A stretch of 64,000 nucleotides of DNA from Chloroflexota bacterium. Its GTDB lineage: Bacteria > Chloroflexota > UBA6077 > SHYK01. Positions 1 to 64,000 of the stretch are shown here, piece after piece. The number at the start of each line of letters is the position of its first letter. The stretch's first letter is position 1. The notes beneath the pieces were generated by a model. The model made no database searches, was not told where the DNA came from, and worked only from the letters and a program-made list of their open reading frames with translations. The position numbers and the translations under genes were made by a program. The stretch covers positions 5,265 to 69,264 of the forward strand of contig DASRDP010000150.1 in assembly GCA_035652535.1 (NCBI GenBank), in the 5' to 3' direction.

Positions 1-569
1 CCGGTGTAGTACTGACGAAGCGCGGCGATGTAGGCCGGTCGGCAAATAGGACATCCAATGGAATTGAGCTGAATCGAAAGTTCCCGCAGCCCGAGGGCCC
101 CATACAGGCGCCAGAGCAGGGTGATGATCTCTGCGTCGAGCGCCGGGTCGTCGTCGCCGAGGGCTTCGCAGTCGAACTGGTGGTGCTCCCGAAGCCGACC
201 CGCTTGGGGGCGGTCATAGCGAAACACGCTGATCAAGCTAAAGAGTCGTACCGGCTGTGGACCAGCATACAGCCCGTGCTCCAGATAGGCACGAACGATC
301 GGAGCCGTGCCTTCCGCGCGCAGCGTGATGTCCGCTCCGCCCTTGTCCCGAAACGAGTACATTTCTTTTTCGACAACATCCGTGGTTTCGCCTGCACCGT
401 GATAGAACAGAGCGGTGTCTTCGAAGGTCGGCGTGCGGATCTCGCGATAGCCGAAGCTCGCGGCGAAACGGCGCGCGGTCGATTCGACGAACGTCCAGTA
501 CGGGACGTCTTCGGGCAGGATGTCTTGCGTTCCACGCGGTGCTTGGTACACTGAACCCCTCACGAACAT
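1..569 (-). CDS. hisS: Histidyl-tRNA synthetase, N-terminal part (runs off the left edge of the window)
   Basis: Reverse-strand translation reads MFVRGSVYQAPRGTQDILPEDVPYW...FRYDRPQAGRLREHHQFDCEALG, which matches class II HisRS motifs 1-2. ATG at 569-567. The gene continues past position 1. Confidence 0.8.
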   Translation of the reverse strand, partial: MFVRGSVYQAPRGTQDILPEDVPYWTFVESTARRFAASFGYREIRTPTFEDTALFYHGAGETTDVVEKEMYSFRDKGGADITLRAEGTAPIVRAYLEHGLYAGPQPVRLFSLISVFRYDRPQAGRLREHHQFDCEALGDDDPALDAEIITLLWRLYGALGLRELSIQLNSIGCPICRPAYIAALRQYYT

Positions 570-599
570 TCCACAGTGAGCACTATATTATACGGGAAC

Positions 600-911
600 A
601 TGCGTATCTGCCTGGCGTATCTGCACAGATATGACCATTTGTTTAGGCTGATCGTCTGCGAGGCGCTTGCGTTGGTCCGATTCGTCGTGCACGTTCACCC
701 GCGGTCGACCCGAATCGCCGTGCGACGCGGCGACGGCCGCGTTGAGGTCTGGACGACGTCCCCACCGGTACAGGGCAAAGCGAACGAATCGGTTCGCGAG
801 ATTCTGGCGGACTGGCTGGACATCCCCGTGTCCCGGGTACGCATTCTCTCCGGCGGGACAGGACGGACAAAGCTCGTCGACGCGATGGGCGTCCACGAGC
901 TGCCGAGCTAA
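600..911 (+). CDS. DUF167 / YggU-family small protein
   Basis: C-terminal VVHVHPRSTRIAVRRGDGRVEVWTTSPPVQGKANESVREILADWLDIPVSRVRILSGGTGRTKLV matches the DUF167 pattern (PPxDGKAN ... V.I..G..sR.K). The start is uncertain: ATG at 600 or GTG near 655. The AT-rich stretch 576-650 looks like a promoter. Confidence 0.5.
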   Translation: MRICLAYLHRYDHLFRLIVCEALALVRFVVHVHPRSTRIAVRRGDGRVEVWTTSPPVQGKANESVREILADWLDIPVSRVRILSGGTGRTKLVDAMGVHELPS

Positions 912-918
912 CTTCGTC

Positions 919-1209
919 CTAGAATGGGCTGCGCGCCGCGCTCACGAGCGCCTGCTGCAATACGGAGTTGATGACCTGGAGGAGCAGGAGCGCGACAAGC
1001 GGCGAGAGGTCGATCATGCCGAACGGTGGCAGGATTCGTCGGAGCGGACCGAGGATCGGCTCGGTGATCTGGAACAGGATCACGGCGAGGGGATAGAACG
1101 GATTGCCCGGACGAAGCTGGAACCAGGACAGCAGCGCCCTCCCAATAATCGCCAGGGTGAGCGCCTGGAACAGATAGTCGATGAACAGCTGCAGGTAGTG
1201 TACGAACAT
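919..1209 (-). CDS. yggT: YggT / YlmG family integral membrane protein (cell-division associated)
   Basis: 96 aa with FQITEPILGPLRRILPPFGMIDLSPLVALLLLQ, the YGGT family signature. It lies directly downstream of yggS and ftsZ. Confidence 0.8.
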   Translation of the reverse strand: MFVHYLQLFIDYLFQALTLAIIGRALLSWFQLRPGNPFYPLAVILFQITEPILGPLRRILPPFGMIDLSPLVALLLLQVINSVLQQALVSAARSPF

Positions 1210-1251
1210 ACGTCTCCAGTAATGCCAGATGGGGCTCGTGACCGGCTCGCG

Positions 1252-1929
1252 TCAGTCGGCGAAAATCGCGCGGCCGATACGCACGACCGTCGCCCCTTCC
1301 TCGATTGCGATCGGGTAATCGTCGGTCATGCCCATCGAAAGTCCCAGCGGTGGGATATGGGAATTCGCCTGCTGCACCGCGTCTCGGCGCGCACGCAGGG
1401 TGCGGAAAACTGCTCGCGTGTCCTCTTTGGAAAGTCCCAAGGGAGCAACCGTCATCAATCCGGTGACCACGAGGTTCGGAAGCGGAGCGATTTCGCGAAC
1501 GATGTTTTCCAATTCGCTGGGATCGAACCCGAATCGGTCCGGAGTGCGCGCGAATTGGACCTCGAGATACACCGGAATTGGCCGATTTGACAGGGATGAA
1601 ATGCGCTGAGCGATGCGCAGGCTGTCAATTGAGTGAATTGTATCAAAGAGATCGAGAGCGGCTTTGGCCTTATTGGACTGAAGGTGACCGACAAGGTGCC
1701 AATGGGCAGGCGGCGCCGAGCCTTCGACTCGTGGCTTTTTCGATGCAGCCTCTTGGACGCGATTTTCGCCGATATCCGTCAGTCCTGCGCGAATCGCGCT
1801 GGCGATCACCTCGGGCCCGTGGCCCTTGCTCACGCCGACGATCCGGACGGCATCTGGCGGACGTCCGCTTCGTTCGGCGGCTTCAGCGACCCTCCGGCGC
1901 ACCTCGGCCAGGCGTTCGTCAATCGACAT
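1252..1929 (-). CDS. yggS: PLP-binding protein YggS/YlmE (PLPHP, alanine-racemase-fold)
   Basis: [34 protein letters not shown]...[13 protein letters not shown]...SMGMTDDY are YggS hallmarks. The start is taken at ATG 1929 ([10 protein letters not shown]); the long ORF reaching 2136 begins in Arg/Pro-rich junk. The start overlaps the ftsZ stop by 11 nt. Confidence 0.85.
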
Positions 1930-3097
1930 GGCTGGGGGCGGCTCCGCCAGTGCGCCATTCGGGCGCGGCGGATGGCGGCTGATCAACGGAGGGCCGGATG
2001 CCCGGTCGCGCGGCAAACGGGTGATCCAGACCTGAATCCTGGATTGCGCTGGTTCCAGTGGGCGGATGGGGATCCGCTGTGGGCTCGTCCAGAATCGCCG
2101 CGCGGAGGCTGGGAAGCCCGTAGCCCCGGCCCGCATGTGAGCTGGACGGATCGAATCCCGTGGCGATAACGGTTATGCGGACTTCGCCCTCCATCGCGTC
2201 GTCGATAACGGCGCCAAAGATGATGTTCGCGTCCGGGTCGGCCGCCGCGCGCACAACGTCCGCGGCGCGATTGATTTCGGAAAGCGTGAGGTCGTTGCCG
2301 CCGGTAATGTTGAACAGCACGCCTCGCGCTCCCTGCATCGAGAGATCCAAGAGTGGGCTTGCCATTGCCGATTCGGCCGCCACGACCGCGCGGTCGTCGC
2401 CCGTTGCAGTCCCGATCGCCATGAGGGCGATTCCCGACTCGTACATCACGCTCTTCACGTCGGCAAAGTCGAGGTTGATCAGCCCGGGGCGGGTGATCAA
2501 TTCAGAAATGCCCTGGATTCCCTGCCGCAATACGTCGTCGATCACGGAAAACGCGGCCTCCACGCTGGTCCGACGATCGATGACCTGCAGCACTCGGTCA
2601 TTCGGAATGATGATCAAGGTGTGGAGGCGCTCTCGAAGGGCTGCCAGCCCTTCATCCGCGACTCGGCGGCGTCGCGATCCCTCGAAGGCGAAGGGCCTCG
2701 TCACCACGCCGACGGTCAGGGCACCTGCTTCCTGAGCGATCCGTGCGACGACGGGCGACGCCCCGCTCCCCGTGCCGCCCCCCATGCCCGCGGCGACGAA
2801 CACCATGTCTGCGCCTTGGCACACGGCGGCGATGTCGTCGGCCGACTCTTCGGCAGCCTTCGCGCCGACGCCAGGGTTGCCGCCGGACCCGAGTCCGTGG
2901 GTGGTGCGATCGCCGATCCGGATTCGCTTCGGGGCGCGCGACCGGGTGAGCGCCTGCTGGTCGGTGTTCAGCGCGACGAAATCAATCCCGTGGAGGCCGG
3001 CGGCGATCATCCGGTCGACGGCGTTGCTTCCGGCGCCTCCGACCCCCAGGACGGCGACACGGGCTGAGCCTTCTGTGCGTCCGTTCTCCACGCTCAC
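1919..3097 (-). CDS. ftsZ: Cell division GTPase FtsZ
   Basis: [28 protein letters not shown] and the tubulin-like core. C-terminal linker with an LPSLRAAI peptide, followed by ~55 further residues. Confidence 0.95.
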
Positions 3098-3116
3098 CCC
3101 CTTCGCCGGTTGGGCG

Positions 3117-4310
3117 TCACCCGAAGAAGTTTCCTAACCAGGTCTTCAGCGATGCGCCGGTGCGCGCAATTCTACTCTTCCCGCGTGGATGCGTGGACAG
3201 GTTGAGCTGCTCGCCGCCCCAGATGAGCAACCCGATGCTCGTAGCAAAGGCAGGACCCCGCACCGCGTCGGCCAGACCCCGCAGCCCCGTCGGTACGCCG
3301 ATACGCGCCGGAACGCCGAGGATCTCTGATGCAAGCGCGGCCACCCCAGCGATCTGGGCGGACCCGCCAGTGACGATGATCCCCGCGGGGAACGCGTCGC
3401 GGTAGCCGGCGCGCGTCATTTCGGCCTCAACCATCTCAAAGGTTTCGGCAAGGCGCGCCTCGATGATCTCCGCGACGACGCGCTGATCGACCGGCTGCCC
3501 TTCGTCGCGACCGTATGCAGGGACGGCGATGATCTCGCCCTCGTTGGCCCGCGCCGTCGTGGAGCCGTGTCGGATCTTCAGCTCTTCGGCGACAGAGAAC
3601 GTCGCACGCAATCCGACCGCGAGGTCATTGCTGATCTGGTACCCGCCAACCGGCAGGATGAACGAGTGTATCAAGCTGCCGTCTCGGAACACGGCCGAGT
3701 CCGTCGTGCCGCCACCAATGTCGATGACCATGCACCCGAGGTCCCGCTCGGCTTCGGAGAGCACGGCGCAGCCTGCGGCCAGTGGCTCGAGGACCAGCGC
3801 GTCCAGGTCGACGTCAACGGATTCGATGCACCGGACAAGGTTGTGGATCGACGTCATCGAGCCCGTCACGATGTTTGCCTCGACCTCGAGACGGCGGCCA
3901 ACCATGCCCACCGGGTGACGGATCCCATCCATGCCATCTACAACGAAGTGGCGCGGAATCACGTGGAGGATCTCTTGATCCGGTGGAAGCTGGATGATCC
4001 GCGCGCCGTCGATCACGCGAGACACGTCTTCGGACGATATGACGCCGTCGGTGTTGCGGACAGCAACGACAGCGTGGCTGTTGGTCGAGAGCACGTGTGC
4101 TCCCGCGATCCCCACGAGAGCGCTCATCGCCTTGAAGCCGGACTGTTGTTCGGCGCGCCGCAACGAGGACTCGATAGCGGAGACCGCGGCCTGCACGTCG
4201 ACGACCACCCCTTTGCGCAATCCCTGTGAAGGGCAAATGCCAACGCCCAGGATCTCCGGGGAGCCCGACGCCATGTCGGCTATGAGGGTGCACACCTTCG
4301 TGGTACCCAC
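3117..4310 (-). CDS. ftsA: Cell division protein FtsA (actin-like ATPase)
   Basis: [20 protein letters not shown] and [10 protein letters not shown] actin-fold motifs. The ORF as given starts at GTG 4310. Conserved N-terminal residues (ADQIIVGID) lie upstream in frame but no canonical start precedes them. A possible ATT at 4343 sits after the GGAGGGAGG Shine-Dalgarno. Confidence 0.85.
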
Positions 4311-4359
4311 GTCGATGCCGACGATTATCTGGTCTGCGGAAATGGTCCTCCCTCCAGGG

Positions 4360-5229
4360 CTATCGATAGTACGGCCGTTCGAGAAACCTCACGTCGATGA
4401 GCTGCGCCGTCTGATGCGTGGCGTCAAGGTGTCCCCTGATCGCTTGCACCGCATCCAGCTTCGCGGCTAGATCGTCGGCGTTCCCCAGGATGATGCGCGG
4501 TCCCCCGGGCACGACCAGGCTGACCCCGGTTGCAGGATGGTACTCTACCTGACTCCCCGGCATCCCGATGGCGACCAGGCGCGGACCGACCGATTGAGCC
4601 ACATGCACGACAGCCGGGTCAACTCGATCCCCAAGTTGCACCGCGGGGCCCTCGGGCGCGCTGATCGCCGGCAACGACGGCGCAATCTCGCGCAGCGGCG
4701 ACTCCGGCCGGAGGGCGTCCGCGTCACCAAGCACGAGGCCATCTTCGTCGATGAGCGCGCGGCTCTGCCCCACCACCCAGGCGGCTACGGGCATCCGCTC
4801 CTGAAGAAAGACGTTGACGGTGGAGGGAAGCACTGCCCGGACCTCGGCTGATTTTACGGCGGGAATCCCTTCCATCGCGCGTGCGATTCGCATGCCGCGC
4901 ACGGCGAAGATGCTCGTGCCGGATGTCGGAAGAAATGGGGTAATCTCGGTCACGGGAACGAGGTCCGCGCCGTATACCAGCGTTTCCCGGACCTGCAAGG
5001 TTGGCGCGACCGCGCCCTGGACGATCACCACGAGGTCGCCCGCGAGAATCGCGAGCGCCAGGAGTTTGCCGAGTAGCCAGGCGCTGAAGATTCGGTGGAG
5101 AACTCCGGGTCCGCGGCGGCCCCGCTGGGCTATCTGTGCGCGGCCACGCGTCGTAACGGGCGTGGCGCCCCGGGCGGTCGGTCGCCTGTGGGCGGCTGGC
5201 GTCGCTCGCGTCGGAACGGCGCGGCTCAC
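4360..5229 (-). CDS. ftsQ: Cell division protein FtsQ/DivIB (POTRA domain)
   Basis: Arg-rich N-terminus, one TM helix (LLGKLLALAILAGDLVVIV) and a POTRA-like domain. GTG at 5229 overlaps the murB TGA stop (GTGA). The longer ORF reaching 5331 would overlap murB by 105 nt. Confidence 0.75.
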   Translation of the reverse strand: MSRAVPTRATPAAHRRPTARGATPVTTRGRAQIAQRGRRGPGVLHRIFSAWLLGKLLALAILAGDLVVIVQGAVAPTLQVRETLVYGADLVPVTEITPFLPTSGTSIFAVRGMRIARAMEGIPAVKSAEVRAVLPSTVNVFLQERMPVAAWVVGQSRALIDEDGLVLGDADALRPESPLREIAPSLPAISAPEGPAVQLGDRVDPAVVHVAQSVGPRLVAIGMPGSQVEYHPATGVSLVVPGGPRIILGNADDLAAKLDAVQAIRGHLDATHQTAQLIDVRFLERPYYR

Positions 5230-6281
5230 GCGGCGGCTCCTGGTGGACCGGCGAGCGCGAGCAGTTCCTCCGGCCGGAATCGACCCGCGAGCTGCACCTC
5301 GGGCGTGAGCCAGATTCCGGTTTGCCGCCACACCGTCGTTTGGACGTGCGCCACGAGACGGAGAACGTCGCGTGAGGTGGCCGCCCCACGGTTAACGATG
5401 AAGTTCGCATGGAGCTGGGAGACGACCGCGTCGCCGATCGCGCGGCCCTTTAGCCCAGCGCTCTCGATGAGCCGTCCCGCCGCGTCGCCCGGAGGATTCG
5501 CAAATACGGACCCAATGCTGTATCCGCTGGGCTGAGAGTCTCGGCGGAGTCGCTGGATCTCCGAGATGCGCGCCCGCAGCACGCTCGGCTCGTCGACTTC
5601 GACGCGGAAGGTTGCGTCCAATACGGCCCCGATCAGGTTCCCGCGCTTCAGATGGCTGGAACGGTAGGCCAAACCCAGCCCCGCCGCGTCGAATGATACG
5701 GTGCCTTGGCCGAGGACGTAGACGCTGGCGCACGCGAGATGCTCCGCGACGCACGATCCGAACGCGCCCGAATTGTTGACGACGGACGCGCCCACCGTGC
5801 CCGGCACATTCGCGGCCCACTCGAGCCCGCGCAGACCGCGAAGCGCGAGCTGTTTCCCGAGGCCGGCCAGCAGGCGTCCTGCCTCGGCGCGAATAAGGAC
5901 ACGCCCCTGCTCGTCGGTAGCCTCGCATACCCCGTTGGCCGCCGTCCGGATGACGAGTCCGGCTATGCCCTCGTCGGCAATCAGCAAGTTCGACGCGCCG
6001 CCCATGATGCGCCAGGGCACGTCGAGCGCAGCGGCAGCCTCGACGGCGTCGACGATCTGCTGTGTCGAGCGAGCGGTCAGATAGAGGTCGGCCGGTCCGC
6101 CGACGCGCAGCGAGGCATATCGGGCGAGCGGCTCGTTAGCGCGCGCAGATGGCCCGATCCGCCGCTGCAGATCACGAAGCGCGCCCGCGTCGCCGGGGCG
6201 GTGGGTGGGCGCAGGTGGTGGGGCTCCTTCGGCAGCATCGCGCATCCGGTCCTGCCCTCGCTGCATGCCGCTTGACGTCAC
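5226..6281 (-). CDS. murB: UDP-N-acetylenolpyruvoylglucosamine reductase MurB
   Basis: FAD-binding PCMH domain (RVGGPADLYL...GGASNLL) and the MurB C-terminal domain. GTG start at 6281 overlaps the murC stop (GTGA). Confidence 0.9.
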   Translation of the reverse strand: MTSSGMQRGQDRMRDAAEGAPPPAPTHRPGDAGALRDLQRRIGPSARANEPLARYASLRVGGPADLYLTARSTQQIVDAVEAAAALDVPWRIMGGASNLLIADEGIAGLVIRTAANGVCEATDEQGRVLIRAEAGRLLAGLGKQLALRGLRGLEWAANVPGTVGASVVNNSGAFGSCVAEHLACASVYVLGQGTVSFDAAGLGLAYRSSHLKRGNLIGAVLDATFRVEVDEPSVLRARISEIQRLRRDSQPSGYSIGSVFANPPGDAAGRLIESAGLKGRAIGDAVVSQLHANFIVNRGAATSRDVLRLVAHVQTTVWRQTGIWLTPEVQLAGRFRPEELLALAGPPGAAA

Positions 6282-7666
6282 CGTGTGCGCAGCCCCTCGA
6301 GGATGGGCTCCGCAATCGTCCAGATGTCGCCGGCGCCCATGACGAGGACGAGGTCGCCCGGCTGGGCGGCAGTTACGACGCGCTCGACGGCCTTGTTCGC
6401 GCTCAGGACGGCGGCGTCCGGATGGTTCATGACCTGCGCGAGGGAGCGTACCGTTGGATCGTCCTCGTTTGCCTCCCGTCCCGCGGGACGGTACGTAGGC
6501 GCGAGGATAACGTGGTCAGCATCGCCGAAGCTCCCGGCGAACGCGTCGAAGAGGCTCATGGTGCGGTGCGCGGTGTGCGGCTGGAAGATCGCCCAGATTG
6601 GCGACCGATAGTGGGCTCGTGCGGCGGCGAGGGTGGCCCGGATTGCCGTGGGGTGGTGTGCGTAGTCATCGACGACCGCGACGCCGGCGGCGATTCCGAT
6701 CAGCTCGAAGCGTCGGCGCGTGCCGCGAAATTCCGCCAGGGCCTCCTGGATCGCGGACCACGGCACCCTGAGATGGCTCGCGGTGGCGACCGCAGCGGCC
6801 ACGTTTACCGCGTTGTGGGAGCCAACAAGCGCGACCTCGGCATCGTGCCCCGCACCGTCTGGCCCCCGAAGGGTGATCCGGCTTCGCTGTCGGTCGACCG
6901 GGTCCCACGTCGTCACTCGCCAATCGGCGTCATCGGCGAGCCCGTAGGTGATGCGGGTCCCGTGGCACGGGAGATCCCGGGCCACCGGATCGTCGCAGCA
7001 CACGATCATCGCGCCGCCGGGACGGACGCGCTCGACGAACGAGAGGAAGGCGTCGACGACGTGCTGGAAGCTCCCGAAGTAGTCGAGGTGGTCCGGCTCG
7101 ACGCTTGTGACGATCGCGATCTCCGGATCATAGTCGAGGAATCGCCGATCGAACTCGTCTGCCTCCGCGACGAGCCATTCGCCCTGACCACGCCGGCCGA
7201 ACAGGCCGAAGTTCAGCAGCTCCGACCCGACATGGAACGTTGGGTCGAGCCCGGCTCGATCCAGGATGAAGGCGATGAGCGCTGAGGTCGTGGTCTTGCC
7301 GTGCGTTCCGGCCACAGCTACGCCTCGGCGTTCCCGCATGAGGCTCCCCAGGGCGGCGGAATGCTTCACCGTCCGGATCCCTCGCGCTCGGGCAATGGCC
7401 AGCTCTGGATTGTCCTCCGGGACCGCGGACGACGCCACGACGATGTCAACATCGCCCACGTGCTCGGCGCGGTGGCCGAAGAAGATGCGAGCCCCCAGCG
7501 ACCGGAGCGGCCCCATGGCCTGATTGGTGGCGAGATCGGATCCAGTGACGTCGATCCCCATTTGGAGCAAGATCGTTGCCAGAGGCGTCATCGCCGTGCC
7601 GCCGATTCCGACGAGATGGGCGCGCCGAACTTCGCTGATCTTCGTCAGGGGAGCACGGTCTCCCAT
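6278..7666 (-). CDS. murC: UDP-N-acetylmuramate--L-alanine ligase MurC
   Basis: HLVGIGGTAMTPLA, GTHGKTTTSA and the Mur ligase middle and C-terminal domains. Confidence 0.92.
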   Translation of the reverse strand: MGDRAPLTKISEVRRAHLVGIGGTAMTPLATILLQMGIDVTGSDLATNQAMGPLRSLGARIFFGHRAEHVGDVDIVVASSAVPEDNPELAIARARGIRTVKHSAALGSLMRERRGVAVAGTHGKTTTSALIAFILDRAGLDPTFHVGSELLNFGLFGRRGQGEWLVAEADEFDRRFLDYDPEIAIVTSVEPDHLDYFGSFQHVVDAFLSFVERVRPGGAMIVCCDDPVARDLPCHGTRITYGLADDADWRVTTWDPVDRQRSRITLRGPDGAGHDAEVALVGSHNAVNVAAAVATASHLRVPWSAIQEALAEFRGTRRRFELIGIAAGVAVVDDYAHHPTAIRATLAAARAHYRSPIWAIFQPHTAHRTMSLFDAFAGSFGDADHVILAPTYRPAGREANEDDPTVRSLAQVMNHPDAAVLSANKAVERVVTAAQPGDLVLVMGAGDIWTIAEPILEGLRTR

Positions 7667-7669
7667 ACG

Positions 7670-8980
7670 CTATCGGTGCGTCGGCGCGAGCCGCTTCGGG
7701 GTGGGCGCGGCGGATCGGCCGCGCTCCGATTTCGCCCGCTCGCTCGCAGCGCTCTTGGCCCTGCGCTCTGTCCTGTTCGGCGGCGGCTCGTACTCTGAAT
7801 CGGCCGGGCCGGCTCGGGAATCCAGGCTCGCGCCCAGCCACGCCCGCCAGGACCGCCGCTGGGGGTCGACGGTCCTGGACACGTTGAGCAAGATTCCCAC
7901 CGCTGCCAGGCTCACCACCGTCGAGGAACCTCCATAACTGACGAACGGCAATGGGACGCCGGTGTTTGGCACGAGGTGGCTCACCACCGCCATATTGAGC
8001 AGGGCTTGCCATGAGATGAGAAGGGTGGCGCCGGTGGCCAGGGCCCGGCCAAGCGGGTCGCGCGCTCCGCTGGCAATCGTGAGTCCCCGCCATGCGAAGA
8101 TGAGGAAGAGACCGAGTACCAGCGACGTGCCGATGAACCCGATCTCTTCCCCCACGATTGCAAAAATCGTGTCGGTGTGGGCATTGGGGACGAAGAAGTA
8201 TTTCTGACGGCTCGCTCCAAGCCCCAGTCCTGCCCAGCCGCCGGAGCCGAGGGCGATGAGAGCCTGGGTTGTGTGCCATCCAATGCCTCCGGGATCGGCC
8301 CACGGGTCGACGAATGCTCGGATTCGGTCGGCCTTGTAACCCGAGTTGATGACGAAGTTGACGAGCAGGACGCATCCGATGATGGCGCCGAGCAGGGCGT
8401 GGAGGACGTTGGCGCCGGCAACGAAGAACACTGACGCGGCCGTGAGGACGAGAACGATCGCGGTGCCAAGGTCCGGCTCCACGAGCACCAGGCCCGCCGA
8501 GATGGCCAGGATCAGGGCGAATGGAATGGTCCCAAACGTCAGCTTTTGGATGTCACCTCCGACGCGCGTGATCCATGCCCCGAGATAGAGGACGACCGCC
8601 AGCTTCACCATCTCACTGGGCTGGAAGGACAGAATCGGTCCGAGGGAGAGCCAGCGGCTTGCCCCGTACGTGGCGACACTCACCCCGGGAATGAGGACCA
8701 CCGCGAGGAGTCCCACGGTAACCACGTAGATGGGCACCGCCATGCGCTGCCAGATGTGGTAGTCGATGCGGGACATTGTGGCGAGGACGACGAGCCCAAC
8801 GCCCACCCACAGCACGTGGCGGACAAGGAAATAGGTGTCGTCGCCAAATTCGGTCTCCGCGACGACGAAGCTGGCGCTGAACACCATGGCAACCCCGATG
8901 ACGAGCAGCGCCGCCACGGCGATGATGAGACCCATGTCGATCGCAAACCGCGGGCGGACATCCGAGCGCGCGTTTAGCAT
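7670..8980 (-). CDS. ftsW: Peptidoglycan glycosyltransferase FtsW (SEDS family)
   Basis: Ten-TM SEDS protein with SFQPSEMVKLA, DLGTA and PNAHTDTIFA motifs. It carries a ~70-aa basic low-complexity C-terminal tail. Confidence 0.9.
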   Translation of the reverse strand: MLNARSDVRPRFAIDMGLIIAVAALLVIGVAMVFSASFVVAETEFGDDTYFLVRHVLWVGVGLVVLATMSRIDYHIWQRMAVPIYVVTVGLLAVVLIPGVSVATYGASRWLSLGPILSFQPSEMVKLAVVLYLGAWITRVGGDIQKLTFGTIPFALILAISAGLVLVEPDLGTAIVLVLTAASVFFVAGANVLHALLGAIIGCVLLVNFVINSGYKADRIRAFVDPWADPGGIGWHTTQALIALGSGGWAGLGLGASRQKYFFVPNAHTDTIFAIVGEEIGFIGTSLVLGLFLIFAWRGLTIASGARDPLGRALATGATLLISWQALLNMAVVSHLVPNTGVPLPFVSYGGSSTVVSLAAVGILLNVSRTVDPQRRSWRAWLGASLDSRAGPADSEYEPPPNRTERRAKSAASERAKSERGRSAAPTPKRLAPTHR

Positions 8981-10503
8981 GGACCGACCCGCGATACGCG
9001 CGGCCGCCGGGCACGCGGTGGGCTGCTCGATGCGAGCGACGCGACGGACGCGCGGAACGCCTCGCCGCGCGCCTCATAGTCGCGGAATTCGTCGAAGCTG
9101 GTACATCCCGGTGAGAGCAACACGACGTCTCCAGGCTCCGCGGCTCGCGTTGCCAGTCGGACCACCTCGCTGAACGATCGGGCGATCGTGACCGGAACGC
9201 TGGAGCCAGCCGCCCTTAGCGCGCGGTCGATGAGCGGCGCCGCCTCGCCCACCAGCACGACTGCGCGCGCCCGGCGGCTAATGAGCTGAGCCCAATCCTC
9301 CATCGGTGTATGTTTGTCCCGCCCGCCGGCGATCAGAACCACTGGGGCGTCGAAGGATCGTAGCGCCGCCATGGACCGCTCAGGCGACGTGGCGATGGAG
9401 TCGTTGACGTAGGTAACGCCGTCCACGGTCGCGACGACCTCGAGGCGATGGGCAACCGGTTCGAAAGCGCGTAAGGCCCGCCGAATCGGCTCGACCCCGC
9501 AGCCCGCGGCCTGCGCAATGCACGCTGCCGCGAGGGCATTGGCCACGTTGTGATCGCCGCGCAAGTTGATCTCGGCGCGGTTCAGCAGGGGCACGAAGTG
9601 TCCGTCCCCGCCCGGTGGGCTTGCTAGCCAGAGGATCGAGCCATCGTACCAGGCGCCGGACGCAGGTCCGGTCATTCTGAAGTCAACGGTGGCGCTCGCG
9701 TGCGCGAGCGACCGGACGATCGGATCGTCGGCGTTGAGAATGGCCGTGTCCACGGGGAGTTGATGACGAATGATGTTCGCCTTGGCGCGGACGTAGTCCT
9801 CCATGTCCGCGTGGCGATCCAAATGGTTGGGCGTGATGTTGAGAATCGCAGCAATTCTTGGAGACTGGGACACATCGGCGAGTTGAAAGCTGCTCAGCTC
9901 CAGAACACACCACGTCTGCTCGGTGATGTCCGGCAGCCGTCGCAGCATGGGCGTTCCGATATTGCCGCCCACAACGGATGGGATGTCGCCCGCTGCCAGA
10001 ATCGACCCCACCATGGTAGTCGTCGTGGTCTTGCCGCTACTGCCCGTGATCCCGATGATCGGCCCGGGGCAAAGTTCAAAGAAGAGCCGCGTAGCGCTGG
10101 AGACGCGCGCACCGACCGCGCGGGCCCGCGCGACGACGGGCTCCGATTGCGCCACGCCCGGGCTGACGAAGATCTCGTCGCAGTCCACGAGATCTTCGGC
10201 CGTCTGCTGGCCGAGACTGAAGCGAACATCGAATCCGCGGAGCGCGGTCAGCGCCTCCTGGAGTCGTTCGGCAGGTGCCCGGTCGCTCACCACGACTTCG
10301 CGCGCCCGTGGCGCGAGAAATTCGACGAGATCAACACCCTCTCGCCCGAGTCCCACGATCCCTATGCGCTCGGTGCGCAATTCGCCGAGCCTGGCGACCG
10401 CGGCGGCGGAGAGGCGAGCCGCGAAGCCGTGGTCCGCTGTTCCGTGAGCGCGTGCGCGATCGGTCAATCGTTTACCGTGGTCAAAACGCGCGGCGACTCC
10501 CAT
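8974..10503 (-). CDS. murD: UDP-N-acetylmuramoylalanine--D-glutamate ligase MurD
   Basis: IVGLGREGVDLVEFL, ITGSSGKTTTTTM and Mur ligase domains. The N-terminal ~40 aa is longer than typical, so the start is uncertain. Confidence 0.88.
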   Translation of the reverse strand: MGVAARFDHGKRLTDRARAHGTADHGFAARLSAAAVARLGELRTERIGIVGLGREGVDLVEFLAPRAREVVVSDRAPAERLQEALTALRGFDVRFSLGQQTAEDLVDCDEIFVSPGVAQSEPVVARARAVGARVSSATRLFFELCPGPIIGITGSSGKTTTTTMVGSILAAGDIPSVVGGNIGTPMLRRLPDITEQTWCVLELSSFQLADVSQSPRIAAILNITPNHLDRHADMEDYVRAKANIIRHQLPVDTAILNADDPIVRSLAHASATVDFRMTGPASGAWYDGSILWLASPPGGDGHFVPLLNRAEINLRGDHNVANALAAACIAQAAGCGVEPIRRALRAFEPVAHRLEVVATVDGVTYVNDSIATSPERSMAALRSFDAPVVLIAGGRDKHTPMEDWAQLISRRARAVVLVGEAAPLIDRALRAAGSSVPVTIARSFSEVVRLATRAAEPGDVVLLSPGCTSFDEFRDYEARGEAFRASVASLASSSPPRARRPRVSRVGPC

Positions 10504-11463
10504 CTAGATGAGCGCAAGAGCGATTCCCACCATGCCCGTCAGCATACTTACCAGCCAGAACCGTTGCGCGACGTGGGTCTCGGACCATCCGAGCATCTCG
10601 AAATGGTGGTGGAGCGGAGACATCCGGAACAGGCGTCGCCCGCCGGTGAGCTTGAAAAACGCTACCTGGAGAATAACAGACGCAGCTTCGGCCACGAACA
10701 CGAATCCGATGATCGGTAGCAGGAGCAGGTGTCCGGTCATGAGAGCGACGGCCGCCAGGGCAGCGCCCAGGGACAGAGCGCCCGTATCCCCCATGAACAG
10801 GTCCGCCGGGTAGGCGTTGAACCAGAGAAAGGCAAGTAGAGCGCCCACGACGGTGAAGCAGAACGTCGCGAGCGGAGACTGGCCCTGGAGATGGGCGATG
10901 ATTCCATAGCACGCGAATGCCACGGCGGCGCACACGCCAGCCAGGCTGTCCAGCCCATCAGTCAGGTTCACGGCGTTCGCAGTGGCGACGATAGCTAGGG
11001 CTGCCAGGGGTATGTACCACGGTCCGATGTGGAGCCGCTCGGTCACGGTCGGAACGAAGAGGTAATCGAGGCCGAGGATCCAGTAGATGGCGGCAGCGCA
11101 CGCGAGCGCAATGGCTGTCAGCCCGCCGAACTTGATTCGAACGGTTAAGCCTTCCGCCGTATGTCCCCGAATACCCAGGACGTCGTCGAGGGAACCCAGG
11201 AGCCCTGTGGCTGCCGTCGCGCCCAACGGCACGATGATGGAAGGATTGTTCAGAACGTTGAACGCGGCTGTCGAGATGAAGACCGATCCCCAAACGACGA
11301 TGCCGCCCATGGTCGGTGTGCCCATCTTTTGCTGGTGCGTCTCCGGGCCCTCCGATCGAATCTGCTTTCCGATCCCTAGCCGACGCAGGACGCGGATCGC
11401 CGGAAAACCAGCGATGAAGGCGATACCGAAGGCGACCGTGGCGATCGCGAGTGCGTATGACAA
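10504..11463 (-). CDS. mraY: Phospho-N-acetylmuramoyl-pentapeptide transferase MraY
   Basis: Polytopic membrane protein with the NAVNLTDGLDSLAG and MGDTGALSLG MraY signatures. Confidence 0.92.
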   Translation of the reverse strand: MSYALAIATVAFGIAFIAGFPAIRVLRRLGIGKQIRSEGPETHQQKMGTPTMGGIVVWGSVFISTAAFNVLNNPSIIVPLGATAATGLLGSLDDVLGIRGHTAEGLTVRIKFGGLTAIALACAAAIYWILGLDYLFVPTVTERLHIGPWYIPLAALAIVATANAVNLTDGLDSLAGVCAAVAFACYGIIAHLQGQSPLATFCFTVVGALLAFLWFNAYPADLFMGDTGALSLGAALAAVALMTGHLLLLPIIGFVFVAEAASVILQVAFFKLTGGRRLFRMSPLHHHFEMLGWSETHVAQRFWLVSMLTGMVGIALALI

Positions 11464-11495
11464 ATCCCCCCCGGAGTCCAGGCTCGGATCGCGCG

Positions 11496-12989
11496 CTAGG
11501 ATGGGCGTCCAGTTCGATCGGCGTCCGGGCTCCGAAGCGCCTCAACGATTCGGTCGAGGCGCACCCCATGGGAACCTTTGATGAGAACGACGTCTCCTGG
11601 CTGAATCTCTCGGGCGATGGCTTCGATCGCGTCTTCTGGTGACGAAAAGCGCTGAATTGTGGCTGGCGAGAGGCCGGCCGCTGATGCCGCATGCGCGATC
11701 TCTTCCGATCGCGGACCGACCGCTATCAGTCGGTCGACCGTCCTGGCCGCCCGCCGTCCGACGATGCGGTGCCCCTCCCGCTCGAACGATCCCAGCTCGA
11801 GCATGTCTCCCAGCACCGCGATGTGCCGTCCCTCGGTTTCGGCGAGAAGGTCCAGGGCGGCCAACATGGAGGTGGGGCTGGCGTTGTACGCGTCGTTGAG
11901 CAGTGTCGAGTGATTGGGCCCGGGAATGCGCTGCAGCCGCCCATCGATGCTGATCTCCAACCCACGAATGCGGGCGGTTGCCTCGCTGAATGGCATGCCC
12001 AGCTGGATGGCGACTCCAATGGCCGCGAGGGCTGCGTGGATGACGTGCCTGCCGGGGATCGACAGCCCGCTTCGAACCTGCTGGCCGGCGAAATGAACAC
12101 TGAATTCTGTTCCACCCAGTCCGCGGCTCACGACGTCGCTGGCCCAAATGTCCGCCGAAGGCGTCATGCCAAAGGTGAGCACGGCGCACGGCGCGTGCGC
12201 GCGCATCCGGGAAACGCGCGGATCGTCGGCATTGAGCAGGGCGAACCCTCCCGTCGGCAATTCCTCGATTAGCTCGCGCTTGGCCTGGGCAATGCGCGCG
12301 ATCGTTCCGAGCCGCTCGAGGTGTGTCGGGTGGACGTTGGTCACTACTCCGATCTGCGGCTTGGCGATTTGAGCGAGACGGCGGATGTCCCCAAGTCGGT
12401 GCATGCCCATCTCCAGCACCGCTGCGCGGTGGCACGGCTCGAGCTGCATCATGGTCATCGGTAAGCCAATCTCGGTGTTGTAGTTGGCGGGGGAGCGCAA
12501 GACTGTCATGCGCGATCCGAGAAGGCTCGCGATCATCTCTTTCGTCGTCGTCTTGCCCACGCTGCCCGTGACGCCCACGACCGTCAGGTCGTGCCGTTGG
12601 CGCCAGTAACGCGCCAGATCCGCCAGCGCCTCGGCAGTGCCGCGACACAGAACGATGGGCGGATGCGGCTGCGCGCTCGATGCCCACGGCTGGCTCGACG
12701 GCAGGATCTCGACGAGGGCGCCCGCTGCCCCGCGCTCGAGCGCGTGCGCGACGAAATGATGCCCGTCGTGCGCCTGCCCGCGAAAGGCCACGAAGAGGTC
12801 CCCCTCGGCGGTCGTTCGCGAGTCGATCGAAATCGCGCGAAACGTTGCCTCCGGCGAGCCAGACACCAGCTCGCCGTGAGTCCCTTCGAGCAGGTCATCG
12901 AGGGTAAACACGCCCCCTATCCTCGAATCAACGGGACGGCCGATCCGCGGCCGCGAGATCGCTTCGATCTTGACCTGCGGTCGCGTCAA
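11496..12989 (-). CDS. murF: UDP-N-acetylmuramoyl-tripeptide--D-alanyl-D-alanine ligase MurF
   Basis: ISIDSRTTAEGDLFVAFRGQAHDGHHF, GVTGSVGKTTTKEM and LLNDAYNASPTSM are MurF rather than MurE signatures. The track start at 12989 overlaps ftsI by 61 nt; an in-frame GTG at 12911 is an alternative start. Confidence 0.85.
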   Translation of the reverse strand: MTRPQVKIEAISRPRIGRPVDSRIGGVFTLDDLLEGTHGELVSGSPEATFRAISIDSRTTAEGDLFVAFRGQAHDGHHFVAHALERGAAGALVEILPSSQPWASSAQPHPPIVLCRGTAEALADLARYWRQRHDLTVVGVTGSVGKTTTKEMIASLLGSRMTVLRSPANYNTEIGLPMTMMQLEPCHRAAVLEMGMHRLGDIRRLAQIAKPQIGVVTNVHPTHLERLGTIARIAQAKRELIEELPTGGFALLNADDPRVSRMRAHAPCAVLTFGMTPSADIWASDVVSRGLGGTEFSVHFAGQQVRSGLSIPGRHVIHAALAAIGVAIQLGMPFSEATARIRGLEISIDGRLQRIPGPNHSTLLNDAYNASPTSMLAALDLLAETEGRHIAVLGDMLELGSFEREGHRIVGRRAARTVDRLIAVGPRSEEIAHAASAAGLSPATIQRFSSPEDAIEAIAREIQPGDVVLIKGSHGVRLDRIVEALRSPDADRTGRPS

Positions 12990-14709
12990 CGGGCGGGACC
13001 TTCACGTCGGTTGGCGGAATCTGCATGTACGTCAGGATCTCGCTCGCGATGGCGCGGAAGACCGGCGCGGCCACGACGCCACCGTAGATAGCCTCCGGTC
13101 GATCGATTCGCACGAGAATGACGAAGCGTGGATTGGGAAGGGGTGCAAAGCCCGCGAACGAGGCGTAGGTCTTGCCGGTGCTATAGCCATTGGGAGCGGG
13201 AATATCGGCGGTGCCACTCTTTGCCGCGAGGCGATATCCCGCGATGTGGACCGCCGAGAGGGCTGGCTGATTCCACACGGATTCCATCATGTTCAACATT
13301 GTTTCGGCCGTCCGGTCGGAGACGACCGACCGGACCGGCTGCGGATCGAAGCGCTTGACGCCGTCCGGACCGCGGATCTCCTTCACGATCTGCGGCTTCA
13401 TGAGGATGCCGTGATTCCCCAGCGCGGCGATCGCGGTAATCATCTGAATCGGCGTCACCGAGATGGACTGGCCAAAGGAGTTTGTGGCGAGGTCGAGGGC
13501 CGACCACCCGGGATCGGTGTTTCGGCGGAATGAGCCGGCGGCCTCCCCATTGAGCTGGATGCCTGTCGGTGCGCCAAAGCCGAAGGCCTCGATGTAGCGA
13601 TAGAACCGATCGGGGCCGAGAAGCCCAGCAATCCACTGCGCTCCGGTGTTGAGGGAGTGCACCAGAATCTCACGAACCGTCACGTCGCCGTATGCGCCCC
13701 CATCCCAGTTGCGGATCGGGACCCCGTTGATCAGAGCCAGCCCGTTGTCGTGATATCGCGAGTCCGGCGTGACGACTCCCTCTTCAACGCCTGCCGCGGC
13801 AGTCATCAGCTTCATCACGGACCCCGGCTCGTACGTATCGGTAACGACGACTGGTTTGTAGAGCTGTTGCTCGCTCGCTTCGAGCGGGGCGCCGGACGTG
13901 AGGCTGAAGGTGGGGTTTGTTGCCATCGCGAGCACCGCTCCGGTGGTCGGGTTCATCACGATGACGATCCCGCCCGTCGCCTTATTCGCCTGCACGGCCC
14001 GGTCGAGCTCCCGTTCCGCGACGCGCTGAATGTACCGATCGATGGTGAGCACGACATCTGACCCGGGAACGGGCGGGATGAGGGCTTTGCGCCCGATGGC
14101 GATCTCGTCCCCCTCCGTGTCGCCCTCGGTCACCACAACGCCCGGCTTGCCCGCCAGCGCATCGTCGAGCGTGAGCTCGAGGCCACTGAGTCCGCTTCCA
14201 TCAGCGCCGACGAAGCCGAGGACCTGGGCCGCGAGGCTTCCTTCCGGGTATTCGCGGGCCGGGAGGCTCCGCAGCTCGACGCCACTCAGGCCGGCCGAGG
14301 CGATCTGGGATGCCGCGTTCGCCGGCAGACGCGAGGCGAGAAGCGTCCATTGCTTGTCCGCTCGCTGAATCGCGTCCATCACCTGGTCCCGTGTTTTGCC
14401 GGTCGCCGCGGTGAGTACGGTCACGGCGCGGTCCAGGGACGTGAGTGCCGGTCGGTACACATACACCGCGTCGTACATGACGTTGAGCGCAATGGGATGC
14501 CCGTTCGTATCGAGGAGCGCGCCGCGCGCCGGTGCCAGTGGCCGTCGCTCCTGGTGCTCCTCATTGGCGAGAGCTACGAACCGCTCACGGTCGGTGACCT
14601 GATACCAGAAGAGGCGTTGGAGGATCAGACCTGCGAACGTTGTGACCGCCAGCCCGATGAGGAGCAATCGCCAGCGCTGCGTTTGCTCAACGCTCGGGTA
14701 CGTCCTCAT
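12928..14709 (-). CDS. ftsI: Class B penicillin-binding protein / peptidoglycan transpeptidase FtsI
   Basis: N-terminal TM helix, PBP dimerisation domain and transpeptidase motifs SVMK (SxxK), SLN (SxN) and KSGTA (KTG). Confidence 0.9.
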   Translation of the reverse strand: MRTYPSVEQTQRWRLLLIGLAVTTFAGLILQRLFWYQVTDRERFVALANEEHQERRPLAPARGALLDTNGHPIALNVMYDAVYVYRPALTSLDRAVTVLTAATGKTRDQVMDAIQRADKQWTLLASRLPANAASQIASAGLSGVELRSLPAREYPEGSLAAQVLGFVGADGSGLSGLELTLDDALAGKPGVVVTEGDTEGDEIAIGRKALIPPVPGSDVVLTIDRYIQRVAERELDRAVQANKATGGIVIVMNPTTGAVLAMATNPTFSLTSGAPLEASEQQLYKPVVVTDTYEPGSVMKLMTAAAGVEEGVVTPDSRYHDNGLALINGVPIRNWDGGAYGDVTVREILVHSLNTGAQWIAGLLGPDRFYRYIEAFGFGAPTGIQLNGEAAGSFRRNTDPGWSALDLATNSFGQSISVTPIQMITAIAALGNHGILMKPQIVKEIRGPDGVKRFDPQPVRSVVSDRTAETMLNMMESVWNQPALSAVHIAGYRLAAKSGTADIPAPNGYSTGKTYASFAGFAPLPNPRFVILVRIDRPEAIYGGVVAAPVFRAIASEILTYMQIPPTDVKVPPVDATAGQDRSDLAAADRPSR

Positions 14710-15215
14710 TCCCTGCCGCCATGGATCGAGGAAACCCAGGCGAGCAGGTCACTCAGGCCCGCGACCGGATTGCGCGGAGTCGGGCGTCGGGGGGTCTCGC
14801 GTGGCGAGCTTGACGGCCGACGGTCGGTAAGAGCACAGGTGGTCGCCGCGCACTCGTCCGTTGTCTGACTGACGACAACATATTCCGGCCGCGGTCCGCG
14901 GATCATTCCAAGGCGCTCGACGGCCTGGGACTCGCTCCAGACGAGAGAATGACGCTTGGCCAGCTCGAGCTCGAGCTGGCCGTTTCGCGCAAGCCACTCT
15001 TTGCGCTCTGCCTGCAGGCGTTCCAGCTCATAGCCGGCCGTCGCCACCGAGCTGACTTGAACGAGATACAGGCTGAGGGCGGCGCTCGCCAGCAAGAAGG
15101 CGCATGCGATCCAGCTTGCGATCCTGGCTGGTGAGCGGGCTGCGTGCTGCGCCGGAGCGCGCGACTGCGCAAACACGCTCGCGCGCGGGACGGTCTGGCC
15201 GGCGATTCGCGCCAT
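14706..15215 (-). CDS. ftsL: FtsL-like cell division protein (single TM plus coiled coil)
   Basis: TM helix WIACAFLLASAALSLYLV followed by coiled coil ELERLQAERKEWLARNGQLELELAK. Sits between rsmH and ftsI. The TGATG junction with rsmH gives a 1-nt overlap. Confidence 0.65.
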   Translation of the reverse strand: MARIAGQTVPRASVFAQSRAPAQHAARSPARIASWIACAFLLASAALSLYLVQVSSVATAGYELERLQAERKEWLARNGQLELELAKRHSLVWSESQAVERLGMIRGPRPEYVVVSQTTDECAATTCALTDRRPSSSPRETPRRPTPRNPVAGLSDLLAWVSSIHGGRE

Positions 15216-16153
15216 CAGATTCGCTCCGCTACGCGCAAACGGGCGCTTCTGCTGCGCGGATTTCGCGCCACCTCGTCCGCGGTTGGTGTGAGGGGGCGCC
15301 GGGTGAGGATGCGGAGCCGTGGTCGTGGCCGTTCCTCGGGGACTGGGAGATGTCGAGCTGCCGTGTCGACGGCCAGTCCCGCCTCGCGACGCATAAACGA
15401 CTTGACGATCCGGTCCTCCAGGGAATGGAACGAGATCACGGCGAGCCGACCGCCACGGCGGAGAAGGCCGATTGCCTGGGGGAGGGTCTCGCGCAAGGCG
15501 CCCAGCTCGTCATTGGTGAGAATTCGGAGGGCCTGGAATGTGCGCGTGGCGGGATGGATCCTTCCCGTGGACCGCCCGACGACCGATGACACCAGGGAAG
15601 CCAGCTGCTGCGTCGTTCGCAGCGGCTCGCGGGCGCGAGCCGCGACGATAGCGTTGGCGATGCGCAGGCTATGCGGTTCTTCGCCAAAGTCACGCAGTGC
15701 CCCGGCGATCTCGTCTCGGGAGGCGGACGCGAGGACGTCGGCCGCCGTTCTGGTCTGCGATGGATCATAACGCATGTCAAGCTGTTCGTCTCGACGAAAT
15801 GAGAATCCTCGCCCCGATTGTTCGATCTGACGAGATGACATGCCCAGGTCCATCACGATGCCATCCACGGCCGCGAAACCTTCCCGCTCCGCCACCGCGG
15901 CGAGGTCGCGAAAGTTGCTCTGGACCACGCGTGCGCGATCACCGTAGCCCCGCAGGCGCACGCGCACCTGCTCGACCGCCGCGGGATCGGCGTCGAGCGC
16001 GAGGAGTCGACCTCGGGGGCCCGTGCGGTCGAGTAGCGCAGTGCTGTGTCCCCCTGCGCCGGACGTGCAATCGATGAAGTCGGCGTTTGGCCGCGGGTCG
16101 AGGAGCGCAATGGACTCTTCGAGAAGCACGGGAAGGTGGCCGACCGGGTCCAT
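15215..16153 (-). CDS. rsmH: 16S rRNA (cytosine1402-N4)-methyltransferase RsmH (MraW)
   Basis: GHLPVLLEE...DCTSGAGGHS...ISFHSLEDRIVK are RsmH motifs. Confidence 0.92.
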   Translation of the reverse strand: MDPVGHLPVLLEESIALLDPRPNADFIDCTSGAGGHSTALLDRTGPRGRLLALDADPAAVEQVRVRLRGYGDRARVVQSNFRDLAAVAEREGFAAVDGIVMDLGMSSRQIEQSGRGFSFRRDEQLDMRYDPSQTRTAADVLASASRDEIAGALRDFGEEPHSLRIANAIVAARAREPLRTTQQLASLVSSVVGRSTGRIHPATRTFQALRILTNDELGALRETLPQAIGLLRRGGRLAVISFHSLEDRIVKSFMRREAGLAVDTAARHLPVPEERPRPRLRILTRRPLTPTADEVARNPRSRSARLRVAERI

Positions 16154-16585
16154 CTAGACACCCTGGCTAAAGAGGTGCTCGGCGAGCTGCGCCCCCTCTT
16201 GCTCGGCGAGCGCTCGCTCCTCCCGCCACCGCGCGCCGCTCCAAATTTCCACGCGATTGAGGAGACCCACGATGACTACCGCGTCGCGCAGATCCGCATA
16301 GTCCCGAAGAAACGCAGGGACCAGGATTCTTCCGAGTCGGTCCGGCGCACAATCCGTCGCTCCGGAGAACATAAGTCGATGGATGCGCCGCGCATCGGTC
16401 TGCATGAGGGACAGATCGGTCAGCTTCTGCGCGATCCGTCGCCACTCGTCCATCGGCCAAACCCACAAGCACGGATCGATGCCCCGCGTGATGACGAGCC
16501 CGTCGCTCAACCCACTCCGGAACTTGGCGGGGATAGCAATGCGGCCGCGGTCGTCGAGCGAGTGCTCGAATTCGCCCAGAAACAC
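16154..16585 (-). CDS. mraZ: Transcriptional regulator MraZ
   Basis: Duplicated MraZ domains (FLGEFEHSLDDRGRIAIPAKFR and DRLGRILVPAFLR). First gene of the dcw cluster. Confidence 0.92.
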   Translation of the reverse strand: MFLGEFEHSLDDRGRIAIPAKFRSGLSDGLVITRGIDPCLWVWPMDEWRRIAQKLTDLSLMQTDARRIHRLMFSGATDCAPDRLGRILVPAFLRDYADLRDAVVIVGLLNRVEIWSGARWREERALAEQEGAQLAEHLFSQGV

Positions 16586-16604
16586 CGCAGAAGCACCCCT
16601 CTAG

Positions 16605-16640
16605 CCCCATTTTGTTCCATTTCTTTCCATTGAGCGCCAT
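16605..16640 (-). promoter_or_regulatory. Candidate MraZ operator: four 10-bp-phased direct repeats (ATGG on the minus strand) 20-55 bp upstream of mraZ
   Basis: Plus strand reads ccccat-N4-ttccat-N4-ttccat-N4-cgccat at 16605-16640. The minus strand reads AATGGCGCTCAATGGAAAGAAATGGAACAAAATGGGG. This resembles the GTGG[AG]-N(5-6) direct-repeat MraZ boxes known from other bacteria. Confidence 0.45.
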
Positions 16641-16702
16641 ATTGTAACGCCAGGGAGTCACGGGGGCCAGCGCTTTGCAGCGAGGAGGAGAGAGGGGTTA
16701 GA

Positions 16703-17410
16703 TCACGACAGGGGTACAAAAAGAATGCGGCCGCAGCTGTTGCAGAGCACGAGATCATTCCCGATCCGCGCTCGCTGCTCCTGAGATGGCGTTAGCGCAA
16801 CCCGACAGGCCTGGCACGTTCGCTGTTGGACCTGAGCGACGGCGGTGCCGCCCTTCTGCCGCCGTATCGTTTCGTACGTTGTGAGATCCGCAGGCGCGAC
16901 CTGGGATGCGGCGCTCGTGCGCTGTTGCTCCAGGGCCCCGAGGTTCGATTGGGCCGTGTCCAGAGCGTCCCGTGCCGACTGCTGGCTGGCGTTCCATGCC
17001 GCCAGCTCGCGCTCGTACGCGGAATCTTCCTCGGCGAGCTTTGTGGTGAGCTCGTCTATTCGTTCGAGGAGCAAGAGGAGCTGGTCTTCAACGGCACTGA
17101 GCTGGCGACGATCCTGGGCGACTTCATCCGACAGGCTCTGAAGCTCTTTCGGATTGGTGACTCGCCCGCCATAGAGCTTGGCCTCGTCGGATGCGATCTT
17201 GACGCGTCGATCCTCCGCTTGCAGCTCGAGGTCGCGCTGTTGGGCCTCGGCGTCGCGCACCGCGTCCCGGAGGCGCGCCCGTTCCGCTTCGCGCCCTGCC
17301 AGGGCGCTGCGATCGCCGATTTGATGGCCCAGCTGCGCGATGGCCGTGCGCGTCGCCTCCAATCGCGAGTCGAGATCTTGAAGTTGCCGCAACAGATCGA
17401 TCTTTCGCAT
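16703..17410 (-). CDS. COG1579/DUF164 zinc-ribbon coiled-coil protein
   Basis: Long coiled-coil region followed by C-terminal CQACRVAL...CNSCGRIL (a C4 zinc ribbon). Confidence 0.75.
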   Translation of the reverse strand: MRKIDLLRQLQDLDSRLEATRTAIAQLGHQIGDRSALAGREAERARLRDAVRDAEAQQRDLELQAEDRRVKIASDEAKLYGGRVTNPKELQSLSDEVAQDRRQLSAVEDQLLLLLERIDELTTKLAEEDSAYERELAAWNASQQSARDALDTAQSNLGALEQQRTSAASQVAPADLTTYETIRRQKGGTAVAQVQQRTCQACRVALTPSQEQRARIGNDLVLCNSCGRILFVPLS

Positions 17411-17421
17411 CCTGCCACCTG

Positions 17422-18123
17422 CTAATTCAGCCGCAGCCGCTTGAACGCCTCCGCGTAGGCCATGCCGTGGGGTGCGCCAATCTCTCGCGCGCGGGCGCGC
17501 TGGCGCTCTGCCCGCTCGTCGGGATCGCCGTGAAGCTGGCTCACGTGGGCGCTCGCGGCGTAGATTTTCGTCTCGATGGTCTCGCTGATGTCGATCCAGG
17601 TGTCGGGCTCACCGGTTCCGAACAGCAGCACTTCATGGACGCGAGCGATGTCCAGCTCGGGCCCGAGCTGCTCGGGAAAGAAGAGGTGGTCGCGCGCCGC
17701 GATGATGGCGTCCATCGCGACGATCCCCACCGCGCGGTGGTCGGGGTGGAGCTGGTACGGTCGCCATCCGTCGAAGGTCATGACGGTGAAGGGCCGAATT
17801 TCCCGGATCACCTGGCAGACTTCCCGGCGCAAGCCGAGGTTCACCTCGACTTCGCCGTCGTTGTGCCGAAGGAACCGGCAGCTCGACACGCCGAGCCGCC
17901 GCGCCGCCTCGCGCTCCTCCTCCTCGCGAATCTCAGCCAGGCGCTCCGGGGGCATCGAGCGGTCATGCGTGCCCTTGTTTCCGCTGGTGACCGAGAGGTA
18001 GTGCACCTCGTGGCCGTCGCGGACGAACTTTGCGACCGTCCCGCCGGAGGAGAAGTCGACGTCGTCCGGGTGGGCCTGAATCGCGAGAACGACTTTTCGC
18101 GCTGGCTCGGTCCACTCTTGCAC
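17422..18123 (-). CDS. PIG-L / LmbE-family N-acetylglucosaminyl deacetylase (MshB/BshB-like)
   Basis: VLAIQAHPDDVDFSSGGT motif, plus HPDH and metal-binding residues of the LmbE fold. Confidence 0.8.
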   Translation of the reverse strand: MQEWTEPARKVVLAIQAHPDDVDFSSGGTVAKFVRDGHEVHYLSVTSGNKGTHDRSMPPERLAEIREEEEREAARRLGVSSCRFLRHNDGEVEVNLGLRREVCQVIREIRPFTVMTFDGWRPYQLHPDHRAVGIVAMDAIIAARDHLFFPEQLGPELDIARVHEVLLFGTGEPDTWIDISETIETKIYAASAHVSQLHGDPDERAERQRARAREIGAPHGMAYAEAFKRLRLN

Positions 18124-18163
18124 GGGCCCTCCGGCGTCGGGGTGGCCGTTTCTGCCGCCTCTC

Positions 18164-19462
18164 TTACGTGAGAGAGGCGAGAGCCGGCTCTCGGCGCAGA
18201 CTGTGATACAGGTCGACCAGCTGTTTCGCGACGTGCTCCCAGCTAAATTGTCGTGCGCGCGCCCGGGCGCGGAGGCTCAGGCGGCTGCGCAGTTCTGGCT
18301 GCGTGAGGATTTGCTCGATGCGCTGCGCATAGTGCGCTGGATCCCGCAACGGGATCAAAAACCCGGTTTCTCCGTCCTGCACCGTTTCCTGAAGCCCTCC
18401 GACCCGAGCGGCGACGACCGGTGTCCCACATGCCATCGATTCGACCGCGACGAGCCCAAACGACTCGTACGTCGACGGCATGACGGTGACGTCTGCCGCT
18501 TGGTAATAGGCCGGCAGCGCCTCGTGATCGACGGCGCCCATCCATTGAATGTGGTCGGTTACCCCAAGCTCCTCGGCGATGTGTCGGAGCCGACGGATCT
18601 CGCGCGCCTCCGGGTCATCGTCCGCGGAGGACGGACGGCCCCCAACAATCGCGACCGTGAATGGCGGGACCGCGCCGCTTTGTTCGCGGCCCGCAAGCAT
18701 TGCGGCGGAGCGGATCAACACGTCAATTCCCTTCAGCTGCTGTATCCGTCCGACGAAGAGGACCAGCCGCCGATCGTCGAGTCCGAGCGCCTGCAACGCA
18801 GCGGAGCGCGAGCCGGGGTGGAACTGCGTCGAGTCGACTCCACACGGGACGATGGATACTCGCTCTCCATCGGCGCCGTAGTGGTCCTCGAGGTGCGCAC
18901 CGTCGACGGGGGTCGATGCGATGAGGCGGTCTGCCGTCGCGACGGTCAAGCGCTCGATGCCCGCCCGGATATCGCTTTCCCACTCGTCGGGGCTGATCGT
19001 GACCTGGTTCTTGAGCTCGGACAGCGTGTGGAACATGGCCACCATGGGCACGTGCCAGGCGTTCTTGAAGTAGCCGGCCACGCGGCCCGAGAGCCAGTAG
19101 TGGCTGTGGACGATGTCGTAGTGCGACTCTTCGTCCGCGATGAATTCGCGCATGTTGCAGATAAATTCGGGGAGGTACTCGACGACCGCTTCCTTGGGCA
19201 GGTACCGCTCCGGACCGGCGGTAACGTGGACCACTCGGGCGTGCTCGGCAAAGGGAACGATGTCGGGTGCGGCGGGGTCCTGTCGCCTGGTGAACACGTC
19301 GACTGCCACACCGAGGTGGCTCAGATGGCGGCTCACTTCGCGAATGTAGATGTTCATGCCGCCGGTTTCCCAGGCCCCTGGTGGAGCAAGGGGACACGCA
19401 TGAACACTGAGGGTGGCCACGCGGAGCGATGGGTCAGAGAGAGACCGAGACGGTTGGCTCAT
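18164..19462 (-). CDS. GT4-family glycosyltransferase, MshA-like (D-inositol-3-phosphate glycosyltransferase-like)
   Basis: N-terminus SVHACPLAPPGAWETGGMNIYIREV closely resembles MshA SVHTSPLAQPG..GGMNVYV. C-terminal GT4 E-x7-E region (MPSTYESFGLVAVESMACGTPVVAARVGGLQE). Confidence 0.8.
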   Translation of the reverse strand: MSQPSRSLSDPSLRVATLSVHACPLAPPGAWETGGMNIYIREVSRHLSHLGVAVDVFTRRQDPAAPDIVPFAEHARVVHVTAGPERYLPKEAVVEYLPEFICNMREFIADEESHYDIVHSHYWLSGRVAGYFKNAWHVPMVAMFHTLSELKNQVTISPDEWESDIRAGIERLTVATADRLIASTPVDGAHLEDHYGADGERVSIVPCGVDSTQFHPGSRSAALQALGLDDRRLVLFVGRIQQLKGIDVLIRSAAMLAGREQSGAVPPFTVAIVGGRPSSADDDPEAREIRRLRHIAEELGVTDHIQWMGAVDHEALPAYYQAADVTVMPSTYESFGLVAVESMACGTPVVAARVGGLQETVQDGETGFLIPLRDPAHYAQRIEQILTQPELRSRLSLRARARARQFSWEHVAKQLVDLYHSLRREPALASLT

Positions 19463-19538
19463 CGGGCGTGGGACTCCGAGCTGACGGATATCGTGGAGCC
19501 GGCGAAGGGCATCCTACCACCGGTCCGCGGACGACGAG

Positions 19539-19613
19539 TGGTAGGCCCGGAAGGAGTCGAACCTTCGACGCGTCGCTTATAAGGCGACTGCTCTGCCGCT
19601 GAGCTACGGGCCC
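19539..19613 (-). tRNA. tRNA-Ile with genomically encoded TAT (UAU) anticodon
   Basis: Minus strand reads GGGCCCGTAGCTCAGCGGCAGAGCAGTCGCCTTATAAGCGACGCGTCGAAGGTTCGACTCCTTCCGGGCCTACCA. It folds as a cloverleaf with a 5-bp anticodon stem GTCGC/GCGAC, loop CTTATAA, T-loop TTCGACT and 3' CCA. Confidence 0.8.
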
Positions 19614-19769
19614 TTGCCGATTCGCAAGTATATCATCGCAACGGGCCTCTCCCGACGTGACCGGCCACAGACCGGCCACGCACTGCTCAGATTGACACGA
19701 AACGTGTCGCGCCCATAGGATTATTGCGGCAGGTGTGGCCAACATGGCTATCTTTTACCTGCGGTACAT

Positions 19770-21119
19770 ATGAACACAGGCTTAGGCCTCGTCGCCGTCT
19801 TCGCACTCATCGCTGCCAACGGGTTCTTCACGGCAGCGGAATTCGCTCTGGTCTCGGCCCGCAGGACGCGGATCGAGCAGCTTGCAAACCGGGGCAATCG
19901 CGCGGCTCTGGCCGTTCAGCGGGCGCAGGCCGATCCCAGCCGCTTCATCGCCGCCTGTCAGCTGGGCATCACGGTTGCGAGTCTGGCCCTCGGCTGGATC
20001 GGCGAGGCGACCATTGCCAGCATTTTGTGGGAACCGCTCGCCATCGTCGTTCCCGACCGTGTCCTCGGCCTGACCGCCCACGCTATCGCCGCGCCGCTCG
20101 CTTTCCTTTTGATGACCTACCTCCACATCACGTGCGGCGAGCAAGTTCCGAAGATGCTGGCCCTGCAGCTGAGCGAGCAGGCGGCGCTGGTCACCGTTCT
20201 GCCCACGAATTTCATTGGCGTCATTTTTCGCCCGTTCATCCGAGCGCTCGAGCTCTCCACGAACCTCGCGCTCCGCATGCTGGGGGTGAAGTGGGAAGCG
20301 CAGACCCAACACGTGTACTCCTATGAGGACCTGAAGCTGATGATTCAGGCGAGCAGGGCCGCCGGGGCGATTGAGGAAGACCCGGACCGCCTTGTCGAGC
20401 GCGCCCTCGACTTCGCCCAGCTCTCGGCGCACCACGTAATGGTCCCGCGGACGGAGATGATCGCACTGCCCTCGTCCGTCACCGTCGACCAGCTGGCGGA
20501 CACGATGGCCCGGCACGAGCATTCGCGCTACCCGATCTACGAGGGGACAGCTGACAACGTTGTCGGCATTCTCTGGGCGAAGCACGTCGCCGTTGCGTTG
20601 GCCAAGGCCCGTGGCCGACCGGTGGACATTCGCGCGCTGATCCGAGCGCCGCTGTTTGTGCCGGAGACGATGCGAGCCGATCGTCTGCTTGCGGAGATGA
20701 AACGCCACCGGAGCCACGAGGCGATCGTGATCGATGAGTACGGAGCGACCGCCGGGCTTGTGACGCTTCGAGACATCATGGACCGCCTTGCCGGCGAGAT
20801 CCGCGACCAGACCGAGCTTGCCCGCCCGACGGTGGAATGGCTGCCCGATGGCTCCACGATGGTGGATGGCTTGATGCTGCTTGGCGACGTGGAGACTGAG
20901 CTGGGAATCGATTTCGGTGAGTCCGAGTACGATACCGTCGGCGGGTTCCTCTTCGGTCGCCTTGGCCGCCGGCCTGCCATTGGGGACACGATCAATGTTG
21001 GTGATCGCACCCTCGCCGTCGCCGAGTTGGATGGCCTTCGCGTTTCCAGAGTGGCAATTCGCAAACGCGCGGACGCAGTTGACAAAACAGCGCAACAAAC
21101 GCAGGCGGTTGGCTCGTGA
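19770..21119 (+). CDS. CNNM/CorC/TlyC-family transporter (DUF21-CBS pair-CorC_HlyC)
   Basis: Four N-terminal TM helices, two CBS domains and the C-terminal CorC/HlyC transporter-associated domain. Confidence 0.85.
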   Translation: MNTGLGLVAVFALIAANGFFTAAEFALVSARRTRIEQLANRGNRAALAVQRAQADPSRFIAACQLGITVASLALGWIGEATIASILWEPLAIVVPDRVLGLTAHAIAAPLAFLLMTYLHITCGEQVPKMLALQLSEQAALVTVLPTNFIGVIFRPFIRALELSTNLALRMLGVKWEAQTQHVYSYEDLKLMIQASRAAGAIEEDPDRLVERALDFAQLSAHHVMVPRTEMIALPSSVTVDQLADTMARHEHSRYPIYEGTADNVVGILWAKHVAVALAKARGRPVDIRALIRAPLFVPETMRADRLLAEMKRHRSHEAIVIDEYGATAGLVTLRDIMDRLAGEIRDQTELARPTVEWLPDGSTMVDGLMLLGDVETELGIDFGESEYDTVGGFLFGRLGRRPAIGDTINVGDRTLAVAELDGLRVSRVAIRKRADAVDKTAQQTQAVGS

Positions 21120-21213
21120 TCGATCGATTCGATGCACATGTAGCGCGAAGCGAGCGCCTATGCTATGATCGCGCCCAATCTGTGGGCGCGCTACGCCCGC
21201 GACGGAGCGAATT

Positions 21214-22227
21214 GTGAACCTTCGCCATCTTGAGGTCTTCTGCGCGGTGGTCGGGTGCGAGAGCTTCAGCGCCGCGGCCGAGCAGTTGATCATGACCCAG
21301 CCAGCTGTCAGTATGCAGGTACAAGCGGTCGAGCGGCATTTTGGCGTCCAACTCCTCGAACGTCGCAATCGGCGCACCGTGCCAACAGAGGCAGGCCAGG
21401 TTGTATACAAGTGGGCCCTCAACGTGCTGCGCACGGAATCCTTGGCGCGCAAGGGGATCGACGACCTCAAACACGCGCAGGCGGGGCGCGTCGTGGTTGG
21501 CTCCAGCATGACCATCGGGAGCCATGTCCTCCCACCGATCCTCAGCCGGTTCAAGCGCCAGCACGCGGGCGCCGAGATCGTGGTCCGTCTGGGTGAGCGT
21601 CCGGAGATCTGCGGGGAGATCATCAACGGCACCATCGACTGCGGGGTCGTCATCGCTCGCGAGATTCCGCCGGACTTGAAAGTCGAGCCGCTGGGCAGAG
21701 AAGCGGTAGTCTTCATCTGTGGCCCCGGCCATCGGCTTGCGCACCGGAAGCGCGTGTGCATCGAAGATCTCGAGCAGGAGTCGTTCATCCTGGCGCCGAG
21801 CGGGTCCAGCTATCGTCGTCTGATCGACGAGCTGCTGGCAGAGCAGGGTTTGCGCAAGGTCACGGTGTTCATGGAGCTGGATGGGACCGACAGCGTTAAG
21901 CGGGCGGTCCAGCAGGGCCTGGGAATTGGCGTCGCTCTGCGAAGCGGCGTCGAGTGGGAGTTGGAGCACGGACTGCTCCACGAAGTGCCGATGCGGACTG
22001 CGACGCCGCTTGTCGACATCGGGCTCGTCTACCATCCGCGCCGCCACCAGTCTCCGATGATCGAATCATTTACGTCGTACCTCAAAGATCAGCTCAGCGA
22101 GCAGCTCCGTCGCTCACGCGAGCGAGCCAGCGCGGTGGCCTGTAGCGAGCTGGTGCGGGCGGGCCGTAGGTCCGCGCGACGGGCCGCGGTCTCCACCAAC
22201 GGTGCAACGGATTCCGATCCCCACTGA
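21214..22227 (+). CDS. LysR-family transcriptional regulator
   Basis: N-terminal HTH (LRHLEVFCAVVGCESFSAAAEQLIMTQPAVSMQVQAVE) and a LysR substrate-binding domain. Confidence 0.85.
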   Translation: MNLRHLEVFCAVVGCESFSAAAEQLIMTQPAVSMQVQAVERHFGVQLLERRNRRTVPTEAGQVVYKWALNVLRTESLARKGIDDLKHAQAGRVVVGSSMTIGSHVLPPILSRFKRQHAGAEIVVRLGERPEICGEIINGTIDCGVVIAREIPPDLKVEPLGREAVVFICGPGHRLAHRKRVCIEDLEQESFILAPSGSSYRRLIDELLAEQGLRKVTVFMELDGTDSVKRAVQQGLGIGVALRSGVEWELEHGLLHEVPMRTATPLVDIGLVYHPRRHQSPMIESFTSYLKDQLSEQLRRSRERASAVACSELVRAGRRSARRAAVSTNGATDSDPH

Positions 22228-23005
22228 TGCGCTTCGGTCGGCTGTGAATCGCGACGACGCGGCCGTCGAGCGCTGGATCATCCCCAGCGGCTGGACCCTC
22301 AATTATGCGCCGCTGACTGACAGCACGAACGATGACGCCAAGCGCGCCGCGCGCGACGGCGCCCGCGATAGAACGCTCTTCGTCGCCGACGAGCAGCGGC
22401 GAGGACGCGGCCGAATGGGAAGGACGTGGGTCTCGCCTCCCGGAAGCGGGCTGCTCTTTTCGTTGGTGCTGCGTCGCGATCTCCCGCCCGTCGACCTGAC
22501 GGCACTGTGCTCGATCTCGGTCGTCGAAGCGATCGCCGATGCGACCGGCCTCTCGGCGCGGATCAAGTGGCCGAACGACGTCATGCTCGGCGAGAAGAAG
22601 GCCTGCGGCCTGCTGACCGAGGTGGTCCCTCAGACTGGCGGCCGCGCGACGATTGTCGGTATTGGCATAAACGTCACCGCGCACCCTGACGGAACTGGCC
22701 TGGGCATGCCCGTCACGTCATTGGCCGAGGAATCGACTGCCGCCATCTCGCGGCCATCCCTCCTTCGGGCCATCCTGGAACGGATCGATCGCCGGTACGC
22801 GCGCGAGGATGCGTCGCTCTTCGCCGATCTGAGATCCGAATGGGAGCGCCTGCTGTGGCGCAAGCGACAGACGGTGCGCGTTTCACAGGACGGCCCCACC
22901 GTCGAGGGGATCGTCGAAGGGATCGCGCCGTCAGGGGCGCTCGTTCTCCGCCGCGACGATACGCGCCTGATCGAGATCAGCGTCGGGGACGTCTTCGCCG
23001 TTTAG
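22202..23005 (+). CDS. birA: Biotin--[acetyl-CoA-carboxylase] ligase BirA (catalytic BPL domain)
   Basis: GRGRMGRTW and KWPNDV motifs and a C-terminal SH3-like domain. The predicted start overlaps the LysR gene end by ~26 nt, so it is uncertain. Confidence 0.8.
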   Translation: MQRIPIPTDALRSAVNRDDAAVERWIIPSGWTLNYAPLTDSTNDDAKRAARDGARDRTLFVADEQRRGRGRMGRTWVSPPGSGLLFSLVLRRDLPPVDLTALCSISVVEAIADATGLSARIKWPNDVMLGEKKACGLLTEVVPQTGGRATIVGIGINVTAHPDGTGLGMPVTSLAEESTAAISRPSLLRAILERIDRRYAREDASLFADLRSEWERLLWRKRQTVRVSQDGPTVEGIVEGIAPSGALVLRRDDTRLIEISVGDVFAV

Positions 23006-23018
23006 CCAACGCTCGCGG

Positions 23019-24428
23019 CTATCGATGAAGGGCCGCTTCGACGTCCGGCGGCGCGTCCCGAAGGACCGCTCGCAGGCGGCGCACCGCCTGCCGCACCTCT
23101 TCGGCGGACGGAACGGGCGTTGATTCGTCCGAGTACCGAGCGACGGAGTACGCCCGCGCGATCTGCGCGAGATCCGCGGCCCCCGCCGGCAGGATCGATG
23201 CGAGGAGGCGCCCGTATTCGCGCGGCGTCTCGCCCGGTGCTCTCGGCACGCCGGCGCGCGCCATGGCCGATTGGAATGCGCGGTAGGCGCGCCGAATCTC
23301 GACCCGGACCCCCTGGCCGACGAGGTCGTCGCCGTCGGCCGATTTCCGACCGAACCATCCGAGAAGTGCCGCCCGGCCACGCGGCAGGCGCTGGCGCACC
23401 TCCTCGATCTCATCGCGTCGCGACGCGGATGCATGGCCGACGAGACGGTGAAAGACGGCGATCACAATCACACAGAACAGCAGCGTGAGTGTGGCGGCGA
23501 CGAGGACGGTCAAAACCTCCGGAGGGCCCTGGGGCGCCTGATCTTCGATCTTGGGACGGGATTCTTCCGCTCCGCGCATGTTTTGGACGATCGCGCTGGG
23601 GTCCGCGCCGATCGTCTCCGCGAGCCAGCGCAACGCCATGGCGATGGCTTCGGCAACGTGTCCGAGCGCGAGGAGCAGCGCATCCGTCAACGGTCTCGCC
23701 TGGCGACCAAGCGCACCGACGGTCCGGGCGGAGCCCAGAAGAAATCCAGAGGAGAGGATGCCCGTCAGGCCCGCCGCGCCCACCATGAGGAGGATCGTGA
23801 ATCCTCCTGCGACCATACCCCATCGGGACGGGGTCAGCTCGCGCGCCTCGACTCCCATTGCCTGGATGAGCAGGAGCGCGGCGATGGCAAGGGCGAATGT
23901 GGTGACGACGGCGCCAAATCCCAGCCGCTGCACGGCGCCGGTCAGCGGAAGAAACACCAGAACGGCGCACAGCGCGCTCGTCGACACCGCGATGTGTCCA
24001 ATGACGCGTTCGCGGGTGAGTCCCGCGGCGAGGGCAAGTCCGCGTCCCCAGAGGTACGCGATGAGGATGACCAATGCGATCCCGGCGCCACGCAGGTCGG
24101 GCTCGTACGTTCCGATCAAGAGCTGGGGCGGAACGGCAACGCCGGCGTGCACCGTCCCGATGCCGAGGGCGAGGGCCAGACCCCCGGCGATGAGCAACAG
24201 CCGGCGCCGCTCAAGCGCGATATCCGAGATCACCAAAATCCGAACGGTCAGCCATGCGAGCGCCAGGATGAGGACGACTCCGATCAACGACGGATACCGT
24301 TGGCCCGCGACTTCCGAAATGGCGGCAGCCAGAAGCCAAACCCACACTCCCTCGATCGCGCTGATGCACAGCACGACACCGAAAACGCTGACCGCCTTAG
24401 CCAATTTTGGACCCTGCCATCTGCTCAT
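23019..24428 (-). CDS. Polytopic membrane protein with C-terminal DUF4129 domain (third gene of a MoxR-DUF58 operon)
   Basis: Multiple TM helices, then IRRAYRAFQSAMARAGVPRAPGETPREYGRLL...ARYS, the DUF4129 signature. Start placed at ATG 24428 (MSRWQGPK). The longer ORF reaching 24602 overlaps DUF58. Confidence 0.7.
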   Translation of the reverse strand: MSRWQGPKLAKAVSVFGVVLCISAIEGVWVWLLAAAISEVAGQRYPSLIGVVLILALAWLTVRILVISDIALERRRLLLIAGGLALALGIGTVHAGVAVPPQLLIGTYEPDLRGAGIALVILIAYLWGRGLALAAGLTRERVIGHIAVSTSALCAVLVFLPLTGAVQRLGFGAVVTTFALAIAALLLIQAMGVEARELTPSRWGMVAGGFTILLMVGAAGLTGILSSGFLLGSARTVGALGRQARPLTDALLLALGHVAEAIAMALRWLAETIGADPSAIVQNMRGAEESRPKIEDQAPQGPPEVLTVLVAATLTLLFCVIVIAVFHRLVGHASASRRDEIEEVRQRLPRGRAALLGWFGRKSADGDDLVGQGVRVEIRRAYRAFQSAMARAGVPRAPGETPREYGRLLASILPAGAADLAQIARAYSVARYSDESTPVPSAEEVRQAVRRLRAVLRDAPPDVEAALHR

Positions 24429-25656
24429 ATTCGAACTCGACGTGGGGGAGAAACACGGAGCGGATCCGGGGGTCCAGCGGGACCGGGCTCTCTTCGCCGA
24501 GGAAGCACAGGCTAACGTCGTGGCCTCGGCGGCGGATAGCGGCAAGATTGTCCGCGCCTTCCTCGTCGAGGTACGCGGTGATGGCGAGAATGCTGGCTCC
24601 AAATGGCATTTGACGTGCTATCTGGTGGATAAACTGGCCGTAGCCCATCGTTGGTATGGGCGATAGGCGCGCGAGGAGAGAAAGCGCATCTTCGAGCTGC
24701 GATGGGCGCCGATTTGGCCGCAGAAAGACCTGAAAGTCCTCCATATCCGCCCCGCACGCGTTGACTGCCAGACCCACCGCCTCGTGGGCTGCCAGCGCGT
24801 CGCGCACCGCTGCTGCGGCCACTCCGATGGCCGCCTCGAGCTTTGTCGCGTCGTATCCCTGCCACGTGTATTCCATTGTCTGGACGTTGAGGACGACGAT
24901 GCACGTCGGCTGCGTTGTGGGCGCGAAGACGCGCGTTTGCAGCTTCAAGCGACGGGCCGAGGCTTTCCAGTCAACCAGCCGACGCGGGTCACCAGGGAGA
25001 TAGTCGCGAATCCCGACAAACCTCGCCGGGTCCTCGAGCGCCGGTGGCCGGGCCGTGATCCCCCCGTGCGGGAAGCGCGAGTCTACGTCGATGGGGGGCG
25101 CAACGGCCAGGCGAGGGTAGACGATGAGAGACCGGGTTTCCGGGGCGCGAAGGTGAACCGGAAACATCCCGAGCGGGTCACCGGTCTCGATAGCGGTCGG
25201 CCCCACGACGTAGTGGCCGCGCGCGCGGCACGTAAACCGCTGGCGAAGAACGACGCGCTCGTTCCGCCCGAGCGACACGGTTCGTCGGCGGACCCAGCCC
25301 TCGTCGCTGGAAATCTGTGGAGGTCGCCCCGCGGGGTCCTCGCTGTTCGCGGTATGGAGCGCTGCGCCACGCACCGGGACGATCGCCGCCGGTACGTGCT
25401 CCTCGATGCGGACCCACGGCAGCGGAAAAACCCTTCGATTGACAACCTCCACGACGTACGTCGTTTCTTCGCCGGGGAAGATACGCGGAGGATCGAAGAA
25501 TCGGCGGTAGCTGAGGGCCTGCGTTGCCCACCGCGACCATGCGGCAAGTCCGACAGTGGTGACGAGGAGCAAGCTGACCAGCATGATGAGCGACGCCTGA
25601 CCGCGAATGATTCCGATAAGGAGGACGATGGCGAGAAGGGTGATGACGCCGGCCAT
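24397..25656 (-). CDS. DUF58 protein (vWA-like, MoxR-associated)
   Basis: Two N-terminal TM helices and GIRDYLPGDPRRLVDWKASARRLKLQTRVF, the DUF58 core. Confidence 0.85.
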   Translation of the reverse strand: MAGVITLLAIVLLIGIIRGQASLIMLVSLLLVTTVGLAAWSRWATQALSYRRFFDPPRIFPGEETTYVVEVVNRRVFPLPWVRIEEHVPAAIVPVRGAALHTANSEDPAGRPPQISSDEGWVRRRTVSLGRNERVVLRQRFTCRARGHYVVGPTAIETGDPLGMFPVHLRAPETRSLIVYPRLAVAPPIDVDSRFPHGGITARPPALEDPARFVGIRDYLPGDPRRLVDWKASARRLKLQTRVFAPTTQPTCIVVLNVQTMEYTWQGYDATKLEAAIGVAAAAVRDALAAHEAVGLAVNACGADMEDFQVFLRPNRRPSQLEDALSLLARLSPIPTMGYGQFIHQIARQMPFGASILAITAYLDEEGADNLAAIRRRGHDVSLCFLGEESPVPLDPRIRSVFLPHVEFEYEQMAGSKIG

Positions 25657-25661
25657 GAAGC

Positions 25662-26684
25662 CTACTCGTGGGTTCGTGGCTGAACGGGCATCTGCTCGAG
25701 GCTTCCATCTCCGGCGGTCCGGCGCTCGCCGGCGCCAATCGGCTCAGCCGGGACGGGAAGCGATTCCAGGATCGATCCAAGCACGCGCTGCGCTCCGGCG
25801 CCTCTCAGTCGATGCTGATGCCGGAGGACCAGGCGGTGAGCGAGGACGGGCTCCACGAGCCGCTTGACGTCGTCCGGTGTGACGTAGGCTCGCCCGCGCA
25901 GCGCGGCCAGGGCCTGCGCGGCGCGAAAGAGCGCGAGGCTCGCGCGCGGGCTCGCGCCCAGCTCGACGGACTCGTGTTCTCGAGTTGCTCGGGCGACCGC
26001 GACCACGTAAGCGGCGATCTCGTCGGCGACGTACACCTCACGGACCTCGCGGCCGGCCGCGACCACGTCGTCGGCCGTGGCTATGGGCGTCACTGGCTCG
26101 GGTTCGTTCGGTCCGGCGAATCGTCGGAGGATCCGAATCTCGTCTTGCTCCGAAGGGTAGCCGAGCGAGAGCCGAAGGAAGAAGCGGTCGAGCTGTGCCT
26201 CCGGAAGGGGAAAGGTGCCCTCAAGCTCGACCGGATTCTGCGTCGCTATCACCAGGAATGGCCGAGGCAGTGGCATCGTGTGGCCTTCTACGGTCACCTG
26301 CCGCTCCTGCATTGCTTCCAGCAAGCTCGACTGGGTGCGGGGCGTCGCGCGGTTGATCTCGTCAGCGAGGATGACGTTCGCGTGGACCGGCCCGGCCCGA
26401 AATTCGAAGTCGCCGCTCCGCTGGTTGAAAAAGAAAAGCCCGGTCACGTCGGTGGGGAGCAAATCTGGCGTGAACTGGATCCGGGCGAATTGGCAGTCCA
26501 AACATTGGGCCACGGTGCGGGCGAGGGTCGTCTTCCCAATCCCTGGGACGTCTTCAACCAGAATGTGGCCTTCGCAGAGCAGGGCAACGGCAAGCAGCTC
26601 CACGGCATCGTCGTGTCCGACGATGACTCGCCTCACTTGGGCGGCGAGATCTTCCCCAAGCTGCGCGATCGACCGAGTGGGCAT
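25662..26684 (-). CDS. MoxR-family AAA+ ATPase
   Basis: VGHDDAVELLAVALLCEGHILVEDVPGIGKTTLAR (Walker A) and LADEINRATP (Walker B). Start at ATG 26684 (MPTRSIAQ); the upstream part of the ORF is junk. Confidence 0.88.
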   Translation of the reverse strand: MPTRSIAQLGEDLAAQVRRVIVGHDDAVELLAVALLCEGHILVEDVPGIGKTTLARTVAQCLDCQFARIQFTPDLLPTDVTGLFFFNQRSGDFEFRAGPVHANVILADEINRATPRTQSSLLEAMQERQVTVEGHTMPLPRPFLVIATQNPVELEGTFPLPEAQLDRFFLRLSLGYPSEQDEIRILRRFAGPNEPEPVTPIATADDVVAAGREVREVYVADEIAAYVVAVARATREHESVELGASPRASLALFRAAQALAALRGRAYVTPDDVKRLVEPVLAHRLVLRHQHRLRGAGAQRVLGSILESLPVPAEPIGAGERRTAGDGSLEQMPVQPRTHE

Positions 26685-26694
26685 GGGCGGACGT

Positions 26695-27366
26695 TCAGTT
26701 TCGCCGGGAGGGGTCGAGGAGGGGAAAGCCGGCCGCTCCGCGAAGGGGGACAAAGCGCACGCCGCCAATCTTACGCGAGCTGAATTGATCACCGTCACGG
26801 CGCGTCAGCACCAGCTGCTGCTCGTCGATGGACCCTACCGGCGCGACGAGCCGCCCGCCGTCCTGCGCGAGCTGGTTCAGGAGGGCGGGCGGGAGGCTTG
26901 GCGACGCGGCCGTCACGACGATGGCATCATATGGAGCGAGGTCGATCCATCCCATGCTCCCGTCGCCGAGAATGACGCGCACATTGCGACACCCGAGTCG
27001 CTGCAGGACCCGAGCCGCCCGCTGGGCGAGGGTGGCTCGTATCTCCACGGAGACCACGTCCGCGGCAAGCTGCGCCAGGACCGCCGCGCCATACCCCGAG
27101 CCGGTGCCGATCTCGAGGACGTGCTCCTCCCTTGACGGACGCACCGCCTGCGCCATATGGGCGACGACCATCGGTTGGGAGATGGTTTGCTGCTCGCCAA
27201 TGGGTAGTGCGATGTTTTCGTACGCGCGGGACTTGAGCGTGCTGGGCACAAAGGCGTCCCGGGGAACGCACGCGACAGCACCGAGGACGCGCTCGTCCGT
27301 GATCCCCCCCGTCCGAAGGTCGCAGAGCAGTCGCTCCTTGGCGGACGCATTAAAACGCGCAAACAT
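26695..27366 (-). CDS. pcm: Protein-L-isoaspartate O-methyltransferase
   Basis: TISQPMVVAHM and VLEIGTGSGYGAAVLA SAM-binding motifs. Start at ATG 27366 (MFARFNASA). Confidence 0.88.
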   Translation of the reverse strand: MFARFNASAKERLLCDLRTGGITDERVLGAVACVPRDAFVPSTLKSRAYENIALPIGEQQTISQPMVVAHMAQAVRPSREEHVLEIGTGSGYGAAVLAQLAADVVSVEIRATLAQRAARVLQRLGCRNVRVILGDGSMGWIDLAPYDAIVVTAASPSLPPALLNQLAQDGGRLVAPVGSIDEQQLVLTRRDGDQFSSRKIGGVRFVPLRGAAGFPLLDPSRRN

Positions 27367-27420
27367 TGATGCGATCTGCCCCCAGCGTTGCAGAATTCTA
27401 CCCAATCCCGCACGTAGTGG

Positions 27421-27975
27421 TTGCCGGAGGCGCATTTGTGGTCCGCCCCACGCGATTCCGTGCCGGCTCCGTCCGTGATCGTGGGTTGGACCGGGCACCG
27501 GCCGGACGTCTTTCGCGACCCATCGGAGGCGCGGGACCGGGTCGAGCAGCTGGCTCTCGGAGCGTACGGTCACACCGACGTTCGCTTCGTTTGCGGCGGC
27601 CAGCGCGGGGTGGATCTGTGGGCTGCTGACATCGCGCAGCGATTGGGGATTCCCTTCGAGCTGGTGCTCCCGGTCCCCCCTTCATCGTTCAGCAGTGAAT
27701 GGGACGATCAGGAGCGCGCGCATCTCCTCGCGCATGTCTCGCGGGCCGAGCGCGTCACCGTCCTTGATCCGCGTGGCGAGCGCGGCCTGCTTGCCTACGA
27801 TCGCCGGAACGAGGAGATCGCGTATCGTTCTGAGCTGCTCATCGCGGTATGGACGGGGATGCGACGCGGAGGCACATTCTACACACTCTGCGCTGCCAGG
27901 CGGCGCGGAATCCCAACGCGAAGCGTCCTGTTGGCTCCGACGCTCGACCCGCTCGAGCCCGGACGCGGCGTATAA
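27421..27975 (+). CDS. SLOG-superfamily Rossmann-fold protein, YpsA/DUF1273-like
   Basis: VGWTGHRP, CGGQRGVDLWAADIA, FELVLPVPP and ELLIAVWTG line up with B. subtilis YpsA motifs (ITGYKP, ISGQLGVELWAAE, LKVAVITPF, SDGLLLLYD). Confidence 0.6.
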   Translation: MPEAHLWSAPRDSVPAPSVIVGWTGHRPDVFRDPSEARDRVEQLALGAYGHTDVRFVCGGQRGVDLWAADIAQRLGIPFELVLPVPPSSFSSEWDDQERAHLLAHVSRAERVTVLDPRGERGLLAYDRRNEEIAYRSELLIAVWTGMRRGGTFYTLCAARRRGIPTRSVLLAPTLDPLEPGRGV

Positions 27976-28033
27976 TGGATCAGCCAGCATCGACCGCGGT
28001 GACACCGCCGCGATGATTCGATGGGAGGGACGA

Positions 28034-28387
28034 GTGATCACGCTGACGGAGACGGCGGAGCGGGAGCTGCGTCGTCTGGTGATGGATCAAGATGCGAAGA
28101 TGGCATTGCGCGTGTTTGTTTCCCCTGGCGGCTGCTCTGGTATGAGCTACGGAATGGCGTTCGACGACGAGCAGCAAGAGGGCGACCAGATCATCGATCA
28201 CGATGGCATCCGGATCTGCGTCGACGAGATGAGCGCAATGTACCTCGACGGGTCTGAGATCGATTTCGTCGACCAGCTCATGGGGGGCGGCTTCACCATC
28301 CACAATCCAAATGCCGTCCGGAGCTGCGCCTGCGGTCATTCCTTCGACACCGGCAGCGACGCCGCGAGCGCTCGCCCCTGCAGCTAA
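28034..28387 (+). CDS. erpA: Iron-sulfur cluster insertion protein, HesB/IscA/ErpA family
   Basis: C-terminal CACGHSF motif. GTG at 28034 is preceded by a GGAGG Shine-Dalgarno with a 5-nt spacer. An in-frame ATG at 28013 is the alternative start. Confidence 0.85.
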   Translation: MITLTETAERELRRLVMDQDAKMALRVFVSPGGCSGMSYGMAFDDEQQEGDQIIDHDGIRICVDEMSAMYLDGSEIDFVDQLMGGGFTIHNPNAVRSCACGHSFDTGSDAASARPCS

Positions 28388-28413
28388 GGGGCGATTTCGA
28401 AGGGTTCGGTGGA

Positions 28414-28444
28414 GGGGTCCCGCGCAGGGGCCCCTTTCATTTTC
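28414..28444 (+). terminator. Rho-independent terminator after erpA
   Basis: GGGGUCCC-GCGCA-GGGGCCCC forms an 8-bp GC-rich stem with a 5-nt loop, followed by TTTCATTTTC. Confidence 0.6.
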
Positions 28445-28620
28445 CGACGGTGAATGGAGCCACCGCTGACCCGGCCGCGGGTTGGGTGGTGCTCGGTGCG
28501 GCCTGCGCGTGGTTCGTCCATTGAGCGCCGGAGCCTGTGGTAGAATCGCGTGAGTGAACAAGGTACGAGAATTCAACGGACGGTACAGACAAAACTGGGC
28601 CGCAAAACAGGGAGTTAAAC

Positions 28621-30411
28621 GTGTCAGTAGTGGTCAACAACGTCACGTTCAAGATGGGTGGCGAGGCGGGCCAGGGCGTCGAATCCAGCGGCGCCGGGTT
28701 CACCAAAGCTATCTCCCGCGCGGGCGTGTTCGTCTACGGACTGCAGGACTATATGTCGCGAATCCGGGGCGGCCACAACTTCTTTCAGATCCGCGTGAGC
28801 GACCGTGACATACAGGCCACCGAATCTGCGGTCCACGTGCTCATGCCCCTCGACGCTGACACCGTACGTGAGCACCTCCACGAAGTCGTTCCCGGTGGCG
28901 CCATCATCATGGATGCGCCGTTGAAGGTGGAGGACGCGCAGATCGCCGACCGTGGCGTCAAGCCGATCCGGCTCCCGCTCACGGAGATCGCTCAGCGCGA
29001 GGGGGGCGACCGAGGCATCCCGCTGACGACGGCGAAGCTCATGATGAACACGGCATCCATCGGCGTGGCGGCCGGAATCACGGAGCTGCCGTTCGAATAC
29101 ATCGAACAGGTCATCGTGGAGAACTTCGGGGGCAAGAAGGGCTCCAAGATCGCCGATGCGAACGTAGCCGTGGCGCGGGCCGCGTATGACGAGGCGCTCC
29201 GCGAGTTTGCGAGCGACTTCAGCTACAAGATTCAGCCGATCGTCGCAAACCCACGGATGGTTCTCAATGGAAACCAGGCGATCGCGTTTGGCGCTGCCGC
29301 GGCGGGGTGCCGATGGATCTCGATGTATCCCATGACGCCCGCCACCTCCATCACGGAGTGGCTCGCCTCCCACAGCCGGAAGCTCGGCATCGTGGTGAAG
29401 CAATGCGAGGACGAGATCACAGCGATTCTCATGGCGATCGGCGCCGCCCACACCGGCGTTCGCGCGATGACCGCGACGTCCGGGGGCGGCTTCTCCCTCA
29501 TGGTAGAGGCGGTTGGTCTCGCGGCCATGACCGAGACCCCGCTGGTCGTAGCCATTGCCCAGCGCGGCGGCCCGTCCACGGGTCTTCCGACGAGGACGGA
29601 GCAGGCGGACCTCCAGTTCGTCCTACACTGTTCGCAGGGCGAATTTCCACGGGTCGTCCTCACGCCTGGCACCATCGAGGAGTGCTTTATCGCGGGTTAC
29701 CGCGCCTTTAATTTCGCCGAGAAGTACCAGTGCCCGGTCTTCATCCTGACCGACATGAACCAGTCGACCGCGGTGCGCGCAATCGACCCGGAACGGATCA
29801 ATTTAGACGCGGTGACGATTGACCGGGGCGAGCTGCTCACCGACGCGGATCTCGACGCCCTGACCGAGCCATACCTGCGGCACAAGTTAACCGAGTCGGG
29901 CGTCTCGCCGCGCGCGGTGCCGGGCCACAAAAATGCCATCGTCCTCACCACGAGTGACGAGCACTATGAGAACGGCCAGGCGGTAGAAGAAGCGGAGATG
30001 CGCAGGCTCCAGATGGACAAACGGATGCGCAAGCTCGATCTCGCCGCCCACGACATCCGGGATCCGCTGCTCGAAGGCCCGGAGTCCGCGGACCTCACCC
30101 TGGTCGGGTGGGGCTCGACCTACGGTCCGATCCACGAGGCGCGTCTCCTCCTCGAGAAGGACGGGTTGAGTGTCAACCACCTGCACTTCCACGAGGTTTG
30201 GCCGCTTCCCGTGCGGCGCGTAGAGCAGGTGCTGAAGAATGCGCGGCGATCGGTATGCGTGGAGAACAACTTCACCGGACAGCTGGCATTGGTCATTCGC
30301 ATGATGACGGGGATCGAGATTCCCCACAAGGTTTTGAAGTATGACGGCCGGCCCTTTACCGGCGATGAGGTAGCGCAGAAGGTGCGCGAGGGAGTATTGG
30401 CGCATGTCTGA
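28621..30411 (+). CDS. korA: 2-oxoacid:ferredoxin oxidoreductase alpha subunit (fused gamma+alpha)
   Basis: ~596 aa with N-terminal gamma-like and pyrimidine-binding domains (GIPLTTAKLMMNTASIGVAAG ... YPMTPATSI). Confidence 0.85.
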   Translation: MSVVVNNVTFKMGGEAGQGVESSGAGFTKAISRAGVFVYGLQDYMSRIRGGHNFFQIRVSDRDIQATESAVHVLMPLDADTVREHLHEVVPGGAIIMDAPLKVEDAQIADRGVKPIRLPLTEIAQREGGDRGIPLTTAKLMMNTASIGVAAGITELPFEYIEQVIVENFGGKKGSKIADANVAVARAAYDEALREFASDFSYKIQPIVANPRMVLNGNQAIAFGAAAAGCRWISMYPMTPATSITEWLASHSRKLGIVVKQCEDEITAILMAIGAAHTGVRAMTATSGGGFSLMVEAVGLAAMTETPLVVAIAQRGGPSTGLPTRTEQADLQFVLHCSQGEFPRVVLTPGTIEECFIAGYRAFNFAEKYQCPVFILTDMNQSTAVRAIDPERINLDAVTIDRGELLTDADLDALTEPYLRHKLTESGVSPRAVPGHKNAIVLTTSDEHYENGQAVEEAEMRRLQMDKRMRKLDLAAHDIRDPLLEGPESADLTLVGWGSTYGPIHEARLLLEKDGLSVNHLHFHEVWPLPVRRVEQVLKNARRSVCVENNFTGQLALVIRMMTGIEIPHKVLKYDGRPFTGDEVAQKVREGVLAHV

Positions 30412-31294
30412 GGTCGTAGACGTCAAGGTTGACGCGAAGGCCTATCGAAGCGAGGAGAAGCCCACCTGGTGCCCGGGATGTGGAGACTTCGGGATTCTCG
30501 CCTCGCTGACCCAAGCGCTCGTCGGTCTGAATCTCTTTCCGCACCAGGTGCTGCTGGTCTCGGGGATCGGGTGCGGCAGCAAAGTCCCGTACTACATGCG
30601 CGCCAATGGATACGACTCGTTGCACGGGCGAGCGTTGCCAGTCGCGACCGGTGCGAAGCTGGGGAACCATGACCTGAAAGTTGTGGTGATCAGCGGCGAC
30701 GGTGACGGATACGGGATCGGCGGCAATCACTTTGTCCACACCATGCGCCGAAATCCAGATCTGACCCACATCGTCGAGAACAACCAGGTCTACGGGCTCA
30801 CGAAGGGACAATATTCGCCGACGAGCCCCAAGGGTTATATCGGGGGTACGTCACCCGAAGGCGCCATCGAAGTGCAGACGAACCCAATCGCGCTCGCTGT
30901 CGCAGGGGGCGCGACGTTCGTGGCGCGCGGATTCGCTGGCGACCCCAAGCACCTGACCCAGACGATCATGAAGGCGCTGAGGCACAAGGGCTACTCGCTG
31001 GTCGACATCCTGCAGCCCTGCGTGACGTACAACAAGATCAACACGTACGACTGGTACAAGGAGCGGGTGTACAAGCTCGACGACGAGCCGGGGTACGACC
31101 CATCCAATTACGGCGCCGCGTGGGAGAAGGCAAAGGAGTGGGAAGAGCGCATTCCCATCGGGGTAATCTACCAGGAAGAAGGGCGCCCCACATACGAGGA
31201 ACAGGTGTCGCAGCTCCGCGAACGTCCCCTGAACCGCCAATCGGTCCACCAGGACCGCGACGTGCTGGAATCCATTAAGCGCGAATTCTTGTAA
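30404..31294 (+). CDS. korB: 2-oxoacid:ferredoxin oxidoreductase beta subunit (TPP-binding)
   Basis: WCPGCGDFGIL and GIGCGSK TPP-binding motifs. Overlaps the korA stop. Confidence 0.88.
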   Translation: MSEVVDVKVDAKAYRSEEKPTWCPGCGDFGILASLTQALVGLNLFPHQVLLVSGIGCGSKVPYYMRANGYDSLHGRALPVATGAKLGNHDLKVVVISGDGDGYGIGGNHFVHTMRRNPDLTHIVENNQVYGLTKGQYSPTSPKGYIGGTSPEGAIEVQTNPIALAVAGGATFVARGFAGDPKHLTQTIMKALRHKGYSLVDILQPCVTYNKINTYDWYKERVYKLDDEPGYDPSNYGAAWEKAKEWEERIPIGVIYQEEGRPTYEEQVSQLRERPLNRQSVHQDRDVLESIKREFL

Positions 31295-31302
31295 ATCGAA
31301 CG

Positions 31303-32454
31303 ATGGGGGAAACGGATCGGAGGGCGTCCTGGGACGATGCCCGCATGCGGAAGGACCGGCTGGCGCTGCTCCAGTCCGAAATGAAGCGGAGGAGCGTCGG
31401 GGCCCTCTATATCGGCAGTGGCGTCACGCTTCGCTACGTGCTCAACCAGAAGGTGCCCGGGTCGCAGGTGTTCGTCCCCGCAAGCGGAGAGGCGATCGTG
31501 TTCGTGCGTCCCCGAGACGCGGGGTACGTCTCCCGAATCGGCGTACCGATGCGCAAGCCCCTCGGCCGCGGCTCCGAGGCGCTCGACGACGGCCGCGAAG
31601 CCCTCGTCGGCGGACTGAAGGATCTCATGCGCGAGCACGGGGTGGGCGGCGAGCGGCTTGGAATTGACGGGCTCGAAACTGGCGCGGTGCTTGATCTCGT
31701 CCACGGCGGCTTTGATCTCGTGGACGCCGAGCCAATAATCGAGCGTGCCTGGACGGTGAAGACGCCTGACGAGGTCGCGATCTATCGAGCCGTCGGAGCC
31801 CAGTACGTCACGACCTTCAACTCCTTCCGAAACGCGATTCGACCAGGGGTGACAGAGCGGATGCTGGCCCACGTCGTGACCTCGACCTGGGAGGAGCTCG
31901 AGGGTGAGGACATCGCGCAGCTCAACGTGTGCGCGGGCGAGAATATGAATCCCTGGAGCAGATGGCCCACCAACCGGGTGCTGAAGGATGGGGACTTTGT
32001 CGGCATCGACCTGCACGCACGAGGTCCGGGTGGCATGCGAGGGGACGAATCAACGACATTTTTCGTGGGCGACCACCCATCGGCCGAGCAGCGCGACCTA
32101 TACCGGCGCGCATCCGACTATCTCGAGGCAACACTCCCCATCTGGAAGGCTGGCCGCACCATTGCCGATGTCATGGCAGATGTGCCGGAGGTCCCGGACC
32201 GATTCCGGGAGAAGCTCTGGGACCTCAACTACGCTCATGGCTGCGGTCTTGGGTCCTCCGGGTATCCGCACGTGAATCCGCGCGAGACGCCGATCGATGA
32301 CGTACTCCGAGAGAACCAAGTGCTCTCCATCGAAGTCTATTTTGGCGAGGAAGGTAGCACCCAGGCGGTGAAGCTCGAGCAGATGCTGCTGGTCCACGAA
32401 GATAGCCCAGAACTTCTCGGACCCATCCCCATGGATCGCCGCCTCATCAGCTAG
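31303..32454 (+). CDS. M24-family metallopeptidase (Xaa-Pro aminopeptidase / creatinase-like)
   Basis: Creatinase N-terminal domain and pita-bread fold (DFVGIDLHARGPGGMRGDESTTF...HGCGLG). Confidence 0.8.
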   Translation: MGETDRRASWDDARMRKDRLALLQSEMKRRSVGALYIGSGVTLRYVLNQKVPGSQVFVPASGEAIVFVRPRDAGYVSRIGVPMRKPLGRGSEALDDGREALVGGLKDLMREHGVGGERLGIDGLETGAVLDLVHGGFDLVDAEPIIERAWTVKTPDEVAIYRAVGAQYVTTFNSFRNAIRPGVTERMLAHVVTSTWEELEGEDIAQLNVCAGENMNPWSRWPTNRVLKDGDFVGIDLHARGPGGMRGDESTTFFVGDHPSAEQRDLYRRASDYLEATLPIWKAGRTIADVMADVPEVPDRFREKLWDLNYAHGCGLGSSGYPHVNPRETPIDDVLRENQVLSIEVYFGEEGSTQAVKLEQMLLVHEDSPELLGPIPMDRRLIS

Positions 32455-32519
32455 CGCGCGTCCACCGCGCGTGGCGGTGGCCACGCTTGCGGACACCAGC
32501 GTCCAGACGATGTCGCCCC

Positions 32520-33500
32520 TCAGGCCACTTTCATCCGGCTGTAGACGCGCTTGGGATTCGTGTTGAAGATCTTGACCTTATCCTCGACGGAAAAGTCCTT
32601 GAGCCCATCGATGAGTCCGACTACGTCCACCCGCAGCGCCGCGCCGATCTCCGTACCAAATACCATCGAGTCGATCCCGTGTTGTTTGACAGCCGTATCC
32701 ATGAAGGAGCCGTCGTACACGCACGTATCGAAAAAGAGGTTGTTGAAGTACTTTTCGCGGACCTCTTCGCGTGGCGGGTGGCCGTCCCGAATATCGGAAT
32801 TGAAGTGTCGACTGAGGCCGCCGCCGGCGTGGCAGATCACAACCTTGAGGCGGGGGAACACCTGGAACACGTCCGTCGCGATATAGAGGAGCGTGGCAAG
32901 GTACTCCTCCCAGACGTTGTTGATCTGGTAGTTGTGGGGGATCGCTCGGACCCGTCGGTCTTTGGTGATGGACGGGTGCACCAGCAACGGGACGTCAAGC
33001 TCCTGCGCCTTCTCGTACAGTGGGTACCAGTACTTCTCGTTCACGCCCGGCACGTCGCGCATCCCACTCGGGTCCGGATTGAGGAGCGCGCCCACCATGC
33101 CGAGATCCTTCACCGCGCGCTCCAGCTCTTCGACCAAAAACGACGTGTCCGGATGCTCGTTGGACTGGGGCAACTGGGCGATGCCACCAAATCGGTCGGG
33201 GAAGAGCTTCACGCTTTGCGCAATGACGTCGTTGGTCACACGGCACCATTGCTCCTGGATGTGAGGGGATTCCCAATGAAGCATGGCGACCGGTCGCGGG
33301 CTCACCAGTTGATAGTCGATGTTTCGCTTGTCGAGGGCCTCGATGTGCTCGAGGAGGGACTCCCGTAGCTCGTCGTCCGACAGGTTGTACTGTTGACGGC
33401 CCGGACTCCGAAGGGACATCAGCGTCATGGCAAAGTTTCGAAAGCTGTCCGGCGTGGTCATATGGCCGTGGACGTCGATAACCTTCTGTCCCTGATACAT
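32520..33500 (-). CDS. Amidohydrolase_2 (ACMSD-like metal-dependent hydrolase/decarboxylase)
   Basis: VIDVHGH metal-binding start and TIM-barrel amidohydrolase_2 motifs (HPS...CHAGGG). Confidence 0.75.
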   Translation of the reverse strand: MYQGQKVIDVHGHMTTPDSFRNFAMTLMSLRSPGRQQYNLSDDELRESLLEHIEALDKRNIDYQLVSPRPVAMLHWESPHIQEQWCRVTNDVIAQSVKLFPDRFGGIAQLPQSNEHPDTSFLVEELERAVKDLGMVGALLNPDPSGMRDVPGVNEKYWYPLYEKAQELDVPLLVHPSITKDRRVRAIPHNYQINNVWEEYLATLLYIATDVFQVFPRLKVVICHAGGGLSRHFNSDIRDGHPPREEVREKYFNNLFFDTCVYDGSFMDTAVKQHGIDSMVFGTEIGAALRVDVVGLIDGLKDFSVEDKVKIFNTNPKRVYSRMKVA

Positions 33501-33617
33501 TCGCTCTCCGCATCATGTGGGATTGATGGCGCGCAGCGCGGGCGGTCTGCCGCGATTGGGCAGTCGCCGCCGTGGCTGTCGGTGGCTCGCGGGCACATCA
33601 TAGCCGACCTGTCCGCT

Positions 33618-33727
33618 GTGCGCTACGCGCGCACACCCGACGGACGCGTCGCGGCCCGCGAAGGGCAGTCGGGTCGGAGGGGGCCGAGGCCGTGCGCTAC
33701 GCGCGCACACCCGACGGACGCGTCGCG
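33618..33727. repeat. Two copies of an exact 36-bp direct repeat separated by a 38-bp unique spacer, in an intergenic region
   Basis: GTGCGCTACGCGCGCACACCCGACGGACGCGTCGCG occurs at 33618-33653 and again at 33692-33727. The repeat contains an internal palindrome GTGCGC...GCGCAC. Confidence 0.7.
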
Positions 33728-33758
33728 CGGCTGGCAGGCACATGCAGGGTGGTCGGAT

Positions 33759-34235
33759 TCACCCCCCGCCGCTGAGGCCGCCGAGAAATGCCCCAGCTCC
33801 CGCGAGACAGAACGAGTAGAAAAAGACTGCGACGTCTACGACGGCGACAAAGAGCAGCGTGGCCGAGTCTTTGCCGATCGTTCCGATGACCATCAGGATC
33901 CCCGCGACGATCCAGGCGATGATCGCCTCCCCGACGGCGAGGGTCAACGCGATCGAGGCGATGTGCTTACCGCGCGCGTGAACGCGTGTCGCGGCGAAAA
34001 ACCCGCCGATGCCGGGCCCCAATGGGCCGCTGACGAAGTGAATCCCCGGAGGGATCAGACAGAGGATCGCGATACCGACCCCGAGAAGACCGGACCTGAT
34101 GTCGCGCCGAATCGATGGCGCGGGCGCCTCGGGCGGGCGCGCGTCTGGAGCGTCGGTCGTCGCTGTTTCGTTCACCGTGAGCACCCCCAGTGCGATGAGT
34201 CGGACCACATCTCCTGACGGTCTGGCGAAGGCCAC
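33759..34235 (-). CDS. Small membrane protein, DUF456-like
   Basis: Four predicted TM helices with GPLGPGIGGFF and LTLAVGEAIIAWIVAGILMVIG. The start is uncertain. Confidence 0.5.
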   Translation of the reverse strand: MAFARPSGDVVRLIALGVLTVNETATTDAPDARPPEAPAPSIRRDIRSGLLGVGIAILCLIPPGIHFVSGPLGPGIGGFFAATRVHARGKHIASIALTLAVGEAIIAWIVAGILMVIGTIGKDSATLLFVAVVDVAVFFYSFCLAGAGAFLGGLSGGG

Positions 34236-34258
34236 TGGGCGAGCGATGCTCGGCGGTG

Positions 34259-35473
34259 CTACTCCGTCTCGATGGGCCCCGTCAGGACGGCGTCTAGCGG
34301 CTCGCCCGCCCGCACCAGGCCGTCCCCCGGCTCGAGGATCACCATGGCGTTATGGCCCACCATGGACAGCAGGCGACTCGAGATCTGTGAGCCGGTGCTG
34401 CGGGCGAAGAGTTGGCCGTCTCTCCAGCGAACGATCGCCCGGTGATATTCCAGGCGGTCGCCACCGCGGCGAAAGTCGTGCTCCGCGATTACTTGGATGC
34501 GCGGGCGCATTGGGTGTGGATCGCCCTGCATCCGCCGAAGCGCTGGCCGCACGAACACTTCAAATGTGACGAGGGATGAAACCGGGTTGCCCGGTAGGCC
34601 GAAGGCGAGCTTATCGCCCACCTCCGCGAACGTGAGCGGCATGCCCGGGCGAAAGGCAATTCGGCCGAAGTGCACTTTCCCGATCTGCTCGAGCGCCGGC
34701 TTGATGAAGTCTCGGTCCCCGACAGATACCCCGCCGGACGTCACCAAAACGTCCGCCTGGGCGATTCCGTCCCGCACCTTCGTCGCCTGAAGGTCTCGGT
34801 CGTCCTTCACGTGTCCCAGCGAGACGGGAATGCCCCCAGCCTCAGAGATCGCGGCCATGATGGCGAATCGATTGCTGTCGCGGATCGAGCCCGTTGGCAC
34901 CAACTCCCACGGCTCCACGAGCTCGTCGCCCGTCGAAAGCACGGCCACCGTCGGCCGGCGATAGCAGGAAACCTCCGTGCAGCCGAGGGTCATGAGCAGG
35001 CCGATCTCAGCAGGCCCAATGATGGCGCCACGGCTGAGCATAACGTCGCCCTTGCCCACGTCGATGCCGATGCCCCGAACGTTCTCGTTCGCGCGGACGG
35101 GCCGTTCGAGGCGCACCGTGCCGTTCTCGAATCGCGTGTATTCGATCATGGCCACCGCGTCCGCGCCGTCGGGGATAGGCGCGCCAGTCATGATTTTGGC
35201 AGCTGTGCCCGGTTCGACCCGCGGCTCGGCCACCACGCCAGCCGTGATCTCGTGAATCACGCGTCGAACCGGCGCCGGATCCGCGGCGATGACAGCGAAC
35301 CCGTCCACGGTTGAGGCGCGAAAGGGGGGTACGTCTTCGGGTGACACGACGTCTTCGCCGAGCACGCGGCCGATGGCATCTGCCGTTCTGACTGGCTCAG
35401 TTGCAAGGGGCCGAGCGACGGAATTGACGATCGCGAGCGCTTCGTCGACGGGAACCAGTTCGTATTGGCTCAT
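34259..35473 (-). CDS. moeA: Molybdopterin molybdotransferase MoeA
   Basis: MoeA N-terminal, MoCF-biosynthesis (TSGGVSVGDRD) and C-terminal domains. Confidence 0.88.
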   Translation of the reverse strand: MSQYELVPVDEALAIVNSVARPLATEPVRTADAIGRVLGEDVVSPEDVPPFRASTVDGFAVIAADPAPVRRVIHEITAGVVAEPRVEPGTAAKIMTGAPIPDGADAVAMIEYTRFENGTVRLERPVRANENVRGIGIDVGKGDVMLSRGAIIGPAEIGLLMTLGCTEVSCYRRPTVAVLSTGDELVEPWELVPTGSIRDSNRFAIMAAISEAGGIPVSLGHVKDDRDLQATKVRDGIAQADVLVTSGGVSVGDRDFIKPALEQIGKVHFGRIAFRPGMPLTFAEVGDKLAFGLPGNPVSSLVTFEVFVRPALRRMQGDPHPMRPRIQVIAEHDFRRGGDRLEYHRAIVRWRDGQLFARSTGSQISSRLLSMVGHNAMVILEPGDGLVRAGEPLDAVLTGPIETE

Positions 35474-35502
35474 GGAGCTCTTCCCCGTGAGGAGATGCTC
35501 GG

Positions 35503-36690
35503 TTACCGGTGGACCGCGTACAGGTCGAGGATCGCGGGCTCGAGGTTGTCGCCCGCAACCTTCTTAATGGCCTCGAAGGCGTCGAGGTCCCACTCGCTGA
35601 CGAACGTGATCGCCGTGCCGTGGCGCCCCATTCGCGCCGTGCGACCGATACGATGGACGTACGTCTCCGCGTCTTCAGGAATATCGTAGTTGATCACGTG
35701 CGACACGTGGAGGATGTCGAGACCCCGGGAGGCGAGGTTGGTGGCCACGAGAAAGTGCACCTTGCCGGCGCGAAAGTCTTGGAGCGTGCGCTCGCGCTCC
35801 GCCTGACTCAGGCTGCCGTGAATGGCTCGGACCGGGAGACGGCGCCGCTGCATCTCGCGGGCGACTCGATCAACCGCGACCTGGGTGTGGCAAAAAATTA
35901 TGGCGCTCCGCGGCTCTTCGCGCTCGATGACCTCGAACAACGCCGCCATCTTGTCGCGGTTTGCCACCTCGTAGCAGAGCTGTCGAACGGTGGCGACAGT
36001 TCTCTCCTCCGGAGCGATGGTGACGTGCTGGGGATCGCGCATGTAGCGCGCGGCGAGGCGCCGAACGAGGGTCGTGATGGTCGCGGAGAAGAGCCCGGTC
36101 TGACGGGCGCGGGGTGTCGCGCGGATGATCTGCTCAACGTCCGGCAGGAATCCCATGTCCAGCATGCGGTCCGCCTCGTCGAGCACGAGTACGGAGACCG
36201 AAGCCAGTCTCAGGTGGCCGCGGCGCATGAGATCGAGAATCCGCCCGGGCGTACCGACGACGATCGACGCATGCGGGATGGCATCGATCTGCGCCTTCAT
36301 CGATGATCCCCCGTACACAGCGCAGATGCCGACGTCCCGATACTTCGCGAGCCGGGTTAGCTCTGCGACAATTTGTGTGGCCAGCTCGCGAGTTGGCGCC
36401 AGGATCAGCGCTTGAACGCCCGGCGCCGACGGGCTGATTGCCTCGACGATGGGGATGCCAAACGCCGCCGTTTTTCCGGTGCCCGTCTGGGCCTGAGCGA
36501 TGAGATCCTGGCCGGCGCGGAATATGGGAATCGCGGCCTGCTGAACAGGGGTGGGCTCTTCGTAGCCAATCTCCTGGATCGCGCGTGCAATTTCGGGGTT
36601 GAGGTCAAACGCCTCGAATCCCACCGGGATTGTTTCAACCAATCTGACAAAGCCTCCCACGAAGCGCGCAGTGGGCAAAAGAAAAGGCAC
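35503..36690 (-). CDS. DEAD-box ATP-dependent RNA helicase
   Basis: Q-motif, AQTGTGKT (motif I), VLDEADRMLDMGF (DEAD), SAT and HRIGRTAR. The N-terminal start is uncertain. Confidence 0.88.
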   Translation of the reverse strand: MPFLLPTARFVGGFVRLVETIPVGFEAFDLNPEIARAIQEIGYEEPTPVQQAAIPIFRAGQDLIAQAQTGTGKTAAFGIPIVEAISPSAPGVQALILAPTRELATQIVAELTRLAKYRDVGICAVYGGSSMKAQIDAIPHASIVVGTPGRILDLMRRGHLRLASVSVLVLDEADRMLDMGFLPDVEQIIRATPRARQTGLFSATITTLVRRLAARYMRDPQHVTIAPEERTVATVRQLCYEVANRDKMAALFEVIEREEPRSAIIFCHTQVAVDRVAREMQRRRLPVRAIHGSLSQAERERTLQDFRAGKVHFLVATNLASRGLDILHVSHVINYDIPEDAETYVHRIGRTARMGRHGTAITFVSEWDLDAFEAIKKVAGDNLEPAILDLYAVHR

Positions 36691-36746
36691 CCCACCCCCG
36701 GTGGAGTGCCTTTGCAGTGCGGACCTTGTGCGTCATTCAGCCATTA

Positions 36747-37562
36747 TTATACGCGAATTGTCTCCCGTGTCCCGGTTGGCGCGCTGACGCGCGCGTCGCG
36801 GCACAACGCCTCGAGAATCTCTCGAACTGGCATCGAGATGCACGTAAACATCGGCGTGTCCCGCAGCGTGTAGGCGCTGGATTCGGTCTCGCGAAGCTCT
36901 TGGACCAGATCCAGGAAGTCGGCAGGGTAGTCTGATTCGAACGCGACGACGAATTCTTGGTCATCCAGCCCAAAGGAATACGTCGTGTTGATCTTGACCG
37001 TCGGGTACTTGTGACCCATCGCGATGTGCACGGTCATGATCCGCTGACGCTCGGCCTGTGAGAGCAGGTACCAGGTGCGCGTCTTCACGAACGGATACAC
37101 GAACAGGTACTTTGCGCCACCGGGCGCGATGGTCAGCCGCGTGCCTTCCTGACCCTCGTGCGTGTGCTCTGAGACGTACATCGAGTGCTTGGTCATGGAG
37201 AGAAACGCGTGCGGTGTCTCGATGTACCGGCCGAGCTGGGAGGATGAGATGTCGGCCGCGATCTCACCGAAGTCATCCAGATTCTCGCTCACCTGCCAGA
37301 GGAGAAAATCACAGTCGGGCCGGGTGCCAATGGTCGAGTATGTGCGCAGGAGGATTCGGCCCGACCAGCCGTCGACGATGTCAGCGAACTCGGCCTTCGC
37401 CGAGGCGCGGTCCCCTGGCGAGATCCGTCGCCAGAGAGGATCGACGCGATAAAAAGCGAATCGCACGTACTGTCTGCGCTCGCGACTCATATATGCCTCG
37501 CCAGGGATGAATAGCATGTGGCGCGGTGCGACAAAACCCGCGGCGTATTGTACCATCGACAT
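36747..37562 (-). CDS. hemQ: Chlorite dismutase-family coproheme decarboxylase (HemQ/ChdC)
   Basis: Dimeric alpha+beta barrel Cld-like family (YVRFAFYRVDPLWRR...TVHIAMGHKYP). An internal methionine start is possible. Confidence 0.75.
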   Translation of the reverse strand: MSMVQYAAGFVAPRHMLFIPGEAYMSRERRQYVRFAFYRVDPLWRRISPGDRASAKAEFADIVDGWSGRILLRTYSTIGTRPDCDFLLWQVSENLDDFGEIAADISSSQLGRYIETPHAFLSMTKHSMYVSEHTHEGQEGTRLTIAPGGAKYLFVYPFVKTRTWYLLSQAERQRIMTVHIAMGHKYPTVKINTTYSFGLDDQEFVVAFESDYPADFLDLVQELRETESSAYTLRDTPMFTCISMPVREILEALCRDARVSAPTGTRETIRV

Positions 37563-37604
37563 TTTTGAGACTCCGCGCGCATATCAGCGCGGGAGGGAGA
37601 GCAC

Positions 37605-38144
37605 GTGATCGTCGAGTGGCACGGCACACGGCCGCGGGTCGCCCCGGGCGCCTTCGTCGCTCCCAACGCGACCCTCGTCGGTGACGTCACGGTCGAGGCC
37701 GGCGCAAGCATCTGGTATGGGGCGGTTCTTCGTGGGGACTTCGGCGCGATCGTCGTTCACAGCGGAGCGAACATTCAGGACAACGTGGTGGTGCACGTGG
37801 ACGCATCGCACCCAACCACCGTCGGACCCGACGCCACCGTCGGCCACGGCGCGGTGTTGGAGGCATGTGCTGTCGAGCGCGGAGCCGTCATCGGCATGAA
37901 CGCGGTGGTGATGAACGGCGCGGTCGTCGGCGAAGAGGCGATGGTGGCGGCCGGCGCGATCGTCGGGGAGGGGATGGTCGTTCCACCTCGGCACCTCGCT
38001 GCAGGCGTCCCCGCGACGGTGAAAAAGGAGCTGTCCGGCCGCTCGCTCGAGTGGGTCCGGAGGGCGGCGCCGGAGTATCGCGCGCTCGCTGAGTCCTACC
38101 TGCGCGAGGGGCTCAGTGACCGTGCCGAGCCGAGGGGCGCATAG
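37605..38144 (+). CDS. Gamma-class carbonic anhydrase-family protein (left-handed beta-helix, hexapeptide repeats)
   Basis: Hexapeptide repeats throughout (VGDVTVEAGASIWYGAVLRGD...) and a histidine zinc-ligand pattern. Confidence 0.8.
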   Translation: MIVEWHGTRPRVAPGAFVAPNATLVGDVTVEAGASIWYGAVLRGDFGAIVVHSGANIQDNVVVHVDASHPTTVGPDATVGHGAVLEACAVERGAVIGMNAVVMNGAVVGEEAMVAAGAIVGEGMVVPPRHLAAGVPATVKKELSGRSLEWVRRAAPEYRALAESYLREGLSDRAEPRGA

Positions 38145-38247
38145 CGCCGGCGTTCGTGAACGCTTCCGGCCTGATCCACCGCTTCAGCTATCCCGGATCC
38201 GCGCTACCGATCCGAGACGCTGCGCGGTCAACCCGAACAGTTCGGTC

Positions 38248-39075
38248 TCACCACGCGTCGGACAGCTCGACTGGAACCTGCGGTATCGTCCGCCCGTCGA
38301 TCTCACGGATCGTTGGCATGACCGGTGCGATCGGCTTCGTTCTGGCGAAATGCAGCACGCTCGCGACGCTCCGAAATGGTTCGAGCCGCCGAAGGTGCTG
38401 GATCGTCGCGAAGTGCAGCGCGAGCGAGCCGCGCGCGTGCAGCGCGAGCGCCGATTCCACGTCGATCCACATCCCTTCCGCCATCTCTCGCTCGCTGGGC
38501 GTGGCGAGTGTGTCCGGTGAGACAGCCGCCAGGAAGAAGCGCGTGTCGAATCGCTGGGGAACCGGTTCAGGCGTGATCCAGTGCGCGTAATACGTGAGGC
38601 ACCCGAGGTCGAGTTGGGCACCATGCTCAACCGCGATCCGGTGAAGCGGTACGCCGCGCTCGATCTCACGCCTGCGCGCGACGATCTGGGTCACTGCGGC
38701 GCTGGGGCTCCCATTGCAGGATTCCGCGCACGCGGCCGAAGGGTCGCTCGCGAGGACGATGCCCGTCTCTTCAATCACCTCGCGGAATGCTGCCACGTAA
38801 AGGGCGAAGCTCTCGGCCGGCGTGGGAGCGGGCGAATCCGGCGGTCGCGCCAGAGCCGCGTGGGCATCGTTCGGGGTGAAGCATGGGCTGACCGTCGCAT
38901 TTTCGGGGTCGCCGTCATCCGGTCGCACCGTACCGCCGGGGAATACCCAGAAATCTGCCAGCACCGGGCTTTCGGCGCTTCTCCGCAGCAAGAATGTATC
39001 CCATCGGCATCCAGCCGGGTCGGTCGGGCGAACGAGCACAACCGTAGCGGCCGGGCGTGCAGGAGCCGGCGCCAT
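38248..39075 (-). CDS. NUDIX hydrolase
   Basis: Nudix box GGTV...REVIEETG. Directly downstream of rpoD on the same strand. Confidence 0.7.
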   Translation of the reverse strand: MAPAPARPAATVVLVRPTDPAGCRWDTFLLRRSAESPVLADFWVFPGGTVRPDDGDPENATVSPCFTPNDAHAALARPPDSPAPTPAESFALYVAAFREVIEETGIVLASDPSAACAESCNGSPSAAVTQIVARRREIERGVPLHRIAVEHGAQLDLGCLTYYAHWITPEPVPQRFDTRFFLAAVSPDTLATPSEREMAEGMWIDVESALALHARGSLALHFATIQHLRRLEPFRSVASVLHFARTKPIAPVMPTIREIDGRTIPQVPVELSDAW

Positions 39076-39086
39076 GAGCGGTGGAG

Positions 39087-40664
39087 CTAGTGGAGAAATT
39101 CGCGGAGGTAGATCGCCTCTCTGGGGCGCCGCAATCGCCGGAGCGTATCATCTTCGATCTGGCGGATACGCTCGCGGGTGAGACCGAACTCGCGGCCCAC
39201 TTCTTCAAGCGTCCGCGGTCGCCCATCGAGTAGGCCAAATCGCAGAATAAGGATTTGCGACTCGCGCTCGGGCAGCTCGTGCAACAGGTCCCAGATTTGA
39301 CGCTTCAAAATTTCGTACGTGGCCACGTCGGCGGGGACGGCGGCATTCTGGTCCTCGATGATGTCCCCGAGGCAGTGCTCCTGATCGTCCCCAATTGGCG
39401 TCTCGAGGGAGATCGGCTGGCGTGGCACCCGGCGCGCCTGCATCACGCGAGACGATGCGCGGGCGATATCGGCCTGAATCTCGTCGGGGAGTTCCTCAGG
39501 GTGCATGAGGACCTTCGCCTCGAGGATCCGCGCCCGGCGGGCCGGGTCCGGCCACTCCTCCGGATCCAGGTCGGGGCAGATTGTGGCGATGAGCGAAAGC
39601 TCGGTCGACGGCTCCAAGAGGCCCATCATCAGGGCCGCTTCCGCCGGGCTCGGGTCTCGACCAAGGCGTTGGGTGAGGTCGATGGACACCTGTGTGAGGC
39701 GGCTGACCGTCTCGACCATATGGACCGGAATGCGAATGGTTCGGGAGTGATCGGCGACCGAGCGCCCGACCGCTTGACGGATCCACCAGGTCGCGTAGGT
39801 ACTGAATTTGAACCCGAGCCGATGGTCGAACTTGCCAACCGCCCGCATGAGGCCAAGGTTCCCTTCCTGAATCAGGTCGAGCAACGACATCCCGCGGCCC
39901 AGGTACTTCTTCGCCACGCTGACGACGAGGCGCAGGTTCGCTTCGATGAGCTGTCGCTGCGCTGCGTTGGCGTGCTGTTCGATCTCCTCGAAATCGCGGC
40001 AGATTTCGCCGTGAGCGGCCTCGCAGACCGCGGCGATCTCCTCGATTGTCGGAAGCTCTTCGGCGCTGCGCTCCCCCAGCGCACGGTAAATGGCCCGGGG
40101 CAAAAGCCGCGTCGCAATGGAGAACTGAACGATTCGGGACACCGCGTCCGCCTCTGAGATTCCGAGATGCTCTGCCACGATGGAGACGGTCATTCCGTCG
40201 ATGTGGTAATCGATCAGCTCGCGCAGTCCCGGGTCCTGGAGGAGGGATCGAGCGGAGGCGGTGTCGAGTACGGCGAGGCGGGTCAGGGCAGTGGCAACGC
40301 CGAAATTCTGGGCCACCTCAGCAAAGATGGCGATGGCGGTTGCTGTGTCGTGGTCGACGGAAAGCCCCGAATCGCCGATGCAGGCCCGAATGCGGTTGAG
40401 GTTGACAAGCTCTTCGAGGCGACAGGCGAGCCGCTTTTCATCGGCGGCGGTGAGGAGCGGGACTTCGTGGATCTCCTGGAGGTACATTCGGACGGGATCA
40501 TCCGAAGGTTCGATGGCCTCCGCGTTCGCCGCCAGGAGCGGATCGTGCGCGTGGGCCGCGTCTTCTCCGTCGTCGTCGATCCATACCGCGTGCTCGGCGA
40601 CGTCGAGTCCGGAACCCGCGAACGGGTAGCCATCAACCAGAGGCGTGATGATCGGCTGTTGCAT
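39087..40664 (-). CDS. rpoD: Primary RNA polymerase sigma-70 factor RpoD/SigA
   Basis: Region 1.2 ([19 protein letters not shown]), region 2 ([17 protein letters not shown]...[12 protein letters not shown]), regions 3 and 4 ([22 protein letters not shown]). A long non-conserved insert lies between regions 1.2 and 2. Confidence 0.92.
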
Positions 40665-40809
40665 TCGGCCTCGCCTTGATGAGTAGCACCTTGTAACTCA
40701 TTCGTGCCCCCGCGTGCAAGGCGCCGGGCGGCCAATTGTCCGGTTACGGGCTTTTGATGCAGGCAGATGTTGCAATCGTTCTCCTATGTGTACAATCGCA
40801 ACGAGTTTA

Positions 40810-41859
40810 ATGCGCGAGGACGCACGTGTTACGCAGCCAACGACGTGGGACGGGGAACGAGGTCGTTGGGTGAGCGCGACCACGACGGAGCCGCTCGCGT
40901 TCATCGTGAGCCTCAATGAAGAGCGCGGGGGCGTGCAGTTACCGATCCTCGGCCCTTCGTTCTCCATAGGTCGCGACGGCACCAATAACCTTTGCGTCGC
41001 CGACGATCAGGCTGTGTCCCGTCACCACTGTGTGATACACGTCATGGGGGCGTCCCTCATGATCGAAGACTGCAGCAGAAATGGGACGTACCTGGACGGA
41101 AAGCGCGTCGCGGGAATCGCGCCCCTCCCGGTTCCCGCTTCCGTCTTGGTCGGGCACACGCGGTTGGCCGTCGTGCCGAACCGCGCCGACGACGGCGACG
41201 TCACCTCTATCATCGAGACGTCCTTCTCCACGGAGGACAGCGTCATCATTCCCGGCACGAGCTTCCTGCGCATGCGAACCGATGCCTACCTCGTGGTCGA
41301 CGTCGTGAACTCCACGCGCCTCGTCCAGGCAGATGGTCCATACTTCGCCAAGCTCATGCTCGCGATGGGTCGCGCCCTCGAGCGTTCGCTGAAAACGGAG
41401 AGCGAGCCGTTCCTCAAGTGCACCGGTGACGGGTATTTCGCGTGTTTCGGGTCCGCGGGCTCCGCGCTCGACGCAGGCATGCGGCTGGCGCCCACTCTCG
41501 CCAAGCAAATGCCCGTGAATGCGCAACTGTCCATCGCACTTCACTGGGGTCCATCCCACTTGACAGAACAAGGGGACCGAATCGGCAACAACGTCCACGC
41601 AGTCTTCTCACTGGAGCAGCTCCGCCACGACGACGCGGCTCTCGAGGAGGAGATGGCATCGCAGTCGACCGCCGATCTGGTGCTGATGACGGAGCCATTC
41701 TGGGCCGAGCTGGCAGATTCGGATCGCGCGCTCGCGCGCCCGCTGGGTCTGTTTCGCCTCAAGGGGATGGATGAGGGGATGCGTGTCTACCGCTGGATGC
41801 CGCCTGCCCGCGAGCGGGCGAACGAGCTGCGCCAGACTCCCGGTTCGCACGCTGACTGA
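40810..41859 (+). CDS. FHA-domain protein fused to a class III adenylate/guanylate cyclase (CHD) domain
   Basis: FHA domain (FSIGRDGTNNLCVADDQAVSRHHCVIHVMGASLMIEDCSRNGTYLDGKRV), then a cyclase domain (YLVVDVVNSTRL...KCTGDGYFACFGS...RLKGMDEGMRVYRW). Start at ATG 40810. Confidence 0.8.
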   Translation: MREDARVTQPTTWDGERGRWVSATTTEPLAFIVSLNEERGGVQLPILGPSFSIGRDGTNNLCVADDQAVSRHHCVIHVMGASLMIEDCSRNGTYLDGKRVAGIAPLPVPASVLVGHTRLAVVPNRADDGDVTSIIETSFSTEDSVIIPGTSFLRMRTDAYLVVDVVNSTRLVQADGPYFAKLMLAMGRALERSLKTESEPFLKCTGDGYFACFGSAGSALDAGMRLAPTLAKQMPVNAQLSIALHWGPSHLTEQGDRIGNNVHAVFSLEQLRHDDAALEEEMASQSTADLVLMTEPFWAELADSDRALARPLGLFRLKGMDEGMRVYRWMPPARERANELRQTPGSHAD

Positions 41860-41991
41860 TCGTGCGGACGCGAGCCACGACGGGGTGTGATGACCGCCCG
41901 CAAATCAGTCGTGTTGTTGGCAGCGCGTCTGCGCCCTGCGACACAGCGCGGGGTGGACAGTTCAGCTTCCTGTACCATGGGCGGGCTCGCC

Positions 41992-42672
41992 TTACCCGTC
42001 GTTCGATACGCGCACCCAGATCTTGTGGGCGACTGGCAGGCTGATGGGGACTGATTCCTCGCCTCGTCGAAGCACGATCATGTCGTTGTACGGTTCAACC
42101 TCTGCCACGTCGAACTCGCGCCCCGGGAGCAGCCCCGTTCGCTGAAAATATCCCAGGAGATCCCGGTCGCTCTCGGCGTCCTCCGATATCCGCTCGATGA
42201 TCGCGTGGTCACCGGCCTTCGCATCCTCGAGGCGCGTGGCGCCCGAGGGCGTCGTGGGCGCGTAGCCGGGAATGGGGCTGCCGTGCGGACACGTGGTGGG
42301 GTCGCCCAGAATCGCCAGAATGCGCTCCTCAACTTTCGGGGAGATCGCGTGCTCGAAGCGATGGGCCTCCTCGTGCACATCCGCCCAGTCGATGCCGAGG
42401 ATGTCGATGAGCAGGCGCTCCGCAAGCCGGTGCCGGCGCACCATCGTCTCTGCGCGCTCGTGGCCGACGTCCGTCAGGACGACTTCCTTCTGCGGAGTCA
42501 CGGTGATGAGGCCGTCGCGGGCCATGCGGTGCAGCGTGGCCGTGACTGTTGGTGGAGCGACGCTCAGCGCTTCTGCCAGGCGGGCGGCGATGACCGTGCG
42601 GCCTTCGTGCGAGATGGTGTAGATGTTCAACAAGTAGTCTTCGACGGTTTTTGATGTCTTATCTTCGATCAC
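41992..42672 (-). CDS. DtxR/IdeR/MntR-family metal-dependent repressor with C-terminal SH3-like (FeoA) domain
   Basis: HTH (TVEDYLLNIYTISHEGRTVIAARLAEALSVAPPTVTATLHRMARDGLI), the metal-binding helix, and a FeoA-like C-terminus. Confidence 0.88.
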   Translation of the reverse strand: MIEDKTSKTVEDYLLNIYTISHEGRTVIAARLAEALSVAPPTVTATLHRMARDGLITVTPQKEVVLTDVGHERAETMVRRHRLAERLLIDILGIDWADVHEEAHRFEHAISPKVEERILAILGDPTTCPHGSPIPGYAPTTPSGATRLEDAKAGDHAIIERISEDAESDRDLLGYFQRTGLLPGREFDVAEVEPYNDMIVLRRGEESVPISLPVAHKIWVRVSNDG

Positions 42673-42696
42673 GAAACACCATCCAGCTTTTCGATG

Positions 42697-43575
42697 TCAC
42701 ACCCTCGCGTTCGCTTGCGCTCGTTGGACTGCCTGGTCGAGGGAGCGCCGTGCGTACACCTCGGCCATCGCCTTTCGATACTCGCCACTCGCCATGATGT
42801 CGCTTTCGGGCGCGATATCCGCGCACGCGGCGCGCGCGGCCTCGCGGATCCGTTCCGACGTCGGCTCGTGTCCGACGAGGACCTGCGCCGCCTCGGCCGC
42901 GAAGCGCGGCGTCGCATCGACTCCGGCCAGAGCAAGGCGCACGTCTGCGCACGCGCCGCGCGAGTCGAGGGCGACACTGGCTGCTGCCGCGACGATCGCG
43001 AAATCTCCCTTACGCCGAACCAGCTCCTGGAACGACACGCCAGCGCTGGGCGGCGATTTCGGGAAGCGCACGTGCGTCAGCAGTTCGCCCTCCCCGATCG
43101 CCGTGGTCAAGTATGTGACGAAGAAGTCGGCGGCGGAAACCTCACGAGTGCCGGCCGCGCCGGCCAGGCGCATCGTTGCCCCGAGACACGTCGCCACGGT
43201 CGGGATCTCGGCAACCGGATCGGCGTGGGCCACGCTGCCACCGATGGTCCCACGATTGCGGACCTGCCGATCGCCGATCAGCGGCATCGCTTCTGCCAGG
43301 AGTGGACAACATCGCCGGACCGTGGCGCTGCTAAGCGCCGCCGCGTGGCGCGCCGTGGCGCCCACGACCAACTCTCCGTCCACCTCTTCCATCGAATCGA
43401 GAGAGGCGATGCCGTTGATGTCCACGAGGACAGATGGCCGCGCAAGACCGAGATTGATGAGGGCGATGAGGCTCTGACCGCCAGCGAGGACCTTTGCGTC
43501 CGGCCCACTTGCGCTCAGGATCTCGATCGCCTCGGGGACGGACGCCGCACGCCGGTACTCAAACGTCGCGACCAT
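42697..43575 (-). CDS. Xanthine dehydrogenase/CO dehydrogenase-family FAD-binding subunit (CoxM/CutB-like)
   Basis: LAGGQSLIALINLG...RNRGTIGGS FAD-binding PCMH motifs and the CO_deh_flav_C domain. Start at MVATFEYRRA. Confidence 0.8.
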   Translation of the reverse strand: MVATFEYRRAASVPEAIEILSASGPDAKVLAGGQSLIALINLGLARPSVLVDINGIASLDSMEEVDGELVVGATARHAAALSSATVRRCCPLLAEAMPLIGDRQVRNRGTIGGSVAHADPVAEIPTVATCLGATMRLAGAAGTREVSAADFFVTYLTTAIGEGELLTHVRFPKSPPSAGVSFQELVRRKGDFAIVAAAASVALDSRGACADVRLALAGVDATPRFAAEAAQVLVGHEPTSERIREAARAACADIAPESDIMASGEYRKAMAEVYARRSLDQAVQRAQANARV

Positions 43576-43682
43576 GCGCTCTTCCTCCGGCCGCGGAACG
43601 CCTATGGGTAGCAAGATGATACCAGAGGGCGGATTTTGCCGGGACGCGCGACCGACCCGTAGAATCGTGGGGCAATGGTCGA

Positions 43683-43770
43683 GGAGAGGTCGCCTAGCGG
43701 CCTAGGGCGCTCGCCTGGAAAGCGAGTAGGGGGCAACCCCTCGTGGGTTCGAATCCCACCCTCTCCGCCA
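43683..43770 (+). tRNA. tRNA-Ser (GGA anticodon), type II with a long variable arm
   Basis: GGAGAGGTCGCCTAGCGGCCTAGGGCGCTCGCCTGGAAAGCGAGTAGGGGGCAACCCCTCGTGGGTTCGAATCCCACCCTCTCCGCCA. Anticodon loop CTGGAAA, long variable arm, 3' CCA encoded. Confidence 0.9.
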
Positions 43771-43788
43771 CGAGGCGCGAGGCAGCGC

Positions 43789-44535
43789 ATTCAGCAATTT
43801 GCGCGCATCGTCCTCGCCGTTGTGGTCGGCACGGCAAATACCGCGTGCCTACTCGCGGGTCAGCAGACGACGGCTCGATCGACCCCCACCGTCACGCCCA
43901 TTCGCATCGAGGTGCCACGCTCAGCGGACCAAACGCGGAGCCCGGCTGTGACTGCGCAGCCCCCGCCTCCAACGCCCGCCGTCCCCACGGTCGCCCTCAC
44001 ACCGACGCCCGTTGCGTTGGGGACTCGCACGGCGCTCGAGTCCCCGACGGCGGCGGCTGGCCCACGGTATACCGTGCAGCAGGGAGACACGCTCTACGGG
44101 CTGGCGCGCCGTTTCGACGTCCAGCCGAGCGACATCGCTGGGCCGAACGGGCTCTCGCCGGACGCTGGGCTGCGCACAGGCCAGTCGCTCCTTCTGCCCG
44201 CGGGCACGTGGTCCGACCATATGGCGATCCGCGTGACTCAACCGAACCCATCTGCGCGGGTCACGTCGCCGATCGTCGTTCGTGGCACCGCGGCCACGTT
44301 CGAAGGGTTGGTGGTGGTGGAGGCGCAGGATTCTGCGGGCACGCGCTTGGCCCAGGTGTCCGCAAAGGCGGCGAGCGCCGATGCTGGGCTCCACGGTCCC
44401 TTCGAAGCCTCATTGTCCATTCCGGCATCGACGGGCGATCGGGCGATCACGATCCTCGTCTACTGGCCGAGCCCCCGGGATGGCAGCCCGTCGGACGAGA
44501 TCCGTATTCCGGTCACCGTCGCGCCAGCCGGTTGA
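43789..44535 (+). CDS. Secreted LysM-domain protein with a C-terminal GerMN/Ig-like domain
   Basis: Signal-peptide-like IVLAVVVGTANTACLLAG, a Pro/Thr-rich linker, LysM (YTVQQGDTLYGLARRFDVQPSDIAGPNG) and a C-terminal beta-rich domain. There is no canonical start before the hydrophobic region (GTG at 43822 or ATT at 43789), so the start is uncertain. The track ORF overlaps tRNA-Ser and is too long. Confidence 0.55.
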   Translation: MQQFARIVLAVVVGTANTACLLAGQQTTARSTPTVTPIRIEVPRSADQTRSPAVTAQPPPPTPAVPTVALTPTPVALGTRTALESPTAAAGPRYTVQQGDTLYGLARRFDVQPSDIAGPNGLSPDAGLRTGQSLLLPAGTWSDHMAIRVTQPNPSARVTSPIVVRGTAATFEGLVVVEAQDSAGTRLAQVSAKAASADAGLHGPFEASLSIPASTGDRAITILVYWPSPRDGSPSDEIRIPVTVAPAG

Positions 44536-44654
44536 CGCCCGCTCGGGCGCCCCATAGAATTCATATGGTCGTGCTAGACGGGGAGCTAGCGGTGCCCTGT
44601 ACCCGCAATCCGCTCTAGCGGGGTTGAATTCCTGCCCGAGGTCGGGCGTTGTCC

Positions 44655-44795
44655 GGACAGCTCCTGGTCGGGCGGTGTTGATGGTTCGGTCCTGCGCGGC
44701 AGAGACCTGTGAACCCCGCCAGGTCCGGGAGGAAGCAACGGTAAACGGTGCTCTCTGGGTGCCGCAGGGGTGCCGGGCCGGAGCAAGCCAGCCAG
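44655..44795 (+). ncRNA. ffs: Signal recognition particle RNA (4.5S / ffs), small bacterial type
   Basis: CCUGCGCGGCAGAGACCUGUGAACCCCGCCAGGUCC-GGGA-GGAAGCAACGGUAAACGGUGCUCUCUGGGUGCCGCAGG. This carries the conserved domain IV motif (CAGGUCC-GNRA tetraloop-GGAAGCA) and a closing helix (CCUGCG...CGCAGG). The exact ends are approximate. Confidence 0.65.
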
Positions 44796-44903
44796 GGAGG
44801 CGCGGGGAGCGTTCCGATCGACGGCAGGTGCACGGCCCAGCTTCACCATATTGTCGCTTCGCCGCTTGTGCCTCTCACGGCGGCCGCCACGAATAGCAGC
44901 CCG

Positions 44904-45743
44904 TTGACAGACATTTCTCCGTTCTCACCCGCGGCCGCGTTGCACGCCATCGACCGCCGACCAGACCGTCGCTTGTCCCAGACGTTCCTCTGCGAGGCCG
45001 GCGTCGCGCGCGCAATGGTTGCGGTTGCGGGGATCGCCTCGCACGATCAGGTCCTCGAGATCGGCCCTGGACTGGGGATGCTGACGAGGGAGCTGGTGCG
45101 AACGGGCGCCCGGGTCGTGGCGGTAGAGTTGGATCGAACGCTCGCCGAGGCGCTCCCCGGCGCGCTCCGCAATCCCGAGAATCTGCGCGTCGTCCATGCA
45201 GATGCGCTCCAGACCGATGTGGCCGAGCTGGTCGAGGAGCCGTTCACCGTCGTGGCCAACCTGCCGTATCACGTCGCCACGCCGCTGCTCTTCAAGCTAG
45301 CCTTTCGGCGGCCTCGCCCTCGGCGCATCGTCGCCATGGTCCAGCAGGAGGTCGCTCAGCGCATCGTCGGGCGAGGGGCCAATGCCGACTTTCTGTCGGT
45401 CGCGTTCGGCCTGATGGCCGAATCAAAGATCGTCCGACGCGTCTCGCCCGGCTGCTTCTTCCCCATGCCGAAAGTGCAGTCGGCGGTGCTGCGGCTCGAT
45501 CTGCTCTCAGAACCGCGCGTGGAGGTGGACCCTGTCGAGCGATTTCTCGATTTTCTCCATGCCGGCTTCGCGCAGCCGCGGAAACAGCTCCACAATTCTC
45601 TTGGCGATGGGCTTGGCATAGATCCCGTCGAGGTCCAGGAGGCCGCTCGCCGGGCGTCCATCAATCCAACCAGCCGTCCCGGCGCTCTTTCCCTCGGGGA
45701 CTGGGTGAGCCTGTATCGGGCAGTGCGCGGCAGCGATGGCTAG
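44904..45743 (+). CDS. rsmA: 16S rRNA (adenine1518/1519-N6)-dimethyltransferase RsmA/KsgA
   Basis: LSQTFL (GQNFL-like), VLEIGPGLGMLT and NLPYHVATP motifs. The start is tentatively TTG 44904; the track start at 44748 lies inside the SRP RNA region. Confidence 0.8.
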   Translation: MTDISPFSPAAALHAIDRRPDRRLSQTFLCEAGVARAMVAVAGIASHDQVLEIGPGLGMLTRELVRTGARVVAVELDRTLAEALPGALRNPENLRVVHADALQTDVAELVEEPFTVVANLPYHVATPLLFKLAFRRPRPRRIVAMVQQEVAQRIVGRGANADFLSVAFGLMAESKIVRRVSPGCFFPMPKVQSAVLRLDLLSEPRVEVDPVERFLDFLHAGFAQPRKQLHNSLGDGLGIDPVEVQEAARRASINPTSRPGALSLGDWVSLYRAVRGSDG

Positions 45744-46653
45744 CACGTCCCACGCGGAGGCAGTCGTGCGCGCCCACGCCAAGATCAACCTATGCCTCGA
45801 GGTCATCGGTCGACGCGCCGACGGCTATCACGAGGTCGCAACCGTGCTCCAGACCATCGACCTCGCCGACCGCCTGCGCATGGTCAGGGCAGATCATGTG
45901 CGATTGCAGTGCCACGGCATGGAGGTCGAATCGGACAACCTGATATTGCGCGCCGCCTCCATGCTGAAAGCGCGCCTCGGCGTTCGATGGGGATGCGAGA
46001 TCACGTGCTGGAAGCGGATCCCGATCGCCGCCGGGCTGGGCGGGGGCAGCGCCGACGCCGCCGCCACGCTCGTCGGCCTCAATCGGCTCTGGGACCTCTC
46101 GCTGACGCGCGCGGAGCTGATGGAGCTCGCGTCGGAGATTGGCTCCGACGTCCCCTTCGCCGTGCACGGGGGCGCGGCACTCGCCCGCGGGACGGGAACA
46201 GCCCTCGACCCGCTCCCCGACGCGGGTCTCCACTGGCTGGTCCTCGTTCCCCTGGAGGCTGGATCGCCCCGCAAGTCCGCCGAGATGTATCGTGCGCTCG
46301 GGGTCGCCGACTTTACGTCGGGGGCGGCCGCCCAGCGCTTGGCCGACTCCCTGGCACGGGGGACGCTGCAATACGGCGACGTGGGATCGGCATTCACGCG
46401 CCCGGCCCTCCAGCGCTGGCCGGAGGTGGGCCGCGCGATGTCCGCGCTCCAATCGACGAACCCGCTCGGCGTCTCGGTGAGCGGCGCGGGCCCTTCCGTA
46501 TTCGCCCTGTATCAGAGCCGGCGGGACGCGGATCGGGCGTGCGCGACGGCGCGGGCGGCGGGAATCCACGCGTCGGTGCACCGGTTCGCCCTACAAGACG
46601 ATTCTTGGGTCGGTTCAGACGTCTCAAGCGGGAATGGCGCGGCCGCGAGGTAG
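45736..46653 (+). CDS. ispE: 4-diphosphocytidyl-2-C-methyl-D-erythritol kinase IspE
   Basis: AKINLCLEV, PIAAGLGGGSADAAATL (GHMP kinase motif). ksgA-ispE synteny. Confidence 0.88.
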   Translation: MASTSHAEAVVRAHAKINLCLEVIGRRADGYHEVATVLQTIDLADRLRMVRADHVRLQCHGMEVESDNLILRAASMLKARLGVRWGCEITCWKRIPIAAGLGGGSADAAATLVGLNRLWDLSLTRAELMELASEIGSDVPFAVHGGAALARGTGTALDPLPDAGLHWLVLVPLEAGSPRKSAEMYRALGVADFTSGAAAQRLADSLARGTLQYGDVGSAFTRPALQRWPEVGRAMSALQSTNPLGVSVSGAGPSVFALYQSRRDADRACATARAAGIHASVHRFALQDDSWVGSDVSSGNGAAAR

Positions 46654-46690
46654 TGAGCCGCATCGCGGCCGGTCCACGGCCGCCTGGGAC

Positions 46691-48433
46691 ATGGAGGGAG
46701 TAGTGCTGGCGCGAACGCTCGTCCTCACGGTTGGCCTCGTCGTGCTCGCCACGAGTTGTGGCGCCCCATCCCCCCTTCCAGAGACCGCCGCGCAGACGCG
46801 GCCCAAATCGCAAACGACGATCACGATCGGGATCGCCAACAGCGTCGACGCCCTGTCCGTGATGGGCAGCAGCACGACGAGTGGCGGATGGCAGTCGCTG
46901 AATGAGATCCACTCTCAGGGACTGGTGACCGCCGATCGGGAGGTTGCGCGTCCCATCCCCCGCCTGGCGTCGGAGCTTCCATCCTTCGATCGTGGGACGC
47001 TGGAGATGCTGCCCGACGGGCGTATGAAGAGCGCGTACCCGCTTCGTAAGGATGTGACCTGGCAGGACGGCGAGCCCTTCACGGCGCAGGACATGGTCTT
47101 CGCGTATCAGATCGATTCGGATCCGAATCTGCCGTTCCTCAATCGCGACGCCATCCAGGAGATGGATTCGGTGGAGGCATCGGACGACTCGACCTTTGTG
47201 ATTTACTGGCGCGGTCCATACTACCAGGCCGACTCCATGGGCCTGCGTGCCCTCTGGCCCCAGCCGAAACATCTCCTCGAAACGCCGTACCACACCCTCG
47301 ATCGTCCGGCGTTCGTCAACCTGTCGTACTGGACGGCAGACTACATCCACGTAGGCCCGTTTCGCCTGGCCGAGTTCCATCCTGGGGAGTCGTTGGTCTT
47401 CACGGCATACGACGGCTACTTTCTTGGACGCCCCAGAACCGATCGAATCGTGGTCCGCATCTTCAACGACAACGACGCGCTGTATTCAGCCGTGCTCGCC
47501 GGCGCTGTCGACATGCTGATGGACAACTCCTTGGGCGCGGAGCTGGGCTTGCAGCTCAAAGATGACTGGGATGCCAGCGGCAAGGGGACCGTGTATGTGG
47601 GGACCGGCACGACACGCTTCCTGAGCCCGCAGTTTGACCCGGAGATCCAGCAGTTGCCCGCCGTGCTTGATGCACGCGTCCGACAAGCACTGCTGTTCGG
47701 GTTGGATCGCAAGGCGCTATCGGAGGTGGTGCAGCGTGGCCACGGCGAATTGGTCGCCAACTCCCTTCTGCCCCCGGGCGATCGCCTACACGATGCCGTG
47801 AAGGATGGCTTTGCGCAGTACGTGTTCGATCAAAATCGGGCGCGCTCTATGCTGGCCGACCTGGGATGGAGCCCCGGACCTGATGGCATCCTCGTCGGGC
47901 CCCAGGGTCGGCGGTTCGCCACCGTTCTCTGGACCACCGAGGGTGACGAAAAAGAGATCGCGGTCATCGCCGACTATTGGAAGCAGATCGGTGTCGCCAC
48001 CGAACAGTATGTGGTGGCCGGGGCAATCGTGCGCGATCGAGGCGCCCGATCCAAGTACCCGGGATTCGAGACCTCCGCTCGTGGGTCGGGCGACTCGATC
48101 CTTGCGCGGGTCGATAGTCGCACGTCCGCGGGCCCGCGGAACAACTACTCGGGCGCGAACCGCGGTCATTACGTGAATCCCCACATGGACGATCTCATCG
48201 ATCGGTACCGTCAGAGCCCCGGCGAGCGCGATCAGGTGGCCGCGATCAAGGCGCTGTCGGACTACATGGCGGCGGAGCTGCCGCTCATGCTCCTCTATTA
48301 CAATCCCACCACCCCCGCGGCGCGATCCGGCATTCGGGCCTTTGACGACTTTCGGGGCGGCTCCGAGGCGAGTCGGCCCTTCGGAACCTTCAGCCGCAAC
48401 GCGCACGAGTGGGAAGTGATCTCACCGTCGTAG
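46691..48433 (+). CDS. ABC transporter substrate-binding lipoprotein, family 5 (peptide/nickel/opine type)
   Basis: Signal peptide with lipobox LVVLATSCG, then an SBP_bac_5 fold. Start at ATG 46691 (MEGVVLAR). Confidence 0.8.
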   Translation: MEGVVLARTLVLTVGLVVLATSCGAPSPLPETAAQTRPKSQTTITIGIANSVDALSVMGSSTTSGGWQSLNEIHSQGLVTADREVARPIPRLASELPSFDRGTLEMLPDGRMKSAYPLRKDVTWQDGEPFTAQDMVFAYQIDSDPNLPFLNRDAIQEMDSVEASDDSTFVIYWRGPYYQADSMGLRALWPQPKHLLETPYHTLDRPAFVNLSYWTADYIHVGPFRLAEFHPGESLVFTAYDGYFLGRPRTDRIVVRIFNDNDALYSAVLAGAVDMLMDNSLGAELGLQLKDDWDASGKGTVYVGTGTTRFLSPQFDPEIQQLPAVLDARVRQALLFGLDRKALSEVVQRGHGELVANSLLPPGDRLHDAVKDGFAQYVFDQNRARSMLADLGWSPGPDGILVGPQGRRFATVLWTTEGDEKEIAVIADYWKQIGVATEQYVVAGAIVRDRGARSKYPGFETSARGSGDSILARVDSRTSAGPRNNYSGANRGHYVNPHMDDLIDRYRQSPGERDQVAAIKALSDYMAAELPLMLLYYNPTTPAARSGIRAFDDFRGGSEASRPFGTFSRNAHEWEVISPS

Positions 48434-48549
48434 CTCGTCAACCCGAGATGGGCGGCTCCATACCCTCACGGGCTGCGTAATGCGCCGGGGGGTTTTCTAC
48501 CGAGGGTCGCTCTTGCCCGCGGCGATCAACTTTTTGGGGAGGGAGACGC

Positions 48550-49509
48550 ATGGCGATCGGCGGCACCCGCGTCGTCGCGCTCGAGGAGCATTACTGGGAC
48601 CCGGACGTCATCAAGCACTACGGCGGCCCGGGGCGAGACGCCGAGCTGCAGCGGCGGCTCCTGGATCTTGGCGAGCTGCGGATCCGGGAAATGGACGAAG
48701 CGGGCATCGATTTCCAGGTGATCTCCCACGCAAACCCCGGCGTGCAGCGGATGGACGCTGCGACCGCGGTGCCCCTCGCGCGCCAGGCGAACGACGGCCT
48801 CGCCGAGCTGATCTCGGCCTATCCCGACCGTCTCGCGGGGTTCGCGACGTTGCCGACGCCGGACCCCGCCGCTGCCGCCGACGAGCTGGAGCGAACGGTG
48901 GCCGAGCTGGGGTTCAAGGGCGCGATGGTCAACGGGCCCACGAATGGGGTGTTTTTCGACGATCGCCACTTCTGGCCCATATGCGAACGGGCGCAAGCTC
49001 TCGACGTGCCCATCTACCTACACCCAGCGGCGCCCCATCCGGCCGTCGTCGACGCGTATTACCGGGACTACCTGGGCGATTTTCCCGCCCTTTCGGCCGC
49101 TGCATGGGGGTTCATGGTCGAGACCGCGACCGAAGCGATTCGGTTGATACTGAGCGGCATGTTCGATGCCTATCCGAACCTCAAGGTCATCCTCGGCCAC
49201 ATGGGGGAGGCCGTCCCCTTCGCCCTTTGGCGCATCGACCACAGCCTTTCCCGGCCGGGCAATAAGCCGATTCGCTTCCGCGAGCAGTTCTGCAGCCACT
49301 TCTACGTAACGACCAGCGGCTTCTTTTCAACGCCGGCGCTGCAGTGCTGTCTGTTGGAAATGGGGGTCGATCGTGTCCTCTTCTCCGTGGACTATCCGTT
49401 CGAAGAGAACGCGCCCGGTACGCGATGGTTTGAGCACGTGCAGGTGAGCCCCGACGATCGAGAGAAGATCTTGAACGGCAACGCGTCGCGGCTGCTCAAG
49501 CTCGGATGA
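48550..49509 (+). CDS. Amidohydrolase_2-family protein (second paralog in the window)
   Basis: LEEHYW start, then ISHANPG...LHPAAP...GHMGE...DYPFE, the TIM-barrel metal-dependent hydrolase pattern. Confidence 0.75.
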   Translation: MAIGGTRVVALEEHYWDPDVIKHYGGPGRDAELQRRLLDLGELRIREMDEAGIDFQVISHANPGVQRMDAATAVPLARQANDGLAELISAYPDRLAGFATLPTPDPAAAADELERTVAELGFKGAMVNGPTNGVFFDDRHFWPICERAQALDVPIYLHPAAPHPAVVDAYYRDYLGDFPALSAAAWGFMVETATEAIRLILSGMFDAYPNLKVILGHMGEAVPFALWRIDHSLSRPGNKPIRFREQFCSHFYVTTSGFFSTPALQCCLLEMGVDRVLFSVDYPFEENAPGTRWFEHVQVSPDDREKILNGNASRLLKLG

Positions 49510-49643
49510 GGTGTCTGCGTCGCGATCGGATCTATCGACCGATCCTATCGCGGCTCCATCGCCGCGGCGGCGGCGCACCCGGGCGCCAGCAGCGCCCGAT
49601 TGACAGGCCCCTGGGTTTTGGTAGTATCTCCGGCGGGGATTGA

Positions 49644-49717
49644 TGCGGAGTGGTGAAGCGGTATCACAGGGGACTTTGGATCCCTTGTCCCAGGTTCGAA
49701 TCCTGGCTCCGCAGCCA
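49644..49717 (+). tRNA. tRNA-Gln (TTG anticodon)
   Basis: TGCGGAGTGGTGAAGCGGTATCACAGGGGACTTTGGATCCCTTGTCCCAGGTTCGAATCCTGGCTCCGCAGCCA. U1-A72 pair, anticodon loop CTTTGGA, 3' CCA. Confidence 0.85.
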
Positions 49718-49777
49718 TGATCGCCACTCCCCTCGCCAGAGACGGCGCCCATCCTTTGGCGGACGTTTCGGGAGGGA

Positions 49778-51205
49778 TTGCCCCGATTGACTGCTGACAC
49801 CCCGCCAGGGCCACGCGCTCCATCGGCCGCAGCGATCATCTTGGCCGGCGGCCGGGGAGTCCGGATGCAGTCAGTTCTCCCTAAGGTCCTCCATGCGGTG
49901 GGCGGGACCCCGATGATTCTCCGCGTCGTCCAGGCAGCCCGTGCGGCCGGTGTTGATGAGATCGTCGTCGTGGTTGGGAAGGACGGCGACGCCGTTCGCG
50001 CCGCCATCGGTGGCGACGTCCGCGTGGCGGTGCAGCATGAGCCGCTGGGCACCGGCGACGCGGTCCGGGTGGCACTGGGCGCCCTGCCCTCCGACTTCGA
50101 TCGCCTGATCGTCCTGGGTGCCGACACCCCCCTGATCACGGCCGCCACGCTGCAGCGCATGCTCCGTCAGGTGCCGCCGAGCGCTATCGCGCTCCTGGCC
50201 GGCAGGATCGCGGACCCATCCGGATATGGGCGCGTGGTGAGCGACGGCTTCGGCCACGCCCTGCGGATCGTTGAGGAGCCGGATGCGACGGCCGAGCAGC
50301 GATCGATCGATCTCGTCAACGGGATGGTGTTCGTCTTTCACGGGCGATGGCTTCGCGCGGAGCTGCCTGGCCTTCGGCCGTCGCCGGGCGGGGAGGTCTA
50401 CCTGACCGCTCTCGTAGATCGGGCCGCCGATTCCGGGCGGAGCGTCGACATTGTCGAGGCTACCGACATCGGAGAAATTCTGGGCGTGAACACGCGCCGC
50501 CAATTGGCGGCGGCGGAGGCGCTGCTGCGGGAGCGCGTGCACAACCGCCTGATGGACGCCGGGGTCACGGTGCTCGATCCCGCGTCGACCTTCGTGGAAG
50601 AATCGGCGGTTTTCGGACACGACATCGTGCTTCATCCTCACACGTACGTTCGGGGCCGGTCAATCGTCGGAGATGGGTGCGTGTTGGGGCCGGGCGCGGA
50701 GATCATCAACTGCCGACTGGGGGTGGGGGCCCGAGTTTGGTGGTCGGTCGTCGAGGAGGCGGAGATCGGCGACGGCGTGACGATCGGGCCATATGCGCGG
50801 GTGCGGGCGGGCACTGCCCTGGCGCCCGGGGTGGCATTGGGAAGCTTCGCCGAGGTGAAAAATAGCTCGCTCGGGCCGCGGACGCAGATGCACCATTTTG
50901 GGTATGTCGGCGACGCTGAGGTGGGCGCCGACGTGAACATCGGCGCCGGTGCAGTCACGTGTAACTTCGACGGGCGCGAGAAGCACCGAACGGTTATTGG
51001 AGAGGGGGCCTTCATTGGCAGCGATACAATGCTGGTCGCGCCGGTAACGGTCGGGACTGGAGCGGTCACCGGCGCAGGGTCGGTCGTGACGCGTGACGTT
51101 GCCGACCATCAGACGGTAGTCGGGGTTCCAGCCCGAATGTTTCGCCGGAAGAACGCGGATGCCGCGGGGCCCGATCCCGCGAACGCTCCACCGGAGAACG
51201 AATGA
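49778..51205 (+). CDS. glmU: Bifunctional UDP-GlcNAc pyrophosphorylase / GlcN-1-P acetyltransferase GlmU
   Basis: N-terminal NTP-transferase (ILAGGRGVRM) and C-terminal left-handed beta-helix acetyltransferase hexapeptide repeats. The exact start is uncertain; the track uses TTG. Confidence 0.88.
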   Translation: MPRLTADTPPGPRAPSAAAIILAGGRGVRMQSVLPKVLHAVGGTPMILRVVQAARAAGVDEIVVVVGKDGDAVRAAIGGDVRVAVQHEPLGTGDAVRVALGALPSDFDRLIVLGADTPLITAATLQRMLRQVPPSAIALLAGRIADPSGYGRVVSDGFGHALRIVEEPDATAEQRSIDLVNGMVFVFHGRWLRAELPGLRPSPGGEVYLTALVDRAADSGRSVDIVEATDIGEILGVNTRRQLAAAEALLRERVHNRLMDAGVTVLDPASTFVEESAVFGHDIVLHPHTYVRGRSIVGDGCVLGPGAEIINCRLGVGARVWWSVVEEAEIGDGVTIGPYARVRAGTALAPGVALGSFAEVKNSSLGPRTQMHHFGYVGDAEVGADVNIGAGAVTCNFDGREKHRTVIGEGAFIGSDTMLVAPVTVGTGAVTGAGSVVTRDVADHQTVVGVPARMFRRKNADAAGPDPANAPPENE

Positions 51206-52149
51206 TGGAATACGAGCGACAGCTGCAGCTCTTCAGCGGCAACTCCAACATGGCGCTCGCCCGCAACGTCGCAAAATGTCTTGGCATCCCGCTGGGCAGC
51301 GCGCTGGTGGGGCAATTTGCGAACGCGGAAACGCGGATTCGGATCGAAGAGAACGTGCGCGGGTCGGACGTTTTCGTGCTGCAGTCGCTCTCGATTCCTG
51401 TCGACCACAACATCATCGAGCTCTTGCTGATGATCGATGCGCTCAAGCGGGCATCAGCGCGGCGAATTACGGCGGTGATCCCCTACTACGCGTACGCCAA
51501 GCAGGAGAAGAAGATGGCCGGGCGAGAGCCGATCTCGGCCAAGCTCGTGGCCAACATGCTGACGACCGCCGGCGTGAGCCGCGTGTTGACGATCGATCTT
51601 CACGCGCCGGCCATCGAGGGATTCTTCGACATCCCCGTGGATCATCTGCGGGCGGCGCCGATTCTGGTGGACCACTTCCGAAAGCTCGGCTCGGACAACA
51701 TGGTCGTCGTGTCGCCCGACGCGGGCGGCGTGGGGCGCGCCAACGACTTTCGCCAGCGCCTAGCGGCGCCCCTGGCCATCATCGCCAAGCAGCGGCCGCG
51801 ACCGGACGTCGCCGAGGTGCTCGAGATGGTTGGCGACGTGCGGGGCAAGACCGCTGTGATCTTCGACGACATGATCTCGACGGGCGGCACGATGATCGAA
51901 GCCGCGGACGTGCTGCGCGCCCGCGGCGCGGTGGATGTGCTCGCCTGCGCGACGCACCCGGTCTTTGCCAATGGCGCGCTCGACGCGCTTCTGGACTCCG
52001 CGCTGAGCGAGCTGGTCATCACGGACACCGTCCCATTGCCGGATGACCGGAGCGATCCGAAGATTCGCGTCGTCACCGTCGCGCCACTCCTCGCAGAGTC
52101 CATCCGGCGAATCCACGAAAACAGATCGGTCAGTGAGCTCTTCGACTGA
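51202..52149 (+). CDS. prs: Ribose-phosphate pyrophosphokinase
   Basis: LFSGNSNMALARNVAK, the PRPP-binding site VIFDDMISTGGT and the DLHAPAIEGFFDIPVDHL motif. glmU-prs synteny. Confidence 0.92.
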   Translation: MMEYERQLQLFSGNSNMALARNVAKCLGIPLGSALVGQFANAETRIRIEENVRGSDVFVLQSLSIPVDHNIIELLLMIDALKRASARRITAVIPYYAYAKQEKKMAGREPISAKLVANMLTTAGVSRVLTIDLHAPAIEGFFDIPVDHLRAAPILVDHFRKLGSDNMVVVSPDAGGVGRANDFRQRLAAPLAIIAKQRPRPDVAEVLEMVGDVRGKTAVIFDDMISTGGTMIEAADVLRARGAVDVLACATHPVFANGALDALLDSALSELVITDTVPLPDDRSDPKIRVVTVAPLLAESIRRIHENRSVSELFD

Positions 52150-52232
52150 AGACACGGCTGGATCCGAGACCGCAAACGAGATAGCGCCGAAACGTATCTC
52201 CGCGCTGACCGGCGCCACTCGACGGTAGGCGA

Positions 52233-53477
52233 ATGTCGATTCTTCTCGCTTGGCTCGCCGTGTTCCTGCTGCTCGCAGTCCTCGCAGCCGCGGGGCAGTC
52301 CGCCTTCGGCTACCTAAATGCGACACGCATGCGCCGGCTGCTTCAGCAGGGCGCCACGCGTTCCCAGGCCATGTTCGAGGTCGTCCAGCACCCGGCGCCG
52401 GTGCTCACCAGCATTGCCCTGCTCCAGTCCCTCTCAATCGCCGGCGCGACGGCGACGACGATCCTCTTCATCCAGAGGTACGTATCCGACACGCCGGTCC
52501 GGGTCATAACGGTTGTTGTGGTGGTGACCCTCGTCCTCGCGGCCCAGTCGTTGGGTCGTCGACTCGCCACCATTCGCCCAGAGCGTGCCGCGACCATCCT
52601 CTATGGCCCGCTGCGCACGATCGGGCTGGTGACGATGCCGCTGTACTGGCCCTGGTATCTCCTGGCTGACCGCGCGCTCCGCACGATCGTGAAAGGAGAG
52701 CCAGAGGACCGCGTGGCGGCTACGGAAGAGGACCTTCGAATCCTCGTGGACGCGGTGGAGGAGACCGAGGCCCTGGAAGAAGAGGAGCGGGAGATGATCA
52801 CCAGTATCTTCGAGCTGAGTGACCGCGATGTGCGGGAGATCATGGTGCCGAGACCCGACGTCGTCGCGGCTGAAGCGTCCATGAGTGTCGCGCAGGCCGT
52901 GGACCTCCTCGTATCCACCGGACATTCCCGCGTACCCGTGTACGAGGGCGACGTGGACCACATTCTCGGAATCGTGCATCTTCGCGACCTGACAGAAGCG
53001 TTGCGGGATGGCCGTGGCGATGACGCCGTCGCCAGCGCGGCCCGGCCGGTGCACGTTGTCCCCGAGACGAAAAAGATTGACGAGATGCTCCACGATTTCC
53101 AGACGCAGCATCTTCAGCTCGCCGTCGTGGTCGACGAATACGGCGGAACGGCGGGCCTCGTCACCATCGAGGACCTGCTCGAGGAGATCGTTGGGGAGAT
53201 CCACGATGAGTACGACGTCGTGCAGGAGCGAATCCAGCGAATTTCCGACAACGAGGCCATTCTCGACGCCGGCATCAGCATCCACGACGCGAACGAGGCG
53301 CTCAACCTTAACCTCGACGCGGCCGAATACGAGACCATCGGGGGTTTGATCTACGATCGCATGGGAAAGGTCCCGTCCGTGGGTGACGTGGTGGAGGCGG
53401 ACCACTGTACATTTCGGGTGCTCGCGACCAAAGGGCGCCGCGTCCAAAGAGTTCACGTTGCTGTCATGGAGCATTGA
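52233..53477 (+). CDS. CNNM/CorC/TlyC-family transporter (second paralog)
   Basis: Same DUF21-CBS-CorC_HlyC architecture as the gene at 19770. Confidence 0.85.
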   Translation: MSILLAWLAVFLLLAVLAAAGQSAFGYLNATRMRRLLQQGATRSQAMFEVVQHPAPVLTSIALLQSLSIAGATATTILFIQRYVSDTPVRVITVVVVVTLVLAAQSLGRRLATIRPERAATILYGPLRTIGLVTMPLYWPWYLLADRALRTIVKGEPEDRVAATEEDLRILVDAVEETEALEEEEREMITSIFELSDRDVREIMVPRPDVVAAEASMSVAQAVDLLVSTGHSRVPVYEGDVDHILGIVHLRDLTEALRDGRGDDAVASAARPVHVVPETKKIDEMLHDFQTQHLQLAVVVDEYGGTAGLVTIEDLLEEIVGEIHDEYDVVQERIQRISDNEAILDAGISIHDANEALNLNLDAAEYETIGGLIYDRMGKVPSVGDVVEADHCTFRVLATKGRRVQRVHVAVMEH

Positions 53478-53587
53478 GCGGGGCGCGGCCGCCCATCCGG
53501 TAGAATCGGGCAGCAGCGGCGCCAGTACGCCGACCGTCTATCGAACAAGGCGGACTGGCGCGCATTCCGCATGTTGGGGAGGGTCGG

Positions 53588-54301
53588 GTGCTCGAAGGAC
53601 AGGCGGTATTGGTCACCGGTGGCTCGCAGGGCATTGGACGGTATATCGCCCATTCGTTTGCCCGCGCAGGGGCCCGCGTTGCTGTTGCGGACATCGGCCC
53701 GACCGACACGGTCGTTGGAGAGCTTCAGGACCTTACGAGCGACGCCATGGGCGTCAAAGCTGACGTGCGAAACGAACAGGACGTCCGCTCCATGGTGGAC
53801 CAGGTCGTTAGCCGCTTCGGGCAGATCGATGTGCTGGTCAACAACGCGGGTATCGTTCCCCATTTTCAGTGGGGCGTGCCGCAATGGCCCCGCATTCGCG
53901 ATATGGAGCAGAGCTTCTGGGACCGCGTGATCGGGACGAACCTGGGGGGGACGTTCCTCTGTACGAAGCACGTGCTCCCGCACATGGAGAGCAGGCGCTC
54001 CGGCCACGTCATCAGCTTGCACGGCGGAGGGGGGAACCGAGCCTGTGCCTACGTGGTCTCCAAGGAGGCAATCGTCGTTTTCACGCGGTACGTCGCGGAG
54101 GAGGAGCGCGAATTCAACGTGTGCGTCGTCGCGATGGGCCCTGGGGGGCCGATCGCGCACGAGCTGGCTCCGGAGGAGGCGCGGCAGCGAATGTCGGGGG
54201 TAGACATTATCGGCGATCGATTCGTTCTCGCCGCGCAGGCCGACATGGCGCTTTCCGGCAAGCTCCTCACGTTCACGGACGGCAAGCTTCAGGCGACCTG
54301 A
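53588..54301 (+). CDS. Short-chain dehydrogenase/reductase (SDR)
   Basis: TGGSQGIGR Rossmann motif, NNAG, catalytic YxxxK (YVVSK). GTG start. Confidence 0.8.
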   Translation: MLEGQAVLVTGGSQGIGRYIAHSFARAGARVAVADIGPTDTVVGELQDLTSDAMGVKADVRNEQDVRSMVDQVVSRFGQIDVLVNNAGIVPHFQWGVPQWPRIRDMEQSFWDRVIGTNLGGTFLCTKHVLPHMESRRSGHVISLHGGGGNRACAYVVSKEAIVVFTRYVAEEEREFNVCVVAMGPGGPIAHELAPEEARQRMSGVDIIGDRFVLAAQADMALSGKLLTFTDGKLQAT

Positions 54302-54339
54302 CCGCCGGCGATGCGGCGGACGTGAGTCGCGAGGCGGAG

Positions 54340-54747
54340 ATGCAGGGACGTCAGCGCCGGATCCTGGTCGTTGAAGACGACCCGACAACGTCGGACATCC
54401 TGCGAATTCTGCTCGAGGATAGTGGCTGTTCGATCGTCACCGCTGAAAACGGCGAGGAGGCGCTGCGGCGAGCTCAGGAGGGGGACGTCGACCTTATCAC
54501 ACTGGACCTTGGCCTGCCCGGCATCGACGGTCGTGAGCTGCTTCGTCGCTTTCGGGATGAGCCGAACACGGCCCGCGTGCCGGTCATCGTGATCACCGGC
54601 ATGTGGTTCGACACGGACCGCAGCGGCGACGTGGCGGCGGTCCTGGAGAAGCCGTTCGACGCCGAGGAGCTGGAGAAGGCGGTCCGTCAGGTGCTCGAGC
54701 TCCATCCGAACCGCACGAGCCGTCCGCAGGCGCCTCCTCAGTCGTAG
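54340..54747 (+). CDS. Single-domain response regulator (CheY-like receiver)
   Basis: ILVVEDDP and DLITLDLGLPGIDG, with the phospho-acceptor Asp in LITLD. Start at ATG 54340 after a GAGGCGGAG Shine-Dalgarno. The upstream part of the track ORF is junk. Confidence 0.8.
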   Translation: MQGRQRRILVVEDDPTTSDILRILLEDSGCSIVTAENGEEALRRAQEGDVDLITLDLGLPGIDGRELLRRFRDEPNTARVPVIVITGMWFDTDRSGDVAAVLEKPFDAEELEKAVRQVLELHPNRTSRPQAPPQS

Positions 54748-56330
54748 ACAGTGCTGGAATAGGTCGCGACATCGACAAATGCCTCGATGACGCTCGGTCC
54801 GCCGAGGTTAAGGCCCCAATCCACCGCCTGCTCCAGTTCACCAATCGTTCGGGCTGCGCGTACCGGTACCCCGAAGTAGTGGGCCGGTGGCTCGACCCTG
54901 GGACCCAGCTCAACGCCCGAGTACGAATACCCCTTGCGCTCCTGTTTCACTTTGATGAGGCCCAGCCACCCGTCGTTCAAAACGACGATGGGAACGGCGA
55001 GATGAAGGCGACGGGCGAGCGCCAGCTCGCCGACGGTCATCTGAAAGCACCCGTCGCCGACGATTCCGACGACGACCCGGGAAGGGTGGACGAGCTTCGC
55101 TGCGAACGCGGCCGGCAGCCCGAAGCCCATCGATGACCAGCCATTGGTGGAGATCGCGCTCCAGGCCTCGTCGGTCCGCCACTGCGTCGCGATCTGGTGC
55201 GTATGCGCGCCGACGTCATACGCCAGAATCCCGTCGGGGGGAAGGGCGCGTCGGATGCAATCGACCACGTGGTGGGTCGCAAGGGCCGCGCTCTCAGGGC
55301 GAAGCTCTCGATCGAGGCGCGCTCGATGCACTTCCCATTCTGAGCGGTTCCAGGCGTTTGGGACGCGGGAGAGCTCCGCCATACGCTCGATTGCCGCGCC
55401 GAGGTCGCCGACGAGGTTCTGAACCGAGAGCCGTGGATCGACGTCAGCCACCTCGGTGCTGATGTGCAGCACGGGCTGGCTGTCGATCCAGTCCTCATAG
55501 TTGATCTCCACGGGATCGAATCCCACGGCAATGACGAGATCGGCGCGGCGGACAAAGTCCTGCACGGTCGACCGACGTGCGCGCCCCAGCGTGCCGGCCC
55601 ACGCCGGGTGCGATTCAGGCAAGAATCCCTTGGCGTGCATCGTGGTCACGAACGGGATGCGCTGTCGATCCAAGAAGTCGAGCAGGCGCGACCGATTCGG
55701 CGCGCGCGTGAACCCGAGGCCGACGGCGACGAGCGTGCGCTGCGCCTGCCCCAGCGCCCGGAGGACGGCGGTGGCGGTCGCTCGGGATGTATCGAGCGGA
55801 CGCTCGGGCTCCTCGGCGCCCGCCAAATTGCCGAGGGCTGGCGCGAGGGCGACGTCTTCGGGGAGGTCGAGATGGACAGGGCCTGGTGGCTCGGCGCCCG
55901 CGACCTGAAATGCGCGATCGAGCTGGCTGGCGACGTTGGAGGTCCGCAGGGGAAGGCTGGCTTTGGCGATGGGCGCGAAGAGCGCGTGATGGTCGATGCG
56001 CATCTGGACGCGGCGGTCGAGCCATGACGTGGGCACGTTGCACGTCAGGGCGAGGACCGGCGCGCGATCCAGCCACGCAGCGCCGACCCCCGTCGCGAGG
56101 TTCGTCGCGCCGGGGCCCAGCGTCGCGACGCATACGCCCGGGGTCCCGGTGAGCTGGCCAACCGTGGTCGCCATGAATCCGGCGGACGTCTCGCTTGCGG
56201 TGAGGACGTAGTCAACGTCGCTCGTTCGGAGCGCCTCGATGAGCGGTAGCACGGGTCCGCTGGGAACACCGAACACCCAGCGGACGCCTGCCGATTCGAG
56301 GCGCCTCGCGATGAGCTCCGCGTTGTTCAT
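54738..56330 (-). CDS. Thiamine pyrophosphate-dependent enzyme, acetolactate synthase large-subunit-like
   Basis: TPP_enzyme N, M and C domains (GVPSGPVLPLIEAL...GDGCFQM...LNDG). Start at MNNAELIARRL. Confidence 0.8.
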   Translation of the reverse strand: MNNAELIARRLESAGVRWVFGVPSGPVLPLIEALRTSDVDYVLTASETSAGFMATTVGQLTGTPGVCVATLGPGATNLATGVGAAWLDRAPVLALTCNVPTSWLDRRVQMRIDHHALFAPIAKASLPLRTSNVASQLDRAFQVAGAEPPGPVHLDLPEDVALAPALGNLAGAEEPERPLDTSRATATAVLRALGQAQRTLVAVGLGFTRAPNRSRLLDFLDRQRIPFVTTMHAKGFLPESHPAWAGTLGRARRSTVQDFVRRADLVIAVGFDPVEINYEDWIDSQPVLHISTEVADVDPRLSVQNLVGDLGAAIERMAELSRVPNAWNRSEWEVHRARLDRELRPESAALATHHVVDCIRRALPPDGILAYDVGAHTHQIATQWRTDEAWSAISTNGWSSMGFGLPAAFAAKLVHPSRVVVGIVGDGCFQMTVGELALARRLHLAVPIVVLNDGWLGLIKVKQERKGYSYSGVELGPRVEPPAHYFGVPVRAARTIGELEQAVDWGLNLGGPSVIEAFVDVATYSSTVYD

Positions 56331-56359
56331 GGGTGGCCGCCGGTCACGGGGCAATCGAC

Positions 56360-56665
56360 TTACGAGCCGAGGCGATTACACCGAGGATACGCGCCATGCT
56401 CACTGAGATGCTGGCGCAATAGCTCGGCGCGTCGCTCGGACGGCGAACGGTCCCCGCGGATGATCTCGATTTGAAAATGTGTGGCCTTCTGCGTGCAGTT
56501 CCCCTTCCGATGCGCCACGAGTCGGGCACGGAGGCCCGGCACATCCGTGGACCACCCGTAGAAGATCACCTCGTCGCCATCGAGGAGCGCGTACACACCG
56601 GCCCCGGTCGATACCTGGGCCAGGTTCGTGTCGGTGTACAGGAGGTGTGGGCCGAGGAGCGCCAT
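56360..56665 (-). CDS. Small GIY-YIG-like domain protein
   Basis: GVYALLDGDEVIFYGWSTDVPGLRARLVAHRKG...FQIEI matches the GIY...YIG...R...H...E pattern. Start at ATG 56665 (MALLGPHLL). Confidence 0.5.
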   Translation of the reverse strand: MALLGPHLLYTDTNLAQVSTGAGVYALLDGDEVIFYGWSTDVPGLRARLVAHRKGNCTQKATHFQIEIIRGDRSPSERRAELLRQHLSEHGAYPRCNRLGS

Positions 56666-56765
56666 TGAGTCCTCTTTTCGGGGAATGATACGGCGCTCGC
56701 TGCTCCACCGCGAAGGGACCGGGCTCGATCGGTTTCGCGCGCGGCAAAGCTTCCCGCGAGTTCGA

Positions 56766-58037
56766 CTACAGGGAGTTGGCAGCCGCGCGAGCCGCGCGGC
56801 CGAGCAACAAGGCGCGCTCCCGCGCATTTCGCGTGAGAGACGCGGCACGGGCGAACTCGGCGCTCGCCTCGCTGGTTCGACCGAGCTGGCTCAGCAGCTC
56901 CCCACGCACGCTCGGCAGGAGATGATACGTGCGCAACGACGGCTCACCTCGAAGCGCATCGACGATGGCGAGCCCCGATTCCGGGCCGAATGCCTTGGCA
57001 ACCGCCACCGCGCGGTTCAACTCGACGACCGGCGATGGTGCCGTTTGGGCGAGCGCATCGTAGAGGGCGGCGATCTTTGCCCAGTCCGTCTCCTCCGGGG
57101 TGCGGGCCCGGGCGTGGCATGCCGCGATGGCTGCCTGAAGCCCATATGGACCGAGGGCGCCACCCAGGGCCTCGGCCCGGGCCAGCGCGGCGAGGCCGCG
57201 ATGGATCAGGATGCGATCCCAGCGACCTCGGTCCTGATCGAGGAGCAGGACCGGCTCTCCGCCGGGACCAACGCGAGCGCGCATGCGCGAGGCCTGAATC
57301 TCCATCAGCGCGACGAGACCGTGGACCTCGGACTCGTCGGGCGTCAGCTCTGCGAGGACGCGGCCGAGCCGCAAAGCATCCTCGCAGAGGCCGGGCCGCA
57401 TCCAGTCGTCCCCGGCGGTTGCCGCGTAGCCCTCGTTGAAGATGAGGTAGATAACCTCGAGTACGGAGGTGAGTCGCGCGGCCAGCTCAGGCCCACGGGG
57501 CACCTCGAACGCCACATGGGCCGCTGCGAGCGTTCGCTTTGCCCGGACGATCCGCTGGGCAACGGTGGCTTCCGGGACCAGAAAGGCCCGCGCGATCTCA
57601 TCGGTCGTGAGGCCGCCCAGGAGGCGCAGGGTGAGCGCCACCCGCGCCTCCGTCGAAAGGACCGGATGGCACGCGGTGAAGATGAGGCGCAAGAGATCGT
57701 CATCGATCTCGTCATCGACTGACTCATCGATGGACGCGGTGTCCCATTGGCCCGCGTCCGCAATAGCACGGCCGATGAGCTCGTGCTTGCGCTCGAGGCG
57801 GGCGGAACGGCGGAAGTGATCGACGGCGCGATGCTTCGCCGTCGCCATGAGCCATGCCCCCGGCTTGTTCGGGATGCCGTCCTCGGGCCACTGCTCCAGG
57901 GCGGCGACCAAGGCGTCCTGCGCGAGGTCTTCGGCCAGCCCGACATCGCGGACGAACCGCGCGAGCCCGGCGATGAGGCGTGGGGCCTCTATGCGCCAGA
58001 CCGCTTCTATGGCAGGCCGGATGTCGGGCTGGCTCAC
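56766..58037 (-). CDS. ECF-type sigma-70 factor with a long C-terminal extension
   Basis: Sigma region 2 (DLAQDALVAALEQWP), region 4 (LGGLTTDEIARAFLVPEATVAQRIVRAKRTL) and a ~200-aa C-terminal domain. Start is tentatively GTG 58037; the N-terminus of the track ORF is Arg/Ser-rich junk. Confidence 0.75.
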   Translation of the reverse strand: MSQPDIRPAIEAVWRIEAPRLIAGLARFVRDVGLAEDLAQDALVAALEQWPEDGIPNKPGAWLMATAKHRAVDHFRRSARLERKHELIGRAIADAGQWDTASIDESVDDEIDDDLLRLIFTACHPVLSTEARVALTLRLLGGLTTDEIARAFLVPEATVAQRIVRAKRTLAAAHVAFEVPRGPELAARLTSVLEVIYLIFNEGYAATAGDDWMRPGLCEDALRLGRVLAELTPDESEVHGLVALMEIQASRMRARVGPGGEPVLLLDQDRGRWDRILIHRGLAALARAEALGGALGPYGLQAAIAACHARARTPEETDWAKIAALYDALAQTAPSPVVELNRAVAVAKAFGPESGLAIVDALRGEPSLRTYHLLPSVRGELLSQLGRTSEASAEFARAASLTRNARERALLLGRAARAAANSL

Positions 58038-58050
58038 GGAACGCGACCGG

Positions 58051-58404
58051 TCACGCGAAGTCGGACGGCTCGTACATCTGGTAGAGATCCACCTCGCCAC
58101 CGCCGATGAGGTTGAGGAACTCAGTGGTGCGTTCGATGGCCTCTTCCTTCGAGGTGACCTGGAGGATCGCATAGCTCGCGATCAACTCTTTGGACTCGGT
58201 GAAGGGGCCGTCGGTGATGCTGCGTCGGCCACTCGCGACCCGCACCGTGGTGGCCTTCGAGCTTCCCTGGAGACCCTCGGTTGCGACCAGCCAGCCGTTC
58301 TTCTTGGCCTCGTCGATATATTGTCCCATCCGGCCGAAGTCATCCGCGTTGGGAACATAGTTCTCGGTGTCCTTGTTGCCCTTGAGAAGCGCCATGTAGC
58401 GCAT
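58051..58404 (-). CDS. YciI-like / DGPF-domain protein
   Basis: MRYMALLKGNK...TDGPFTESKELIASYAILQVTSKEEAIE. Contains the DGPF motif. Confidence 0.75.
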   Translation of the reverse strand: MRYMALLKGNKDTENYVPNADDFGRMGQYIDEAKKNGWLVATEGLQGSSKATTVRVASGRRSITDGPFTESKELIASYAILQVTSKEEAIERTTEFLNLIGGGEVDLYQMYEPSDFA

Positions 58405-58414
58405 CGGCCCCCTC

Positions 58415-58846
58415 CTATCCCCGCGCGTTCTGGGCTGCTTGCGCCCAGGTGCGCGCTTCCTGCTCGCGCAGCTCGGGGGTGAACGCTTCGCCAAAGTCCT
58501 CTGCCTCGAACACTTGGCGAAGCTCGAGGACGACGCCGTCGGGAAATGGCGCGCGGCGCATCCACGCGATGGCCTCGTCCTTCGATTTCACCTGGATGAG
58601 CCAGAACCCGGCGATCAGCTCTTTCGACTCGGTGAACGGGCCGTCCATGACCGCTGTCGTGCCGCCCGAGAATCTGATGCGGGCACCCTTGGACGTGGGG
58701 TGCAGGCCCTCGCCGGCCAGTAGGACGCCGGCCTTCACCATCTCCTCGTTGAACTTGCCCATCTCCGCCAGAGTCTTCTGGTCCGGCATTTTCCCGGCTT
58801 CGGTCTCTTGTGTGGCTGGCACCATCACCATAAATCGCATCGGCAT
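58415..58846 (-). CDS. YciI-like / DGPF-domain protein (tandem paralog)
   Basis: MPMRFMVMVPAT...MDGPFTESKELIAGFWLIQVKSKDEAIAW. Confidence 0.75.
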   Translation of the reverse strand: MPMRFMVMVPATQETEAGKMPDQKTLAEMGKFNEEMVKAGVLLAGEGLHPTSKGARIRFSGGTTAVMDGPFTESKELIAGFWLIQVKSKDEAIAWMRRAPFPDGVVLELRQVFEAEDFGEAFTPELREQEARTWAQAAQNARG

Positions 58847-58952
58847 GACCTCCCGTTTGTAGATTCGAGCGGGATGTTTTCCCTCTCTGCTTATACGTCG
58901 ACCGGGGGTCGCGAAAATCGACACGACGTGACGGGAATTTTTGGAAAAGGGG

Positions 58953-59465
58953 TTACTGGCCGGTCACGGGGTAGCTGGGTGAGGTCTCGTGGGTGGCGGT
59001 GTCTCCCGGCGGCGTGAATCCCCCGTACTGTGAGTAGGCGTTGCCCGTCGCGGAGGGATTTCCCTGTGCTCGCTGCTCCGCCGCCTGCTGCGGAGTGAAT
59101 TGGAACACGTTGCTGTAGGGACTCCAGACGGGCACACCGTTCACGTAGGGCGTGTCGCCCGGGCGCGTATAGCCAACCCCCACACCGATGCCGACGACGT
59201 TGGCGTTGCCGATATCGTGGACGACCACGACGCCGTTTCGGGTGACGTACCCGCCCGTGACCAGAATAACATCTGGCCCCGAACCCTCAGCGGTGCATGC
59301 TGGCGTTACCGACCAGCTGAATGGGGTGTCTGTCGGTACAAGCGAGGTGGTCCCATCATCACACGCTGCGCGCGCGGTCGGCGCTCCGAATCCGCCGTCC
59401 GCCGGCGCCAAAAGCAGTGCGCTGGCGACGATGGTTGCCGCGCCGATCGTCAATCCGAACCTCAT
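58953..59465 (-). CDS. Secreted hypothetical protein (signal peptide, Gly/Val/Tyr-rich)
   Basis: N-terminal signal peptide MRFGLTIGAATIVASALLLAPA. No recognisable domain. Confidence 0.5.
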   Translation of the reverse strand: MRFGLTIGAATIVASALLLAPADGGFGAPTARAACDDGTTSLVPTDTPFSWSVTPACTAEGSGPDVILVTGGYVTRNGVVVVHDIGNANVVGIGVGVGYTRPGDTPYVNGVPVWSPYSNVFQFTPQQAAEQRAQGNPSATGNAYSQYGGFTPPGDTATHETSPSYPVTGQ

Positions 59466-59720
59466 AATCGCTATCCTCCGTCTGGGCTCCGGACCCGGAA
59501 GGACACTCGAAAGCTCACCGTGGCACGTTCAGCGCGCGAGTTGCGGCGTGTCCTCTGCGGGGGAGTTTGGCCCTGCTTGAAGGGTAGGAGCACGCGAACG
59601 GCTGTCGCGACAGGTTGGTGGGTGGTTAGGGCGCACCCAAATGGGCGGCGATGCCCCCCGACCATTCGGGGGGTGAGGTACGGTCGGCTGTCGAACGCAG
59701 ATGAAGGCGCCCGGCCAGCT

Positions 59721-61394
59721 TCAGTCGGGAAACAGACGATCGCGGTTGCGACAGAGGCACTCGACGAACGGCACGAAGCGATTCGCGGACCGCGCGGAGT
59801 CGCCCGTCACGCTCTCCAGGATCTGCAGGCGCCGCGCCTGATCGACTGCGCGATCCACCATGCTGTGGACCAGAATGAGGGGCATGAACTCCCTCGCGAT
59901 CTGGAGCCGCCGCAGATAGTTCGCGATCTCATTGAGGACTGCTGATCGCAGAGCCGAGCGGAATTCACGCCGCAAGAACAGGTCGACAAACGCTTGCACT
60001 TCCGCGTTCGGCGCATTCATCCGACGCGCGGCCGCGTACCAGTAGGTCACGAAATAGATGAGATCGCACAGCGGGAGGCCGTAGCGCTCGCCCTCTGTTT
60101 CGTCCCGAGACTCCCAATCGATCACGGTGAGGCGGTCGCCGTGGCGAACCACGTTCCATGGGCCGAAGTCATTGTGTCGATACACAATCGGCAGCCGTCC
60201 TCGCAGCCGTCGCCCGTAGTCGATCGCCGAGGAGAAGAGCGTGTGCTCGGCTCGCGTAAGGCCCAGCACGTCGCGGTACGCCGCGAATCGTCTTTCGATC
60301 CACTCGCCCTGCTGCTCCGGGCCCCAGGGCGCGCGCGAGAGCACCGTTTCCTCGTGGAAGCGCGTGATCCAGTCGCTCGCGCGGTGAAGGTCGGCGAGGC
60401 GACGCGTGGACGACGCTCCCCATTGTGCGGTCGACACCTGAAGCGATGAGCCCGATGCATACGACTCCACTGCCACCGGCGACGCGTCCGAGTCGGCGCT
60501 GGTCTTCATACCCAACGCCGCGGGCAGGGTGGATTTCATGGTGGGTGATAGGCGCTCCCGGAGGTAGCCGAGCGTCATCTGCTCACGCATCGTGTGCTCG
60601 CTGAATGCCGAGTCTCGCGCCAACTTCAGAACCGCGGACGGCTCCGCTCGACCCTGAGCGAAGGGCAGCACGACGACGCGGCTCCCATCGTCGCGCCCAC
60701 TGGTCAGCACGACCGGCCGGACGTCTTCCGCGGCGATGGCAGGTGGTACGCCTGGGGCCGCCAACGCGCGGGGGCGCGCGGCGGGCACCGGCCCCGCCGT
60801 CGCCACCATGCTGTAGCAGGGGACGAATCGATCTATCCCCCCCTGAAATGTTCCCAGCACCCGCATGATGGCTCGCAGGAGACGAAGGCGTGGGCTCCCC
60901 GCGACGAAGGATGTATCGAAGTACCACCGAATCGCGGCGGCGCAATCCAGGGGGACGAACTTGCGCGGCGCAGCGTGATGTGGGACAACCCAATACGTGG
61001 AGGTGGCGAACAACCCGACATTTCGCATCGCCCGCCGCAGTCGACCGGGCGTCCAGGCAAGCGACGCCCGCCGGTCGATCTCCCAATAGACGAGGCCGCC
61101 AGGCTGTACGAAAGCAGCCACCGCTGAGGGCGGAACCGCGGCGCCCGCGAGCACGACGACCGCGTCAGCCTCGGCGGATACGTTCGGATTCACGCTGAGT
61201 CGGTCCGATAGGTTCAGCTCTTTGAGCCGCGCCGCCGCGCTCGTCGGCGTCCCGAGGACGACCAGGTGCTCGAACCGGCCCTTGGGGGGCAACGGCAAGA
61301 GGAATCGCCAGTCAAAGCGGCGAAGGGAAACCGCTTCGGACGCTCTGTCCTTCAAGGGCCGGCCACTCCAATTTCTGACTGCCGCCGCAGACAT
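59721..61394 (-). CDS. Two-domain protein: N-terminal Rossmann/methyltransferase-like domain fused to an APH/choline-kinase-fold phosphotransferase domain
   Basis: C-terminal kinase-like region: AVLKLARD (Lys), IVYRHNDFGPWNVV (HxDxxxxN catalytic loop), LTVIDWE (metal-binding Asp). The N-terminus has LVVLG...PGGLVYWEI. Start taken at ATG 61394; the upstream 125 codons are Arg/Pro-rich junk. Confidence 0.6.
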   Translation of the reverse strand: MSAAAVRNWSGRPLKDRASEAVSLRRFDWRFLLPLPPKGRFEHLVVLGTPTSAAARLKELNLSDRLSVNPNVSAEADAVVVLAGAAVPPSAVAAFVQPGGLVYWEIDRRASLAWTPGRLRRAMRNVGLFATSTYWVVPHHAAPRKFVPLDCAAAIRWYFDTSFVAGSPRLRLLRAIMRVLGTFQGGIDRFVPCYSMVATAGPVPAARPRALAAPGVPPAIAAEDVRPVVLTSGRDDGSRVVVLPFAQGRAEPSAVLKLARDSAFSEHTMREQMTLGYLRERLSPTMKSTLPAALGMKTSADSDASPVAVESYASGSSLQVSTAQWGASSTRRLADLHRASDWITRFHEETVLSRAPWGPEQQGEWIERRFAAYRDVLGLTRAEHTLFSSAIDYGRRLRGRLPIVYRHNDFGPWNVVRHGDRLTVIDWESRDETEGERYGLPLCDLIYFVTYWYAAARRMNAPNAEVQAFVDLFLRREFRSALRSAVLNEIANYLRRLQIAREFMPLILVHSMVDRAVDQARRLQILESVTGDSARSANRFVPFVECLCRNRDRLFPD

Positions 61395-62698
61395 TGGAGC
61401 CGATCGCGGTAGAGCGCCCAGAGCTGCTCGGTCACGTCGGAGAGGACCTGATCGACTGCTCGGCTGGAGTCGATGATCCGAAGACCTGGGATTCGACCTG
61501 CAATCGCGAGATAGCTCGCCCGGGCTTCTCCGAGTTGCTGTGCCGTGTGCTTCCGGGCGCCCTTGCGCAGGAACATGACCTCGCCGGGTGCATCCAGGAG
61601 AAATGACATGTCCGGCGCGGGACACGCGTGCGCGTCGAACCAGCCCGAGATGCGGTTGAGCCGTTGCACTGGCGGGCGCGCGGGCAGGAGGGCGTCGAAT
61701 GGGTATCGATCGAAAATCACCAATCGCCCTCGCGCCTGGTGGTAGCGGGCCAGGAGGTATCGGCCCCATAGGATCCCCACGCGACTGGCGATCACGAGTG
61801 GCGGGAAGCGGAGCTGTGTGGCGCGGTCAAGCCACCGAGAGTAAATCCCCATATAAATCACCCGCGAGGGGAGCGGGAACCGACGCTTGATCTCCGCTGC
61901 GAGCGTGGACTTGCCCGCGCCGTCTGTCCCCAGCAGTGCGATGCTGGGCCCCTGGCACCGAATGCGGTGGCTGAGCAGCGCTGCCCATCGCGTCACGCAC
62001 GATAGGCGCCCTCTCTTTCCTCGACGGAGGCGCCTCGGCCAATTTCTGGCGAGGGCCGGACCGAGCGCTTCGACCTTCTCCCATTCGCCTCGCCGGACCG
62101 TCGCGACGATCGTCGTCGGACTCCAGGTGGGTGGGGCGGACTGCGCGATGAAGCGGACAATCGGTCCATCGCCCACGGCCCCGGGCGCAAGCTCCGTCAA
62201 CGTCTGTTTGTGGCTCGCCGAGAAGATTCGCTTGTCGAGCACGCAATGAAGAAGGAGCGCCCAGAAGTAGTCGTTGGGCGCAAGAAACGAGGTCGTGCCA
62301 ATCACCTGTCGTCGAGCGAGACATTCAGCCGCTAGGCCAGTTGTCAGACGGTAGCCCTCTCCGAAGGCGAGCTCGCTGGCTACGTCGAGCCAGAGCCATC
62401 CCTTGCCCACCGGGTCATACGCGAGGTAGTGCGGGTGCGAGTCGTCTCCCCACCCCGGCACCCGAGCGAAGCCGAGCGAGGTCAGAATATCTCCGACCTG
62501 ACGCACGTCTCCCCGATGCACGAGCAGGTCGATGTCTCCGCTGGTCGGGATGGCCGACGTTGTCCCGCGGAGGAGGCTCCAGGCCACCCCGCTGGCCTGA
62601 AACGATTGAAACACGGCGGCCAGGAGGGGCCGTCCGCTACCGGATGACACGGTGGGTGCAGGCATTGGATGGTCCCGGCTATCCGCCAGTCCGCGCAT
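61352..62698 (-). CDS. Two-domain protein: N-terminal Pol-beta-superfamily nucleotidyltransferase fused to a thymidylate-kinase-like P-loop domain
   Basis: N-terminus: LLRGTTSAIPTSGDIDLLV (the G[ST]...D-x-D NTase motif). C-terminus: LLGTDGAGKSTLA (TMK-type P-loop GxDGxGKST) and VIFDRYPFDALL (DRY motif). Confidence 0.6.
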   Translation of the reverse strand: MRGLADSRDHPMPAPTVSSGSGRPLLAAVFQSFQASGVAWSLLRGTTSAIPTSGDIDLLVHRGDVRQVGDILTSLGFARVPGWGDDSHPHYLAYDPVGKGWLWLDVASELAFGEGYRLTTGLAAECLARRQVIGTTSFLAPNDYFWALLLHCVLDKRIFSASHKQTLTELAPGAVGDGPIVRFIAQSAPPTWSPTTIVATVRRGEWEKVEALGPALARNWPRRLRRGKRGRLSCVTRWAALLSHRIRCQGPSIALLGTDGAGKSTLAAEIKRRFPLPSRVIYMGIYSRWLDRATQLRFPPLVIASRVGILWGRYLLARYHQARGRLVIFDRYPFDALLPARPPVQRLNRISGWFDAHACPAPDMSFLLDAPGEVMFLRKGARKHTAQQLGEARASYLAIAGRIPGLRIIDSSRAVDQVLSDVTEQLWALYRDRLQCLRRQSEIGVAGP

Positions 62699-62728
62699 AT
62701 CGAATCCTCACTCTCGTCTTCCACGCTT

Positions 62729-64000
62729 CTACGCCGCTTTGACTGTCGCGTCGCCGCGGATGTCCGCGAATCGTCTCAGGATGCCCCCCATTGCGTTCCG
62801 GCACGCGGCAAGCTCCAGCGGGCTCGCGCCGAGGCGGAGATATGCCGCCGCGTACACGAGCATGCCGGCGAGGGCGAGGGAAGCGACGGTCGGTAACGAC
62901 GTCGGGCGGACTGCGCGCTCCAATGCATACAAGGCGATGGCCATGGGAATGGTCGGCACAAGGGCCGGCCAGATCGCTTGCATCACAAGCTGTTTCGGCG
63001 TGATCCCCACGACGCGCATCGCATATGGCATGACCATCACCGTGCACTCGAACACGGTCGGAATGAGGGTCCCAACAGCGACGCCCATGATCCCGAGTTG
63101 GGACGCGAGGACGACGGAGAGCGCAAGATTGGTTACGCCTGACGCGACCGCCATAATCGCGAGCGGGCGGTGGCGGTTCATTCCTTGGAGTATCGCTCCC
63201 GCCGGCATCAAGAACGCGTCGAAAAGACTCGCGATGGTCAGCACGACGACGACCGCTGCGGCGTCCGCGAATGACTCGCCAACCCAAGCCTCGAGGAGCG
63301 GGCCGGCCAAGAGCGCCAGGATGCAGCCGAGCGGAGCGAACATCGCCAGTGTGAGGCGCGTGCTCACCAGGAACAGGTCCTGTAAGTGGCCGCGGTCCGT
63401 GGCGCTCGACAGCTCCGATGCCACGGGCAGCAAGACGCGCACGAACTGCGTCGTGGCAAGATGAGCGACGCCGCTGAGGCGCCGCGCGATCGCATACGGC
63501 GTGACGGCCGCCACCGACAGCACGGCGCAAACGACGATCTCGTCGGTCCTGGCCTGAAGACGTCCGGCGACATTCACCAAGAACATCGACCAGCTGTAGG
63601 CCGTGACCGTGCGAAAAAGCGCGGCGTTCGGGCGAGCCCGAGCAAATCGGAGCTCGGGCGCCAATCGATCGATGACGAAAACGCTCAGCAGTTGCGTGAG
63701 GATCGTGACCGGAATCTGCGCGGCCACGATGGCGACGATGCCTCCCCCGGCCGCCAGGATGCCGGCCACCGCCGCGATCCATAGCACGAGCCCCGCGGTG
63801 GAGAGCCAGCTCGCCGCATCTGACCGATGCAGTCCCCGCAGCACCGCCCCCGAAGCGGCCGATGGGATCGATACCGCTACGCTGCATCCTGTGAGGAACA
63901 GCAGCCAGTGGACCGAGACCTCTCGCGTCGGAAGCCATTCGTCGACCGGAAGCGACCAAACCAGCAATCCCGCTGCCGCGATGGTGATGCCGCAGAGCGC
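62729..64000 (-). CDS. Polysaccharide biosynthesis / MOP-superfamily flippase (Wzx/PST-like), running off the right edge
   Basis: At least 10 TM helices with PST-family character. The N-terminus lies beyond the window. Confidence 0.7.
   Translation of the reverse strand, partial: ALCGITIAAAGLLVWSLPVDEWLPTREVSVHWLLFLTGCSVAVSIPSAASGAVLRGLHRSDAASWLSTAGLVLWIAAVAGILAAGGGIVAIVAAQIPVTILTQLLSVFVIDRLAPELRFARARPNAALFRTVTAYSWSMFLVNVAGRLQARTDEIVVCAVLSVAAVTPYAIARRLSGVAHLATTQFVRVLLPVASELSSATDRGHLQDLFLVSTRLTLAMFAPLGCILALLAGPLLEAWVGESFADAAAVVVVLTIASLFDAFLMPAGAILQGMNRHRPLAIMAVASGVTNLALSVVLASQLGIMGVAVGTLIPTVFECTVMVMPYAMRVVGITPKQLVMQAIWPALVPTIPMAIALYALERAVRPTSLPTVASLALAGMLVYAAAYLRLGASPLELAACRNAMGGILRRFADIRGDATVKAA

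Follow-up and report, generated by a model that had tools for sequence, protein, structure and literature searches.

In the Lic pathway, which places phosphocholine on the teichoic acid of Streptococcus pneumoniae, the choline kinase LicA, the cytidylyltransferase LicC and the LicD phosphotransferases work with the flippase TacF. A nucleotidyl-transferring domain fused to a P-loop kinase is known from PAPS synthase (ATP sulfurylase and APS kinase), where the two domains act in sequence on a nucleotide-linked intermediate to give an activated donor for glycan decoration. In the biosynthesis of the lasso peptide pseudomycoidin of Bacillus pseudomycoides, the kinase PsmK phosphorylates the substrate, and PsmN, a protein of an 'uncharacterised nucleotidyltransferase' family that depends on an Asp-x-Asp pair, must follow for a hexose to appear on the phosphate (PMC6993621). 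WbdD, which caps the O-antigen chain of E. coli O9a, is described as a bifunctional kinase/methyltransferase that phosphorylates a sugar hydroxyl on lipid-linked glycan (PMC3482155).

The three genes described here lie at the end of a 64-kb window (the whole stretch of Chloroflexota DNA that was analysed) and probably serve to decorate a bacterial surface polysaccharide with a phosphate-based group ahead of export. The literature searched contains no characterisation of the trio. ORF and gene calls on the window confirm the arrangement given in the initial annotation, with three tightly spaced, co-directional genes on the minus strand (Table 1). They are real genes rather than chance ORFs, since homologs match over the full length at E values of 1e-150 and below. 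The GC content is flat, without an island signature. A secreted hypothetical protein had also been noted downstream. This 170-aa protein has no match in Pfam or NCBIfam searches and was seen in only two of 87 loci (L001 and L002), both of which carry the window's own sequence. Because it does not occur in related loci, it is placed outside the module.

Table 1. Features of the trio and its boundary, in window coordinates.
Feature	Position	Strand	Assigned by
MOP-superfamily (Wzx/Polysacc_synt) flippase gene, C-terminal ~423 codons	62729..64000	-	PF13440, NCBIfam WZX_like
Nucleotidyltransferase-fold domain, residues ~21-232 of the 448-aa fusion protein	62003..62638	-	PF14907 (NTP_transf_5)
Thymidylate-kinase-fold P-loop domain, residues ~233-448 plus stop, C-terminus of the fusion protein	61352..62002	-	Family profile, Foldseek
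Alpha/beta domain, N-terminal ~200 residues of the 544-aa kinase protein	60756..61355	-	Family-less; conserved in homologs
APH/choline-kinase-fold (eukaryotic-like kinase) catalytic domain of the 544-aa kinase protein	59721..60755	-	PF01636
170-aa hypothetical protein, signal-peptide-like N-terminus, 3' of the kinase; boundary marker	58953..59465	-	

The kinase lies in an ORF (59721-61769, 682 residues) that is longer than the true gene. On the identical contig it is called from a TTG codon at 61355; this call yields the 544-aa protein, overlaps the stop of the upstream fusion gene by 4 nt, and agrees with the N-terminal spacing of kinase homologs. The catalytic domain matches the Pfam APH family with an E value of 8.6e-12 and 45.8 bits (cutoff 23.2). 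All of 89 homologs keep K244, E258, H394, D396 and D413 unchanged, and the motifs noticed in the initial annotation, HNDFGPWN (H394 and D396) and IDWE (D413), are thus genuine. The N-terminal domain is also conserved in these homologs, with an invariant DWRF motif, D64 and E92, and is predicted to alternate beta and alpha elements (pLDDT above 90 in the AlphaFold2 model). Its earlier description as methyltransferase-like stands as a weak motif resemblance, and the domain resembles a degenerate Rossmann/methyltransferase only weakly. A significant sequence match was found neither in Pfam nor in a search of PDB sequences, where a PIMT methyltransferase ranks first with an E value of 0.22.

The second protein (61352-62698) joins a nucleotidyltransferase (NTase) domain to a P-loop domain. 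The isolated NTase domain scores 31.9 bits against PF14907 (cutoff 31.2), a model matched by 32 of 43 members of the fusion family; a sequence search detects no solved structure for it. The DxD pair of its SGDIDLLV motif (D55/D57) is 100% acidic among 101 homologs. Both D143 and H151, which lie with D155 on the helix following the DxD, are invariant in the same set. The P-loop domain carries a Walker A motif, GTDGAGKST (G260, G262, K263), a DRYxxD motif (D330, R331, Y332, D335), and lid-like residues R378/K379 and R393; across the 101 homologs, both the P-loop (as GxDGAGKST) and the DRY motif are conserved. A family profile detects solved thymidylate kinases at E 2.2e-11, and in the AlphaFold2 model of the fusion protein (pLDDT 90.1) this domain matches 2pbr (Foldseek E 4.2e-7, target-normalised TM 0.68). 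The Pol-beta NTase/thymidylate-kinase-like fusion recognised earlier is therefore upheld. However, the P-loop domain falls below the cutoffs of Pfam PF02223 (24.7 versus 27 bits) and of the dTMP-kinase equivalog model TIGR00041 (18.8 versus 83.25 bits). A housekeeping thymidylate kinase is rejected, as the domain fails the equivalog cutoff, is fused to an NTase, and resides in polysaccharide loci. With the DxD, Walker A, DRY and kinase K/E/HxD/D residues invariant or nearly so, the fusion and kinase enzymes are predicted to be catalytically competent.

The Wzx/PST flippase assigned to the third gene also holds. The portion in the window (residues ~103-525) matches PF13440 at E 4e-11 and WZX_like at 6.8e-10. 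The full gene, which starts about 306 nt past the window end, encodes 525 aa with a PF01943 domain (L001:8393-9970, same contig). Directly upstream of the flippase the extended contig contains five glycosyltransferases (one GT4, three GT2 and one GT1), a fusion of GT2 with a polysaccharide deacetylase, and a second, divergent APH kinase that is a paralog of the first. The best explanation, tentative when taken as a whole, is that the three genes lie at the distal end of a surface-polysaccharide locus that depends on Wzx.

The NTase-P-loop fusion family comprises 1438 representative clusters from many phyla (E<=1e-30). Its cultured carriers include Micromonospora yasonensis DSM 45980, Micromonospora sp. 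NPDC004551 and Modestobacter sp. I12A-02662. Of 53 loci holding the fusion, 32 have a kinase domain of the 544-aa (APH544) type no more than 5 kb away, and 23 have one no more than 1.5 kb away, nearly always downstream and co-directional. In the same loci the neighbours include GT2-deacetylase (15/53), GT2 (15/53), flippase (14/53), GT1 (12/53), the Bac_transf priming transferase (6/53), Wzz/BY-kinase (6/53) and Wzy_C (5/53). Across phyla the conserved neighbours are polysaccharide-biosynthesis genes of the Wzx/Wzy pathway and assorted secreted surface proteins.

Individual loci have further neighbours. Three sulfotransferase genes flank the homologous locus L005, and in L007 a TIR-AAA_16-TPR gene sits 6 kb away from a homolog. 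A PEP mutase (phosphonate biosynthesis) is found 1.8 kb from a thymidylate-kinase-like (TMK-like) gene and a kinase gene in L051, while Ppd, an aminotransferase, an NTP_transferase and a CDP-alcohol phosphatidyltransferase are encoded upstream in L003. The phosphonate genes beside these two loci hint at the handling of a small-molecule headgroup.

In some organisms the parts are fused. The kinase is joined to GT2 or GT4 in some homologs, and its paralog to GT4 or, in P0267, to PF14907 (E 2.4e-19). The NTase-P-loop protein is fused to GT4 or GT9, to the kinase (L058, P0357, P0383, P0398), or to a membrane domain with 8-10 hydrophobic TM-like segments in a hydropathy scan. This membrane domain matches MOP-family models weakly, in four of eight cases, and its orthology to the flippase of the window is not demonstrable (hhalign E 0.024). 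Membrane domain, NTase-P-loop and kinase are all combined in one protein of ~1250 aa in P0294, P0313 and P0384, which indicates that the trio is one functional unit. NTase-P-loop-kinase fusions without an N-terminal extension have zero TM-like segments by the same kind of scan, consistent with cytoplasmic enzymes. The polysaccharide locus, the linkage and the fusions together bear out the earlier proposal of a single phospho/nucleotidyl-transfer set tied to surface-polymer decoration.

The best explanation, although it falls a little short of an even chance, is that this conserved unit tailors a lipid-linked repeat unit with phosphate at the cytoplasmic face. The APH-fold kinase would use ATP to place phosphate on a hydroxyl of the polyprenyl-diphosphate-linked oligosaccharide repeat unit, which we infer to be the substrate, and the divergent paralog just past the window end may act likewise. 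The NTase-P-loop enzyme would then elaborate the phosphate, with the PF14907 domain adding a cap derived from a nucleotide or a sugar to form a phosphodiester. The TMK-like domain may place a second phosphate on a phosphomonoester, or phosphorylate a nucleoside monophosphate that is released or used, and the decorated unit would pass to the adjacent flippase. Both the sequence of these reactions and the chemistry of the attached group are likewise conjectural. The chemistry of the TMK-like domain points to a nucleotide acceptor, which glycan tailoring fits only indirectly.

The main rival is a possible though rather doubtful precursor activation of the LicA/LicC or AmgK/MurU type. The kinase would phosphorylate a small molecule in free form, whether an amino alcohol, a phosphonate-related headgroup or, at C1, a sugar. 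PF14907 would join the product to a nucleotide as NDP-X or NMP-X, from which X or P-X would be moved to the glycan by a glycosyltransferase or phosphotransferase of the locus, and the TMK-like domain, which has the fold and motifs of nucleoside-monophosphate kinases, would re-phosphorylate the freed nucleoside monophosphate. The nearest structural relatives of the kinase all use free choline, maltose, glucosamine, GlcNAc or antibiotics, which favours a precursor kinase over glycan tailoring. The genes in L051 and L003 point the same way, as does a published survey in which a PEP mutase lies between a thymidylate kinase and PF14907 (PMC8942020). A linear pathway would equally yield kinase-NTase and kinase-glycosyltransferase fusions of consecutive enzymes. 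However, we know of no Pol-beta-type NTase that makes NDP-sugars or CDP-alcohols, and it is unusual for soluble precursor enzymes to be fused with GT9, GT4 or a polytopic membrane domain of MOP type. A single precursor would not call for two distinct kinase paralogs that each bear an additional N-terminal domain, and phosphonate- or headgroup-synthesis genes are absent from the window and the 10 kb past it.

It is improbable that the kinase and NTase-P-loop enzymes instead regulate assembly, modifying the flippase, glycosyltransferases or co-polymerase so that phosphorylation or nucleotidylation sets polymer output and leaves polymer chemistry unaltered. A conflict or defence system that merely adjoins a polysaccharide locus, the other role once considered, is very improbable. 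Minimal Pol-beta NTases are common in toxin-antitoxin and CBASS-like systems, and L007 has its TIR-AAA_16-TPR gene. However, a PADLOC search of the fusion protein and both kinases gave zero matches, the conserved neighbours belong to polysaccharide biosynthesis and the cell surface, the fusion partners are glycosyltransferases and a MOP-type membrane domain with effectors absent, and the flat GC gives no sign of an island.

Set beside the known systems, a phospho-tailoring unit differs from each. The strict LicA/LicC/LicD analogy fails on membership, as LicC-type (PF00483/PF12804) and LicD (PF04991) Pfam domains are absent from the cluster. The module's NTase is instead a PF14907 domain fused to a P-loop domain that Lic lacks, and its kinase has an extra ~200-residue N-terminal domain and a paralog in the locus. 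The likeness of PAPS synthase to the fusion protein is one of architecture only: PF01583 and PF01747 are both unmatched, with no sequence relationship, and sulfotransferases are absent from most module loci, L005 being flanked by three. Tmk (PF02223/TIGR00041) shares the fold, the GxDGxGKST P-loop and the DRY motif, but the module's domain differs between P-loop and DRY, and is permanently NTase-fused and embedded in polysaccharide loci. WbdD, the best known glycan-directed kinase in the fold class of the module kinase, places a eukaryotic-like kinase domain after a methyltransferase-type one (PMC3482155); a WbdD-like relationship for the module kinase is not supported. PsmK and PsmN act on a peptide serine, not a glycan, and PsmK is HPr-kinase-like, neither APH-fold nor TMK-like. 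PsmN may be a PF14907 member. Its mechanism is itself unsettled in its own system (PMC6993621). By analogy, the pairing of a kinase with an uncharacterised NTase-fold protein in pseudomycoidin biosynthesis follows the logic that is proposed for the module.

The far end of the window (58953-64000) holds four minus-strand ORFs, three of which form the arrangement described in the initial annotation: a MOP/Wzx flippase, an NTase-P-loop fusion and a two-domain APH-fold kinase. This arrangement is confirmed, with slight corrections to the gene boundaries. The window lies within ENA contig ERZ27279688 k141_2389259 (92.9 kb), fetched here as locus L001 (other L numbers also denote fetched genomic loci), and window position 64000 corresponds to L001 8699. 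On this contig the kinase gene is called from a TTG start at 61355, which makes the protein 544 aa long and has the gene overlap the stop of the gene before it by 4 nt. This start puts the conserved LRRxDWRF ten residues in, the same spacing as in kinase homologs. The frame is also open for 138 codons upstream of the TTG, a stretch that lies over the 3' end of the differently framed NTase-P-loop gene, and an in-frame ATG at ~61394 is an alternative start, with which the gene overlap becomes 43 nt. The full-length flippase on the same contig has 525 aa (PF01943), of which the first ~102 residues fall outside the window. It is assigned to the MOP/Wzx flippases as a polytopic membrane protein with a Polysacc_synt-type HMM match.

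Locations of the module genes, their neighbours and features of related loci (window positions unless a locus is named)
Feature	Location	Strand	Matches and remarks
Flippase, C-terminal part	ORF 62729-63967	minus	PF13440 E 4e-11; NCBIfam WZX_like 6.8e-10
NTase-P-loop fusion, 448 aa	61352-62698	minus	PF14907 and PF02223
Kinase ORF	59721-61769	minus	PF01636 APH E 8.6e-12
Hypothetical protein, 170 aa	58953-59465	minus	no family in Pfam or NCBIfam
Two YCII-domain genes and ECF-type sigma factor	56766-58924	minus	sigma factor with DUF6596 C-terminal domain
TPP-dependent enzyme, full length	54738-56354
Second APH-fold kinase, 517 aa	L001:2983-4536		~4.2-5.7 kb past the window end
Recurrent multidomain proteins	L008:5292-7742; L010:12576-14648; L030:17697-19706		Laminin_G_3/Big_5 plus calcineurin-like phosphoesterase (Metallophos)
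Tandem NTase-P-loop fusion genes	L021 (Actinomycetota MAG):8469-9929 and 9953-11302		followed by a kinase-domain ORF
Four consecutive PF01663 genes preceding the module; flanking sulfotransferase genes	L005 (578-kb MAG contig):1-6434, 12890-16321		PF01663, type I phosphodiesterase/nucleotide pyrophosphatase
PEP mutase	L051 (Caldilineaceae MAG):9542-10909		PF13714 E 7.5e-67
Phosphonate-type genes	L003:1-6916		upstream of the module
TIR_2-AAA_16-TPR protein, 1224 aa	L007:17234-20908		6 kb from an isolated fusion homolog

The question of what lies beyond the flippase, raised in the initial annotation, is answered by a run of glycosyltransferase-rich polysaccharide genes past the window end. Read toward the flippase, these are a GT4, two GT2 (396 and 297 aa), the 517-aa APH-family kinase, a GT1/GT4 (432 aa), a 553-aa fusion of GT2 and polysaccharide deacetylase (PF00535 6.5e-30, PF01522 6.6e-28) and a further GT2 (305 aa), after which the module's own genes come in the order flippase, NTase-P-loop fusion, 544-aa kinase. 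Unrelated genes lie 3' of this kinase: the hypothetical protein, the YCII proteins, the sigma factor, a 101-aa unannotated ORF and the TPP enzyme, and none of the last four kinds is conserved with the module. The module therefore closes a polysaccharide locus at its distal end. Scanning the 56-64 kb region with Rfam and for promoters and terminators gave nothing informative.

The fusion protein consists of an NTase-fold N-terminal domain followed by a TMK-like P-loop domain, and the claim of a Pol-beta-type NTase joined to a TMK-like fold is upheld by PF14907 and TMK-fold matches and by conserved motifs, the PF14907 domain being without a conserved hG[GS]. PF14907 (NTP_transf_5) matches residues 52-153 of the full-length protein (E 7.9e-7; 29.3 bits, just under the cutoff of 31.2), and the isolated N-terminal domain scores 31.9 bits against the gathering threshold of 31.2, which places it in the family. 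The model is also matched by 32 of 43 fusion-family members at E<=0.01, and no solved structure is detectable by sequence for this domain. Among 101 aligned full-length homologs, which share 36-57% identity with the protein in the window, the DxD/E metal-binding pair of the Pol-beta superfamily (strand 2) is retained, with D in 89 and E in 12 at position 55 and D in 100 and E in one at position 57. The Pol-beta hG[GS] motif, 9-13 residues before DxD, is not conserved (Gly at position 45 in 35 of 101), and the conserved residues at this site are L43 and R44 instead. Candidates for a third carboxylate are position 105 (D in 69, H in 32) and E109, where 86 of the 101 sequences have an acidic residue. 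Neither D143 nor H151 varies, and D155 is almost invariant.

In the same alignment the Walker A residues G260, G262, K263, S/T264 and T265 are invariant, as are R331 and D335 of DRYxxD (D330 and Y332 nearly so) and R378 and R393. Thymidylate kinase PF02223 matches residues 322-418 below its cutoff (E 2.1e-5; 24.7 bits against 27), and the dTMP-kinase equivalog TIGR00041 gives 18.8 bits against 83.25. The fusion-family profile matches solved TMKs (E 2.2e-11), and the C-terminal half of an AlphaFold2 model (pLDDT 90.1, pTM 0.87) matches thymidylate kinases in Foldseek (2pbr, E 4.2e-7, target-normalised TM 0.68). The TMK-type P-loop GxDGxGKS/T-T, the DRY motif and the TMK fold are all present. 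The domain is called TMK-like and not Tmk because it fails the equivalog model. A housekeeping thymidylate kinase is rejected by the sub-cutoff scores, the NTase fusion and the glycan-locus setting. A BY-kinase role is likewise rejected, related loci having a separate Wzz/GNVR/AAA_31 protein.

The C-terminal domain of the 544-aa kinase, with HNDFGPWN and IDWE as described earlier, scores above the PF01636 gathering threshold and has the catalytic Lys and Glu, HxDxxxxN, the metal-binding Asp and the fold of the APH/choline kinases (structure model pLDDT 93.5). Across 89 kinase homologs K244, E258, H394, D396 and D413 are invariant. The N-terminal ~200 residues are also strongly conserved, with DWRF, D64 and E92 invariant, and they match no Pfam family. 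No methyltransferase Pfam match at E<=10 is found in any of 26 members, and the only PDB sequence match, to a PIMT methyltransferase, is non-significant (E 0.22, over the 'DAvvv...GGvl' stretch). The consensus HLVLLGG...RVS has neither a GxGxG SAM loop nor an acidic residue after strand 2. With HMM match, SAM loop and acidic residue all missing, the domain is not placed on sequence among the class I SAM-dependent methyltransferases; the original label 'degenerate methyltransferase-like' is plausible as a tentative one. The second APH-fold kinase, which lies among the glycosyltransferases, is a distant paralog, BLASTP aligning the catalytic loop alone (E 2e-6). Two kinase paralogs also occur in L003, L017 and L018.

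Fusions are known for every adjacent pair of the trio, the membrane partner being MOP-like. Among the best 150 fusion representatives, eight are extended at the N-terminus by a region of 8-10 hydrophobic TM-like segments, and four of these eight proteins weakly match the MOP-superfamily models PF01943 or PF01554; GT9 is found in two, GT4 in two and a C-terminal APH-type kinase in six. Soluble homologous fusions show no TM-like segments. Three proteins of ~1250 aa (P0294, P0313 and P0384) combine the membrane domain, NTase-P-loop and kinase in a single chain. The fused membrane domain aligns co-linearly with the window-type flippase in hhalign, though not significantly (E 0.024), and for this reason is called MOP-like and not a flippase ortholog. 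In a Spirochaetia locus (L058), one 839-aa ORF consists of NTase-P-loop aligned end to end (E 7e-13) and then a kinase with HGDFAPWN...FDWE. Relatives of the 544-aa kinase include many proteins of ~825-950 aa joined to GT2 or GT4, and the paralog family includes GT4 fusions and a 794-aa PF14907-kinase fusion (P0267; PF14907 E 2.4e-19). Split forms also occur, in which stand-alone TMK-like proteins of ~230 aa lie beside separate N-domain and kinase-domain genes (L036, L038, L047, L051).

A word-indexed search identified 336 relatives of the fusion, nearly all full length and mostly metagenomic. Their public names are 'thymidylate kinase' or 'hypothetical'; in public annotation the module is misnamed or unnamed. 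When 1.84 billion representative proteins were searched exhaustively with a profile, 12425 matched at E<=1e-3 and 5825 at E<=1e-10. At E<=1e-30 there are 1438 representative clusters, and the module is thus widespread. In species-representative genomes the fusion occurs in Actinomycetota, Chloroflexota, Acidobacteriota, Gemmatimonadota (Gemmatimonadales), KSB1, Cytophagia, Clostridia and Spirochaetia, and matches in Methanosarcinales are weak and partial. Cultured carriers, all in Actinomycetota, include Micromonospora yasonensis DSM 45980, Micromonospora sp. NPDC004551 and Modestobacter sp. I12A-02662 (L024, L028, L034).

Linkage was surveyed with separate HMMs for the four domains against all six-frame ORFs of 87 fetched loci. 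Where NTase and P-loop share one ORF (53 non-redundant loci), a domain of the 544-aa kinase type lies within 5 kb in 32 and within 1.5 kb in 23; several of the kinase-less loci are truncated contigs, and the APH gene of L005 was missed by the kinase HMM. The linked kinase almost always lies downstream of the fusion and on its strand. Blind clustering of the ORFs around the fusion in the 53 loci yields heterogeneous secreted proteins (LamG/Big/PA14, some with Metallophos; 18 loci), GT2-deacetylase and GT2 (15 each), the 544-aa-type kinase and flippase (14 each), GT1 (12), other APH (10), FemAB-like GNAT (8), Bac_transf priming transferase (6), Wzz/GNVR/AAA_31 co-polymerase (6) and Wzy_C (5). 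Taken together, these families make up the components of a Wzx/Wzy-dependent polysaccharide pathway. The co-occurrence of fusion and kinase in polysaccharide loci, a question raised in the initial annotation, is borne out. The 18-locus BLAST cluster of secreted proteins is itself mixed, with PA14, Calx-beta, cadherin-like and PKD domains. The TIR_2-AAA_16-TPR protein of L007 is the only defence-like neighbour seen, and the fusion homolog there is without adjacent kinase or glycosyltransferases.

Context, synteny and fusions support the role in surface-polymer decoration proposed at the outset. From their conserved residues, the three phospho/nucleotidyl-transfer domains can be firmly predicted to be catalytically intact. 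It is also established that, in polysaccharide loci, they are coupled genetically and sometimes physically with glycosyltransferases and with a MOP-type membrane domain. The most economical reading is tailoring of a lipid-linked repeat unit at the cytoplasmic face before flipping. The APH-fold kinases would phosphorylate sugar hydroxyls, the PF14907/P-loop enzyme would elaborate the phosphate so installed, and flipping would come after tailoring. Its chief competitor is a precursor pathway of the Lic or AmgK/MurU kind, in which the kinase would make X-phosphate, the NTase would convert it to NDP-X and the NMP-kinase-like domain would recycle the released NMP. The membrane-domain and glycosyltransferase fusions count against such a pathway, as does the absence of headgroup-synthesis genes from the window and the 8.7 kb read past its end, although the nearest structural relatives of the kinase act on small molecules, the P-loop domain would have NMP-kinase chemistry and phosphonate genes adjoin two related loci. 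In L051 the distance from the PEP mutase to a stand-alone TMK-like gene and APH kinases is 1.8 kb; the PEP mutase motif is absent from the window and, among the fetched loci, occurs in L051 alone. In L003 an rve transposase lies between the module and an upstream group of Ppd-like split TPP, aminotransferase, NTP_transferase, CDP-alcohol phosphatidyltransferase and LPG_synthase_TM genes. These neighbours suggest a possible link to phosphonate decoration and echo a remark in a phosphonate survey (PMC8942020).

A conflict or defence role (TA or CBASS), also raised in the initial annotation, has no support and is rejected: neither the fusion nor either kinase matches any PADLOC-DB v2 model at E<=0.01, and the neighbourhood is consistently one of polysaccharide biosynthesis. 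A purely regulatory role for the module is less likely. A bolder form of the tailoring reading is improbable: a physically coupled 'modify-and-flip' machine that would add to the lipid-linked repeat unit a decoration undescribed for bacterial polysaccharides (e.g. a nucleotide-capped phosphodiester or a pyrophosphate-linked substituent). PF14907 would then represent a phosphate-directed transferase of a new class, and the flippase would take only the decorated unit.

Phosphate-linked tailoring of surface polysaccharides controls charge, immune recognition, phage adsorption and biofilm properties, and the known routes (Lic, WbdD, LicD/fukutin-type transferases) cover few lineages. The component superfamilies, and glycan tailoring as a kind of function, are already known. 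In the literature searched (PF14907, NTP_transf_5 and the domain combination), only the passing phosphonate-survey remark and work on PsmN, a putative PF14907 member, were found, and no characterisation of the NTase/TMK-like fusion, its partnership with the two-domain APH-fold kinase or the MOP-type membrane-domain coupling. The module would give PF14907 its first biochemical context, and would exemplify something rare, the fusion of cytoplasmic enzymes to a MOP-type membrane domain. The sole experimental precedent found there for a kinase with an 'uncharacterised NTase' is the PsmK/PsmN pair of the pseudomycoidin lasso-peptide cluster, in which a hexose cannot be placed on the kinase-installed phosphate without an NTase-family protein whose Asp-x-Asp pair is essential (PMC6993621).

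Among known systems, the resemblance to PAPS synthase is an architectural analogy only, homology being rejected for want of Pfam matches, and the P-loop domain shares the TMK fold but fails the Tmk model. A strict analogy to Lic, the pathway named in the initial annotation, fails, since LicC-type (PF00483/PF12804) and LicD (PF04991) domains are absent among the window proteins and L001 genes. A WbdD-like capping enzyme was also considered and found no structural or sequence support: the module does not match WbdD in structure and lacks an active-looking methyltransferase, and the WbdD pathway is ABC-transporter-dependent whereas this locus uses Wzx. Functionally, the module most resembles the Lic decoration pathway or a glycan kinase of the WbdD type, but is a member of neither.
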